Source: a virus
Length of the DNA stretch: 41,649 nt
Reading direction: 5' to 3' (one strand)
Virus record (IMG/VR): IMGVR_UViG_3300029452_000003
Positions within the stretch are counted from its first letter, which is position 1, and every line of letters starts with the position of its first letter. The notes under the pieces were generated by a model. It made no database searches. It was not told the DNA's origin and saw only the letters and a program-made list of their open reading frames with translations. A program made the translations under genes and the position numbers. Of this stretch, positions 1 through 41,649 are shown piece by piece.

Positions 1-89
1 CGAGCTACCGTCCGAGTCTCCGCAACGCCCATAAACGAATTATGGCCGAAGTTCCTTTGTATAAAGGAATTTCGACCATTTGTAGTTGC
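1..89. repeat. Terminal direct repeat, left copy (identical to 41561-41649)
   Basis: Compared base by base: 1-89 equals 41561-41649. Contains two small palindromes (29-45 ccataa/ttatgg; 52-69 ttccttt/aaaggaa). Confidence 0.95.
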
Positions 90-167
90 GGAGGCAGGAT
101 TGAGCTGCTATTGCTGATATATTCTACCCTCTTGAGGCAATAGCTTTGGTTATACATTATTGCATTA

Positions 168-602
168 TCAATGGTCTCTATTCTGTCCATATTGCAGGAC
201 CATGTCAAGCCTCGCACCAAGTTCAGCATTGACATTTTTTAAATCTTCTATGCGCTGGTTCTTCTCCTCTATGAGCATTTTCAGAGCTTTTACCTCAGCC
301 TTTAACGACGTCACATCGGTATTTACATAGCTACTATTAACCACATTATAGTGTCCGTTTATAGTAGGTACGTCCGACGTACTGTCCGACTTTATTAAGA
401 TATCCTCTATTGAACATCCCAAGACTTCAGCCATTCTCACCAATGTTGAGACTTTGACATCTGGTCGAGCATCAAAGTATGTTATAGTATTGTGCGTCTT
501 GGCTCCCCAAAGACTCTTACTAAACTCACCAATACTAATACCTGCTCGCTCAAGCAGTTCTCTCACTCTTTCGCTTTTTACCGTATTATTTTCGTACCTC
601 AT
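168..602 (-). CDS. XRE/Cro-CI family HTH repressor-like protein with C-terminal coiled coil
   Basis: N-terminal HTH_3-like segment (VRELLERAGISIGEFSKSL...VSTLVRMAEVLGCSIEDIL). C-terminal heptad-like region (LKAEVKALKMLIEEKNQRIEDLKNVNAEL). Divergent from the early + strand genes and adjacent to the integrase across the repeat. Confidence 0.75.
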   Translation of the reverse strand: MRYENNTVKSERVRELLERAGISIGEFSKSLWGAKTHNTITYFDARPDVKVSTLVRMAEVLGCSIEDILIKSDSTSDVPTINGHYNVVNSSYVNTDVTSLKAEVKALKMLIEEKNQRIEDLKNVNAELGARLDMVLQYGQNRDH

Positions 603-620
603 ACTTAATAAAGGTTAAAT

Positions 621-657
621 CCTACTTTGTTAAGGGTTAAAATCTCAACAAAGTAGG
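621..657. promoter_or_regulatory. Operator-like inverted repeat in the divergent repressor/early intergenic region
   Basis: cctactttgtt (621-631) and its exact reverse complement aacaaagtagg (647-657), 15 bp apart. They sit between the - strand repressor start (602) and the + strand gene at 724. Each arm contains a TTTG -7-like core. Confidence 0.5.
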
Positions 658-677
658 TATTAGTCCATTTTTGTTTA

Positions 678-685
678 TATCTTTG
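678..685 (+). promoter_or_regulatory. Bacteroidota-type -7 promoter box (TATCTTTG)
   Basis: Exact match to the TAnnTTTG consensus, about 39 nt upstream of the ATG at 724. Confidence 0.45.
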
Positions 686-723
686 CAGCAAAGTTAGACA
701 CTTAAAACGATATAAACAAGCAA

Positions 724-942
724 ATGGAACAGATTTTCGATTCATTGTACCTGGAGGGTTATTTTGCTAACCTTTCAAAAAAAGAAAAAGGCAGATACCT
801 TAGACACCTGATGGTTACATACGATTTGAACTATAACACCATCCGACGTAAGCTATCTGGAGTCGCAGCTTACCAACTTAACACTCTCGAGCGCATGGCT
901 TGCACGGAGGCTATAAAAAAAGAGGATTTATGGCGATACTAA
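724..942 (+). CDS. Small early protein (72 aa), function unknown
   Basis: ORF downstream of a -7 box, divergent from the repressor. This is the position expected for a Cro-like or early regulator. No motif recognised. Confidence 0.45.
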   Translation: MEQIFDSLYLEGYFANLSKKEKGRYLRHLMVTYDLNYNTIRRKLSGVAAYQLNTLERMACTEAIKKEDLWRY

Positions 943-1463
943 AATCTTTAGAGTTTTTCGTTACGCCGGACGGCTTTGTTTACTACAAGAAGCCTGGCGA
1001 AGAGTCAAGACGACTCACAAAGCTCAACACCGATATTATTGACGAGCTGCACAATGTCATCAAGACGAGGTTCCCAGAGGGATACGCAGCACTTGCTAAG
1101 CTATATCGCCGTAATACCTTCAAGATGGTTGAGCGTTTCGTGCGTTGTAACTTCGGCGAACATGATTTGCTGACTCAAGACATCGAGCACGATATCTTGC
1201 ACTTTGAAGAGGTTCGATGCCCACTACGCGGCATGTGTGAGTTCGAGCGAGTGATATGTCGGCCTAAGACAATGGTCAACCTCTCAAAATGCGAACGAGA
1301 GATTGCCGACCTCTACCTCGAGGGACTTACATTTACACAAATCGCCGAACGGCTCGGCAAAAATGCACATACTGTCAAAGTGCAGCTCATGCGCATCAAG
1401 GTCAAATGTGGCGTTAGCCATTGCCGCGATATCATTAGGGTTTTACGTCTTAACAACTACTAA
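930..1463 (+). CDS. Transcription regulator with C-terminal LuxR/GerE (sigma-70 region 4-like) HTH
   Basis: C-terminus LSKCEREIADLYLEGLTFTQIAERLGKNAHTVKVQLMRIKVKCG is a LuxR-type HTH pattern. The start was chosen at MAILK (930), overlapping the upstream stop. The ORF track allows 900. Confidence 0.65.
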   Translation: MAILKSLEFFVTPDGFVYYKKPGEESRRLTKLNTDIIDELHNVIKTRFPEGYAALAKLYRRNTFKMVERFVRCNFGEHDLLTQDIEHDILHFEEVRCPLRGMCEFERVICRPKTMVNLSKCEREIADLYLEGLTFTQIAERLGKNAHTVKVQLMRIKVKCGVSHCRDIIRVLRLNNY

Positions 1464-1572
1464 GTGGTTCTGATCTGCGACACATGCAAGCATAAGCGCA
1501 ACTGCATTAACGGACGCTTTTGCCTAATTAAAAACAAATATGTTGAATACCTTAACATAGAGAAATGCGAAT

Positions 1573-1902
1573 ATGATAACAATAGAACAATACATAAAGC
1601 ATATCGATAATCTGAAGGAGATGGGCGTGCTGTCTGAGGACTTTCACATTATCCAATATAAAGATGGCTGTCTTCTTGGTGTAAATGGTAAGTGCGAGGC
1701 TTTTGAGGACAAACCTCTTGACTTTAAGGACTACGTCTGGTGGATAGACGGTTGGGCTTTTCGCCCGGACTCTGATGCGCGGATAAGGCCCATTGTTACT
1801 TTTGATGATGATGGCGCACTTGAGCTTAGGGATGCCCCCTTTTTCAGCAAGTTTATTGCTCCGCTGTGTTTTGGAGACAATGTCTTTCGAAAACGAAAAT
1901 AA
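1573..1902 (+). CDS. Hypothetical protein (109 aa)
   Basis: ORF in the early operon immediately upstream of the primase-helicase. No motif recognised. An alternative start is at 1621. Confidence 0.45.
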   Translation: MITIEQYIKHIDNLKEMGVLSEDFHIIQYKDGCLLGVNGKCEAFEDKPLDFKDYVWWIDGWAFRPDSDARIRPIVTFDDDGALELRDAPFFSKFIAPLCFGDNVFRKRK

Positions 1903-1972
1903 TGTGTGATATCGTGTTTTGTGGCAATCAAGCGTTGCCACTATCTTTGCACAGAGAATAAACCCAAGCGAA

Positions 1973-4891
1973 ATGATTACAGTAGAACAAATATTAAACG
2001 CAACAAACGGAGGTTTGGACATTATATTGTCCATATATCCGCAGGCGCGTGACTGCGTACACCAGAAGAACAAGCACTTCTCTATACGCAACGAGCGTAC
2101 ACCGTCGGCCTCTTTACGACAATTCAACTCGAAAAGGTATGGCGCGATTTGGCAGGTCACGGACTTTGGCGGCGAAGGTCGTGGCGAAAATGCCATAGAC
2201 ATCTTTATGCGCGAGAATGGCTATGACCGCTCACGCTTCAATGAGGCGATACTGAAGCTGGCGGCACAGTTCGACATACGCGATGAACTTGACCGTTCCG
2301 TGAACCGTCCGGAGATTCGCCAGCGGGAGGCTCGTGCCGACGAAAAAGACGGTACACGCTCCTTCGAACTCAACGAGAAATTTACAGACGCAGAACTTAA
2401 GGTTCTTGGCCCGAAGGTTACCCAAACTGATGTTGATGCGTTGCACTGGCACTCCGTCAAATGGATTACCAACGTTAAGGACCGCAAGGTTACTGTCAAG
2501 TATTCTACCGAGCACTATCCTATCTTCATGCGCGAGTGTGTTATCAAAGAGGCTGTGGGCGACCAGCCGGAAGAGAAATTCTATAAGGTTTATGAGCCTT
2601 ACAACTGCGATAAAGGCTTCCGTTTCTCGTACACGCCTGCAGGTGCCAAGCCGCGCTTCTACATTAACGGGCTTGCGGAGCTCAAGAAGGCATACCGTGA
2701 CTTCAATGCCAAGGAAGAGAAAGAGTGGAACGCAGCACACGAGGACGGCAAACCGTACAAAGAGCAGAAGTTGCCCGAAGCGGTAATCTGCTCTGGTGAA
2801 CGCGACTCGCTTTGCTGCAAGTCCATGGGCTACTTTCCTCTGTGGTTCAATTCCGAGACCTATCAGCTCTCAGTCGACGAGTATAAGGAGATAATGAAGT
2901 ACGTCGAGATACTCTACAATATACCCGATATCGACGAGACGGGTCGTCGCAAAGGCAGGGAGCTTGCACTGCGCTTTATCGACATACATACCGTATGGCT
3001 CCCAGAGAAACTGCAAACATACAAGGACAACCGAGGCAAACCTCGCAAGGATCTGCGCGACTGGCTCGAGATACACAGTGAGCGTAAGGATTTCCGTAAT
3101 CTGCTAAGAGTGGCCATGCCGGCAAAGTTCTGGGTGCAATACTACACCAAAGAAGGCAAGATGAAAACGGAGGTGGATACAGCCTGCCTTTATAATTTTC
3201 TACAACTTAACGGCTTCTATGCTCTCCATGATGACAACTCTGCAGTGACGCAGTTTATACGCGTAGAGGGTAACACTGTGATGCGCGTCAATGTAAAAGA
3301 GATACGTGAGTTCATCCGGCGATGGGTTGTTGATAGATTCGAGGACCGTAACATCCTCAACCTGGTGCTCAATACTACTAAGCTATCTCCTGCAGCTCTT
3401 GAGTCGTTGCAAGAGATTGACCTGGACTTCACCAATTACACTCCAGACTCGCAGTTCTTCTTCTTTGCTAACAAGACTGTCGAGGTGTGCGTGCCTACTG
3501 TATCTTGTCCGAATGGGTTGAAGGAGTATGATCCAGGTGCAGATAGCTTACACAACTTCGTTTGGGAAGAGAGCGTCATTCCTCATAGATACAAGGCTTT
3601 GCCTGATATGTTCCGCATTACGCGTAAAGAGGGTGACAATGGTCAAGCGTTGTTGGATATAGATATCCTTAACGTGAAGAGCAACTTCTTTGGCTATCTT
3701 ATCAATACCTCACGACTATACTGGCGCGAGGAAACGGAGGTTCCCTTCGGCGATGACCGCGAGGCTTCAGCGGCATACATCAAGGCTCATCCGTTCTGCA
3801 TTGATGGTGAGGGGCTGCAACCTTACGAGATAGCAGAACAAAAACAGAATCTCATCAATAAGATATTTACATTCGGCTACATGCTACATCGATACAAAGA
3901 TTATGCGCGCTGTTGGGCACCGATGGCCATGGACAACAAGATAGGCGAAGAAGATGAATGTAACGGACGCTCCGGCAAATCTTTCTTCTTCAAAACGCTC
4001 TCGTTCTTGGTTAATACGGTTAAGTTGTCCGGACGCAATCCGAAGCTTATGGACAATCCTCACGTTTTTGAGATGGTCAGCCAGTTTACAGGTATCCTGC
4101 TGATTGACGATTGCGACCGATATCTCAATCTTGGCCCGTTCTACGATAACATTACGAGTGATATGACGGTCAATCCGAAGAATAACAAAATATTCACTGT
4201 AAAGTTCGAGGATGCGCCTAAGCTTGCTTTTACCACGAACTATGTACCGCAGAACTTCGATCCGTCTACTGAAGCTCGCTCTCTGTATATGGTATTCTCC
4301 GACTGGTACCATCAGAAAACCGAGGATAATGATTATCGAGAGACAAGAGATATTCGTGCTGACTTCGGCAAGACTCTGTATGACTACGAGTATAGCGAGG
4401 ACGAGTGGAACGCCGACATTAACTTTTGGCTTCAGTGTTGTAGGTTTTACCTCTCACTTAAAGACTCTGGCTTAAAGCTGCAGCCACCTATGGCCAACAT
4501 GGTGAAGCGTCATCTTAAGGCTTCCATGGGCGCCAACTTCGAGGACTGGGCAGAAGGCTACTTCTCACCCGACGGCGAACATCTTGACGAATTCCTGCCA
4601 CGTGACGATGTCTTCAACGAGTATCAGCGCTTTGCTAACGTAAACCGAATAACAATGCAGGCATTCACCAGGAAACTCAAGTCGTTTTGCATACTATGTC
4701 CTTGGATTGACTGCATGAATCCGCCTGACCTCTGCAATACGGGCGGTCGAATACAGCGATCAGTGATGGTGGCACCAGACAAGCGCAAAACCAAGGACAT
4801 GATTTATATACGCTCTATCCCATTAGACACCAAAACGGACGCAACCGAACAAGACCTTTGTTTCTCAACAGAAGACGAGAAACCTTTCTAA
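1973..4891 (+). CDS. DNA primase-helicase (Toprim domain + P-loop NTPase, VirE/D5-like)
   Basis: Toprim signature (VICSGERDS ... NIPDIDETGR). Walker A NGRSGKSFF and Walker B GILLIDDCD in the C-terminal half. Start taken at MITVEQIL (1973); the ORF is open from 1919. Confidence 0.8.
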   Translation: MITVEQILNATNGGLDIILSIYPQARDCVHQKNKHFSIRNERTPSASLRQFNSKRYGAIWQVTDFGGEGRGENAIDIFMRENGYDRSRFNEAILKLAAQFDIRDELDRSVNRPEIRQREARADEKDGTRSFELNEKFTDAELKVLGPKVTQTDVDALHWHSVKWITNVKDRKVTVKYSTEHYPIFMRECVIKEAVGDQPEEKFYKVYEPYNCDKGFRFSYTPAGAKPRFYINGLAELKKAYRDFNAKEEKEWNAAHEDGKPYKEQKLPEAVICSGERDSLCCKSMGYFPLWFNSETYQLSVDEYKEIMKYVEILYNIPDIDETGRRKGRELALRFIDIHTVWLPEKLQTYKDNRGKPRKDLRDWLEIHSERKDFRNLLRVAMPAKFWVQYYTKEGKMKTEVDTACLYNFLQLNGFYALHDDNSAVTQFIRVEGNTVMRVNVKEIREFIRRWVVDRFEDRNILNLVLNTTKLSPAALESLQEIDLDFTNYTPDSQFFFFANKTVEVCVPTVSCPNGLKEYDPGADSLHNFVWEESVIPHRYKALPDMFRITRKEGDNGQALLDIDILNVKSNFFGYLINTSRLYWREETEVPFGDDREASAAYIKAHPFCIDGEGLQPYEIAEQKQNLINKIFTFGYMLHRYKDYARCWAPMAMDNKIGEEDECNGRSGKSFFFKTLSFLVNTVKLSGRNPKLMDNPHVFEMVSQFTGILLIDDCDRYLNLGPFYDNITSDMTVNPKNNKIFTVKFEDAPKLAFTTNYVPQNFDPSTEARSLYMVFSDWYHQKTEDNDYRETRDIRADFGKTLYDYEYSEDEWNADINFWLQCCRFYLSLKDSGLKLQPPMANMVKRHLKASMGANFEDWAEGYFSPDGEHLDEFLPRDDVFNEYQRFANVNRITMQAFTRKLKSFCILCPWIDCMNPPDLCNTGGRIQRSVMVAPDKRKTKDMIYIRSIPLDTKTDATEQDLCFSTEDEKPF

Positions 4892-4927
4892 TATTACTTT
4901 ATCATTTCGCTTTAATCTTCAATGGGT

Positions 4928-4975
4928 AGGCGGGCTGCAGGTTTTAAAGACCTATGCAGCCCGCCTTTGTTTTTA
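4928..4975 (+). terminator. Rho-independent terminator after the primase-helicase
   Basis: aggcgggctgca (4928-4939) pairs perfectly with tgcagcccgcct (4955-4966), followed by ttgttttt. Confidence 0.7.
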
Positions 4976-5091
4976 TCGCAAACTCGCTTGCATCATTAAC
5001 AGACTGTTCCATTCTTCCACATGTTTTTGTAGGCTCGACTCTCATGGTGGCCTTTTGCTCCCCGACACCCCTTTATTATTCTGTACAAAAA

Positions 5092-5350
5092 CTTTGTGAT
5101 TTTGTAATGTGATGTTCCAAAAAATCAAAAAGATAAGTAAATTAAGGGGTTACGGCTTGTTCACAAACTATCACAAAAGCCTTCACAACTTCATCACAAA
5201 AAAAATAAGTTTGCAACACCATTCGAGCCTTGTATTGGTGTCACATTCTTCAATGTGCAATCACAAAACGCAACACAAACTTTGTTTAAAGTCAAAACAC
5301 TGATAGCCATTCACTTAGCCATCATTATCATACAAATCACAACTTCACAA
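5092..5350. repeat. Iteron cluster (TCACAA repeats), putative replication origin or regulator-binding array
   Basis: TCACAA at 5161, 5171, 5183, 5194, 5261, 5337 and 5345. Variants at 5241 (tcacat) and 5274 (cacaaa). Inverted copies ttgtga (5094-5099) and tgtgat (5108-5113). All lie in a 617-nt ORF-free gap directly after the replication gene. Confidence 0.6.
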
Positions 5351-5464
5351 AATTTTCTTGCAACTTTATACTTAGCCGCACGTAAGGTAGAAGAAGGAGC
5401 GCACAGAAGACAGAATTATTAAGACTTTTATCCCTACAAAGTAGGTTTGTTGGTAAATTTTTCC

Positions 5465-5472
5465 TACTTTTG
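5465..5472 (+). promoter_or_regulatory. Bacteroidota-type -7 promoter box (TACTTTTG)
   Basis: TAnnTTTG match 37 nt upstream of the GTG start at 5509. A second match, TAGGTTTG, is at 5442-5449 inside the palindrome cctacaaagtagg (5433-5445). Confidence 0.4.
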
Positions 5473-5508
5473 TAAGGTAAACAAAATTTCATCTTAAACC
5501 AAGTATCT

Positions 5509-5994
5509 GTGTCAAAATATCTCGTCTACATCTCCTTCAAGCCGTTCATTGCTCAATGGCTGCGCCATCACTTCGGCGACCCTGTAGTATTCCCGGCTCA
5601 AAGCGCCGAGAATGCTTGCATCCGTCATTTTCTCACGCGCCAGCCTGGTTCGTTACCGCTGACACGTGGCGATGATGATGTTGCTATCTGCATCCCCGAC
5701 TCAAAGCAGAAGCCGGTCGTCACCTACAACTACCTTTCTGGCAATGCCCGCAAGGCTGTTGCCGAGTGCATCGAGGACACATTCAGGCTCCAGCTTTGGC
5801 GCGATCTCGCCGACATCGAGCTGTGCCAGTGCACACTACTCTCTGCTGTTAGAGCGTGGTGCGAGGCTAACGGCATAGATGTCGAGTACGACTACACGCT
5901 AAAGATGCGTTTCCAACGTATGCGTAACTCCTACCTCAAGCATGGTGTCGACCTCAGACGCAGATCTCGAGTGCGCGACAATAAAAACTGTTAA
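5509..5994 (+). CDS. Hypothetical protein (161 aa, GTG start)
   Basis: ORF with a promoter box upstream. No motif recognised. Confidence 0.5.
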   Translation: MSKYLVYISFKPFIAQWLRHHFGDPVVFPAQSAENACIRHFLTRQPGSLPLTRGDDDVAICIPDSKQKPVVTYNYLSGNARKAVAECIEDTFRLQLWRDLADIELCQCTLLSAVRAWCEANGIDVEYDYTLKMRFQRMRNSYLKHGVDLRRRSRVRDNKNC

Positions 5995-6079
5995 ATATTC
6001 TATAAATCACACGGATAAGATGCCCATTTTTGTTCGCGCCCGTTCGTCACTTATGTTCAACATATAAATATAGCTCTAT

Positions 6080-6493
6080 ATGAAGTCGATAAAGCTCGTT
6101 AAGTCTGTAGCTTATGCTTACAGCACCCAACTTGAAGGCTCGGTCCTCATCGCCAACCGCACCATCCGCATCCCATCCAACATCTTGTGGCGCTCAATTT
6201 GTGTCAAAGACCACCCGTCGATGGTCTCGTCAACCAAGACTGAGGATAAGAATAAGGTTGTCACCACCACTTTGAAGTTCCTGACGCCTGACGAATTGAA
6301 TATCAAGCGCCGTCATTTGGTGTTCAAGGTGACACTCATCGACGATCGTCAGTTTCTTGTTGGCTCCTCTGAGCGACCTTACCCGTCTGTAGAAATCACC
6401 GAGAACTGCCCCGATGCTGTCAAAGATAATCAGCTCAACGAGGTCGTTGTTACACACAAATCTCACGAGATACCCCCATATATTAAGGTATAG
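6080..6493 (+). CDS. Hypothetical protein (137 aa)
   Basis: ORF immediately upstream of the head protease. No motif recognised. Confidence 0.5.
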   Translation: MKSIKLVKSVAYAYSTQLEGSVLIANRTIRIPSNILWRSICVKDHPSMVSSTKTEDKNKVVTTTLKFLTPDELNIKRRHLVFKVTLIDDRQFLVGSSERPYPSVEITENCPDAVKDNQLNEVVVTHKSHEIPPYIKV

Positions 6494-6547
6494 CAGTATT
6501 TTGTACCACATACTTCTCAAGCTACCTTTGTCGTAAATATTTATCAC

Positions 6548-7666
6548 ATGGAATATAATCTCGTCATTTCAGGCACTATTGGCAGTTGGTGGAACGGTTG
6601 TTCTGCCGACTATGTCCGTTATGTGCTCAATAAGAATAGTGGTAAAGAAGTGCATGTCGGCTTCTGCTCACTCGGCGGCTTCGTTAAAGATGGCTTGGAG
6701 ATTAATCAGGCTTTCCGTGATCACGGCAACGTACACGCTCACGCCTTCGGCATGAACGCATCTATCAGCACTATCGCCATGCTTGGCTGCAAGACTATCG
6801 ACATCGTCAAGGGCAGCTTCTTCCTTATCCACAACGTGTCCACTCTCATCTACAAGTACGAGCAGAGCAACAAGGAGCAGATTGATGCTTTCGTGCGCAA
6901 GCTTCAGGCGCAGCGCGACTCGCTCAAGAACTTCGACGACGTGCTTGCCTCTATGTACGCCGACAAGACCGGCAAGTCTGTCGATGAGTGTCTCGCCCAG
7001 ATGAAGAAGGGCAACTGGCTCACCGCGCAGCAGGCTCTCGACTTCGGACTTGTCGATTCCATACGCGAAGACAAGGAGGCAGAGAAGGCTGCCAACGAGT
7101 TTACCGGACAATTTACAAACTCTTACAACATATCTCAATTTAAGGATGCAGGCATACCGCCACTACCTCAATCACTTGCCTCGGAAGACGCAGCAGCTCG
7201 TGTCGCGTCAGTGGTTGACGGTAGCGGCAATCCAACTCCGAGCTTCATCGAGAAGACGTGCGAAGGGCTCAAGAACCTCTTCCGTAACCAACACGCATCA
7301 AAAACTTCAAACAAAATGATTAAAATCTTTGCTTGCGTCATGGCATTGCTCAATGCCACTGACGGTTTCGCAACTAACGAGGATGGCAACATCACCCTCA
7401 CCCAGGAGCAGATGAAGAGCATCGACGATCGTCTTCAGGAACTTGAAGAGAAAGACAAGACTAACGCAAAGGCGGTGTCTGAAGCCGGCAAGGCTGTCAA
7501 GGAACTCAAGGATCAGCTCGCCAAGGCTCAGAACGAGTCCAAAGAGAAGGATGCTCAGATCGCAGCTCTCAAGGCCTCTGCTGGCACCACTACTGTTGAT
7601 AATCCTGCCAACAGCGAGGAGAGCTTCACTGCGCAGGACGTGTTTAACCTTATTAAAGATGTATAA
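6548..7666 (+). CDS. ClpP-like (S14) prohead serine protease fused to a coiled-coil scaffold-like C-terminal domain
   Basis: ClpP-type motifs GMNASISTIAMLG (Ser) and FLIHNV (His). The C-terminal ~100 aa are Lys/Glu-rich coiled coil (LQELEEKDKTNAKAVSEAGKAVKELKDQLAKAQNESKEKDAQIAALKA). Located directly upstream of the capsid candidate. Confidence 0.75.
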   Translation: MEYNLVISGTIGSWWNGCSADYVRYVLNKNSGKEVHVGFCSLGGFVKDGLEINQAFRDHGNVHAHAFGMNASISTIAMLGCKTIDIVKGSFFLIHNVSTLIYKYEQSNKEQIDAFVRKLQAQRDSLKNFDDVLASMYADKTGKSVDECLAQMKKGNWLTAQQALDFGLVDSIREDKEAEKAANEFTGQFTNSYNISQFKDAGIPPLPQSLASEDAAARVASVVDGSGNPTPSFIEKTCEGLKNLFRNQHASKTSNKMIKIFACVMALLNATDGFATNEDGNITLTQEQMKSIDDRLQELEEKDKTNAKAVSEAGKAVKELKDQLAKAQNESKEKDAQIAALKASAGTTTVDNPANSEESFTAQDVFNLIKDV

Positions 7667-7668
7667 CT

Positions 7669-8673
7669 ATGGCTTCTGTTAAAGTAGGCAATATTACATT
7701 CGGTGCTGAAGAGCTCTCAACGACTTTTCAGACCTACCGTTCAGACTTCCTCATGATGCCACTTCTCGCTCTCGGCGCACTTGCAGAACATTGCTCTGTA
7801 CGCACCGGCATCCGCTACCGCGAGACTGTTGGCGAGATGTCTGGCAATCTCGAACTCTCTAACTACCAGAAGACAAAGTATGAGGACGCAGCTGTAGATA
7901 TTACACCGCGTGTCTTCCAGACTTTCTTCGGCAACGTGGTGGCAGGTATCGATCCTAACGCTATCTATCAGAGCATTTGGGGCTCTAACGTTACTAAGGG
8001 CGACGGCCTGAAGAACGTGCCTATCGTCGTTCAGATCTGCGCATACCTTGCCAAGAAACTTGGCGAGAATATGTTCATGAACGCCTTCACCGCTAAGCAC
8101 GATCCCGCAGACTTCTCCAAGACTGCGAAGTGGTTCGACGGTTTCAAGACCGTCCTTGACAAGGACGCTGCCGGAACCAACGAGCTGCAGAAGGTGCTCA
8201 TCTCAACAACTCTCGGCAACCTCGTAGAGGGCGCAGAGTCTATCACCAAGGACAACGCCGAAGACATCATCAAGGAGTTCTACTGGAGTGGTACCGATGC
8301 TGCCGCTGCCAAGCTGCGCTCGCAGCCGCTCAAGCTCTTCCTCAGCGATCAGGCTTACCACTGCTACACCGAGTGCTATCAGGTCAACCATGGCTCGCTG
8401 CCGTACAACCAGAACTACGACAAGCGCACTCTTGAGGGCGCAAGCAACGTAGAACTTGTACCACTGGCTAACGTTCCTGCCGACTTCATGCTGCTCACTC
8501 CGAAGTCTAACATCTTCCTCGTGTTCAACCAGCAGACCGAAGACGAGAAGTTCCTCGTTGAGAAGTCGCTGAAGAATCACTATGATGTAGACTTCATCGC
8601 CAACTACTTCTTCGGCACGCAGTTCCAGAGCGTATCGCCCGAGGTTCTGCGCTACTGGCGCAAGAAGGCCTGA
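7669..8673 (+). CDS. Putative major capsid protein
   Basis: 334-aa ORF starting 3 nt after the protease/scaffold gene. Call rests on size and position only; no motif verified. Confidence 0.55.
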   Translation: MASVKVGNITFGAEELSTTFQTYRSDFLMMPLLALGALAEHCSVRTGIRYRETVGEMSGNLELSNYQKTKYEDAAVDITPRVFQTFFGNVVAGIDPNAIYQSIWGSNVTKGDGLKNVPIVVQICAYLAKKLGENMFMNAFTAKHDPADFSKTAKWFDGFKTVLDKDAAGTNELQKVLISTTLGNLVEGAESITKDNAEDIIKEFYWSGTDAAAAKLRSQPLKLFLSDQAYHCYTECYQVNHGSLPYNQNYDKRTLEGASNVELVPLANVPADFMLLTPKSNIFLVFNQQTEDEKFLVEKSLKNHYDVDFIANYFFGTQFQSVSPEVLRYWRKKA

Positions 8674-8717
8674 ACGAGGTCGCTAACATATTTGTTTAAC
8701 ATTAAAACTTATCATTT

Positions 8718-9317
8718 ATGGCAAAATGTACTGGCGCCGCATCTATTTACGGCGATATCTGTTTCACACCGGGAGCAAAGTCGCTCCCTGGTGTACGTGG
8801 CTGGGTCTTCGGTATTGCTAAACGCGACATCTTAGGATGGCCAACCATCGGCTCGGAGACACCAAAAACGATGGACGCTGTCGCTAAGTATACCGGCGAC
8901 TTCAAACTGGCTTCTGACAAGAAGTGGCACAAGATTGGTCTCATACCTAACGAATCGCAGCTGCAGGTCGAGTCTCAGGGCACTTACGGCTCTAAGACAT
9001 TCAAGGTCACTGGCACCGCTGTCATTCCCGGCACCGAGGAAGCTGCCACCGGCTACATCTCTCTCGCCAACAACGACGAGATGGTCTACCTCTTCATTCA
9101 GCGCAACGGCAAGGCACGCATGGTGGGCAGCGAGGCGTTCTCTCCTGAGCTCACGCTCTCGCAGGACCTCGGCAAGGCTGCTACCGATACCAACTCTACA
9201 ACAGTGCAGGCTGTTGCGTCTGACGAGTATCCAGCTCCGTTCTACCCGGGCAAGATAGAGACCGAGGACGGCGACATCTCCGGTGCTACCGGCCTGCCGA
9301 TTGTTGTCGCTGCATAG
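8718..9317 (+). CDS. Hypothetical virion-associated protein (199 aa)
   Basis: Follows the capsid candidate and precedes a terminator. Possible decoration or head accessory protein by position only. Confidence 0.45.
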   Translation: MAKCTGAASIYGDICFTPGAKSLPGVRGWVFGIAKRDILGWPTIGSETPKTMDAVAKYTGDFKLASDKKWHKIGLIPNESQLQVESQGTYGSKTFKVTGTAVIPGTEEAATGYISLANNDEMVYLFIQRNGKARMVGSEAFSPELTLSQDLGKAATDTNSTTVQAVASDEYPAPFYPGKIETEDGDISGATGLPIVVAA

Positions 9318-9371
9318 CGTTTTCTTTTTCGCACAATAAATAGGTTTAAATTATTTAATTGGTTAACTCTG

Positions 9372-9415
9372 GGGCGGTCCTCACGATGGCGATCGTGGTG
9401 TCCGCCCTTTTAATT
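9372..9415 (+). terminator. Terminator-like hairpin after the head operon
   Basis: gggcgg (9372-9377) pairs with ccgccc (9402-9407), and inner acgat/atcgt pairs are separated by an internal loop. Followed by ttttaattt. Confidence 0.45.
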
Positions 9416-9424
9416 TGCTTTACA

Positions 9425-10279
9425 ATGATAGATAAAAAACTCACAGAAGATATGCAGGCGTGGCTCAACGCCGAGAAGCACGACCGCGAGTCTGTTGCCC
9501 GTGGTGCGGAGATGGTTCTGAAGCTCACGCGCAACATGTCGATGTATCAGACCATCATGCGCCGTCCAGAGCGTTTTGAGTCGAAGGTGCGCTACGAGCT
9601 TCAGAAGTTCTTGCCTATGCGCCTCGAGAACATGACTACTCAAGATGTCAAGTTACTCGATGCCGAACTTACTCCACAGATAGCAGCTGCCATCGAAGAG
9701 CAGGTTAAGTTCGAAGCCGAGCACAAGGCTGAGGAGAACAACGACACTGAGGTTCCTGAGGGTGGCTACCTTCCTGCTGCTTCCGGCATCCGCCCCGATC
9801 ACGACAACCTTCCAGAGGATGTGCGCAATATCTGGGCGGAGAATAAGGAGCGTTGGCTGAAGATAAAGAAGCTCTACAACACTCTTCTCACCTTCGAGCA
9901 GCCATGCGACCGCTACGAATATCTCAAGCAACTGAAGGACTTGTGGTACACCTACAAGAGCGAACTCGGACGTTATGACGGCTACGTCGCTCCTTCTGAC
10001 GATGCTCAGACTGAAGGCGAAGAGCCTACGCCTGCCGATATCGCTAAGAACATCGCCAATGCGCGCTCGTATATCACCAAGAACGTAGACCGCCTCGCAG
10101 AACTCCGCCGTCTGTCGCGCGAGTCCGACGATGCGACTAAGGAGCTCGACGAGTACAACAAACTGCTCGCCAAAGTTCGAGCCCGTATTACCGTGCTCAA
10201 CGACAACAACGCACCCATCGGCGATGATCTGAAGACAAAGCTCAATGAAGCAGGCTTATCCCTTCCGTCCGCTGAGTGA
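9425..10279 (+). CDS. Hypothetical protein (284 aa), acidic/coiled-coil rich
   Basis: The ORF is open from 9359, but that stretch overlaps the hairpin. The first ATG after the hairpin is 9425 (MIDKKL). Confidence 0.5.
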   Translation: MIDKKLTEDMQAWLNAEKHDRESVARGAEMVLKLTRNMSMYQTIMRRPERFESKVRYELQKFLPMRLENMTTQDVKLLDAELTPQIAAAIEEQVKFEAEHKAEENNDTEVPEGGYLPAASGIRPDHDNLPEDVRNIWAENKERWLKIKKLYNTLLTFEQPCDRYEYLKQLKDLWYTYKSELGRYDGYVAPSDDAQTEGEEPTPADIAKNIANARSYITKNVDRLAELRRLSRESDDATKELDEYNKLLAKVRARITVLNDNNAPIGDDLKTKLNEAGLSLPSAE

Positions 10280-10805
10280 CGTTCCCACTCAGTACCATCT
10301 CGGTACTGGGCTACACACGCTCGGCTTGCTCAGATGGATTCTGAAGCAGACCGGGCGTGCCGACGTTTACGTATCTACTTTCTCAACCTCCGACGCTTTC
10401 CTCTGCGGTTTCCTACGTCTGCGCCGGCGCAAGCTGATAGCCAACGCCACACTCGTAGCCGACCTTAAGGCTGCACGCAAGACGGTGCAGCTCTATCGGC
10501 TTATGCAGAGCTGCTTCGACCATGTGCATCTGGCGCAGAACCACTCAAAGATAATGCTTGTCAAGAACGAGAACTATCAGGTTGCTGTTATTAGTTCTCA
10601 GAACCAGACCTATGGCGACCGCGCCGAGTGTACAATGATCACTACAGACCTCAAGGCTTACTACTCGTTGCTTGCCGGTCTGAGAGGCATCGTCGACAAA
10701 TCACTTGAGCTAAATGGATTATTCCAACGACTTACTGACAAAGATAGAAAACTATGCGCGGGAGATGATGACCCCGACGGAGATATCCGCCCTTTTGGGT
10801 ATTGA
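10245..10805 (+). CDS. Possible PLD-like (HKD-motif) protein
   Basis: NHSKIMLVKNENYQVAVISSQN resembles the HxK(x)4D(x)nGSxN PLD/Nuc motif, but with Lys in place of Asp and altered spacing. Only one motif copy is present. Confidence 0.35.
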   Translation: MKQAYPFRPLSDVPTQYHLGTGLHTLGLLRWILKQTGRADVYVSTFSTSDAFLCGFLRLRRRKLIANATLVADLKAARKTVQLYRLMQSCFDHVHLAQNHSKIMLVKNENYQVAVISSQNQTYGDRAECTMITTDLKAYYSLLAGLRGIVDKSLELNGLFQRLTDKDRKLCAGDDDPDGDIRPFGY

Positions 10806-10992
10806 CGAGCGTGAGCTGTGCGACGACATAGCCACTGTTGGCTGTCCTGCACGCGCGGCTTATGTTCGTGGCGCATCAGCCACGGCGCTTGAGCTTCGCC
10901 GCACTCTTCACGATACGGCACTTGCTGGCTCTCCCTATTCTATTCAGGAATGTCAGCGTCTGCTTGCTGCCGCTCTTTCTGCTGTCACTTAG
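10714..10992 (+). CDS. Small HTH-like protein (possible DNA-recognition or terminase small-subunit partner)
   Basis: MTPTEISALLGIDERELCDDI looks like an HTH. Overlaps the upstream ORF by 92 nt; alternative start at 10765. Confidence 0.4.
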   Translation: MDYSNDLLTKIENYAREMMTPTEISALLGIDERELCDDIATVGCPARAAYVRGASATALELRRTLHDTALAGSPYSIQECQRLLAAALSAVT

Positions 10993-11026
10993 CATTCTCA
11001 ACATTCAACACTCTACATTATTATAT

Positions 11027-11620
11027 ATGCTTCCAGTTAACCTCGATGAATATTCGCGCTATGTCACCCTCGACGATGCTGAACTGCGTCAGCTCCGTGT
11101 CGCCGAGGGTGTATTGCTGCGTCTTCATCGCATACGCGGCATGTATGCCTATTGGTTGCAGTTCCCGTCAAAGGTTGACAACGACCTGGTGCAGTACGAT
11201 ATGGCTATGTTCAAGGTATCGCGCTCTCTTGCTTACGAGGATCTGCATCTGGTCAAGGTGCTACTCGGCAATCTTCAGCAGACTACGAAGGAGTTCATGC
11301 GCTGGAAGATTAACAAGTCGCTCGAGCAGGACGTCGCTGCAGCACGCCGCGCCGGCGACTTCCGGTCGGTGGCTGCGCTCTCTAAGGTGCTCGTGGCTAA
11401 CAACCGCACCGATAAGGACGACGAACCCGACCTCGAATTCGACAAGATCGTGCCTCAGAACTTCGAGCCGACAGACGACCCTACGGTTCTCGGCATCGAG
11501 CGCATCCCTGACCTGCGTGGCAAGATACGTGCTCTCTACAAGCGCTACTCCAACACTATGATACAAGATGCTGATTTCGAGGAGATAAAAGAAGAGATAA
11601 AACCCGACGAAGATGAGTGA
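11027..11620 (+). CDS. Putative terminase small subunit (by position)
   Basis: 197-aa ORF from MLPVNLDEY. It overlaps the TerL start by 8 nt. The upstream extension of the ORF to 10838 looks like non-coding read-through. Confidence 0.4.
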   Translation: MLPVNLDEYSRYVTLDDAELRQLRVAEGVLLRLHRIRGMYAYWLQFPSKVDNDLVQYDMAMFKVSRSLAYEDLHLVKVLLGNLQQTTKEFMRWKINKSLEQDVAAARRAGDFRSVAALSKVLVANNRTDKDDEPDLEFDKIVPQNFEPTDDPTVLGIERIPDLRGKIRALYKRYSNTMIQDADFEEIKEEIKPDEDE

Positions 11621-13244
11621 TTGCATTGAACAACCAAACCTTCAGTATTTCAACGACGCGCAGTATTACGCACTCGCCATGAACACACGCGACGAGGTAA
11701 TCGTTGCCGGACGTGGTGTGGGCAAGGGTGCTATTCAGGCGCGCCGTCTGCAGTCGTGCTTTCAGGGTATGCCCGGCTCCATGGGTGGCTTCGTAGCTCC
11801 GTCCGTCAAGCGTTGCCTGACCAATATCCTGCCCTCCATGCTCATCCACCTCGAGCGATGGGGCTTCAAGCGCGACCTACACTATGTCGTGGGTCGGCGA
11901 CCGTGGAAGAAGCTCCACTGGAAATCGCCTATCTTCACGCCGGCGAACTGGGAGAACACCATCAGTTTCTACAACGGCTCCGTCTGCAATGTCATCTCGC
12001 AGGACCGCTCGGGCACGTCCAACTCGATGTCGCTCGACTATCTCATCATCGACGAGGCGAAGTTCATCGACTTCGAGCAGCTCAAAGACGAGACCTTTCA
12101 AGCCAACCGAGGCAACGAGATGTACTTCCGCCATTTCCCTCTGCATCATGGCATGACCATCACTTCCGATATGCCTATCACCAAGAAGGGCTCCTGGTTC
12201 CTCAACTACAAGGATAAGCAAGACCCAGAACTGGTGGAGGTCATCGAGGGGCTGGTCTACCAGATATGGAGACTGAAGCAGAAGCTGCTGAAGACTCCCG
12301 ACAAGCACGAGCAGATCCAGCGACGCATAGACGAGTACAACAAGCAGCTCAACTTCTTTCGCTCGCAGTGTTTGCTCTACCGCGAATATTCATCAATCGA
12401 GAACCTCGCACTCCTGGGCGAGGAGTTTATACGCCGTGCCAAGCGCGACCTTCCACCGCTCACCTTCGCCACGTCTATCATGTGCCAACGTGTGAGCATA
12501 TCGGCTGACGGCTTCTACGGTGGCATGAGCGAGACCGCCAACCTATACACGGCACCCAACGAGAGCGTGCTCAACCTGCACAACCTCGCCAACGCCGAGG
12601 GTGGTGCGCTACCTAACGATTGCCGCATGGATGCCGACCGCAACGACAAGCTGCCGTTGCTGATAGCCTTCGACACTAACAACCTCATCAACTGGCTCGT
12701 CGTCGGTCAGGTGCAAGGCTCGAAGCTGCGCGTGCTCAAATCGTTCTTCGTCAAATACGAGCGCAAGATTCCTGAGTTGCTCGACGACTTCAATACGTAC
12801 TACCACTATCATCGCCGTCGTCAGATCATCTTCTACTACGACTCTACCATGGTGGGCACCAACTGGGGCTTGCACTACAACGACCCTCATAAAGAGGTGG
12901 TGCGCACGCTGCGCTCGATGGGCTGGGCGGTGCGCGAGGCTTATCTCGGCAACCCGATGAACCACGTACAGAAGAACGCTCTCATCAATAATATGTTTCG
13001 CGGGCGTGCCCGTCTGCAGGTGCTCGTCAACCGCGACAACAACCCCGACATGCTCATCTCCATAACCTCTGCCGGCGTGTACAACGGCAAGAAGGATAAG
13101 CGTGGAGAGAAGCTCGCAGAGACCGAGGAGGATAAGCTGGAGGCTCGTACCGACGGTTCCGATGCCTTTGACGTGCTCTGCATAGGCGCGGAGACCAAGC
13201 CGGTGTTCCAGGGCACCGGCGGCACAACCAACACATACGGCTAA
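11613..13244 (+). CDS. terL: Terminase large subunit
   Basis: Walker A-like VAGRGVGKGA and Walker B DYLIIDEAKF. 543 aa with a C-terminal nuclease-sized domain. Typical size and position. Confidence 0.85.
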   Translation: MSDCIEQPNLQYFNDAQYYALAMNTRDEVIVAGRGVGKGAIQARRLQSCFQGMPGSMGGFVAPSVKRCLTNILPSMLIHLERWGFKRDLHYVVGRRPWKKLHWKSPIFTPANWENTISFYNGSVCNVISQDRSGTSNSMSLDYLIIDEAKFIDFEQLKDETFQANRGNEMYFRHFPLHHGMTITSDMPITKKGSWFLNYKDKQDPELVEVIEGLVYQIWRLKQKLLKTPDKHEQIQRRIDEYNKQLNFFRSQCLLYREYSSIENLALLGEEFIRRAKRDLPPLTFATSIMCQRVSISADGFYGGMSETANLYTAPNESVLNLHNLANAEGGALPNDCRMDADRNDKLPLLIAFDTNNLINWLVVGQVQGSKLRVLKSFFVKYERKIPELLDDFNTYYHYHRRRQIIFYYDSTMVGTNWGLHYNDPHKEVVRTLRSMGWAVREAYLGNPMNHVQKNALINNMFRGRARLQVLVNRDNNPDMLISITSAGVYNGKKDKRGEKLAETEEDKLEARTDGSDAFDVLCIGAETKPVFQGTGGTTNTYG

Positions 13245-13282
13245 AATCTCATTTCTCATTTATTTTTTGTTTATACTTTACA

Positions 13283-13319
13283 CCGCTGGCGCGAGATGCG
13301 TCGGCGGCTTTATTTTTTT
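13283..13319 (+). terminator. Rho-independent terminator after terL
   Basis: ccgctggcgc (13283-13292) pairs with gcgtcggcgg (13298-13307), including two G-U pairs. Followed by ctttattttttt. Confidence 0.6.
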
Positions 13320-13407
13320 ATTATTACTACAAAAAAGTGTAGTAAATATTTGTATAATACGAAAATTTGTAGTACACTTTGTAGTGTCTTAAAAAAAGTA
13401 ATACAAT

Positions 13408-13545
13408 ATGAATAAAGAATTAACAGAAGAAGAGGCAGAACTGATAGAAGCTATCAGAGCCCACAAAAGAAGTTACCCGAATGGTCATCCTCAGTTGTTA
13501 TGGTACGCACAAGAGCTGTTCGATGAGATGACATCAGTTAAGTAA
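13408..13545 (+). CDS. Tiny ORF A1a (45 aa), paralog of 16992-17123
   Basis: MNKELTEEEAELIEAIRAHKRSYPNGHPQLLWYAQELFDEMTSVK. Shares TE.E.ELIEAIR....YPNG with the 43-aa ORF at 16992. Below the 60-aa cut-off of the ORF track. Confidence 0.55.
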   Translation: MNKELTEEEAELIEAIRAHKRSYPNGHPQLLWYAQELFDEMTSVK

Positions 13546-13588
13546 TTCTAACAAGGCAGCCCGAAAGGGCTGCCCTAACTAACACAAT

Positions 13589-13837
13589 ATGGAAAAGAAC
13601 AAACAAGCAAAGGACAATACTGTTAAGCAACGCTTGCAGGACATTCTGCTGAGTGTATCATGGCGTGATATCGCCAATACTTATTTCGACCGCTCGGCTT
13701 CATGGTTGTATCATAAACTCGATGGAATCGATGGCAATGGTGGTGTCGGTGGGTTCACAGACAAGGAGAAGGAGCAGCTTCGTGGTGCTCTTGTCGACCT
13801 CAGCGACCGCTTACGCCGTGCTGCTGACAATATTTAG
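13589..13837 (+). CDS. DUF5053-like small protein A1b (82 aa), paralog of 17169-17414
   Basis: Shares SWLYHK and L(R/K)GALVD..(R)LR..AD with the 81-aa ORF at 17169. My recollection is that this matches the Bacteroidales DUF5053 family; that is unverified. Confidence 0.6.
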   Translation: MEKNKQAKDNTVKQRLQDILLSVSWRDIANTYFDRSASWLYHKLDGIDGNGGVGGFTDKEKEQLRGALVDLSDRLRRAADNI

Positions 13838-13891
13838 GCAGATGTTGTATTACATTTAAGACACAAGTCGTCCGTGCCTACGGATGCACTC

Positions 13892-13923
13892 AGCCTCGGC
13901 ACTTCGGTGTCGGGGCTTTTTTG
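13892..13923 (+). terminator. Terminator (UUCG tetraloop hairpin + T tract), family 1 copy 1
   Basis: agcctcggcac / ttcg / gtgtcggggct followed by tttttt. Same element at 17435-17466, with a compensatory C-G to A-T change. Confidence 0.75.
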
Positions 13924-14625
13924 TTGGCAATTGTCAACCTCGCACCGTCTCGTCTTACCGCTGATGGGCGCAAAATCGACAAGCCAAAATCACATACTCG
14001 TCACAACCGCCAGCATATTCCGCTAAAGGCGAGGAAGGCAATTGCCAACTCGGCGCAGGGCGGTGTAGTGCTGCATAGACAGAAAGTCTTGCACCCTGCA
14101 AAATCGTAATGCTTAACTCGTTGATTTTTAAGCATTACGATTTTGCAGCTATGGAAAAGGTACGCGAAAACGCGCTCATTTCTCTATTCCGGGCTTCTTT
14201 TTATTGCGGAAAAGAAGCAAAAACGCTTGCGAAAACAAGTTTTCGAGTGGTATTCTCCGGTAGAGAATGCTATTTTTTACATCTTGCGCTATTCCGTTCG
14301 AGAGCATTTTAGAAGATTATTGTACATCGGGTAGAGTGTCGTTTTTACTTCGCGAATTTACGGCGGACGGCTGCCACCCAAGCACCGATGCACTAAAGTG
14401 ACAGAAATTTTACAGCAGCCTTCCGACTTTTCTTCCTACGGCTTCCTTCAAAAACTCGGTTTTCCATAAAATTTCAATCCCTTTTGCTTGTCCTCTCGCC
14501 TTACTTCCACCGTCTTTTTGCGGCGTAAAAAGCGAAATTCGACCCGACGTGAATAAAAAAAACTCTCAAACGGGCTACAGATGAGATGTGTAAAAAGCTC
14601 TCTTCTCGCCTCGGAGAATAATTTT
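13923..14625 (+). ncRNA. Candidate structured non-coding RNA or long structured 5' leader of the PRTase gene
   Basis: About 0.7 kb without a credible ORF on either strand in an otherwise densely coding genome. Helices: 13923-13933/14039-14049 (11 bp), 14096-14116/14128-14148 (21 bp perfect), 14193-14201/14210-14218 (9 bp), 14364-14374/14415-14425 (10 of 11). Confidence 0.3.
14096..14148. repeat. Perfect 21-bp inverted repeat with 11-nt spacer
   Basis: ctgcaaaatcgtaatgcttaa / ctcgttgattt / ttaagcattacgattttgcag. No T tract follows, so it is not a classical terminator. Confidence 0.9.
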
Positions 14626-14639
14626 AAGGAGGACAAAAA

Positions 14640-15173
14640 ATGAAAACAGCCAGTTTCTACAGCTATATGCCGAAGCGTTACACCACCGACGACGTGCAGA
14701 CCGAGCGCATCAGACGCTTTATTTATTCTTTCAAGCGCGGCGACCGCCATGCGGTAGACTTCGCCGTCAACATCGTAAGCGAGTGCCTTAATAAATGGTA
14801 CGGCGCAAGCAATCAAGACTATGTGCTCGTGTGTATTCCTGCAGCTACAAGTGCCAAGTATAACCGCCGCTTTAAGCGTTTCGCCGAGGAGGTAAGCAAG
14901 CGCACCGGCATACAGAACGGCACGGCACACGTGAATATCTTCGGCATGCGCGAAGCGAAGCACAACAACGCCGCGCACATCGTCAGCGAGTCGTATGGCT
15001 ACCACGTGAGCACCGACCCCGACTTCTTCGCAGGCAAGAACGTGATACTCTTCGACGACCTCATTACTACAGGAGCCACGGCGGAGGAGTTCGCCGCCGA
15101 ACTCGCAGCGGTAGACGCTAACGTCATCGGCGGCTTGTTTCTCGCACGCACCAAACTCATGAATAACCATTAA
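14640..15173 (+). CDS. ComF-like type I phosphoribosyltransferase (PRTase) domain protein, no zinc finger
   Basis: PRPP-binding loop VILFDDLITTGATAEEF. Upstream YVLVCIPAATSAKYNRRFKRF resembles the ComF core. A canonical SD (aaggagg, 14626-14632) lies 7 nt before the ATG. Confidence 0.8.
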   Translation: MKTASFYSYMPKRYTTDDVQTERIRRFIYSFKRGDRHAVDFAVNIVSECLNKWYGASNQDYVLVCIPAATSAKYNRRFKRFAEEVSKRTGIQNGTAHVNIFGMREAKHNNAAHIVSESYGYHVSTDPDFFAGKNVILFDDLITTGATAEEFAAELAAVDANVIGGLFLARTKLMNNH

Positions 15174-15184
15174 AGCTAAACAAT

Positions 15185-15865
15185 ATGAACAATTTTTCAG
15201 AACTCGTTCGCGAAGAACGCCCCGACTACAAAGTATATAATAGCGGTTTCGACTCGCTCAACAGCGTTGAACTCATAAGCCTAATAATAGGGCAAGGCAA
15301 AAGCACGCACGCAGCCATGCAGCAGGCTCGCCAGATAGTGAACATTTGCGGCGGCAGTCTTCGCGACATCGCCACCCGACGCGCCGAAGAACTACAAGTA
15401 GTGCAGGGCGTAGACCCCAAGAAAGCAATGACACTACAAGCAGCGTTCGAACTCGCTAAGCGCATCGAGCGCGAAGCAGCAGCCGACCGCCCGAGCTTCA
15501 GAACCGCCGAAGACGTTTGGCGATACTTCCGCCCGATAGTGGGCACGGCAGACCATGAGGAAGCGCACGTGCTGCTCATGAACAATAATTTCAAACTGAT
15601 TAAAGCCGTGAAACTATCAAGCGGCGGACTCACCGAGACAGCCGTAGACGTGCGCATCATATTGCGCGAAGCTCTCGTCAACAACGCCACCACGCTCACC
15701 CTGATACACAACCACCCAAGCGGCAACCCGTGCCCGAGCCGCGACGACGACCGCATCACGGCGACGCTAAAGCAGGCGTGCTCTACAATGCGGCTCTATC
15801 TGATAGACCACGTCGTCGTAACGGATAGCACATACTACAGCTATTCGGAGGAGGGCAAGCTATAG
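15185..15865 (+). CDS. radC: RadC-family JAB/MPN+ domain protein (full length with N-terminal HhH-like region)
   Basis: JAMM motif LIHNHPSGNPCPSRDD. The overall 226-aa layout is typical of RadC/UPF0758. Confidence 0.9.
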   Translation: MNNFSELVREERPDYKVYNSGFDSLNSVELISLIIGQGKSTHAAMQQARQIVNICGGSLRDIATRRAEELQVVQGVDPKKAMTLQAAFELAKRIEREAAADRPSFRTAEDVWRYFRPIVGTADHEEAHVLLMNNNFKLIKAVKLSSGGLTETAVDVRIILREALVNNATTLTLIHNHPSGNPCPSRDDDRITATLKQACSTMRLYLIDHVVVTDSTYYSYSEEGKL

Positions 15866-15874
15866 ACCGCATCG

Positions 15875-16042
15875 CACCGACCTCACGCATCGAGGTCGGT
15901 GTGGTCGCAACCATTTTGTTGAGCTCAACGAAATGGTTGCTTCTCTTCCCACCCACCGCCCTTCCGCCCGCCGCAAAAACGCCTGCAGCATTTTTGCGGC
16001 GGGTCCCAAAGAGGTAAAAAGCCACCATTTAGAGGCTTTTTT
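15875..16042 (+). terminator. Stack of four consecutive strong hairpins after radC (only the last has a T tract)
   Basis: 15875-15901 (10 bp). 15907-15940 (17 bp around gagctc). 15967-15979/15991-16003 (13 bp). 16016-16042 (aaaaagcc/ggcttttt followed by T tract). Confidence 0.5.
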
Positions 16043-16084
16043 CATTTTTCTAACAAAACAAGGTGATTATATCAAAAAAAATCG

Positions 16085-16097
16085 CTTACTTTGCAAA
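16085..16097 (+). promoter_or_regulatory. Conserved promoter-like box CTTACTTTGCAAA (copy 1)
   Basis: Identical 13-mer at 18359-18371. Both are preceded by an A-run and both sit upstream of a small-ORF + membrane-protein pair. Contains a TTTG -7-like core. Confidence 0.4.
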
Positions 16098-16147
16098 CAG
16101 CAAGAAAGAAAATGACATCTAAAACAATAAAACAAGGAGGCAAAATT

Positions 16148-16381
16148 ATGTGCATTATCAACGACATCACCCATTTTGTAAAAAATGGTTTTACTGTTTT
16201 GCGCCATGCCTCTTCCGGCAAATACGAAGAGAACTCACTTGAAATTGAGGCACTGAAGCGTGAGATGTTCTGTAAACCATCAAATCGTCACACAGATATG
16301 GAGAACCTCAGAAAAGATCGTGACAATATTGCCCGTGACGTACGCACGGCGTTTAATAATTTAGTTTTGAACAATGGCTAA
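16148..16381 (+). CDS. Small protein B1a (77 aa), unknown function
   Basis: The ATG at 16148 is preceded by aaggagg (16134-16140). Alternative start at 16112. Overlaps the next gene by 8 nt. Confidence 0.5.
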   Translation: MCIINDITHFVKNGFTVLRHASSGKYEENSLEIEALKREMFCKPSNRHTDMENLRKDRDNIARDVRTAFNNLVLNNG

Positions 16382-16790
16382 ACAATCCTATTCAATTAAA
16401 GGCACAAACATCTCTAACGGAGATGCTGTTGGCAATCAGATTGAGCAGACAGTTTCTGTCGACGACAATATACTGCCTGCTCCTCAAGAATTGGCAGAGT
16501 ATAAAAATATTGACCCAAAAATTGTTGACTTCCTTATAAAGTCGTCAGAGCGTGAGCAACTTCACCGACATAAACAAGATGAAAAGAAGCTGAAGATACT
16601 CAACTACAACGAGCACAAGGTCGGCAATATGAATTGGTGGGGTATGTTCTTTGCCTTTTTTGCTATTGTTGCGACAATGGGGTTGGCAGCGTATGCTCTA
16701 TATCTTGATCGAGCGTGGTTTGCTGGTATCTTCGGCCTGGCAGGCATCGCAAGCATAGCGTCTGTGTTTATAAATAACAAAAGGGTGTAA
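16374..16790 (+). CDS. DUF2335-like membrane protein B1b (138 aa, two C-terminal TM helices)
   Basis: LPAPQELAEYKNIDPKIVDFLIKSSEREQLHRHKQDE followed by two hydrophobic helices. Paralog of 18625-19056. The DUF2335 assignment is from memory. Confidence 0.6.
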   Translation: MAKQSYSIKGTNISNGDAVGNQIEQTVSVDDNILPAPQELAEYKNIDPKIVDFLIKSSEREQLHRHKQDEKKLKILNYNEHKVGNMNWWGMFFAFFAIVATMGLAAYALYLDRAWFAGIFGLAGIASIASVFINNKRV

Positions 16791-16863
16791 TACCTAACGT
16801 GTCGCTAATTTGATTTTGAATGTTTTCATGGCACATGAAAATTAGATAAAGAACTATTTGGGA

Positions 16864-16896
16864 GCCCTCGGTGCGTGACGCATCGAGGGCTTTTTT
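16864..16896 (+). terminator. Terminator, family 2 copy 1 (GCCCTCGGTGCG..CGCATCGAGGGC + T tract)
   Basis: 12-bp stem plus tttttt. Near-identical copies at 18142-18168 and 19063-19089. Confidence 0.75.
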
Positions 16897-16961
16897 CTGT
16901 AAAAAATAACCTTTTGATGATTTTTTATGTTGAAAAACTTGCATAATATTCAAAAGATGAT

Positions 16962-16969
16962 TACCTTTG
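16962..16969 (+). promoter_or_regulatory. Bacteroidota-type -7 promoter box (TACCTTTG)
   Basis: TAnnTTTG match 23 nt upstream of the ATG at 16992. Confidence 0.45.
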
Positions 16970-16991
16970 CATTGTCAAAATAATTAAAGTT

Positions 16992-17123
16992 ATGAGGTAC
17001 ACAGAAAAAGAAAAAGAACTGATTGAGGCTATCAGAAATTACAGAAAAGCCTACCCGAACGGAGCACGAGAACTTGAATTCTACATTATGGATTTAGTCT
17101 ACGAGCTTATGGAGAATGAATAA
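16992..17123 (+). CDS. Tiny ORF A2a (43 aa), paralog of 13408-13545
   Basis: MRYTEKEKELIEAIRNYRKAYPNGARELEFYIMDLVYELMENE. Followed by a GC hairpin at 17130-17151, as in copy 1. Confidence 0.55.
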   Translation: MRYTEKEKELIEAIRNYRKAYPNGARELEFYIMDLVYELMENE

Positions 17124-17168
17124 CCAAAAGCCCTCCCTCTCGGGGGAGGGCATAAAAAAGATATAAAT

Positions 17169-17414
17169 ATGGAATACGCAATCGTAAATCAGCAGACAAC
17201 AGTGCGTCAGGTACTCAATGACGTGTACGAGGACATTAATTGGGCTTATCTCGCACAGAACTATTTTGGAAAATCCCGCAGCTGGCTTTATCATAAGTTC
17301 AGCGGACGCAACAACGGCAAGCCCGACGACTTCAGCGACATCGATCGCGAGCGTCTCAAGGGTGCGCTTGTGGATATAGCAAACCGTCTGAGAATGACGG
17401 CTGACAAGTTGTAA
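17169..17414 (+). CDS. DUF5053-like small protein A2b (81 aa)
   Basis: Paralog of 13589-13837 (SWLYHK; LKGALVDIANRLRMTADKL). Confidence 0.6.
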   Translation: MEYAIVNQQTTVRQVLNDVYEDINWAYLAQNYFGKSRSWLYHKFSGRNNGKPDDFSDIDRERLKGALVDIANRLRMTADKL

Positions 17415-17434
17415 TAACTTATTATTTTGACACC

Positions 17435-17466
17435 AGCCTCGGAACTTCGGTTCCGGGGCTTTTTTA
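17435..17466 (+). terminator. Terminator, family 1 copy 2
   Basis: agcctcggaac / ttcg / gttccggggct followed by tttttt. Confidence 0.75.
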
Positions 17467-17470
17467 ATGT

Positions 17471-17517
17471 TTCGTAGTAAAATAGTTATTGTTTTGTTTG
17501 GTAATTCGTAGTAAAAT
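17471..17517. repeat. 13-nt direct repeat TTCGTAGTAAAAT x2 upstream of the HicB-like gene
   Basis: Copies at 17471-17483 and 17505-17517, spaced 34 nt start to start. Confidence 0.8.
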
Positions 17518-17642
17518 TACAACCTTTGCAGTGCTGAATTATTAATACAAGCGATCTATGAAGCTTGTTTTGATATTCGACAAAGTAAGGTAGCGGTCGT
17601 GGCTGCCACCTATTTTAAGATTAACATATAAAACAATATATT

Positions 17643-18050
17643 ATGAACAATGTTGTGATTAAAGCTGCCCGTACTGCTGACGGCTACTGTTGTGCTTGCG
17701 ACTTACTACCGGGTTGGGTTGTTGCCTACGATGGCGACCTTGAGGGCTTTAAGGAGTATGTCCAGGAGAGTGTTGACTTTTGGCTCGAAGGCAGACGTAA
17801 AGACGGTGATGCATACCCGGAGGTGTTTGACGGTGAGTATAGGCTCGTCTACGATTTTGATGTAGCTACATTGCTCGACTACTATCGTGGCATATTCTCG
17901 TTTGCCGCTCTTCAGTCAATAACGGGCATCAACCAGAAGCAGCTCTCACACTATGCGAGCGGCTTGTCGAAGCCGCGCCCTCAGCAGGTGGAGAAAATAA
18001 AGTCGGGATTGCGCCGACTTGCCAAGGATATTGAAATGGTCACTGTTTAA
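17643..18050 (+). CDS. HicB-like (UPF0150 fold) protein with C-terminal HTH; no HicA partner seen
   Basis: N-terminus VVIKAARTADGYCCACDLLPGWVVAYDGDLEGFKEYVQESVDFWLEG matches the HicB pattern. C-terminal LQSITGINQKQLSHYASGLSKPRPQQ is HTH-like. Confidence 0.65.
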   Translation: MNNVVIKAARTADGYCCACDLLPGWVVAYDGDLEGFKEYVQESVDFWLEGRRKDGDAYPEVFDGEYRLVYDFDVATLLDYYRGIFSFAALQSITGINQKQLSHYASGLSKPRPQQVEKIKSGLRRLAKDIEMVTV

Positions 18051-18141
18051 TAAATTCAACACCGCCGCCCGACCATGCGGCACCATGACCGCTGCAAGTT
18101 TCTAATTTCGCAGCATTCATTATTATAAATGAACTCTTTGA

Positions 18142-18178
18142 GTCCTCGGTGCGTGACGCATCGAGGGCTTTTCGTTTC
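18142..18178 (+). terminator. Terminator, family 2 copy 2
   Basis: gtcctcggtgcg / tga / cgcatcgagggc followed by ttttcgtttc. Confidence 0.6.
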
Positions 18179-18218
18179 TGCGCTGCAAGTCGGTGGGCGG
18201 CGTTCGCCATTCACGCAG

Positions 18219-18255
18219 GCGGCGGACGCAATCTGATTGAGCGGCGGACGCAATC
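18219..18255. repeat. 15-nt direct repeat GCGGCGGACGCAATC x2 in a GC-rich ORF-free stretch
   Basis: Copies at 18219-18233 and 18241-18255. cgctgcaagt also occurs twice (about 18090 and 18181). Confidence 0.8.
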
Positions 18256-18358
18256 CAATCGAGTGGCGTTCGGTGCGCAAAGCAATAATATGTGAAATTA
18301 TTTTACTTTTAGTATAGTTTTTTATAATATCTATTAGTTGCTATTTCAAAAAAAAACA

Positions 18359-18371
18359 CTTACTTTGCAAA
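18359..18371 (+). promoter_or_regulatory. Conserved promoter-like box CTTACTTTGCAAA (copy 2)
   Basis: Identical to 16085-16097. Lies 25 nt upstream of the ATG at 18396. Confidence 0.4.
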
Positions 18372-18395
18372 ATAAAACCAATTAATATTTTTACT

Positions 18396-18608
18396 ATGAG
18401 TCGCTTGAATTATAATATCCGAGGTTCGTTCTCCTTACTACTTAGGGAACGCCCGACTTTTATTACTGGCATGAATTCTCTGTTCGGTGTGCGACGTCGT
18501 GCAAGTTTACACGATTATATGATGGGCAACAACGTTGACGATATGCGTCAGGATTGGATTGCTGTAGGCAAGTATATACAAAAGGCAATGCAGGCTTATG
18601 GCAGATAA
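18396..18608 (+). CDS. Small protein B2a (70 aa), unknown function
   Basis: Positional equivalent of 16148-16381. Sequence similarity between the two is weak. Confidence 0.5.
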   Translation: MSRLNYNIRGSFSLLLRERPTFITGMNSLFGVRRRASLHDYMMGNNVDDMRQDWIAVGKYIQKAMQAYGR

Positions 18609-18624
18609 TAAGAAACAGAAATAA

Positions 18625-19056
18625 GTGGTAAGACCGGATGTAGAGCAGGTGCTTGCGTCCATCGATCCTGATAAGCGCAGTGTCATTGTAAGTGCAATGG
18701 TTGAAATGCGCCAGACTTTTAGCGGTCCATTGCCTCGCCCTGCGGATTTCAAAGCGTATAAGGAAGTGTTGCCAAATGCTCCGGAACGTATTCTACTTAT
18801 GGCAGAGAAACAGCAACAGCATCGTATCGACTCAGAAGAACGGATTATTAAAGCAGATATTCGCGAGAGTATTTTTGGTCAGGTATTTGCTGTGCTGCTC
18901 GTAGTTCTATTCCTCGCTGCAGCGGTCTACTTAGGTATTAATGGACATGACTGGCTTGCAGGTATTGTTGCCACTCTTTCTGCTACGATAAGTGCTATTT
19001 TTTACTTGAAGTCAACACCAAGTAATAAGGATTTGGACAACATAGATAAGAAATAA
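18625..19056 (+). CDS. DUF2335-like membrane protein B2b (143 aa, GTG start, two C-terminal TM helices)
   Basis: LPRPADFKAYKEVLPNAPERILLMAEKQQQHRIDSEE followed by two hydrophobic helices. Paralog of 16374-16790. Confidence 0.55.
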   Translation: MVRPDVEQVLASIDPDKRSVIVSAMVEMRQTFSGPLPRPADFKAYKEVLPNAPERILLMAEKQQQHRIDSEERIIKADIRESIFGQVFAVLLVVLFLAAAVYLGINGHDWLAGIVATLSATISAIFYLKSTPSNKDLDNIDKK

Positions 19057-19062
19057 ATTTCA

Positions 19063-19095
19063 GCCCTCGGTGCACGTCGCATCGAGGGCTTTTTA
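19063..19095 (+). terminator. Terminator, family 2 copy 3
   Basis: gccctcggtgc / acgtc / gcatcgagggc followed by ttttt. Confidence 0.75.
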
Positions 19096-19151
19096 TCTCC
19101 ATTTCTCTCCAATTCTCGCCAAATTGGAGTGTTTTCCTCGCAATCCCTCAA

Positions 19152-19173
19152 AAATTCCTTGCAAATTCCTTGC
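19152..19173. repeat. Tandem 11-nt repeat AAATTCCTTGC x2
   Basis: Copies at 19152-19162 and 19163-19173, at about -35 relative to the -7 box at 19193. Confidence 0.8.
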
Positions 19174-19192
19174 ACGTTTCAATCTTAATGCC

Positions 19193-19200
19193 TACCTTTG
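19193..19200 (+). promoter_or_regulatory. Bacteroidota-type -7 promoter box (TACCTTTG)
   Basis: Exact TAnnTTTG match. A transcript from it would start just before the first palindrome at 19218. Confidence 0.45.
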
Positions 19201-19216
19201 CCATCGCTACGATATC

Positions 19217-19391
19217 CATGCGGAGCACTCCGCATTATGTGGACTCCGCATGAACAAAGGGCGAGACGATATGTTCAAGCCCAACCAACTTTTTCTAAAC
19301 GTTGTGGGCTTATTTTTTTGCCCATAATATGCCGCATCGGTACGAGGGGAGCAAGCCCTTTGTTCATGCGGAGCACTCCGCATTATGTGGA
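19217..19391 (+). promoter_or_regulatory. Leader with duplicated 27-nt element, two 18-bp palindromes, a 19-bp long-range helix and an internal terminator-like hairpin
   Basis: catgcggagcactccgcattatgtgga at 19217-19243 and 19365-19391. Palindrome atgcggag-ca-ctccgcat at 19218-19235 and 19366-19383. 19244-19262 is the exact reverse complement of 19355-19373. Hairpin 19277-19311 plus T tract. Confidence 0.5.
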
Positions 19392-19561
19392 GATGCCAGA
19401 GACAGAATACGGCGGTTCGCCTTCCACGTGTTTTTTAGCCCTTTGTGGCGGAGAGCATGGATGTTGTAGCAGACGAGGAAGTGCGAGCCGCTTTTTTCGT
19501 ACCCCTACGTCAACCCGCGCCGGAGCGGTTCTCCGGTAATAAGGCTACAACATCCTATATT

Positions 19562-19846
19562 ATGCAAACATCTGCATCTATCCAGCGCACCGCTCAACTG
19601 CGCCCGTTTAGCATCAGCACCGCCTCCGTTAAGGCGTGGCTCAACGGAAAGAGCAAGTTTTACACCGCCATCTGCGAGTTCGAGGTGACACGCCGCGAGG
19701 TTCTGCGCGTCCACGCTGCGCTTCTGTCTCTCGGCGCAGGCGCCGTCAGCGCAGAGAGCAGCATCCTCGCTGCCCTCTGCTGTGTAGTCCTCTCGGGCTA
19801 CAACGTCTACAAGTTAAACCAGGAAGAGAAAGGAGGCGAAGCATGA
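19562..19846 (+). CDS. Small protein (94 aa) with hydrophobic C-terminal half, ends EKGGEA
   Basis: First ATG after the leader. The stop overlaps the next start (ATGA). Confidence 0.45.
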   Translation: MQTSASIQRTAQLRPFSISTASVKAWLNGKSKFYTAICEFEVTRREVLRVHAALLSLGAGAVSAESSILAALCCVVLSGYNVYKLNQEEKGGEA

Positions 19847-20304
19847 ACGAACATCCATTCTACAACGAACTTTCATTGGTTCTTGTGAACACCTATGCAC
19901 CTAAAAACAAGTTTCAGGAGCTGGTCTGCAAGATGCTCTCTCCGCTGCACGGCATGTTGGTGGAGACGGAGCGCATCGATACCGTGTTTGACGATATTGA
20001 AGCAATAGTCCTTCAGGCTGACATCGAGAGACCGCGCCGCACCACTGCGATGCTGTTCGAGGCGAAAACTGAGGTGCCGGACCGATACGGCAAGCTGTGC
20101 CGCGCGGCGGTGGTCAGCGATGTCATCAAGGGCACGAGAGTTGGCAACGAGGTGGCTACGGTCTACTTCCATCCGGTGCAGGGCGTGCTCCAATACCTCA
20201 ACGAGGGCGGTACGCAGCGTATGCAGCCGGTAATGTTCGGCAAGGTGAGTGCTGAGTGGTTAGCACAGTATGTTGATATGGTAGAGAAAGGAGGCGAAGC
20301 ATGA
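19843..20304 (+). CDS. Small protein (153 aa), ends EKGGEA
   Basis: The ATG lies inside the conserved junction aaaggaggcgaagcATGA. No motif recognised. Confidence 0.6.
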   Translation: MNEHPFYNELSLVLVNTYAPKNKFQELVCKMLSPLHGMLVETERIDTVFDDIEAIVLQADIERPRRTTAMLFEAKTEVPDRYGKLCRAAVVSDVIKGTRVGNEVATVYFHPVQGVLQYLNEGGTQRMQPVMFGKVSAEWLAQYVDMVEKGGEA

Positions 20305-20543
20305 CACGTTTCAAGACTATGCACGGTCTGCACAAGATGCACCGCGAGAGCCAAAAAAAGCTGCGCTACGCTCTCGGCATGAGAGTGGAAGTTACGCTGA
20401 AGGAAGTGAAGCTCATACCGCACTTCAGTTTCCGCTGTCGTGCGAGACTTTGCACATACAGAAAGAAGTTGGCAGAAATCGAATGTGCTTACAAGGCTCT
20501 TGAAGAACTTGTCGAAAGAGTAGAGAAAGGAGGCGAAGCATGA
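20301..20543 (+). CDS. Small basic protein (80 aa), ends EKGGEA
   Basis: The same junction is present at both ends of the gene. Confidence 0.6.
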   Translation: MTRFKTMHGLHKMHRESQKKLRYALGMRVEVTLKEVKLIPHFSFRCRARLCTYRKKLAEIECAYKALEELVERVEKGGEA

Positions 20544-20749
20544 TAACAATAGATTGTACTCCCGTACGAGTATTGCTCGACAAGGAGAACTTAGCGAACA
20601 AGATAGATCTGCTCCGCGACACCATCGACCGCCTGCTCGAAGAAACGGCGGAGATTAGCGACACGGTAGAGCTTGTCGATACCGCCGACCTCATGCGCAA
20701 CCTTAACGAGCTGCGCCGACAGCTAAACGAAGTTTTAAAAGCACAATAA
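20540..20749 (+). CDS. Small acidic coiled-coil protein (69 aa)
   Basis: Starts in the third copy of the junction. Confidence 0.6.
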   Translation: MITIDCTPVRVLLDKENLANKIDLLRDTIDRLLEETAEISDTVELVDTADLMRNLNELRRQLNEVLKAQ

Positions 20750-20766
20750 GCAGAAAGGAGAATATT

Positions 20767-21069
20767 ATGGAGACAACAAACAGAACAGATAGAGATGAGA
20801 ACGAAGTGCGCCGCGCTGAAGCTATCATTACCGTTATGGATGCTTACCTTGCTTCGCGATCACCGGAGCCTGGCAAATCTCAGCTTGGCGAGGAGTACAC
20901 GGCGGAGTATAAGACAACGGAGGAGATAGCCGACGAGCTGCACAGCATCATGCCAATACACCCAATGGAGATCGTGCTATACCTGCAGGGCGAAGGCTAC
21001 GAACTGAAGACCGCTGAGGACGGTACGCTGCGGTGGGAGCTCTGGCGCGATATGCACTACATGCTATAA
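20767..21069 (+). CDS. Small acidic protein (100 aa)
   Basis: Preceded by aaaggag (20754-20760). Followed by a weak hairpin and T tract at about 21114-21152. Confidence 0.55.
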   Translation: METTNRTDRDENEVRRAEAIITVMDAYLASRSPEPGKSQLGEEYTAEYKTTEEIADELHSIMPIHPMEIVLYLQGEGYELKTAEDGTLRWELWRDMHYML

Positions 21070-21176
21070 AATAGAGCCATAAGATAAAAAACATTTTTTT
21101 ACATTTTTCGCTTGCGGCGCATTCTATGTGAATAGGGTGCGCCGTTTTTGTATTCTTACGTGTCGCGAGCTTGTTA

Positions 21177-21184
21177 TATCTTTG
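21177..21184 (+). promoter_or_regulatory. Bacteroidota-type -7 promoter box (TATCTTTG)
   Basis: TAnnTTTG match 27 nt upstream of the ATG at 21211. Confidence 0.45.
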
Positions 21185-21210
21185 CCGTTGCAAACCAATA
21201 ACAAGCATTT

Positions 21211-22290
21211 ATGATCACTCTTCTTCAGTCGCTACCCGCAACATGTTTCTCGTCGTGCATCCCCGACGTGATATATTCGTTCACTCCCTCCAGTGGCGAC
21301 ATCGGCAACGCCAACCGAATAGGCACCACCGTCACCATTACCATCGACGGCAATGAGATATTCTCAGAACGTTTCTTCCCAATCGACGGCAAGATAACAC
21401 TCGCAGAGCTCGACCGCCTGCTCACTCCGTATGCTCGTCAGAACTTGAGCATCAACCTCACCATCAAGATCGAAGAAGATGACTACGCTTGGGAGGGTGA
21501 TGGCGGTACTGCCACCATCTCGTCGAAGATCATATACTGCGAGGCAGATATCAACACTCCTGCTACCGACTTTATCAACACGCATTTTCTCACGATGTTA
21601 GATGGCGAGAAGCAGACCGCACTCAACCGCTTAGAATACCTACACTACATCGGCACCGACAGTGCCTCTGTCGTCGCAGAATATGACGACGGCACGACAA
21701 AGACCTTCAAGCTCTCGCCAGTTGGTGGCAATAGTCGCTATACTACGATTGATGTTACTCCGAGCAAGTTCGTTAGCGATACTGATAGTTGTTTATTAGG
21801 TTTTGGGGTCCAGGCTGGGCAGCGCAAGTTCCGGTTCTCTATCGATTTAGACGAACCTGACTGCGCTCCCATCCTGGTTTTCGAGAACTCTTTCGGTTGC
21901 GACGAGCTGCTCTACTGCACGGGTACACATACCGTGGCACCTACCTATAAGCGTAGCCAGGGCTACATCGGCAAGTTTAACCGCAACTACGAGATAGCCG
22001 AGACACGCACCTTCAAGGCTGACACGGGCATTCTCACGTTCGCAATGGCGAATTGGGCTGACGAGCTCTTCCGATCTAAGAGCATACATGTGGTGAACTT
22101 CAAGGACGGACACCCAAATGTAGGCAAAGAGGTCATTGTCACCGACTCAAAGTCGGAGTACAACAACAACGATGAGTCGATGCCACGCTTCACCTTCAGC
22201 TACCAGTATGCTCAGCGCAACCACAACGTGTTCGACACGCTGCGCTCCGGACGCATCTTTGACAACACCTTCGACAATACCTTTGAGTGA
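21211..22290 (+). CDS. Hypothetical protein (359 aa), translationally coupled to the portal operon
   Basis: Stop/start overlap (TGATG) with the next gene. No motif recognised. Confidence 0.55.
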   Translation: MITLLQSLPATCFSSCIPDVIYSFTPSSGDIGNANRIGTTVTITIDGNEIFSERFFPIDGKITLAELDRLLTPYARQNLSINLTIKIEEDDYAWEGDGGTATISSKIIYCEADINTPATDFINTHFLTMLDGEKQTALNRLEYLHYIGTDSASVVAEYDDGTTKTFKLSPVGGNSRYTTIDVTPSKFVSDTDSCLLGFGVQAGQRKFRFSIDLDEPDCAPILVFENSFGCDELLYCTGTHTVAPTYKRSQGYIGKFNRNYEIAETRTFKADTGILTFAMANWADELFRSKSIHVVNFKDGHPNVGKEVIVTDSKSEYNNNDESMPRFTFSYQYAQRNHNVFDTLRSGRIFDNTFDNTFE

Positions 22291-22535
22291 TGGGCGCTAT
22301 ACACTTTGCTGACATGCTGCGCCTGCTCGATCAGGCTTATCAGCACCGCTCACTTGTCGACATCCATGCGTGGGAGGGTGGCACCGGCGAGATGCTGCAC
22401 TACAAGGGGTGGCTGGTGCACCACGTCAACTGGCGAGGTGGCTATGTGCGCCTGCGCAACCCTCGCAACCGTGCCATACGTGCATTGCCACAGATTTTTA
22501 TCATACAAATCAATAACAAACGTGTTTATTTATGA
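22290..22535 (+). CDS. Hypothetical protein (81 aa)
   Basis: Coupled on both sides (TGATG upstream, ATGA downstream). A GTG at 22287 is also possible. Confidence 0.45.
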   Translation: MGAIHFADMLRLLDQAYQHRSLVDIHAWEGGTGEMLHYKGWLVHHVNWRGGYVRLRNPRNRAIRALPQIFIIQINNKRVYL

Positions 22536-23977
22536 CCAATAGCAACACTCTTCTGCCAACATCGGCGCAGCCTGATGCCGAAGGCTTCCGCCGCTATCGC
22601 ATAGCTCCGTCGGGCATAGGCTCGGCGGGGCAGAGCAACTCCGTGACTTCCGAGTATGGCTCCGACTCGAACACCATATTCGACGATGATCGATTGCCTG
22701 GCAGTAATCTCGTGCGCCCCATCACCGTCGGCGGCAAGCAGTATAAGTACGTGCAGTGGGGCTACGACGACCAGCTGCCTTATCGTCTGCGCCGCGAGAT
22801 AATGTCCAACATGATTACGGCGCAGTGCCAGCAGTTCAATATCGTGTCATGCTATGGTCAGGGCGTGCGCTTCGTCGATCGCAAGACAAAGCAAGATGTC
22901 TCAGAACCTGACATACTGCAGTTTTGCCTACGCAACTCACTCCAGGAGGTATTCCTTGAGCAGGCTACGGATATGAAGTTCTACTCGTTCTCGGTGACGG
23001 TGGTCATCCTCTCGCGCGACGGCGAGCGTATCGTGACAGTGCGCAACAAGGATGCCTCCTACTGTCGCTTCGAAGCTGCATCGAGCACCCATAGCGGCAA
23101 GCCAGAGCACGTGTTCTATGGCGACTGGCGCTTGGGCTTCCTCGACGAGTCGAAGATAGAGGCTATTCCTCTACTCGACTACTGGGACCCATTAGGAGAC
23201 CTCCTGGTGCGCATGGGTGCTGAACCCGACCCGCAGACGGGTCTGCGACGCAAGCCTACAAAAGACCGCAAATTCGCCATCGTGAGCCGTATGGCAACGC
23301 CGGGCACGCAGACATACCCCGTGCCTTACTACTCGTCGATATTCCGCGACACGTGGTTCGACATCTATCGTCTGATAGGCATCGGCAAACGCTACATGAT
23401 TAAGAACACGTCGGCTCCAAGGGTGCAGATTGAGGTGCACGACGACTACTGGGATAACGTGTGCGACAACGAGATGATCTCTGACGAGCAGAAGCGCCGA
23501 GAGCGCAAGGAGCAGGAGAAGCAGAACATCATCGACTTCGTGACGGGCATCGAGAACGCCGGCAAGGCGATGATCAGCGGCTACTACGTAGACCCCAACG
23601 GCAAGGAGAACCGCATGGTGCGCATCGTACCGCTCAACGATGCCTCGAAGAAGGAGGGTGGCAACTGGAGCGACGACATGTCTGAGGCTTCTAACGCTCT
23701 GTGCTTCGCCTTCGGCATTCACCCGAACCTGGTGGGTGCCACGCCAGGCAAGAGCCAGATGAACAACTCGGGCTCCGACAAGCGCGAGCTCTTCACGCTG
23801 AAGCAGGCTATCGAGAAGCCTTGCCACGACGTGATGTGCAAGCCGTATCACGTGATACTCCACTACAACAAATGGCATGAAAAAGCCACTGTTGACGTAC
23901 CGATGATCATGCTCACAACGCTCGACAAGAAGCGAGATGCGAAAAAGGTGAGCGCAAGCAATGAGACTATAGAGTAA
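22532..23977 (+). CDS. Putative portal protein
   Basis: 481 aa. The segment EASNALCFAFGIHPNLVGATPGK...GSDKRELFTL resembles the conserved portal-family core (..afgvP..llg..). Confidence 0.6.
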   Translation: MTNSNTLLPTSAQPDAEGFRRYRIAPSGIGSAGQSNSVTSEYGSDSNTIFDDDRLPGSNLVRPITVGGKQYKYVQWGYDDQLPYRLRREIMSNMITAQCQQFNIVSCYGQGVRFVDRKTKQDVSEPDILQFCLRNSLQEVFLEQATDMKFYSFSVTVVILSRDGERIVTVRNKDASYCRFEAASSTHSGKPEHVFYGDWRLGFLDESKIEAIPLLDYWDPLGDLLVRMGAEPDPQTGLRRKPTKDRKFAIVSRMATPGTQTYPVPYYSSIFRDTWFDIYRLIGIGKRYMIKNTSAPRVQIEVHDDYWDNVCDNEMISDEQKRRERKEQEKQNIIDFVTGIENAGKAMISGYYVDPNGKENRMVRIVPLNDASKKEGGNWSDDMSEASNALCFAFGIHPNLVGATPGKSQMNNSGSDKRELFTLKQAIEKPCHDVMCKPYHVILHYNKWHEKATVDVPMIMLTTLDKKRDAKKVSASNETIE

Positions 23978-24034
23978 TTATTAACATTCGCCTCGTGGTT
24001 TACACAAAGCTTAACGAGGCTCATAAGGCATAGT

Positions 24035-24868
24035 ATGATAGCAATATTAAAAGAAGATTTTGAACGCTCACTGCCAGTGGGCGCATCTGCACACGACGAG
24101 GTATTCGAGGCAGTGTACCCTGCCATAGAAGCAGCACTCAACAATTACTACGACATGCTGCTCGGCGAGCCTGGTGCTCAGCGAGTTGAGTCGACCGACG
24201 AGAGCGAACCGTTAAAGTACTACTTTAAGATGTTGGTGTGCGTAGATGCCTTCCTCTCGGTGTTCAGACAGCTCGACCTCGTGCTCACTTCTACAGGCTT
24301 CGGCATAGTGTCGAACGACACTATATCGCCGGCTTCGAAGCAGCGTGTTGATGCTCTTGAGGGTCTGCTGCGCACTGCGCTGTGCCGTGCGCGTGCTATG
24401 GTGGTACAGCAGCTGCGCTCTGAGGAGTGGGGTGTGACAGAGCAGGCGCAGAACTTCGTGCGCCACATATACACGGAGCACTACTTCTTCTTTGCACAAG
24501 GCATCCAAAGCCGGTCGTACAAGGACTGGGAGACTATGCAACGTGCTATCAGCGAAGCTGAGGAGCAGCTGCGCGTGCGCTTCTCCGACGAGCAGATAGA
24601 CGATGTGCTGAAGGCTTATCGATGCAAAGACAAAAAGGACATGGCAGAGTACGGAGGGTTCGTTCAGCTGGCGCGCGACTTCGTCGACCTCTGGGCTGCC
24701 GACGGTGACGGAGCGCTGCACTCCGCTCTCTTCCGACGCATGGAGCGCCTCGTTGAGGGCAATCCGGAGACATTCTGCATTTACCCCACTACTACGGCGT
24801 ACAGCTCGGCACACATGCTGACGTTCAGCAACAAAAAAGAATCTTCTGCATTTCTCTTCAATGGATAA
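24035..24868 (+). CDS. Hypothetical morphogenesis protein (277 aa)
   Basis: ORF directly after the portal candidate. No motif recognised. Confidence 0.5.
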   Translation: MIAILKEDFERSLPVGASAHDEVFEAVYPAIEAALNNYYDMLLGEPGAQRVESTDESEPLKYYFKMLVCVDAFLSVFRQLDLVLTSTGFGIVSNDTISPASKQRVDALEGLLRTALCRARAMVVQQLRSEEWGVTEQAQNFVRHIYTEHYFFFAQGIQSRSYKDWETMQRAISEAEEQLRVRFSDEQIDDVLKAYRCKDKKDMAEYGGFVQLARDFVDLWAADGDGALHSALFRRMERLVEGNPETFCIYPTTTAYSSAHMLTFSNKKESSAFLFNG

Positions 24869-25646
24869 AATAGAACTCACATGCCCCAAGTCGTGGAGCG
24901 AGCTGACACAAGAGCAGCTGCGCTACACCTTCTTTCTGCTTTCCACCTTCGCCGACAAGGTGATGGTGAAGACATATATGTTCGTGCGCTTCACTGGTAT
25001 CAACGTCATCAAGAAGAACCGCTTCGGATGGCAGTGTGTCTATCAGCCCGAGGGCAAGAAGCGCAAACGAGTGTTCTATCTGCAGCTATGGCAGATACGC
25101 TCGTTCCTGGAGCAGCTCGCTTGGGTGGACAGCATAGAGCAAATGGATAATAGGTTGGATGTTGTCCAGGGGCTCGAAGCTGTCCATCCATTGCTGCAGG
25201 AGGACACCGAGCACCATCGCATCATAACCTTCGAGGAGTACCTCTGCATGGAGAAGTACTACCAACGCTTTCACTCTACGGGCAATGATGACGCTATCGA
25301 TGTGCTCGCCTCTTTCCTCTACCGCAGTCCCGACTTCTCGCGACCAGCAGAACTGACACTGACACCTGCGGAGCGCCTTGCCACGCTTGCATGGTTTGCG
25401 CACGTGAAAGTCGTCATGTCGCACGCCTTCCCACACTTCTTCCGCAGAACGGAGAGCGACGACGACATATCCGAGCTGTCGATGCTGCAGTCGTTCAATG
25501 TGCAGCTGCGTGCTCTCACCGACGGCGACGTGACAAAGGAGACACTTGTGAAGCAGACCGACTGCTGGCGAGCTCTTACTGAGCTCGAAGCCAAAGCGCG
25601 TGAGGCAGAGGAGTTCAAACGCAAATATCCTAAGCTAACAAGTTAA
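24861..25646 (+). CDS. Hypothetical morphogenesis protein (261 aa)
   Basis: Overlaps the previous gene by 8 nt. No motif recognised. Confidence 0.5.
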   Translation: MDKIELTCPKSWSELTQEQLRYTFFLLSTFADKVMVKTYMFVRFTGINVIKKNRFGWQCVYQPEGKKRKRVFYLQLWQIRSFLEQLAWVDSIEQMDNRLDVVQGLEAVHPLLQEDTEHHRIITFEEYLCMEKYYQRFHSTGNDDAIDVLASFLYRSPDFSRPAELTLTPAERLATLAWFAHVKVVMSHAFPHFFRRTESDDDISELSMLQSFNVQLRALTDGDVTKETLVKQTDCWRALTELEAKAREAEEFKRKYPKLTS

Positions 25647-25658
25647 TACACGTGATAT

Positions 25659-26153
25659 ATGAAAGACTTATTTCCGGCTCTCGACTACTTCACTCAACTC
25701 GCGAAGAGCAACCGCCTCGCCACCGAGCACGACTTTCACCCGTGCCTCTGCTCTGGTCCCGACTCGATACAAGGTGTTATGGACTCGTTCCGCAAGCACA
25801 AAAACTTCATCATGGTCGACGACACCACATCGCAGCAGACCTTCAGCAACGGCGTGGGCTATTTCCGACGCGATGTCTACACCGTCTTCATCGTAGCTCA
25901 CTACCGCTACGACGACATGGCGGAGCGCGAGCAGAAGTTGAACATCTGCCGCCAGTTGTTCCGACAGTTTCATTCCAGACTGCTGCACGATCGCGACGGA
26001 CTCGGCGACGAGCGTCTGACATACCTGCAGCTGAACAACATCTACTCTACCGAGCTCGGTCGCTACGCCATGAATGGCGTGACGGGACTCTACTTCATGG
26101 TGCAGAACGAACAACCTATAGACATTAGCTATGAGCAGTCAGAATGGACTTAA
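25659..26153 (+). CDS. Hypothetical protein (164 aa), head-tail completion candidate by position
   Basis: Preferred over the alternative-frame ORF at 25652-26128, which is Arg/His-rich with low complexity. Confidence 0.5.
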   Translation: MKDLFPALDYFTQLAKSNRLATEHDFHPCLCSGPDSIQGVMDSFRKHKNFIMVDDTTSQQTFSNGVGYFRRDVYTVFIVAHYRYDDMAEREQKLNICRQLFRQFHSRLLHDRDGLGDERLTYLQLNNIYSTELGRYAMNGVTGLYFMVQNEQPIDISYEQSEWT

Positions 26154-26610
26154 ACCGAACATGACCGATGCCGAGCACCAGAAGTGGCTTGAGGGTTGGA
26201 GCGAGTTTATGGTTAAGATGTGGCGCGAGCGTATGATGCAGTTCGCGCCACCAGTTTACGATACCGGTGCTTTGTCGCGCTCCGTGCAGGGTGTCATACA
26301 TCCTGGCCCGGTGACATCGATAGAGCACCGTTTTTTAGAATATGGCATCTACGTGGCACGTGGTGTCGGCAACGGCTACCGGCATAACAACGGCGGCGAC
26401 TTGACATTCCTGAAGGACTGGAAGACAAACCCACGCCACCGGCAGAAACGCGACTGGTTCTCAAAGAAGTATATGTACTCGCTACACCGTCTCAACGAGT
26501 TCGAGGCTGCTTACTACGGCACTACATACAATGGTCTCGTGTCATCATTCCTACGTCAGCTCTTCACTGGTGGGTCAAGCACAATCGACCGCGCGGTAGC
26601 GCAGCTGTAG
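26131..26610 (+). CDS. Hypothetical protein (159 aa), head-tail completion candidate by position
   Basis: 23-nt overlap with the previous gene. Confidence 0.5.
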   Translation: MSSQNGLKPNMTDAEHQKWLEGWSEFMVKMWRERMMQFAPPVYDTGALSRSVQGVIHPGPVTSIEHRFLEYGIYVARGVGNGYRHNNGGDLTFLKDWKTNPRHRQKRDWFSKKYMYSLHRLNEFEAAYYGTTYNGLVSSFLRQLFTGGSSTIDRAVAQL

Positions 26611-26647
26611 TGCTTTTCTCGTTTTTTTATTCTCGCCGCCATCGCCT

Positions 26648-26655
26648 TATCTTTG
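26648..26655 (+). promoter_or_regulatory. Bacteroidota-type -7 promoter box (TATCTTTG)
   Basis: TAnnTTTG match 27 nt upstream of the ATG at 26682. Confidence 0.4.
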
Positions 26656-26681
26656 TATCATAAAAATAATATCAGAGTAAT

Positions 26682-28145
26682 ATGTCAACAAATAACGATA
26701 GCCTACGCAAAGACTTGGAGCAGATACGCGACGAGCGTGCTACTCATGCTAACACCGCACAACGCATCGGCAATGCGCTGCTGGGGCTGTTGCAGGTTAT
26801 TGAGCAGAAGCTGGACCTAAGCCGTTTTCTGCGACGCGACATTGACGACAAGGCAGAGGGGCATATACGCTTCTTGCGCGGACTATCTGTAGGTTCTGGT
26901 ACACACGGCATGGCTCAAGATGGCTCAGCAATACTGAGCAAGCTCACATCAATGCTTTACAGCACCGAATCGCAGTCGGGCTTCGGCTTGGTAGACCGTG
27001 GCGACGGCAAGTATCGCCTTGACATCACCGACCTTATGGTGTGGGGTAAAGCCATTTTCAACGAGCTGGAGGTGCGCAAGCTATCATACGTTGGTGGCAA
27101 TATCTACCTCAGTGGTGCTGGTAGCAAGATTGTGGCTGTGCAAGAAATATATGACCTTCAACGCAACCTCACCGGGTGGAAGTGTTTCTTGCTCGCAGAC
27201 GACGGCACAACGGCTACTCAGAACTATTGGAAGATTGGCGACCAAGCACGCTGCCAGACTTTCGACATTAAGCCTGGTGTGTACGAGGGCAAACAGAACC
27301 ACCTCTACTGGCGCATTGTAACAGAGGTGAGCACCGAGGCTGAAGTGGTGACTAATGGTATGGGTGATGTGCTCTATGATGGCAAGTTGTTTAATTGGAT
27401 AGTGCTCGCCAAAGGTAACTGCGCGGAGGGTAGCGATGAGCCAAATGCAGGAGATACCATTGTGCTTGACGGCTGCCAAGACCCTGCAAAGATGGATCGT
27501 CAAGGGGTGCTTATGTTAGAGACTACTGGACCTGACACGCCACGCATCGTTGCTTACAAGGGTGTCAATAGCTACACGCATGATGGCAGAGAGGTGTTCT
27601 GTCTGTCGCCGAATGGCTCGCGCATAACATCTACGTCGTTCGAGTGGATATCATCATCTGGCCAGACTATACACATGGTGAACTACCGCGGCGAATGGCA
27701 GCGTGGCACTACTTACGACTATTACGACCAGGTGAACCACAACAACGCTGTGTGGCTCTGCACTAACGAGAGCGGTACTGCAGCTGAGCCGGTAAACGGC
27801 TCGGCGGACTGGCTGAAGCAAATCGAAGGTGAGAAGGGCGAGAAGGGAGATCCTGGCGAGGATGGCTTGGCGTACCAAATAGTGATAACGAGCAGTTCGG
27901 GCACGGTGATGATAAATGGCACAGGGCAGTTGACTCTCGAAGCTAAGCTGTTACGCAACGGCGAGGACATAAGCGACACCATAAGCGATAGCGCGTGGTC
28001 GTGGCGAAGACAATCGGCAGATACGGCAGATGATACAACGTGGAATACTCTGCATGAGGGCATCGGCAGAGTCTGCGTTGTGAATAGTGATGATGTCGTA
28101 AGGCAGGCGCAGTTCGAGTGTGAGGTATTGGATTTAGCGTTTTGA
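26682..28145 (+). CDS. Tail fibre-like protein with short collagen-like segment
   Basis: GEKGEKGDPGEDG (27828-27866). N-terminal coiled-coil-like region and a beta-rich remainder. Confidence 0.55.
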   Translation: MSTNNDSLRKDLEQIRDERATHANTAQRIGNALLGLLQVIEQKLDLSRFLRRDIDDKAEGHIRFLRGLSVGSGTHGMAQDGSAILSKLTSMLYSTESQSGFGLVDRGDGKYRLDITDLMVWGKAIFNELEVRKLSYVGGNIYLSGAGSKIVAVQEIYDLQRNLTGWKCFLLADDGTTATQNYWKIGDQARCQTFDIKPGVYEGKQNHLYWRIVTEVSTEAEVVTNGMGDVLYDGKLFNWIVLAKGNCAEGSDEPNAGDTIVLDGCQDPAKMDRQGVLMLETTGPDTPRIVAYKGVNSYTHDGREVFCLSPNGSRITSTSFEWISSSGQTIHMVNYRGEWQRGTTYDYYDQVNHNNAVWLCTNESGTAAEPVNGSADWLKQIEGEKGEKGDPGEDGLAYQIVITSSSGTVMINGTGQLTLEAKLLRNGEDISDTISDSAWSWRRQSADTADDTTWNTLHEGIGRVCVVNSDDVVRQAQFECEVLDLAF

Positions 28146-28197
28146 TATTTCATTTATAACGACTTATATTTATTAACAATTTAAAAAACAAAAAAAT

Positions 28198-29241
28198 ATG
28201 GCAAAAGTTTTAGCGAATGGTCAAATTACAATCGTTGACCTTAACGACGGCAAAGCCATTCAGTGTTTCACGCAAGCTTCGCAGGGTCAGACTCAGATCT
28301 TCACGCCCGATACTGGTGTGTACACTCCAAACTACTCGACAAGTGCACCTAACGTCATCACAGCTCGTGTGTATGTGACGGGTAGCTCGACCGACCAAGC
28401 TCCGACAGCAGCTTGTACCAATTGGAAGTGGACTGTAGATGGCGCAGCAGCGACACCGGTGCAGGGCAAGTCGTATCAGCTCAACATCGTCAGCAACATT
28501 GCGAAGAATGGCAGCGTGAAGAATATCGAGTGGGCATGTACATATACCGACCCCGAGACCAAAGCTACCACGGAGTGCAGAGGTTATCTGACTATCAGCC
28601 TTGTGAAGTCGGGTGGTGCTTTACAGACGGTGCAGATAGAGACTCCTGACGGCAACACCTTCGACTCTACAAATAGTTCCAAGCCATTGCGTGCTGTGGC
28701 TAAATTCTTCCGAGGCAGCGTGCAAGACACTACAATGACAAGCATGACGTGGGAGGTGCTCAATATTAGTGCTGGCACCTGGAGTGCAGTAGCTGCTGGC
28801 AACGTCACTACATCGGGTGGTGTGAGCACGCTGAATGTGAATGCCGATGATGTGCTGAACTTCCAGACATTCCGCTGCACGGTGAAGGATGGTGCTGATA
28901 CTGCTAACGCCATCATCACTTTCTTCGATGCCAGCGACCCTTATGTCGTAGAGGTTTACTCACTCACTGGCGACAAAATTGTCAATGGTGCTCAGTCTAC
29001 AGAACTGTTCGCACGTCTATGGAAAGATGGTCAGGTGGTCGAAGACGGCACAGCTGTTAAGGCTGACAGCACTCACGCCTGCAAATATCAGTATAAGTGG
29101 ACTAAGTACAACTCGAACGGCGTAGCAACAAACTGGAGCGGCACATCAAGTCCAGTGAATGCTTCTACAAAGCCGTATGTCACGGTGGCGAACGCTGATG
29201 TGGCAGTGAGAGGTACATTTACTTGTGAGGTGTCTAAATAG
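28198..29241 (+). CDS. Virion surface/tail-associated protein (347 aa, Thr/Ser/Gly-rich, beta-rich)
   Basis: Shares the N-terminal pattern (ANGQITIVDLNDG vs ARGWITIVAVKDG) with the next fibre gene. Confidence 0.5.
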   Translation: MAKVLANGQITIVDLNDGKAIQCFTQASQGQTQIFTPDTGVYTPNYSTSAPNVITARVYVTGSSTDQAPTAACTNWKWTVDGAAATPVQGKSYQLNIVSNIAKNGSVKNIEWACTYTDPETKATTECRGYLTISLVKSGGALQTVQIETPDGNTFDSTNSSKPLRAVAKFFRGSVQDTTMTSMTWEVLNISAGTWSAVAAGNVTTSGGVSTLNVNADDVLNFQTFRCTVKDGADTANAIITFFDASDPYVVEVYSLTGDKIVNGAQSTELFARLWKDGQVVEDGTAVKADSTHACKYQYKWTKYNSNGVATNWSGTSSPVNASTKPYVTVANADVAVRGTFTCEVSK

Positions 29242-29275
29242 GGCACCTCACCCTATTTTCTAAAAACAAAAAGAT

Positions 29276-31642
29276 ATGGCAACAATACTTGCACGTGGCT
29301 GGATAACCATTGTGGCTGTGAAAGATGGCGACAAGGGCGATAAAGGTGATAAGGGTGACAAAGGTGATAAGGGAACTGCTGGCACTGATGCTTACACTGT
29401 TGAACTACAAGGTGCACCTATCACTATCTCTACTTCTGATGACGGAGTACCATCCGGCACAACATCGGGCGGCATCAACACCTATGGTTATGCTACAGTA
29501 GTGTGCCGCAAGGGTGGTGCCGTCGTGAGCGCAAGTTCTATTACTATCAAAACGCCTGTTAACTGCACGGCAAGTGTGTCGGGCACATCGGTTCGTATCA
29601 ACTCCATACGCACATACAGCACCGGTAGCAATACTATGTACTACACCGATGGCTATGTCGATGTGTCGGTGGTGGTGGGTGGCAAGACGTTCGTCGTGCG
29701 TCTGACGTGGCACTTAGACTACACCAAGTATTTCGGTGGACTAAAGGCAGATGCGAAGAAGATGCAGTCAAACTACACAGAACTGACGAATAAGGTAGAC
29801 GGTATGCCACTGCAAACAAGCTCTGCACTACAACAATACTCTTCCGAGATCCTGCAGTCGGCACGCGAGATATCTCTGAAGGTGGGCTATGCTCTCGCCG
29901 ATCGGCGCAACCTTCTTGCAGGCTCTACATTCAATAAACGAGGCTTAGGCCCAGACTTTCTGCGAGCTAAAATATACCGCACGTCGTCACACGATGGAGC
30001 TAATGTAGTATTCCTGCCCGAGGCGAAGGCTGCTGGCCCAGTGTGGCAAAGTGGCGGTGTCGGCTTGGGTAATATACATGTCGAGAAGGGCAAGACGTAC
30101 ACCATCTCGTTTTGGACAAAAGCCAAGTCTGTTAGTGTGAGCTTCGCAGCCGAAGTAAAATGGAAATCTTCCGCCACTGATAAAACCAACCCCGCTGGTT
30201 ATACAGGCCCAAATGGCAGTGCTTATTTAGGTGCAGATGCAGTCACTCCGAGTGAAGGCTGGCACCTCTATCAGCGCACATTCACCGTTGCTAAGAACGC
30301 ATCTTATGAGTGGATTTCTGTTGGCTGCTTGAAAATTAACGACTCCACCGCAAGCCAGCAGGCGTACATCGCCCACCCTATACTCATTGAGGGCACAGCG
30401 AAGGATCTCGTATGTTGGAGTGCTTCGCCCAATGATTACAACTACATCGGCGGCAATCTCCTCGACAACACGCGCACGTTTACCAAAGTCGGCAACCTGA
30501 TGCGCTTGGATGCCTCGATAGTCACTAATGAGTCGTACAATAATGGCTGCTCCGTTATATATGCGTACGGAGCGTCCGGGTACGTCGAGATGGCACAATG
30601 GAGCGTGAATACCATCATCAAAAAAGATGAGGACTACATACTCTCCTTTATGGCAAAAGGTAGTGGCAACATCGACGCATACATATGGAGTGGCTCTAAT
30701 CTAAGCATATTCGCCGAAGATAGCGAGCGCGATACGACGACACAGAACGTCGATGGAGATCGACGTTTACCTCTTACGGACGAGTGGAAGCGCTATTGGG
30801 TACACTGGCGTTCGGAGGGCACCGGCATACCTAACTACGTCCTTATCCGTTGTCTGCAAGGCAGTAAGGCGTGGGTGACGATGCCGAAGTTGGAGGTGGG
30901 TGCAACTCCTACCGACTGGATAGATTCGGCAAACGGCTATGTCGAGGACAGTGGCATTGTAGCTAAGCTGCTGCGCACTGGCTTCGACATCGAGAATGGC
31001 AAGATAACGGCAACGGCGGACAATTTTGAGGTGCGCAACAACAGCGGCGAGGTGACGGCGCGTGTGAACGAGAATGGACAGCTGGATGTCAATGAAGGTC
31101 TGTTTAAGGGATTTATGTGTAAGAAGCTAACAAGAATAACATCGGCAAACTTACATAAATACATCTTAAATCAATATGTCGGTGAGGGACGTATAAGCTT
31201 TGACTTTACAAAAACGGGTAGTTTTATAGAAATTGTTGATGGTAGTTCTTTCGGTGCAACGCCAGTAATCGTGTTACCGTTTTATTCATCAGACAAGAAA
31301 CATCCGTTCGCAGCCCTAAGTGCAAAAGACGTTAGAGACGTGCTGACATACTACGGTCAGGATATCATCATTATCAACAAAAGCGGAAGGGCTTTCGATA
31401 TGATAGGTGGCGATTTGCAAGATAACACCTCCGGTTCACCGCAGAACGTTATATACGACAATACGGCTGTCATATTAACATGTGGCTGCAGCGGCACCAT
31501 CTCGAAAGTAGAAGCACAGTGGGTAGGCAGAAAGCTATTGGGCTTCAATGGAGTATATGATGTATTGGCAGGTGGCAAGGCAGCCGACGAGGCTACTGAC
31601 GGAGAAACAACAACGCTGAGTTCTGAGGACGAGCCAACATAA
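29276..31642 (+). CDS. Tail fibre / receptor-binding protein with collagen-like (GDK)5 repeat
   Basis: GDKGDKGDKGDKGDKGTAGTD at 29327-29389. 788 aa, large beta-rich C-terminal region. Confidence 0.6.
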   Translation: MATILARGWITIVAVKDGDKGDKGDKGDKGDKGTAGTDAYTVELQGAPITISTSDDGVPSGTTSGGINTYGYATVVCRKGGAVVSASSITIKTPVNCTASVSGTSVRINSIRTYSTGSNTMYYTDGYVDVSVVVGGKTFVVRLTWHLDYTKYFGGLKADAKKMQSNYTELTNKVDGMPLQTSSALQQYSSEILQSAREISLKVGYALADRRNLLAGSTFNKRGLGPDFLRAKIYRTSSHDGANVVFLPEAKAAGPVWQSGGVGLGNIHVEKGKTYTISFWTKAKSVSVSFAAEVKWKSSATDKTNPAGYTGPNGSAYLGADAVTPSEGWHLYQRTFTVAKNASYEWISVGCLKINDSTASQQAYIAHPILIEGTAKDLVCWSASPNDYNYIGGNLLDNTRTFTKVGNLMRLDASIVTNESYNNGCSVIYAYGASGYVEMAQWSVNTIIKKDEDYILSFMAKGSGNIDAYIWSGSNLSIFAEDSERDTTTQNVDGDRRLPLTDEWKRYWVHWRSEGTGIPNYVLIRCLQGSKAWVTMPKLEVGATPTDWIDSANGYVEDSGIVAKLLRTGFDIENGKITATADNFEVRNNSGEVTARVNENGQLDVNEGLFKGFMCKKLTRITSANLHKYILNQYVGEGRISFDFTKTGSFIEIVDGSSFGATPVIVLPFYSSDKKHPFAALSAKDVRDVLTYYGQDIIIINKSGRAFDMIGGDLQDNTSGSPQNVIYDNTAVILTCGCSGTISKVEAQWVGRKLLGFNGVYDVLAGGKAADEATDGETTTLSSEDEPT

Positions 31643-31666
31643 GTTAACGACTTAAAAACATAAATC

Positions 31667-32128
31667 ATGGAAGTAAAAGTAAAGAGAATAGCACGACGTG
31701 ACACCTACACTATAGGTAAGATGTACGTCGACGGCGCATACGTCTGCGACACGCTCGAAGACAAGGACAGAGGGCTGACCTCGATGATGAGTGTGGCGCA
31801 GATATGCGGAGTTAAAATCAAGGGCGAAACCGCCATCCCGACGGGCAGATACCTCGTCGACATGAAGACGGTATCGCCGAGGTTCGGAGGTCGGGCGCAG
31901 TATCTGTTCTGCAAGGGCCGACTACCAAGGTTGTGCAATACACCTGGCTACCAAGGTGTGCTGATACACATCGGCAACACGGCGAAGGACACGGATGGCT
32001 GCATCCTTGTCGGAGAAAACAAGGCGGTCGGACAGGTACTGAACTCAACGGCAACGTTCCGCAAGGTATACACCATGCTGAAGGCTGCGGACGAGAGAGG
32101 CGAGCAGATTTGGATAACAATAGAGTAA
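31667..32128 (+). CDS. Putative cell-wall hydrolase (DUF5675 / YkuD-like His-Cys motif)
   Basis: VLIHIGNTAKDTDGCILVG resembles the H...GC active-site arrangement of L,D-transpeptidase-fold enzymes. Followed by three membrane proteins. Confidence 0.55.
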   Translation: MEVKVKRIARRDTYTIGKMYVDGAYVCDTLEDKDRGLTSMMSVAQICGVKIKGETAIPTGRYLVDMKTVSPRFGGRAQYLFCKGRLPRLCNTPGYQGVLIHIGNTAKDTDGCILVGENKAVGQVLNSTATFRKVYTMLKAADERGEQIWITIE

Positions 32129-32138
32129 GGAGGTGCAG

Positions 32139-32522
32139 ATGGATATGGTTTTACAGATACTTTCGCTGCTTGTTAGCGGTGGCATCGTGGGGCAGCTGCT
32201 CTACTATAACTCGCGGAAGCGCAAAGAGGCAGCTGCAGCACAAAAGGAGGAGGACGCTAACGCCCTCGCCTACGCCCAGGAGTGGCGCAACCTCTACACC
32301 CACGAACACGAGGAGCACATGGAGGAGCGCACAAGACTCAACAACAAAATCGACTCACTCTATGACGACATTGGCAAGCAGCGTGATCTCATCCGAGAGC
32401 TGCGTGCGGAGAAGCACGACTTGCTCCTTCGCATGCACGAGCTGCAGTGGAACGAGTGTACCGTGAACGGATGTATGAAGCGCAAACCGCCAAGAGACTA
32501 CGGCAAGGCGGAAACCGACTAA
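32139..32522 (+). CDS. Membrane-anchored coiled-coil protein (holin/spanin-like)
   Basis: N-terminal TM helix (VLQILSLLVSGGIVGQLLYY) followed by a charged coiled coil. taaggagg (32126-32133) lies 5 nt before the ATG at 32139; the ORF track starts at GTG 32133. Confidence 0.5.
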   Translation: MDMVLQILSLLVSGGIVGQLLYYNSRKRKEAAAAQKEEDANALAYAQEWRNLYTHEHEEHMEERTRLNNKIDSLYDDIGKQRDLIRELRAEKHDLLLRMHELQWNECTVNGCMKRKPPRDYGKAETD

Positions 32523-32540
32523 TAACCCTTTTATAACATT

Positions 32541-33011
32541 ATGAATACATTAGATAAATTGTTAGAAATATTGTGCGGTGCGCTGTTAGGTTTATTATCC
32601 GGCGCATTAGGTTTGTTAGCCTGCGTATTGCTGACACTATTTTGCGGTTGCTCTACACCGCAGCCTGTGGTTGTAGAGCGAGTGGTCGTTAAGACTGATA
32701 CACTCTATAAGGCGAGGACGAGTGCTGACACGTTTCGGCTGCACGACTCGGTGTATGTTGAACACTACACTCGTGGCGACACAGTGTATAGGCTAAAGAG
32801 CGTGTGGCGATGGCGTGACCGCATAAGTGTGAAGACCGACACTATATATAAAGCAATGCTCCAGACTGACACAACACGTCTTCCCATACCAGTGGAGCGC
32901 AAGCTATCGACGTGGGAGCGCACGCAGATGCGCGTCGGGCAGTTAACTATCGGCGCGGTGGTGCTTATTGTTCTGTCGCTGTTGTTGTGGCTGATACATC
33001 GCCGACGATGA
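32541..33011 (+). CDS. Membrane protein with lipobox-like N-terminus and C-terminal TM helix
   Basis: LLACVLLTLFCGCSTPQ is signal/lipobox-like. The C-terminus is LTIGAVVLIVLSLLLWLI. Confidence 0.5.
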   Translation: MNTLDKLLEILCGALLGLLSGALGLLACVLLTLFCGCSTPQPVVVERVVVKTDTLYKARTSADTFRLHDSVYVEHYTRGDTVYRLKSVWRWRDRISVKTDTIYKAMLQTDTTRLPIPVERKLSTWERTQMRVGQLTIGAVVLIVLSLLLWLIHRRR

Positions 33012-33108
33012 TGCTCCACCGCGCATACCAAAATATTTTGGCTCCAGACTTTGCAGTCTCAAATATTTTGCGTATATTTGCGGTATAACCAATTAAATCG
33101 TCTGCTAT

Positions 33109-33483
33109 ATGATAATACTACCCGACAGTTTTTGGATTTTATTCGTGATAATAATCTTTTGCTTTATAATAAAGGAGGCGAAGAATGGTGTCTCGCATTC
33201 ATTGAATCCTGAAAAAGTCAAGCGAGATCTCGAAGACTCCCAGGAATTACTTGCGTTTACAAGACATAAATCATGGCTTATACGTGTTGCAGACCGCGAA
33301 TCGCAGCGTATGGAGAAACGCCTTGAATATTTGTACCGTCTACGCAAAAAGGCTGTAAAACGCTTTGGTGAGGATTCTGAGCAGGTTGTACGTATAGACA
33401 AATGGTTGAGCGAGGTGCGGCGATACATGCTTGAATTTTCAAGAGTATCTATGACAACATTTAACATGCGCGTCGGTACCTGA
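33109..33483 (+). CDS. N-terminally anchored small protein (124 aa)
   Basis: TM helix ILPDSFWILFVIIIFCFII followed by a charged helical region. Confidence 0.5.
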   Translation: MIILPDSFWILFVIIIFCFIIKEAKNGVSHSLNPEKVKRDLEDSQELLAFTRHKSWLIRVADRESQRMEKRLEYLYRLRKKAVKRFGEDSEQVVRIDKWLSEVRRYMLEFSRVSMTTFNMRVGT

Positions 33484-33510
33484 ATGTATTTTTTACTACA
33501 CTATATTTGT

Positions 33511-33547
33511 GCTACTTTTGGTTTACAAATCAAAAGTAGCATTTTTT
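33511..33547 (+). terminator. Hairpin + T tract ending 1 nt before the tape-measure ATG
   Basis: gctacttttg (33511-33520) pairs with caaaagtagc (33531-33540), followed by atttttt. A TATATTTG -7 box sits at 33503-33510. Confidence 0.5.
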
Positions 33548-36500
33548 ATGGCAACAACTCAAACTTTCGAGACCATCGTCAGTCTTAATGCGCAGCAAGC
33601 GAAGAATGAGATGGCAACACTAAAGAAAGCCCTCGATGACCTAAAGCAGAAGAAAGCCGAGGCACTCAAAGACCCTGGTACGTCGGTTAAAGACATTAAC
33701 AAGTTCGACAAGCAAATTAAGGCTGCCGAGGCAAGCCTTAAATCTTACAGCAATAGTGTTGCAAAAACAATAGACACGGTCAACAATATATCCACAGCAT
33801 CGTTAGGGGATATTGAAAAAGCAGCCCGTGAGGTGCGACGTGCGATGAAACAAGTGACAAATCCCGATGATTACAATGCGCTCAATGTTATTCTACAGCA
33901 CTGTAAGGATCGTATGGATTTTCTTAAAGATTCTACCGTGCATTCGCTGAAAGAGATGCAGGAACTAAATCATGCTACCGTCAATCTGCAACGAGTTCTT
34001 GGCGATATTAATGGCGCGTCGCTTAACGATCTTACTGCAGCTGCATCTACTCTGCAGAAAGAATTAAACGACATGTCGCCTAATACAGATGCCTTCGACA
34101 AAGCTTCAGAAAGTCTGCAAAAAATAAACACACGCATACAGCAGATACATTCGAGCCAAAAGGAGGCAAATCTGTCCATTGACAAATACGATAAAGAGAT
34201 AGCTGCTGCGAGACGCTCAGCCTCTGAACTCGCACGTGAAAATAAACTTATAGATGCTACGCTTAAAAATATCAGCGGTTCCTCGATGCGCGAACTTCAG
34301 TACTCGCTGAAAATAGTAAATGAACGACTCGAAGGCACTAAGCAGGGAACAAATGCTTTCGATGAGCTAAACAACAAGGCGAAACAACTAAAAAGACAGA
34401 TAACTGCCATCAACAACGAACAAACAACTTCTGTAGGTCTGTGGAAAGGCGCTGTCAATGGTTTGAATAAAAATTGGGGCGCAATCACTCAGACACTTTC
34501 TGCATTTACCGGCTTGTCTACAACAGTTCGTCAATGTGTAGATGCGTTTACAGACATGGACCAAGAGATGAACAATGTACGCAAGTACACCGGTCAGTCG
34601 ATGGAGGAAGTTGAGGAGATGAATGAAAACTTTAAGAAAGTTAACACAAGAACTGCGCGTGGCGAGCTGAACAAACTTGCCCAAGATGCGGGTAGGCTTG
34701 GCATCACCAACAGAAAAATGATCGAGGAGTTTGTTGATGTCGGCGACAAAATAAAGGTGGCTCTTGGTGATGACCTTGGTGACGGAGCTATCGGCAAGGT
34801 CGGTAAGCTCGCAATGGCTTTTGGCGAGGATGATCGCCTCGGCTTGCGTGGCGCAATGCTCGCAACGGGTTCTGCTATTAATGAGCTTGCACAGAACTCT
34901 TCAGCATCGGCTGGTTACCTCGTTGAGTTCACCGCTCGTGTCGCAGGTGTCGGCAAGCAGGTCGGCTTGACTCAGGCGCAAATCATGGGTTATGCTGCTG
35001 TCATGGACGAGAACATGCAGAAAGACGAAATGGCTTCTACCGCATTCTCTCAGCTGCTGACCAAAATGTCAACAGACACTAAGACTTTTGCTAAAATGGC
35101 AGGAGTAGACTTGAAGACCTTCTCTGACCTCGTTAAGAACGATATGAATAAGGCTGTCATTACACTTATGGATAATTTGAAATCTAAGGGCGGTTTCGAC
35201 CAACTTGGCAAAATGTTTGGCGATATGGGACTTGATGGTGCACGCGCCGTCGCTGTTCTCACAACAATGGCAGACAAGGTTGACGACATTCGTGAGCGCC
35301 AAGAGATAGCAACAGAAGCCTATCGTGAGGCAAAATCTGTTATCGAGGAATTTGACGTGCAGAATAGCACCTTACAAGCCGATGTTGATAAGGCAAAAAA
35401 TCGGTTCCGTGAGTTAACCATAGAACTCGGCGAGAAACTTTTGCCTGTAGTGAAATACACCATCAGTGCTGGCAGTCTACTCGTTAAGTCACTATCTGCA
35501 ATAACTTCATTTACTACGAAATACTGGAAGGTTCTTGTTGTCGTTACTTCTGGTATCGCGGCGTATACTTTAGCTGTAAAAGCTGCAGAGATAGCAGAGA
35601 TGGCACACAATGCTGTTAAGCTTAAAGGTTTAGCCATAGACAAAATGAAGAGGATGTACTCATCACTTATAGTTTCTGCACAAACGGCGTACGAAATTGC
35701 AGTAAAGGCTTGTACCCGCCAAATAAGCCTTGCAACTGCCGCACAAAAGATGTGGAATGAGGTTATACTGGCTAATCCTTGGGCAGCAGCCATTGTTACT
35801 ATGGTGGCAGTGACAGCTGCGCTTATCGCATTCACATCTAAAGCAGATAAAGCTACGATAGCTCAACGCGAACTTAACGAGGCAAATGCGGAAGCTGCTA
35901 CCCAATGCCGTTCGGAGATTGCAGAGCTTTCTACGCTCGTTGACTTGGTTAGAGACAAGGCTGCGTCCGATGATGCCAGGACAGAAGCTTTAAGAAAACT
36001 TCAGGAGAAATACCCCGGATATCTTGACAATCTTACACTTGAAAATATAAACTCAGACAAGGCTCGCGAGGCGGTCGACAATCTTACAGACTCCATCTTA
36101 GCACAAGCCAAAGCTCGTGTATATCTGTCAAAGATCGAGGAGTTGGAACGTAAAAAGCAAGATATTAACGAAGAGTATCTTGAAAGTTTCTGGGGGCGGC
36201 TTAAACAGTTCTGGCGGGCAGATTTCCAGGTAGCTGCTAACACACTCGCGCATTTTAGCGAAAAAATGTACAAATCCATAGACTATGGTGTTACCCACGC
36301 AATCAACTATGGTGATTTAAAAGGCTTTAAAGATGGTTGGACTGACCAAACGTACATTGAGCGTAAAGGCTATACGATGAACACTGCTGTAAAAATGAAT
36401 CGAAACCAGGCTGATGATATAGCAGAACTACAGGAAAAACAAAATGAATGGCTAAAGCGATATCAAGATGCGCAAAAAAAAGAGACAGAAAATTCACTTA

Positions 36501-38410
36501 AAATTCGCAAAGCAAACGAGCAACTTGGCAAGAACCAGAAAAACAATAACAACAATAACAACAATAATACAGAGTACGAATCTGAGGCAGAACAGAGAGC
36601 TAAGGCTATCGCTGCACGCAAGGCAGAAGCTGAGCGTAAACACGTCGAAGCACAAAAGAAAAAAGACCTTAAGGCTGCTATCGATGCTCAGAAAGCAATA
36701 ACAGAAGCTGAACTTGTTGAGAACTTTCGTAGGTACGCTGATGAAGGTTTACAGTATCGTGATTTCCTTAAAAAACAATATGAGATTAAAAGCAAAGGAC
36801 TCGACGAGCAGATTAAACTATATGGCGAAGAGTCAAACGAGGCACAAACCCTTATTCGCAAAAAAACAGAGCTCGAACAACAATATCAACAAGATAAGCA
36901 GATACTTGACGAAGATGAGCTTAAGCGCAAACATGCGAGCATCGCTATTGACTTACAAATGGCTTATGAGCAACAGTCTGCAAACAATGATATATACCAC
37001 AATGAAGAACGCCTTAAAGAGGAGTTATATCTCAATGAGATAGACTATCTAAAGAAGCGTCAAACCTTATACGATAAAAACCAACAAGAATGGCTTGATA
37101 TTGATGCAGAGATAAATCAACGGCAAGAGGAGCATAAACTTGAGCAAACGCAATATTATGCCGATCTCCTTTCTCGATATAAAGCAGAATGGGCAGCCAA
37201 AGATTGCCGAGAACAAGAGCGTATCACACTCCAAGGGCTCGAATCTCTACACCAAAAGGAGCTTCTTAAGGAAGAAGAATATCAGGAGATGCGCAAACAA
37301 GTCCTATTACATTATAAAGAGCAACAAGCAGCTGATGACTTGTACAACTCTAAAGGCGAGCAATTTAAACGCAATGTTGATAGTGCTTACAACGCAGCAT
37401 CTAACCAAGCGCAGGCATCATGGTCTAACAAACATGATGATGGAGTGAATGTTGGTGCTTTTATAACATCCGACATAGATATCTATGCGTCAACGCTTGC
37501 CAACATTAAATCGATGGAACAAGAGGGGCTTATCTCACATGAAGAAGCTATGGCTGCTATGGGCGAAGCTACAGCTAACATGTGTAATGGTTTGGTCGCT
37601 AAGATGCAAGCTGCTATGGACGCAATCTCGCCACTTATGAGCGCAATGTCGTCTTACTACTCTGCGCAGTCTGACTACGAGGTTACTATAACAGAGAAGA
37701 AGTACGAGAAGCTTATAAACGCTGCTGGCAACAACACTGCCAAACGCAAAAAACTGGAAGAGAAGAAAGAGAAAGAAATAGCTAAAATAAAAACAAAGTA
37801 TGCTAAAAAGCAAGCCGCAATGCAGATAGCCCAAGCTATTGCCCAGACAGCTATTTCGGCTATTGGTGCTTACAGCTCTGCAATGACCGGTATGCCTTAC
37901 CCTGCGAATATGGTACTTGCGCCTATTGCCGCAGGCATCGCTGCCGCAGCTGGAGCGATACAAATAGCCACTATCAAAAAGCAGCAGCAGGCGCAGGAGG
38001 CTGGCTACTACGAGGGTGGCTTTACGGGCGGTTCAAGCTATCGACGCAAGGCGGGCATCGTGCACGAGGGCGAATTCGTAGCTAACCACAATGCGGTTAA
38101 CAACCCGCAGGTTCTGCCGGCCTTGCAGCTCATCGACGAGGCGCAACGCAATAATACGGTTGGTTCGCTTACTGCAGTTGACATATCGCGCTCGCTCGGT
38201 CAGGGTGGTGCTACGGTGGTGTCTGCGCCATCGGTGACGGTCAACACCGACAACTCAGAGCTGAATGCTACCCTCGGCGAAGCTCGCGATGTTATCGACC
38301 AACTATCGCTGGTGCTCGCGCAGGGCATACATGCCAAGTGTTACATCGATGGCGATGATGGCATTGCCAAGAACCTCGACCACTATAAAAAATTAAAATC
38401 GCATACATAA
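33548..38410 (+). CDS. Tail tape measure protein (1620 aa)
   Basis: Very long and helical. TMP-core-like segment (GKVGKLAMAFGEDDRLGLRGAMLATGSAINELAQNS...GLTQAQIMGYAAVMDE). Internal hydrophobic helices and extended coiled coils. Confidence 0.85.
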   Translation: MATTQTFETIVSLNAQQAKNEMATLKKALDDLKQKKAEALKDPGTSVKDINKFDKQIKAAEASLKSYSNSVAKTIDTVNNISTASLGDIEKAAREVRRAMKQVTNPDDYNALNVILQHCKDRMDFLKDSTVHSLKEMQELNHATVNLQRVLGDINGASLNDLTAAASTLQKELNDMSPNTDAFDKASESLQKINTRIQQIHSSQKEANLSIDKYDKEIAAARRSASELARENKLIDATLKNISGSSMRELQYSLKIVNERLEGTKQGTNAFDELNNKAKQLKRQITAINNEQTTSVGLWKGAVNGLNKNWGAITQTLSAFTGLSTTVRQCVDAFTDMDQEMNNVRKYTGQSMEEVEEMNENFKKVNTRTARGELNKLAQDAGRLGITNRKMIEEFVDVGDKIKVALGDDLGDGAIGKVGKLAMAFGEDDRLGLRGAMLATGSAINELAQNSSASAGYLVEFTARVAGVGKQVGLTQAQIMGYAAVMDENMQKDEMASTAFSQLLTKMSTDTKTFAKMAGVDLKTFSDLVKNDMNKAVITLMDNLKSKGGFDQLGKMFGDMGLDGARAVAVLTTMADKVDDIRERQEIATEAYREAKSVIEEFDVQNSTLQADVDKAKNRFRELTIELGEKLLPVVKYTISAGSLLVKSLSAITSFTTKYWKVLVVVTSGIAAYTLAVKAAEIAEMAHNAVKLKGLAIDKMKRMYSSLIVSAQTAYEIAVKACTRQISLATAAQKMWNEVILANPWAAAIVTMVAVTAALIAFTSKADKATIAQRELNEANAEAATQCRSEIAELSTLVDLVRDKAASDDARTEALRKLQEKYPGYLDNLTLENINSDKAREAVDNLTDSILAQAKARVYLSKIEELERKKQDINEEYLESFWGRLKQFWRADFQVAANTLAHFSEKMYKSIDYGVTHAINYGDLKGFKDGWTDQTYIERKGYTMNTAVKMNRNQADDIAELQEKQNEWLKRYQDAQKKETENSLKIRKANEQLGKNQKNNNNNNNNNTEYESEAEQRAKAIAARKAEAERKHVEAQKKKDLKAAIDAQKAITEAELVENFRRYADEGLQYRDFLKKQYEIKSKGLDEQIKLYGEESNEAQTLIRKKTELEQQYQQDKQILDEDELKRKHASIAIDLQMAYEQQSANNDIYHNEERLKEELYLNEIDYLKKRQTLYDKNQQEWLDIDAEINQRQEEHKLEQTQYYADLLSRYKAEWAAKDCREQERITLQGLESLHQKELLKEEEYQEMRKQVLLHYKEQQAADDLYNSKGEQFKRNVDSAYNAASNQAQASWSNKHDDGVNVGAFITSDIDIYASTLANIKSMEQEGLISHEEAMAAMGEATANMCNGLVAKMQAAMDAISPLMSAMSSYYSAQSDYEVTITEKKYEKLINAAGNNTAKRKKLEEKKEKEIAKIKTKYAKKQAAMQIAQAIAQTAISAIGAYSSAMTGMPYPANMVLAPIAAGIAAAAGAIQIATIKKQQQAQEAGYYEGGFTGGSSYRRKAGIVHEGEFVANHNAVNNPQVLPALQLIDEAQRNNTVGSLTAVDISRSLGQGGATVVSAPSVTVNTDNSELNATLGEARDVIDQLSLVLAQGIHAKCYIDGDDGIAKNLDHYKKLKSHT

Positions 38411-38424
38411 CACAAAAGTATAAT

Positions 38425-40353
38425 ATGATACACTGCACTATCAACGGAGAGGTGGGCTACCCGTCCACCTCCGACAAAATAAAATTAACGTATAACAACC
38501 CGTATGTCCAGGATTCGGGCGAGTATTCCTATGATATCTCATTCCCGATGTCAATACATCAAAACGCGACTCTTTTCAAACACGTAAACCGCTTCGATGT
38601 AAAGAAGCGCATGTCGTCGTTCGATGATTGTAAGATATATGCAGATTACCGGCTTATCATATCAGGCAAGGGTACTGTCACTTCTATTAGCGATACAACC
38701 GTCAAACTTCAAATTGTTGGCGGCAAATCGCGTATCAAGTATAATTCTGCCTTCGAGAAGCATTTTATAGACGAGATCGATTATTCTGAGGGCGATTATG
38801 CTCTTTCTGGTCTTGACAGCCGATTTGAAAAAACCATACACCTAAAGGAGCAACCTGGCAGTGTATATATCAACCTCAAGGATAGCTGCACCGTTTCCTG
38901 CTACGCCGGCGTTTTCAATCCTGTTTGGGACGAAGCCAGCAGCCGTTTTGTCAACGACATATACTATCAAAGAAATGTCCTGACTGGAAAAAATGGTGAA
39001 TATTTAAATAATGGAAATCCTACAACATATACCACAATGGTGCGTCTTGCTATACAACCACGCCTGCAATATGTACTGGAGACGGTCTTGGAGCATGAGG
39101 GCTATGAGAACTATACATTTAATTTTGATACGTCGCATTTTCGCAGGATGTTTATCGTCAATGCGCACCCGACATTTAAGATCAAAGAGGCCTTACCGCA
39201 TTGGTCGGTTTACACGTTCTTAGAGGAGCTTAGCAAATTGCTGAATGTCAGATTCTTGTTCGATGATATTAAAAAGTCTGTTAATGTCGTACCTGTAGAA
39301 GAACTTTATTCCTCCGCAGCTGTCGCTTACGAATGCCTCGATGAGTACACTTGCGAGTTCGACGATGATGGCGCAAATCTGCTTGATGCCTCGAATATTG
39401 AATACAAGTTTGATGATACCACAAGTCGCTCTTGGCGCGATAGCATACCACTTAACGTGCAGCATATATACGCAACGAAATATTATAAAAATCGTGACGA
39501 AATGGGGGCGGCGTTAAAGCTCATGCCATTAAAAGAACAACGACAAACGATTTTTGCCGCACAAGCCGATGGTTACTTCGTTTATGCAAAATGGCCCAAC
39601 AAATGGAATTCTGACAAACTAACAGAGTCGCTCGTACCATGCGGCTTTTTCAGCCCGATAGTACGCGATGCAGATTCTACAGACTCCATTGAGATTAAAA
39701 TAGCACCAGCAAGCATTAGCCGAAGGAAACGGTCGCACAAAACAGATGTCGTAGATGGTAATCATTATGTGGTATGTCCGTCGGCAACCGATGACTATAC
39801 AGGGCCGTCTGGCTCGTATGAAGACGAAGGTGGAGAGCCTTATTCTTCAGTACAAGAAGCCATTGAAGGCGATGCGACCGAAGATACGCAAGAAGAGAAC
39901 AGCGTAGAGTCAGATAAGACCATGAGTGTCTTTTTTACGAGTTCGGAGAAATTCTATATGATGGAAGGCAAAGGCTCGTATTACGAGAACATCAAGGTGC
40001 CGGGTGGTCTTATGCCCGTCGATACGAATTTGTATTGCCATTTCCCCGTTTCATTTGTCGATCATCGTGCATATCCAGACTGGACTGGAGCAAAGGAGGC
40101 TATGTCGATGGATTTGCACCAGCTCCACCGCTTGCAGTATTCATCACCTGAAGACCTGAGAAAGGATATTACCCATCCAGATATAGATACACACAACCTG
40201 CGCTGCATCAAGTTCCTGACAGACGAGATTCCCGATCCTTCGAAAATATATGTCTTCCGCAGTCGGCGCTTCGTCTGTCAGAAGATAGAGGCAGAGGTCG
40301 TAGATGGTTGCGTCAGCCAAATAAAGACCGGCTACTTCTACGAGATACTATAA
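38425..40353 (+). CDS. Distal tail/baseplate-type protein (642 aa) by position
   Basis: Immediately follows the tape measure. No motif recognised. Confidence 0.45.
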   Translation: MIHCTINGEVGYPSTSDKIKLTYNNPYVQDSGEYSYDISFPMSIHQNATLFKHVNRFDVKKRMSSFDDCKIYADYRLIISGKGTVTSISDTTVKLQIVGGKSRIKYNSAFEKHFIDEIDYSEGDYALSGLDSRFEKTIHLKEQPGSVYINLKDSCTVSCYAGVFNPVWDEASSRFVNDIYYQRNVLTGKNGEYLNNGNPTTYTTMVRLAIQPRLQYVLETVLEHEGYENYTFNFDTSHFRRMFIVNAHPTFKIKEALPHWSVYTFLEELSKLLNVRFLFDDIKKSVNVVPVEELYSSAAVAYECLDEYTCEFDDDGANLLDASNIEYKFDDTTSRSWRDSIPLNVQHIYATKYYKNRDEMGAALKLMPLKEQRQTIFAAQADGYFVYAKWPNKWNSDKLTESLVPCGFFSPIVRDADSTDSIEIKIAPASISRRKRSHKTDVVDGNHYVVCPSATDDYTGPSGSYEDEGGEPYSSVQEAIEGDATEDTQEENSVESDKTMSVFFTSSEKFYMMEGKGSYYENIKVPGGLMPVDTNLYCHFPVSFVDHRAYPDWTGAKEAMSMDLHQLHRLQYSSPEDLRKDITHPDIDTHNLRCIKFLTDEIPDPSKIYVFRSRRFVCQKIEAEVVDGCVSQIKTGYFYEIL

Positions 40354-41535
40354 GTCGCCAACAAAGTGCTTTGTACTCTCGTGCGCCACCTTCGGACTCT
40401 TCAGATACCTATTGGTAACAGATATGTCCGAGTGTCGCGCTTGGTCGCGAGCTACGACAATGCCTTCGGCGTTGGCGAGGTCGCGAATTCCGGAGTCCTT
40501 CAGACTATAGAACTGGTACGTGTCGGGGAAGCAGAGAGCTTTCCGGACACGTACCCATTCTTGCCTAAAGCGGTTCACCGCTATCTGCTCACTGCCCGGA
40601 CGTATGTGCTTGCCAAAGAGATAGTCTTGCGATGGGTGGCTGAACACGCCCTGCTCAATCATCACCTTCAGTAATGTGTCGTTGAGTGCTACCGCCTGCT
40701 CCTTACCGTTCTTCGCTACCTCTGCGGGTATCGTTATGCACTGCTCCTTTATTGATATGTCGCCTATCTTGATGTGACGCAGCTCTTCTGGTCTGATAAA
40801 GGTGTAATACTCCATCAGGCAGGCGAGGTAGAACGCCGGACGCTTCTCCTTTGTGTACTCCTTCAATCTCCGCAGATCCTCGGGCTTGATGCTGTCGCGA
40901 AACTTCTCGGTCTCCTTCATCATCTTGATACTCTCAACGAAGTTCTCAGTGATGTACTGCCTATCCACAAGCCACGTGGCGAAGGTTGACAGCCATGTGC
41001 GATAGTTGTTGCGAGTCGTGGCAGACCGCTCCTTGTCGAACACAATGTAGTCAAGAAAATCAATGACAAGGAGTCGGTCAAACTGGTGTACGTACTTTAT
41101 ACAGGTCTTTGCCTCGTCGATGTAGGAGAGCAATACCGCCAAACGGCTGCGATAATCAGTAGCCGTCTTCGACTTTATCATACTCTTCTTCTCAGCCACC
41201 TTCAGATAATCGGTGTAGCGCTTCACCACGGCTTCCCATGTTGTGTAGCTACGTGCCTTATCATTATTGACAAATGGGTTCCAGCCGGCTGTGAGCTGCT
41301 GTGTGAGGTTGGTGATGAGCACGGTGGCGATGTGCTTACGCTCCTTTAGCTTGTAGCCATCGAGCATATATTTCTTGCGACGAAGCCCGTCAATAATGGG
41401 GTCATAAGCATAAAAGTCTACATACCAGTGTTTGCCAGTATGTAACCGCGGAAGAGTATATCCTACTATATCTCTTACAGATAAAAGTTTTTTCGCAGAA
41501 GTGTACATTTTTTTACATTGTTCGCCAGATGGCAA
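40348..41535 (-). CDS. int: Tyrosine site-specific integrase (Bacteroidota phage-integrase type)
   Basis: N-terminal arm-type region (LPRLHTGKHWYVDFYAYDP...GWNPF), a SAM-like middle domain, and a C-terminal catalytic region ending ARHSDISVTNRYL. Its start is 25 nt from the terminal repeat. Confidence 0.9.
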   Translation of the reverse strand: MPSGEQCKKMYTSAKKLLSVRDIVGYTLPRLHTGKHWYVDFYAYDPIIDGLRRKKYMLDGYKLKERKHIATVLITNLTQQLTAGWNPFVNNDKARSYTTWEAVVKRYTDYLKVAEKKSMIKSKTATDYRSRLAVLLSYIDEAKTCIKYVHQFDRLLVIDFLDYIVFDKERSATTRNNYRTWLSTFATWLVDRQYITENFVESIKMMKETEKFRDSIKPEDLRRLKEYTKEKRPAFYLACLMEYYTFIRPEELRHIKIGDISIKEQCITIPAEVAKNGKEQAVALNDTLLKVMIEQGVFSHPSQDYLFGKHIRPGSEQIAVNRFRQEWVRVRKALCFPDTYQFYSLKDSGIRDLANAEGIVVARDQARHSDISVTNRYLKSPKVAHESTKHFVGDL

Positions 41536-41560
41536 CCAATGCTATTGAACAATCAGCGTC

Positions 41561-41649
41561 CGAGCTACCGTCCGAGTCTCCGCAACGCCCATAAACGAAT
41601 TATGGCCGAAGTTCCTTTGTATAAAGGAATTTCGACCATTTGTAGTTGC
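41561..41649. repeat. Terminal direct repeat, right copy (identical to 1-89)
   Basis: Compared base by base with 1-89. Confidence 0.95.

Follow-up and report, generated by a model that had tools for sequence, protein, structure and literature searches.

Organisation of the locus

A non-coding region of about 720 nt (13921-14639), free of ORFs in any meaningful sense, lies directly upstream of a gene pair encoding a PRTase and a RadC-family protein in IMG/VR virus record IMGVR_UViG_3300029452_000003, the whole analysed stretch of which (41,649 nucleotides) is referred to here as the window. The region contains two modules of conserved structure, and the features of the locus are as follows.

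13892..13917, plus strand: intrinsic terminator of the upstream DUF5053 gene, an 11-bp stem (7 GC) followed by a T tract
13921..14279, folded strand not assigned: module A, conserved non-coding local hairpins, delimited by alignment
14280..14583, minus strand: module B, a rod-like imperfect hairpin of about 300 nt, from consensus fold and covariation
14603..14618, plus strand: small hairpin TTCTC-GCCTCG-GAGAA between rod and start codon, 5/5 pairs invariant in 21 sequences
14640..15173, plus strand: PRTase gene, 177 aa, ComF/ShosT-like (Pfam Pribosyltran, E 3e-5)
15185..15865, plus strand: RadC-family JAB protein, 226 aa (Pfam RadC, E 9e-36, and UPF0758_N)
15907..15940, plus strand: terminator hairpin at the end of the two-gene unit, from a terminator scan

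The PRTase matches the PADLOC families ShosT (E 3e-12) and PsyrT (E 3e-8) and, under the family cutoff, NCBIfam ComF (E 6e-7); a PDB sequence search with this protein gave no match. The RadC protein exceeds the cutoff of NCBIfam NF000642 (181 bits) and matches PDB entry 2qlc (E 5e-16). PRTase and RadC domains are typical of early-deployed proteins of phages and conjugative elements (PMC5512222). The phage itself is a tailed, integrase-bearing dsDNA phage, in which searches with Pfam and PHROGs recognised little besides protease, tail, integrase and sigma-like proteins, and no HUH or rolling-circle protein.

On its left, the conserved element is bounded by the terminator at 13892-13917. In relatives the stem of this terminator has other letters, yet a hairpin with T tract is always found 5' of the conserved block, which begins at TTGTTGGCAATTG in the relatives compared. 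At the other end, the segment from the 14603-14618 hairpin to the ATG varies among clades, including the Shine-Dalgarno sequence; in the window this is AAGGAGG (14626-14632), 7 nt 5' of the ATG at 14640, the site noted in the preliminary description. All features of that description were found at the positions it gave, including those whose interpretation is revised below.

Conservation and non-coding character

The element accompanies PRTase-RadC at all loci with readable upstream sequence (112 loci in 21 sequence clusters, from Prevotella/Leyella phages), as a single copy at constant position whose divergence parallels that of the genes, down to protein identities of 44%. It is conserved at least as well as the PRTase gene, with fewer variable alignment columns. 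Two scans of IMG/VR with the invariant blocks detected it only beside PRTase-RadC; the remaining matches were discarded as chance occurrences inside coding regions, so that no swap of cargo was found. One apparent case of different cargo, the "35% PRTase" of locus L078, proved to be a PRTase copy with an internal deletion. Among 50,697 phage records, blastn detected nothing similar to the region.

After correction for GC, structure in 300-nt windows is strongest over 13851-14350 when compared across the whole 41.6 kb (z -4.8). Conservation and covariation of helices in homologous loci, which had been named among the checks, were indeed found: compensatory substitutions are numerous and exceed both shuffled and slid controls.

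The earlier judgement that there is no credible ORF was borne out as well. Any small protein-coding gene hidden in the region would have to use one of the short, overlapping ORFs on the plus strand (13921-14109, 14109-14312 and 14143-14334) or that on the minus strand (14176-14307). However, the variable alignment columns of 13920-14669 lack 3-nt substitution periodicity (chi-square p 0.48-0.94), whereas the PRTase gene shows strong codon periodicity (p down to 4e-6); moreover, 1-nt and 5-nt indels occur between close relatives inside these ORFs, and the ORFs are lost in other clades. Hidden small genes are hence extremely improbable.

Local hairpins and palindromes of module A

Module A is 77-98% identical among one group of loci ("type 1"), while the version in other loci ("type 2") is barely alignable and has the same layout; L010 is a recombinant of the two types. 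RNAalifold gave equal support for both strands of this module, without strand preference. The individual features, none of which is assigned to a strand, are listed below.

13926..13935: palindrome GGCAATTGTC, copy 1; the copies are 111 bp apart
14037..14046: palindrome GGCAATTGCC, copy 2, from a repeat search
14096..14148 (stem 14096-14116/14128-14148): perfect 21-bp hairpin with an 11-nt loop, an inverted repeat
14193..14218 (stem 14193-14201/14210-14218): 9-bp hairpin GCTTCTTTT/AAAAGAAGC, an inverted repeat
14230..14245: small hairpin CGAAAA-CAAG-TTTTCG, 3-4 compensatory pairs
14251..14269: small hairpin TATTCTC-CGGTA-GAGAATG, one compensatory pair (T-A to C-G)

The perfect 21-bp stem seen in the preliminary description is maintained by selection on pairing, as 8-9 of its pairs have changed on both sides with pairing kept, while the sequence is conserved in the outer stem (GCAAAATC/GATTTTGC) and in the loop core, TTGATT. 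At this position, type-2 loci have a perfect 21-bp hairpin of another sequence (CCCCGAAAATCGGCTGTTTTG...), and clade L137 has a hairpin of 10-14 bp. The 9-bp hairpin is likewise present, and is invariant in 15/15 type-1 sequences, so that covariation has nothing to test. In the hairpin at 14230-14245, AAA/TTT is replaced by GGG/CCC in L039-type loci.

The long-range helix proposed between 13923-13933 and 14039-14049 exists as complementarity, its 11-bp core being part of a longer match (13923-13943 with 14029-14049; 21 nt, 86%), but its two arms are copies of one palindrome, GGCAATTG(C/T)C, and do not covary. The palindromes are invariant in type-1 loci and missing from type-2 loci. The pair may represent protein sites rather than a helix. 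A similar operator-like inverted repeat is present at a real promoter elsewhere in the window (1922-1940).

The rod of module B and its folded strand

Module B folds into a single rod, closed by the helix CATCT/AGATG and with its apex near 14427-14455. The closing helix alternates with CGTCT/AGACG (12 versus 7 sequences). Along the rod, 18-22 pairs have changed on both sides, compared to 7.6-10.8 in shuffled alignments and at most 8 when partners were slid; with 22 double-changed pairs, 97.6% of cells remain paired. A single-stranded fold is thus under selection. The 10/11 match between 14364-14374 (CGGACGGCTGC) and 14415-14425 (GCAGCCTTCCG), previously interpreted as a helix, is present, but lies outside the consensus fold and is nearly invariant.

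Several comparisons favour the minus strand, i.e. the template strand of the PRTase gene, as the strand with the conserved fold of module B. The consensus fold of the minus strand comprises 81 pairs (-69 kcal/mol) and that of the plus strand 67 pairs (-47 kcal/mol), and the minimum free energy is lower on the minus strand in 15/15 representatives. About 10 positions alternate between G-C or A-U and G-U on the minus reading only, against 2 on the plus reading. With inclusion of a third clade (50% PRTase identity), the minus strand retains 66 pairs, 24 of them covarying, and the plus strand 32 pairs with 9 covarying. When folded as DNA, the window's own rod reaches -55.6 kcal/mol on the minus strand (z -3.7) and -45.4 on the plus strand (z -2.2), and that of L137 has z -2.40 on the minus strand and +1.15 on the plus strand, the latter no better than shuffles. 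In the L135 clade (44% PRTase identity) the spacer has no sequence similarity left, and still forms a rod of about 300 nt (z -8.3 plus, -10.6 minus). The strand signal is clear only with these wider alignments, since the count of G-U versus A-C in shared helices of type-1 sequences alone is 8 versus 10. Wobble pairs are frequent on the minus strand, where 12-20% of the rod pairs are G-T; in several clades, each rod has 13-24 G-U pairs on the minus strand versus 4-9 on the plus strand.

These data bear directly on the possibility that the PRTase-RadC mRNA starts further upstream and carries rod and hairpins as its regulatory 5' region, a plus-strand structured leader or ncRNA with a role in, for example, RNase III processing, translational control or the sensing of a ligand or protein. 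The element does have the orientation of all neighbouring genes, the interval from terminator to ATG is without a promoter, the small hairpin and the Shine-Dalgarno sequence 5' of the ATG would suit a leader, and the main-clade plus-strand consensus includes 18 pairs with compensatory changes among its 67. However, the plus fold is weaker in every case. It requires A-C mismatches at the approximately 10 positions where the minus strand has G-U, shrinks to 32 pairs on inclusion of the third clade and does not exceed shuffles in L137. Furthermore, the conserved terminator directly upstream argues against the read-through by which the mRNA was previously supposed to begin far upstream, and a plus-strand promoter motif is absent from every clade. 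We regard a plus-strand leader as unlikely. The original suggestion of an ncRNA or leader did hold in so far as the region is non-coding, helix-rich, strongly selected and functionally tied to PRTase-RadC; it is the fold of the plus strand that is unsupported, while that of the minus strand is conserved.

A promoter-like motif inside the rod

On its minus-strand 3' arm the rod carries a conserved motif of the Bacteroidetes promoter type, CTTGG-N17/18-TAA(A/C)TT(C/T)G-N6-AAAAA, with the following parts.

14378..14382, minus strand: -33-like element CTTGG, invariant in all alignable clades
14353..14360, minus strand (read 14360 -> 14353): -7-like box TAAATTCG; Bacteroidetes consensus TAnnTTTG
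14514..14519, minus strand: half of the internal loop facing the -7-like box (template side), 6-7 nt, A/C-rich on the minus strand
14525..14535, plus strand: predicted initiation region, an A-run duplex (14339-14348 with 14525-14535) 6 nt past the box

The -33-like CTTGG lies in a duplex helix in which 5/6 pairs never vary. The -7-like box was found in 24/24 representatives, in the same place on the minus strand and 253-301 nt from the ATG. It agrees perfectly with the consensus in L068 (TAACTTTG), L137 (TAAATTTG) and L135 (TATCTTTG, located 253 nt from the ATG in the 3' arm of the minus strand), and at 7/8 consensus positions in most of the main clade. The two elements are separated by 17-18 nt, versus 19-20 nt in real promoters of this window. 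In both the consensus and the single-sequence folds, the six inner bases of the box are unpaired. The opposite side of this loop (14514-14519) varies between clades without ever being complementary to the box, and the helices on either side show covariation. The arrangement box-N6-AAAAA is kept in all phage clades and in analogous elements of plasmid pMMCAT (see below). Motif, bubble and orientation are thus conserved.

No comparable box could be identified on the plus strand within about 700 nt of the ATG in any of the 24 representatives. The observation in the preliminary description that the PRTase gene is not preceded by a TAnnTTTG box was reproduced over a larger interval, as the consensus occurs on neither strand of the window between 10746 and 16141. 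In a search of both strands for sigma-70-type and TAnnTTTG promoters and for intrinsic terminators, none was found that would yield an RNA made from dsDNA and spanning the rod.

On another reading, the element is a large structured ncRNA with the sequence of the minus strand, antisense to the PRTase leader, in which the "box" is an internal-loop motif of the RNA; such an RNA could bind proteins or act like an antitoxin towards the ShosT-like PRTase. The minus-strand preference is equally compatible with such an RNA, and the abundance of G-U pairs in the rod is typical of RNA helices, as an internal loop conserved on one side is of protein-binding RNA motifs. The strict co-evolution of the element with PRTase-RadC, without which it was never found, also fits. 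On the other hand, there is no conserved minus-strand promoter to the right of the rod, where the required site would fall in the spacer with the Shine-Dalgarno sequence and ATG, the least conserved part, and no terminator-like site for this strand to the left. Moreover, in three independent clades the loop motif is identical to the promoter consensus of the host. It varies at position 4, which is degenerate in this consensus, and at position 7, where C or T occurs, and the conserved N6-AAAAA follows it; neither strand has an Rfam match. This makes a minus-strand ncRNA somewhat unlikely. If it nevertheless exists, an RNA of about 700 nt would constitute a new large structured RNA family from abundant human-gut phages.

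The same motif could also be read in double-stranded form, as one part of an ordinary dsDNA regulatory region, or of a decayed mobile repeat, without any selected single-stranded fold. The parts would be two copies of an operator palindrome (GGCAATTGCC), a divergent promoter on the minus strand (14353-14382) producing a short leftward transcript, and inverted repeats that a MITE-like insertion left behind. The palindromes, being invariant, free of covariation and similar to the inverted repeat at 1922-1940, agree with this, the box would simply be a leftward promoter, and on pMMCAT a small minus-strand ORF is found downstream of the equivalent box. In the phage, however, a conserved minus-strand ORF is absent. 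Helices spanning up to 300 nt stay paired through the double substitutions described above, and the rod is kept in clades without sequence similarity, for which dsDNA sites have no need; the single copy, the fixed place and the co-divergence with the genes also speak against this reading. A purely double-stranded role is consequently very unlikely.

Proposed mechanism

A fold on the template strand of the downstream genes, together with a promoter-like motif within the hairpin, makes a promoter that is active only in single-stranded DNA the most likely explanation. We tentatively propose that the element may well be such a promoter, similar to the Frpo/ssi elements discussed below. The literature that could be searched contains no description of such a promoter in a tailed phage or in Bacteroidota.

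The functional form would be the folded minus strand, acting in cis as template of PRTase-RadC. In this strand, the rod (14280-14583) would rebuild a promoter of the Bacteroidetes type, with CTTGG in a duplex, a paired spacer of 17-18 nt, the -7-like box TAAATTCG in a pre-opened 6-nt bubble and the A-run duplex 6 nt further on. Since the motifs are placed on the 3' arm with their reading direction pointing away from the apex towards the base, a bound RNA polymerase would copy the 5' arm and exit into PRTase and RadC. The predicted plus-sense RNA would start near 14526-14529 and have a 5' UTR of about 114 nt. With a terminator directly upstream and a coding strand without promoter, the operon would be silent in dsDNA; owing to this silence the element would act as Frpo/ssi does, and fire PRTase and RadC only when the stretch is single-stranded. 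The ssDNA could arise by 5'-to-3' resection that starts at a packaging end close to the putative terminase gene and would leave precisely the minus strand exposed; replication is an alternative source. We infer that it is DNA and not RNA which folds, that the motif serves as a promoter, and that single-strandedness arises in the phage life cycle.

Several arguments speak against the ssDNA promoter. The phage is a dsDNA tailed phage with no documented single-stranded stage. The 7/8 match of the -7-like box in most of the main clade and the short spacing both deviate from real promoters. G-T pairs are weak in DNA and the DNA z-scores reach only -2.4 to -3.7 in the two clades, the richness in wobble pairs being more RNA-like. 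Module A, i.e. half of the element, shows no strand preference and falls outside the explanation. With respect to pMMCAT, there is no significant sequence similarity to the phage element, and if oriT, which the plasmid's paper does not mention, adjoins the annotated MobC/relaxase genes, transfer would run in the wrong direction for the model.

Under the ssDNA-promoter reading, as under that of a minus-strand RNA, the region is not junk, and the conservation of some of its motifs exceeds that of the accompanying proteins. If the ssDNA promoter is real, it would imply a defined single-stranded stage, or the sensing of single strands, in the phage life cycle, and the timing of expression would provide a handle on what is done by two long-enigmatic "competence" proteins (ComFC-like PRTase and RadC) of mobile elements. 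It would also supply a signature for mining, namely a rod hairpin with a box in a bubble on the "wrong" strand and no box on the coding strand, which could be applied to early or anti-defence genes in phages, ICEs and plasmids of Bacteroidota.

Comparison with known systems

The suggested Rfam scan did not assign the element to any family: no match to Rfam 15 reached the gathering score in the whole window, and matches with E<=10 in the region were chance miRNA-like hits on the hairpin only. No tRNA or tmRNA was found. A type III toxin-antitoxin RNA (ToxI-like) was rejected, as there are scattered two-copy direct repeats of 10-22 nt and no tandem array. A cis-regulatory mRNA leader or riboswitch is not supported by the plus-strand fold, which is weaker everywhere and lost in L137.

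Type III-A retrons combine an msr-msd ncRNA with PRTase effectors (PMC12746101). The phage locus resembles them in joining a structured non-coding element to a PRTase-like effector, and in both cases the selected structure could sit in a DNA copy of opposite sense. A retron was rejected all the same: in agreement with the preliminary description, no reverse transcriptase domain was found in any window ORF of at least 300 aa, nor is there one beside the PRTase in related loci, and no retron-like architecture of flanking repeats was seen. The ShosTA toxin-antitoxin defence system consists of a PRTase toxin and a DprA-like antitoxin (PMC12961424). Besides the match of the PRTase to ShosT, the similarity extends to a partner from the competence/ssDNA world in both systems; this partner is DprA/SLOG in ShosTA and RadC/JAB here, and ShosTA is not reported with a large structured element upstream.

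Hairpins in ssDNA are recognised by RNA polymerase in the minus-strand origins of filamentous phages and the sso of rolling-circle plasmids, and the virion RNA polymerase of phage N4 uses hairpin promoters. They share with the proposed element the property of being polymerase entry sites in single-stranded or extruded DNA. Unlike it, they serve for primer synthesis, or have only 5-7 bp and are recognised by a polymerase of their own. None is known to precede an operon for a ComF-like PRTase and RadC, or to have promoter boxes of Bacteroidota.

The closest parallel is with Frpo/ssi, large non-coding stem-loops (50-350 nt and more) situated directly upstream of early or establishment genes, in which the template strand folds and the stem rebuilds promoter boxes aimed at the downstream genes, and which are silent in dsDNA (PMC9849209, PMC11541004, PMC12672017). 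The set compared, by description, consisted of Frpo1/2 of F, ssi1-3 of ColIb-P9 and classes 1-3 of pESBL. The phage rod agrees with these in the folding of the template strand, in promoter-like boxes located in the stem with the same orientation, and in its nature and position as a non-coding stem-loop (14280-14583) just upstream of the ATG (14640) of the genes it would drive. Unlike Frpo/ssi, which belong to the leading region of plasmids and have -35/-10 boxes, the phage element occurs in a tailed temperate phage, has promoter-like boxes of the -33/-7 type (TAnnTTTG) with a host among the Bacteroidota, and measures about 720 nt with an extra hairpin module. Because the promoter type of the host differs, sequence homology to Frpo/ssi is not expected.

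Elements analogous to that of the phage could be identified on pMMCAT, a conjugative plasmid of Bacteroides (NZ_CP072253.1), as repeated non-coding stretches at 62.25-62.68 kb and 65.1-65.7 kb of which no description exists in the literature that could be searched. The plasmid encodes a homologue of the PRTase (33% identity) with a SLOG protein as partner, preceded by a rod-forming element of roughly 390 nt. The rod measures about 300-390 nt (z -4.2, slightly better on the minus strand) and carries TAAATTTG-N6-AAAAAC on the minus strand, 285-297 nt from the ATG, with 285 nt at the PRTase homologue, and has no box on the plus strand. A second copy, 97% identical, stands before another gene; the copies thus precede two genes, like Frpo1 and Frpo2 of plasmid F. 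BLAST found no significant similarity between the phage and pMMCAT elements; they have CTTTTT(T)ACG in common on their other arm, and differ in partner (SLOG there, RadC here) and in copy number (multiple there, single here).

It is possible, if doubtful, that this temperate tailed phage of Prevotella uses a promoter functional only in folded ssDNA to sense single-strandedness of its own DNA, arising from resection, replication or attack, and to switch on a ComF-like PRTase and RadC, and that elements of the same class, with the -33/-7 boxes of Bacteroidota, serve several genes of pMMCAT, a conjugative plasmid widespread in the gut. Such promoters would then represent a general device of mobile elements in Bacteroidota instead of a peculiarity of enterobacterial plasmids, and the Frpo principle would hold not only in proteobacterial plasmids but also in another phylum, with another promoter grammar, and in a tailed phage.

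Genomic context of the non-coding element

The window is a temperate tailed phage of about 41.6 kb encoding a head protease, tail proteins, a tape-measure protein and a tyrosine integrase, and relatives were found both in genomes of Leyella stercorea and Prevotella and in metagenomes of the human gut. The plus strand carries all genes around the non-coding stretch:

11613-13244, plus strand: putative large terminase (543 aa; Walker-A-like GRGVGKG motif; confirmed by no profile)
between the putative terminase and the DUF5053 gene, plus strand: 45-aa ORF
13589-13837, plus strand: DUF5053 gene
13892-13917: intrinsic terminator between the DUF5053 gene and the ORF-free stretch
13921-14639: ORF-free stretch, directly before the PRTase gene
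after the ORF-free stretch, plus strand: PRTase (177 aa; ShosT and PsyrT profile matches)
after the PRTase, plus strand: RadC-family protein (226 aa)
15907-15940: terminator after RadC

ShosT and PsyrT are defence toxins; the ComF match of the PRTase is weak, and the RadC-family protein is full-length. As the preliminary description had remarked, there is no reverse transcriptase (none among the window's ORFs of 300 aa or more), so the locus is not a retron. A ToxI-like array was ruled out by repeat analysis of the stretch.

Three hairpins in series lie 3' of RadC (15907-15940, 15967-16003, 16008-16049), among the window's most structured regions. A cassette of a 43-45-aa ORF followed by a DUF5053 gene is duplicated (13408-13837 and 16992-17414), and a DUF2335 membrane protein is present twice (16374-16790 and 18625-19056). 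The ORF at 900-1463, with a sigma-70 region 4/LuxR-type HTH, may encode a sigma-like regulator of the phage, and adjoins a Cro/CI-type HTH on the minus strand (168-602). Two copies of the palindrome ATGCGGAGCACTCCGCAT, at 19218 and 19366, flank a perfect 19-bp inverted repeat (19244-19262/19355-19373) whose arms are separated by 92 nt, with a promoter-like TACCTTTG at 19193 just before it; 300-nt windows at 19193-19383 are among the most structured, and this region may represent either an invertible switch or one more structured element.

Distribution, coding status and constraint

PRTase homologues gathered from IMG/VR, GTDB genomes and metagenomes, and by exact-protein look-up, gave 112 loci with readable upstream sequence (76 distinct; 21 clusters at 96% identity). 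Gene order is constant in every locus, i.e. putative terminase, at times inserted morons, terminator, 400-840 nt of non-coding DNA, PRTase and RadC, and two scans using invariant blocks found no copy of the element away from PRTase-RadC. The non-coding block and the two genes thus form one co-evolving unit, which is traceable down to 44-50% PRTase identity. The interval between putative terminase and element is an insertion hot spot, holding DUF5053, a HicB-like gene or two genes of ~240 aa, depending on the locus. Damaged PRTase genes occur at some loci: in L078 (3001-3363) an internal deletion leaves 120 aa and the element is intact; in L136 (4001-4540) the called gene starts within the element.

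The non-coding status of the stretch was borne out by an alignment of 14 diverged relatives (columns over 13920-14669), in which its variable columns fall about equally in all three codon phases (p 0.48-0.94), those of the PRTase gene being concentrated in one phase (p down to 4e-6), and by indels of 1 and 5 nt in close relatives. The lack of periodicity and these indels exclude hidden small genes, to which we give next to no credence. Variable columns are also fewer in the stretch than in the PRTase gene, and after GC correction no 300-nt folds anywhere in the window are more stable than those in its left half. The Rfam scan proposed in the preliminary description returned no family on either strand. 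The ~720-nt cis element is real and strongly selected, and is linked with a ComF/ShosT-like PRTase and RadC in Prevotella phages that are abundant in the gut. The strong SD noticed before the PRTase is present (AAGGAGG, 14626-14632) and is not conserved, other clades having unrelated A/T-rich spacers; the conserved block ends on the right with GAGAATAA, at about 14621.

Two modules

Module A (13921-14279) occurs in two barely alignable versions, type 1 (carried by the window) and type 2, with a common layout of terminator, CATATT...GGCGC(A/G)G segment, long perfect hairpin and small hairpins. Module B (14280-14583) is common to all loci, and one locus (L010) is a recombinant between the modules (breakpoint near 14273). 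Neither strand is preferred in module A.

Repeat analysis and direct reading of the sequence recovered each of the helices described previously. The perfect 21-bp hairpin (14096-14148) keeps its pairing through 8-9 double substitutions in type-1 loci. Type-2 loci have another perfect 21-bp hairpin in the same place, with only AAAATCG/CGATTTT in common, and the clade with 50% PRTase identity (L137) has a shorter one. For the proposed long-range helix the complementarity is present, but its arms are two copies of an invariant palindrome, GGCAATTG(C/T)C, which shows no covariation and is missing from type-2 loci; for these reasons the copies are possible protein sites. The half-sites of an inverted repeat, TGGCAATCAAGCGTTGCCA (1922-1949), which overlaps a good promoter (TTTG-N20-TATCTTTG), resemble the palindromes at 13926 and 14037, and this likeness may point to a DNA-binding protein in common.

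Folding of module B on the template strand

Module B folds as a single long rod, the closing helix of which changes from CATCT/AGATG to CGTCT/AGACG in seven clusters.

Covariation of the rod in 21 cluster representatives, with shuffled and slid controls
Plus strand: 67 pairs, 18 changed on both sides (shuffled 7.6 ± 1.5; slid at most 4)
Minus strand: 81 pairs, 22 changed on both sides (shuffled 10.8 ± 1.7; slid at most 8)

Of the minus-strand cells, 97.6% are paired. The clade with 44% PRTase identity (L135) has no spacer sequence similarity to the window and still forms a rod of ~300 nt (RNA z -8.3 plus, -10.6 minus; MFE -122 and -148 kcal/mol, respectively). Ordinary double-stranded regulatory DNA, or a decayed repeat, would explain neither compensatory changes between arms 100-300 nt apart nor a rod kept without sequence similarity, and we regard it as improbable.

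The strand can be judged from the fact that helices are readable on both strands, G-U pairs on one only. Type-1 sequences alone favoured neither strand in an early test. The RNAalifold consensus energy is -69 kcal/mol for the minus and -47 kcal/mol for the plus strand, and the minus strand is the more stable in all 15 representatives folded. Next to the covarying pairs, some ten positions switch between Watson-Crick and G-U pairing on the minus reading and only two on the plus; examples from the minus reading are columns 97/403 (UA 7, UG 7, CG 6), 131/365, 168/324, 201/281, 212/270 and 213/269 of alignment A4. When the 50%-identity clade is added, the minus consensus has 66 pairs (24 covarying) and the plus consensus falls to 32 (9 covarying); folded as DNA, this clade has z -2.40 on the minus strand and +1.15, no better than shuffles, on the plus. 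The core of the element is thus predicted to fold on the template strand of the PRTase. The earlier suggestion of a plus-strand leader of the PRTase mRNA agrees with gene orientation, but is contradicted by these strand tests and by the upstream terminator, and we consider it unlikely.

A promoter-like motif in the rod

The reported absence of TAnnTTTG holds on both strands over 10746-16141, and no representative has a plus-strand box within ~700 nt of the ATG. Every representative carries a minus-strand TAA(A/C)TT(C/T)G within the rod's 3' arm, at a distance of 253-301 nt from the ATG; in L068, L137 and L135 it is a perfect match to TAnnTTTG, the Bacteroidetes -7 consensus. An invariant CTTGG lies 17-18 nt upstream of it; real promoters of the phage genome read TTG-N19/20-TAnnTTTG. 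In the predicted fold CTTGG is within a duplex whose pairs almost never vary, the spacer up to the box is paired and covarying, and the box has its six inner bases unpaired in a bubble, opposite a variable, A/C-rich loop of 6-7 nt that is never complementary; a conserved A-run duplex follows six nt past the box. This arrangement fits a promoter. In one subgroup only (L041, L042, L003, L046) the loop of the long type-2 hairpin contains a second perfect minus-strand TAGCTTTG, ~428-437 nt before the PRTase ATG.

In double-stranded DNA the motif points away from PRTase-RadC. Since it is placed on the 3' arm and runs in the direction from apex to base, polymerase on the folded minus strand would copy the 5' arm and then enter the PRTase gene, with a predicted start near 14526 and a 5' UTR of ~114 nt (about 113 nt by the same estimate in L135). 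In such a single-stranded-DNA promoter the folded molecule would be DNA, the motif would be used as promoter and the phage region would turn single-stranded; resection in the 5'-to-3' direction, beginning at a packaging end close to the putative terminase gene, would expose precisely the minus strand, and replication intermediates are another possible source.

Several points weigh against this model. The carrier is a double-stranded-DNA phage, most of the main clade has an imperfect box, the spacing of the box to CTTGG is short, DNA-parameter z-scores are modest, and module A is left without a role. Moreover, 12-20% of the rod pairs are G-T, which suits RNA better than DNA, and DNA versus RNA is the main uncertainty. 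A structured minus-strand RNA would account for both strand preference and wobble richness, but lacks any conserved promoter or terminator (scans for sigma-70-type consensus, TAnnTTTG and intrinsic terminators found no signal on either strand yielding RNA across both arms) and turns the exact match to the host promoter consensus into coincidence; we judge it a rather doubtful alternative.

An analogous element on plasmid pMMCAT

On plasmids, tblastn matched PRTase homologues (32-33% identity) in one Segatella plasmid and in large plasmids of Bacteroides, Parabacteroides and Phocaeicola, and in no others. On pMMCAT (NZ_CP072253.1) the homologue and the SLOG (DprA-like) protein after it form a ShosTA-like pair, in a region that also holds HU, an orphan N6 methylase, an LPD28 protein, a JAB protein, SSB and PcfJ/K genes. 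About 810 nt upstream of the homologue lack a plus-strand gene; over its proximal 394 nt, this spacer shares 97% identity with the one before the LPD28 gene and 75% with part of a third.

Repeated rod-forming element of pMMCAT (~390 nt; locus L193)
32252-32681, 35322-35714 and 25985-26332: copies upstream of the LPD28 gene, the PRTase-SLOG pair and a hypothetical gene, the third only a partial match (75%)

The element forms a ~300-nt rod (DNA z -4.2 minus, -3.9 plus). Its two near-identical copies carry a minus-strand TAAATTTG-N6-AAAAAC, 285-297 nt from the ATG, and no plus-strand box; the boxes of a toxin-antitoxin operon nearby, in contrast, are ordinary ones on the plus strand, immediately ahead of its start. 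BLAST detects no similarity to the phage element, and the resemblance, which is at the level of motifs and architecture, supports the single-stranded-DNA promoter model without being decisive. The 880 nt upstream of a JAB/RadC-like gene on pMMCAT are empty.

Comparison with known single-stranded-DNA promoters

A full-text literature search found no paper joining 'ssDNA promoter' with Bacteroid*; the cis element appears previously undescribed, single-stranded-DNA promoters as a class being already known. The Frpo/ssi elements of conjugative plasmids are large stem-loops of the transferred (template) strand in which promoter boxes are rebuilt, and early genes are expressed from them up to synthesis of the complementary strand (PMC9849209, PMC11541004, PMC12672017). 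Because its features match these elements, we rank a single-stranded-DNA promoter first, tentatively and with slightly less than even confidence. The phage rod is likewise a template-strand stem-loop with promoter-like boxes facing the PRTase, and the repeated pMMCAT elements recall Frpo1 and Frpo2 of plasmid F.

Follow-up and report, generated by a model that had tools for sequence, protein, structure and literature searches.

The region described here, part of a viral DNA stretch of 41,649 nucleotides (the window), forms an accessory cassette, complete in itself, of a temperate gut phage of Prevotella/Leyella, in which a PRTase gene is followed by a full-length radC gene. By analogy with E. 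coli ShosTA, we tentatively favour reading the cassette as a conflict module of the toxin/antitoxin type in which RadC would be the neutralising partner, and part of this reading is that the module runs under its own structured RNA leader. The features are collected in Table 1.

Table 1. Features of the PRTase-RadC cassette and its borders, in window positions.
Feature	Position	Strand	Basis
Intrinsic terminator closing the upstream DUF5053 unit	13892-13917	+	11-bp stem with 7 G-C pairs, then TTTTTTGTT
Accessory cassette (leader, PRTase, RadC, terminator stack)	14278-16041	+	blastn breakpoints against sibling phages
Structured leader, probably a 5' UTR RNA	14292-14618	+	RNAalifold, 14 non-redundant leaders
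Shine-Dalgarno-like AAGGAGG, 7 nt 5' of the PRTase ATG	14626-14632	+	read from sequence
ShosT-like, ComF-related type I PRTase, 177 aa, single domain	14640-15173	+	PADLOC; AF2 and Foldseek
Full-length RadC, 226 aa	15185-15865	+	Pfam, NCBIfam, structure model
Four hairpins closing the cassette (15865-15906, 15907-15940, 15958-16014, 16015-16040)	15865-16042	+	MFE folding

The initial annotation had described the two genes as phage cargo with 11 nt between them, bordered by a terminator on one side and a hairpin stack on the other, and each part of this description agrees with our results. Among siblings with ~99-100% identical TerL the cassette is, by blastn, either wholly there or wholly missing, with sharp junctions; of some 27 such phages, at 99-100% TerL identity, about 10 are without the block. 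The left edge is sharp in the alignment, falling directly after ...GAGAATGCTATTTTT, and homology with cassette-bearing siblings stops at 16041. The gap between the genes (15174-15184) has the described length, the ORFs flanking the PRTase locus are DUF5053, RadC and DUF2335, and both borders of the gene pair could be located, the upstream one as a hairpin with its T-run. This upstream terminator insulates the cassette from late-operon read-through; a paralogous copy of it lies at 17434-17465. The downstream stack of four hairpins has an MFE of -85.9 kcal/mol (z = -10.0), and none of 200 shuffles folded equally well. Its last hairpin is followed by a U-run and resembles an intrinsic terminator, and a terminator-like site is also seen at the second hairpin. 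No exact Bacteroidetes -7 box (TAnnTTTG) was found on the + strand from about 10.7 to 16.3 kb, and sigma-70-type promoter matches were at chance level. A blastn search of 13300-16300 against 50,697 phage records gave zero matches; the phage family is known from metagenomes and prophages only. The cassette is abundant among human-gut Prevotella phages, the exact RadC sequence occurring on 450 contigs. In sibling phages a neighbouring hotspot carries an HsdS-like protein and methyltransferases.

The upstream part of the cassette (14278-14639, about 360 nt) is a conserved structured leader. It folds as a long nested imperfect hairpin (helices 1-9) with two small 3' hairpins, and its core of about 180 nt (14349-14524) lies inside a rod of about 320 nt. 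In the leader alignment 96.1% of cells were paired, against 44-56% with the partners slid, and double changes were seen in 21 of the 74 pairs, against 2-7 with slid partners, which was matched in none of 500 shuffles. The covariance model R1 recovers the leader outside its training set (E = 1e-8 to 1e-19), with compensatory changes at 31 of 40 pairs in 25 distinct hits. The wobble counts (72 G.U vs 13 A.C) favour the sense strand and the cassette-empty sites hold no leader copy, for which reasons a single-stranded DNA (Frpo-like) promoter or an integron attC-like site is less likely. The Shine-Dalgarno-like site is kept in some cassette lineages only. The initial annotation had singled out the upstream 0.7 kb, of which the 14278-14639 part belongs to the cassette; the remaining 13918-14277, highly structured and nearly invariant, was rejected as a cassette component and is phage backbone, because it is limited to this phage species group and occurs with or without the gene pair.

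In ICE-like elements, where one contig can have as many as four copies, the leader also stands before RadC alone, DUF2958, LPD11, DUF4313 and numerous small ORFs. Other PRTases are preceded by it too, and it marks dozens of further cargo genes of Bacteroidales phages and ICEs. The leader gave zero matches in Rfam 15, any retron ncRNA included; at permissive E-values the leader and the element upstream of it had chance-level matches only, and scans of the whole window with Rfam at gathering score and for tRNAs were empty. The radC RNA motif RF01754, presumed to be cis-regulatory and found in proteobacteria, is also found ahead of further DNA-related genes of mobile elements. Compared with it, the leader of Bacteroidales has a different sequence and a greater length, and in the leader of the window and in nine related loci RF01754 had no match, neither at gathering score nor at E<=10. 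Weinberg et al. (2010, PMC2864571) described the motif as a structured element that lies 5' of radC. The new leader is a candidate regulatory element, absent from Rfam, for timing the expression of conflict genes in Bacteroidales elements, and such a regulon, if real, would parallel the proteobacterial radC motif.

The first protein is of the annotated length and carries the annotated PRPP loop (VILFDDLITTGATA, residues 135-148), in which D139, D140, T143, G145 and T147 are invariant across relatives. As its only cysteines are C49 and C65, it has no 4-Cys zinc finger. The AF2 model (pLDDT 87.5) has a PRTase fold, and the best query-normalised TM-scores in Foldseek were to H. pylori ComF (7p0h, 0.62), the closest, and to ShosT (8zvd, 0.56). 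Pfam PF00156 scored 23.7 bits, slightly below its cutoff of 26.3, and NCBIfam comF TIGR00201 scored 29.5 bits, the cutoff being 233.55. The PADLOC ShosT model PDLC03962 matched at E=3.4e-12, covering positions 72-212 of the 237 in the model, the PRTase domain at the PsyrT C-terminus at 3e-8, the retron PRTase_III-A at 4e-4 and the long ShosT model PDLC03012 at E=0.016 only; the match by sequence to the ShosT crystal chains was marginal (E=0.08). Among the 1076 relatives found is a HAD+PRTase protein with the architecture of E. coli ShosT, and in the tree the window PRTase is separate from a ComF-like clade bearing the motif RG[FY]N[QH]. No comFA or other com genes were seen by the related PRTase loci, every context being phage or ICE-like. 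By these comparisons the protein is not a housekeeping ComF.

RadC is conserved across the majority of bacterial lineages and belongs to competence regulons; a review of it is reportedly titled 'RadC, a misleading name?'. We know of no established function for RadC, no biochemical activity ever shown for it and no demonstration that it is an antitoxin. The window protein, as long as annotated, has the Pfam domains PF20582 (UPF0758_N, HhH-type; 3.8e-12) and PF04002 (JAB; 9.4e-36), clears the NCBIfam equivalog cutoff (NF000642, 181.1 vs 180) and scores 149.5 against TIGR00608 (cutoff 133.85). The JAMM motif is intact (HNHPSGNPCPSRDD, residues 175-188), and the metal-site residues E125, H175, H177, S185 and D188 fall in invariant columns. 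The modelled JAB domain superposes on RadC 2qlc with a target-normalised TM-score (TMt) of 0.93 and an rmsd of 1.4-1.7, and the N-terminus has weak matches to ERCC1/XPF HhH domains. A housekeeping Prevotella RadC, encoded on the chromosome next to efp, rpsU and tyrS, is 53% identical to it across the whole protein and 69% identical within the JAB domain (residues 106-226). No PADLOC model covers RadC, and neither Pfam nor PADLOC gave a SLOG/DprA signal in it.

Related PRTases form a Bacteroidales mobile-element clade, with all 155 related loci in phage or ICE-like contexts. The gene directly 3' of the PRTase is RadC in 111 of these loci and a YpsA/DprA-like SLOG protein in 30, and an arrangement of PRTase, PRTase', DprA (PF02481, 2e-49) and HAD phosphatase occurs in 8 of the 155. 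The 30 SLOG loci belong to Bacteroidales ICE-like elements, in which a YpsA-family protein of 163-167 aa overlaps or abuts the PRTase stop codon; these partners match Pfam PF06908 (5e-21) and PADLOC ShosA (about 3e-5), and SSB, a short RadC and DUF2958 are found around the SLOG-linked PRTases. Downstream of one relative, P0058 (41% identity to the window PRTase), lies a DprA/YAcAr protein. A RadC neighbour is retained in the clade down to 33% identity. In the PRTase tree the RadC-linked proteins split into two lineages, and the SLOG-linked clade is the sister of one of these; RadC- and SLOG-linked PRTases thus interleave, and therefore RadC fills the ShosA slot, an interchange that is a non-homologous displacement in one slot. 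A crude NJ tree places the PRTase-linked RadCs themselves in among housekeeping and ICE RadCs.

The linkage of PRTase and RadC is strict and ancient. Their identities drop alongside that of TerL (97/98, 73/71, 46/52, 44/44 and 35/42%), and the pair moves jointly, being found behind a second TerL type and beside a ParB/PAPS-reductase/SNF2 block. A related PRTase type (L024, L314 and L349) has neither RadC nor SLOG downstream, and no RadC or SLOG domain was fused to the PRTase among the best 150 PRTase representatives. The initial annotation had proposed that the pair might be ShosTA-like, or else a novel system of two genes, with RadC as a possible DprA-like partner, and had named co-occurrence as a check: the co-diverging RadC neighbours, the PRTase with its ShosT match and its distance from housekeeping comF, the ShosA-like partners in the sister lineages and the presence or absence of the cassette among near-identical phages support this proposal.

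Both ShosTA (PADLOC ShosT PDLC03962/PDLC03012 and ShosA PDLC03961; PDB 8ZVB-D and 9W2P/Q) and the cassette are carried on mobile elements and consist of two genes in one operon, the first for a PRTase that is related to ComF and has an essential DD PRPP loop, the second for a DNA-binding partner from the competence/repair repertoire, and the nearest relatives of the window PRTase pair with SLOG/DprA-like proteins. In contrast, the partner here is RadC (HhH + JAB) instead of a DprA-like SLOG protein, a conserved structured leader precedes the operon, and the phage hosts are Bacteroidales. Moreover, the window PRTase has a single domain and no fused HAD-type pyrophosphatase domain, whereas in E. 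coli ShosT the latter forms the N-terminal residues 1-164; the HAD domain is not universal in the ShosT family, since PADLOC also has a short ShosT model. Mutation of D331/D332 abolishes the toxicity of ShosT (PMC11961720), and D139/D140 of the window PRTase occupy the same catalytic DD position. By analogy, the protein would be a minimal ShosT using PRPP through its DD/TTG loop, and it may make or consume a nucleotide-type compound, disturbing purine metabolism and DNA replication and so being potentially toxic. RadC, with its HhH DNA-binding and JAB hydrolase domains, would replace the DprA-like antitoxin ShosA in both place and role. ShosA counteracts ShosT via ssDNA and RecA and does not bind the toxin (PMC11961720, PMC12961424), which makes a DNA-binding protein such as RadC a plausible analogue. 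RadC could thus counter the damage without necessarily contacting the PRTase, either by DNA binding or repair, as for ShosA, or by hydrolysis of the PRTase product. For the prophage the gain might be the exclusion of other phages or of mobile elements (abortive infection), or its own stabilisation.

Other known systems share parts of the cassette. The YpsA(SLOG)-PRTase pairs (Burroughs et al. 2015; Brzozowski et al. 2019, PMC6459960) have a PRTase of the same clade, the SLOG slot corresponding to RadC in the window. The PRTases of invasive elements have been described as a distinct group with ComFC-like features, RadC has been proposed to be a nuclease or nucleotide-processing domain, and both are thought to serve inter-element conflict (Iyer et al. 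2017, PMC5512222). In the literature searched, RadC and PRTase were named together in PMC5512222 only, where these domains of polyvalent proteins are handled separately; in the loci surveyed here the two genes are instead a fixed operon, interchangeable with PRTase-SLOG pairs. The ComFC/DprA/RadC competence regulons group the same three superfamilies around incoming ssDNA; the cassette differs from them in having no zinc finger, ComFA or competence context and in consisting of mobile-element cargo. Retron type III-A has a PRTase effector with RT and msr/msd ncRNA, neither of which was found beside the window PRTase, and no window ORF scanned against Pfam/PHROGs matched a reverse transcriptase.

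Natural variants bear on the need for RadC. The PRTase is intact in two metagenomic variants with a broken RadC, one with a radC nonsense change (GAA to TAG at codon 162; L116) and one with a C-terminal deletion of RadC (L111), which argue against an absolute need for RadC. Opposite cases are a frameshifted PRTase (L210) and a PRTase with G145E (L006). The host's own 53%-identical housekeeping RadC might complement. Cassette behaviour is also seen in a deletion allele, present on more than 60 contigs, from which the PRPP loop and the greater part of RadC have been lost together in one step; the 177-aa proteins with both a PRTase match and PF04002 are this allele and were rejected as a functional fusion.

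The ShosTA-like reading has to be weighed against three others. The main rival, possible if doubtful, is that PRTase and RadC are non-toxic, early-acting proteins that aid the incoming element, either by processing or protecting its DNA or by making or salvaging a nucleotide against a nucleotide-depleting or signalling defence of the host; the RNA leader would then put them under joint control with the other entry genes that share it. The leader is common to conjugative-element genes typical of entry and establishment, which keeps such a counter-defence reading alive, and together with the methyltransferase hotspot in the adjacent slot of sibling phages it makes counter-defence fit as well as defence. 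Both proteins also occur as domains of polyvalent proteins proposed to act at DNA entry (PMC5512222), the SLOG-linked relatives have SSB, short RadC and DUF2958 as neighbours, and the variants with a broken RadC and an intact PRTase point the same way. However, the sole characterised relatives, E. coli ShosT and ShosA, are a toxin and an antitoxin with anti-phage defence, and an insulated cassette amid the morphogenesis genes of a tailed dsDNA prophage is more moron-like. RadC can occur by itself, while the PRTases of the clade hardly ever lack a partner, an asymmetry expected of a dangerous enzyme and its neutraliser.

A reversible modification as in DarTG, which we judge improbable, would have the PRTase phosphoribosylate a base of DNA, of RNA or of a nucleotide and RadC remove the mark by its JAB hydrolase (deaminase-like fold), as a LOG-type SLOG phosphoribohydrolase would in the sister systems. 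ShosT binds PRPP and causes DNA damage, with no acceptor base found in vitro (PMC11961720), the RadC JAB, YpsA/LOG-like SLOG and DprA superfamilies are predicted nucleotide or nucleic-acid binders or processors (PMC3239186, PMC6459960), and the metal site of RadC is intact and conserved. Against this, the proposal is wholly inferential, RadC has no demonstrated biochemical activity to our knowledge, and ShosA acts by binding ssDNA and RecA, enzymatic reversal not being reported (PMC12961424). Far less probable still is that comF and radC are hitch-hiking host housekeeping or competence genes without any conflict role, the alternative raised in the initial annotation. RadC lends it some ground, as an equivalog that is close to the host protein, above all in the JAB domain shared with the chromosomal copy beside efp, rpsU and tyrS. 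The PRTase, on the other hand, falls far under the comF threshold, has no zinc finger and stands in a clade apart from ComF-like proteins, the contexts are phage or ICE-like throughout, and the pair has long been linked and has its own conserved leader. For the PRTase such an origin is already largely refuted.

A more far-reaching version of the ShosTA-like reading, which we regard as rather unlikely in its entirety, is that RadC is a dedicated neutraliser of the ShosT-like PRTase, interchangeable with DprA/LOG-type SLOG proteins and maybe enzymatic in the manner of DarTG (removing a phosphoribosyl adduct or nucleotide), and that the new leader RNA controls the module and defines a conflict-gene regulon of Bacteroidales mobile elements. 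If true, neutralisation would be the first defined functional role for RadC. The position of RadC in the ShosA slot offers a simple genetic assay for its activity, namely rescue of PRTase toxicity, and the cassette ties the ComF/DprA/RadC competence trio to mobile-element conflict systems.

The sequence of the window is that of a tailed temperate phage or a prophage with Prevotellaceae as hosts; the closest genomic copy is in Leyella stercorea MSK.21.24 and others are in Prevotella species (features are collected in the table). On 450 public contigs the RadC sequence is found unchanged; the longest of them has 350 kb, and contigs of this size indicate integrated prophages. The PRTase-RadC pair is an accessory cassette, present in about 17 and absent from about 10 IMG/VR contigs with a 99-100% identical large terminase (TerL). 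In all these sibling phages sequence is kept up to 14277, the alignment shows a sharp left junction, and homology is found again from 17560 or 18276 (blastn). In other phages the cassette follows a TerL of unrelated type (26% identity) with the PRTase still 97% identical, and at 43% identity it adjoins a ParB/PAPS-reductase/SNF2 block. Cassettes up to 97%/98% identical (PRTase/RadC) lie downstream of a TerL 26-27% identical to that of the window in the related loci L170, L171, L178, L183, L192-L203 and L213, and packaging module and cassette are therefore mosaic relative to each other. The pair had initially been described as insulated by an upstream terminator and a downstream hairpin stack, and both are real; the anatomy of leader, PRTase, RadC and terminators is that of an insulated and autonomously regulated cassette. 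Directly 3' of it (16091-16790) come an ORF of 96 aa and one for a DUF2335 membrane protein of 138 aa (phrog_3996, category 'moron/host takeover'); some siblings lack this block, and in them homology passes from 16041 straight to 17560.

Features of the phage genome and of the PRTase-RadC cassette
Feature	Position	Strand	Description
Prohead protease	6548-7666		PHROGs match
Large terminase (TerL), putative	11613-13244		543 aa; named from size, position among the clustered head genes and the label in the initial annotation; no Pfam or PHROG match
Upstream terminator	13892-13917		
Cassette	14278-16041		blastn breakpoints against sibling phages
PRTase ORF	14640-15173	+	177 aa; type I PRPP loop VILFDDLITTGATA at residues 135-148
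RadC ORF	15185-15865	+	226 aa; starts 11 nt after the PRTase ORF
Downstream stack	15865-16042		four hairpins, MFE -85.9 kcal/mol, z = -10
Tail tape-measure protein, putative	33509-38410		1633 aa; named from the very long ORF
Tyrosine integrase	40348-41535	-	

The PRTase carries the PRPP loop and, having only two cysteines, is without the ComF zinc finger, as the initial annotation had it. Its AF2 model (pLDDT 87.5) has the PRTase fold, with the best query-normalised TM-scores to H. pylori ComF (0.62) and ShosT (0.56), the toxin of the anti-phage toxin/antitoxin system ShosTA. Judged by sequence it is not a housekeeping ComF, with 29.5 bits against TIGR00201 (comF) where the cutoff is 233.55. 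PADLOC models matched were ShosT (PDLC03962, 3.4e-12), the PRTase end of PsyrT (3e-8) and the retron III-A PRTase (4e-4). Among the 1076 relatives obtained in an exhaustive HMMER search are many long proteins that end in this domain, and one in which HAD and PRTase are combined as in E. coli ShosT; the window PRTase appears to be a minimal ShosT. ShosT is a PRPP-binding PRTase whose toxicity requires a DD motif, and ShosA is a DprA-like antitoxin that binds ssDNA and RecA and does not bind ShosT (PMC11961720, PMC12961424). Public annotations call the window PRTase a 'predicted amidophosphoribosyltransferase' and once, wrongly, a 'ribonucleotide-diphosphate reductase subunit alpha'. A perfect AAGGAGG lies at 14626-14632, 7 nt 5' of its start codon; a Shine-Dalgarno sequence this strong is uncommon in Bacteroidota, and the window RadC, unlike the PRTase, has none before it.

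The second gene had been claimed to encode a RadC with an intact JAMM motif, and its metal-site residues are indeed invariant (E125, H175, H177, S185 and D188 among homologues). It has an N-terminal UPF0758_N domain (3.8e-12) and a RadC JAB domain (9.4e-36), and is barely above the NCBI RadC equivalog cutoff (181.1 vs 180). The AF2 model (pLDDT 89) superposes on the JAB domain of C. tepidum RadC (2qlc, TMt 0.93), and its N-terminal helices have a weak likeness to ERCC1/XPF HhH domains. Compared with a housekeeping Prevotella RadC, whose gene adjoins efp, rpsU and tyrS, identity is 53% overall, 69% in the JAB domain (residues 106-226) and 29% in the N-terminal domain, and RadCs of ICE-like elements are about equally close. 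With such relatives, its biochemical activity is probably that of an ordinary RadC, whatever that is.

Loci were collected by scanning GTDB species-representative genomes and IMG/VR, with ORFs called and phmmer run on the loci, and the census comprises the 155 loci with a PRTase relative at E <= 1e-15. RadC is immediately downstream in 111 of them, which bears out the co-occurrence with this PRTase clade that had been put forward for checking. In 30 loci this place is taken by a YpsA/SLOG protein of 163-167 aa (PF06908, 5e-21, with weak DprA and PADLOC ShosA matches), and eight have a second degenerate PRTase, a full DprA (PF02481, 2e-49) and a HAD phosphatase downstream, apparently ShosTA split into four genes. 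Among the remaining six, one is unclassifiable at a contig end and five are without a scored partner: L005 is likewise cut off by the contig end, L108/L209 and L210 carry decay alleles, and in L024 the PRTase stands alone. After clustering at 80% identity, 13 of 21 PRTase clusters were RadC-linked and four SLOG-linked, and the most distant of the RadC-linked PRTases are only 33% identical to that of the window. More HMMER representatives alternate alike, with RadC partners at 39-43% identity and a DprA/YAcAr partner at 41%. An NJ tree splits the Bacteroidales mobile-element PRTases from ComF-like proteins and puts the RadC-linked PRTases in two lineages; one is sister to the SLOG-linked clade, so that RadC and SLOG/DprA proteins replace each other in one slot beside closely related PRTases. 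The PRTase-RadC linkage is ancient, since the two identities to the window fall together and with that of TerL (TerL/PRTase/RadC 99/97/98, 88/72/71, 72/46/52, 57/44/44 and 55/35/42% in example loci). Leyella stercorea carries both module types on different elements, a phage PRTase-RadC (L006) and an ICE-like PRTase-SLOG (L027, L034, L036) that hardly differs between many genera of Bacteroidales, and cross-talk between them within this species is a possibility.

The leader comprises the 360 nt from the left junction to the PRTase ATG, and between cassettes with PRTase identities of only 66-75% it is as well conserved as the coding sequence. RNAalifold gave a long nested rod (14292-14575), then two small hairpins up to 14618. 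In 14 non-redundant leaders, 96.1% of cells are paired (44-56% with partners slid), 21 of 74 pairs have changes on both sides (2-7 slid) and the covariation score is 0.177 (at most 0.06 slid). The corresponding values in 25 distinct cmsearch hits, whose alignment is fitted to the model so that pairing is somewhat inflated, are 91% (35-46%), 31 of 40 pairs (10-17) and 0.541 (at most 0.128), and 0/500 shuffles reached the observed value in either set. The excess of G.U over A.C pairs (72 vs 13, and 51 vs 28) favours folding of the sense strand, i.e. an RNA leader. A covariance model built on the core (14349-14524) detects the leader well beyond its training set (E 1e-8 to 1e-19), in copies within about 150 nt, mostly 40-145 nt, upstream of genes. 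These are PRTase-RadC operons, one PRTase-SLOG operon (L282), solo L024-type PRTases, RadC alone in ICE-like elements, DUF2958, LPD11, DUF4313 and many unannotated small ORFs, some of them of 64, 71-74, 156, 161 or 192 aa. The leader repeats up to four times on one IMG/VR contig, about 1 kb apart (L348, L304, L332, L350, L346 and others), and looks like a Bacteroidales mobile-element regulon or cassette array. No match was found in Rfam 15, the proteobacterial radC motif RF01754 (PMC2864571) included, and a canonical Bacteroidetes promoter box was looked for and not found.

RadC holds the position where ShosA-like proteins sit in sister systems, and a minimal ShosT with a partner in that slot favours reading the pair as a ShosTA-like toxin/neutraliser conflict module, a tentative reading to which we give slightly less than an even chance. 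The main rival, that PRTase and RadC are non-toxic establishment or counter-defence factors, seems less likely; it draws on the leader being common to conjugative-element cargo, on both proteins having 'polyvalent protein' domains (PMC5512222) and on methyltransferases in the adjacent hotspot. There, between TerL and the DUF5053 gene (equivalent to window 13311-13654), sibling phages L094-L117 carry either a 240-aa type I RM specificity-domain protein (PF01420) with a 240-aa NPPF N6-methyltransferase, a 260-aa DNPPF methyltransferase, or HicB-like proteins of 128-136 aa. Hitch-hiking of captured host genes, the alternative in the initial annotation, is essentially refuted for the PRTase, which is far below the comF cutoff and in a separate clade.

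Natural decay alleles speak both for and against the toxin/neutraliser reading. A one-step deletion destroying both genes is found on more than 60 contigs and is therefore a common natural double knock-out, not an assembly artefact; in this allele (L108/L209; P0324, P0326, P0328; window 15067-15745 equivalent) PRTase residues 1-143 are joined to the last 34 of RadC, giving 177 aa. RadC is intact and the PRTase lost in L210, by a frameshift, and in the cultured isolate L. stercorea MSK.21.24 (L006), in whose prophage the PRTase may be inactivated by G145E, a change in the PRPP-loop TTG that is invariant elsewhere. The reverse is seen in two RadC-null alleles, L111 and L116, the latter with a nonsense codon 162 (two-base change GAA to TAG); a suppressor tRNA was looked for in the window and not found. 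ShosTA and YpsA-PRTase pairs are already known. The RadC-partnered form has no model in PADLOC v2, and in the searchable literature RadC and PRTase are mentioned together only in PMC5512222, where they are treated separately. The particular value of the RadC-partnered ShosT-like pair is that RadC gains a testable role.

Two paralogous mini-units (13408-13922 and 16992-17465), each combining a short ORF (about 45 aa) with a DUF5053 ORF and a terminator that is near-identical in the two, flank the region of PRTase-RadC and DUF2335, and sibling phages have additional, diverged DUF5053 copies ahead of other cargo. Such an arrangement suggests that recombination between DUF5053 mini-units assembled a modular hotspot. 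Immediately upstream of the cassette junction is a non-coding element of about 360 nt (13918-14277), without an Rfam match and highly structured (RNA MFE -125.9 kcal/mol with z=-5.3 for the + strand; z=-6.3 for the - strand). Two inverted repeats lie within it, a perfect one of 21 bp (14096-14148) and another of 21 nt (13923-13943 / 14029-14049), and the element is nearly invariant, with one 33-nt indel, in 31 sibling contigs with or without PRTase-RadC.
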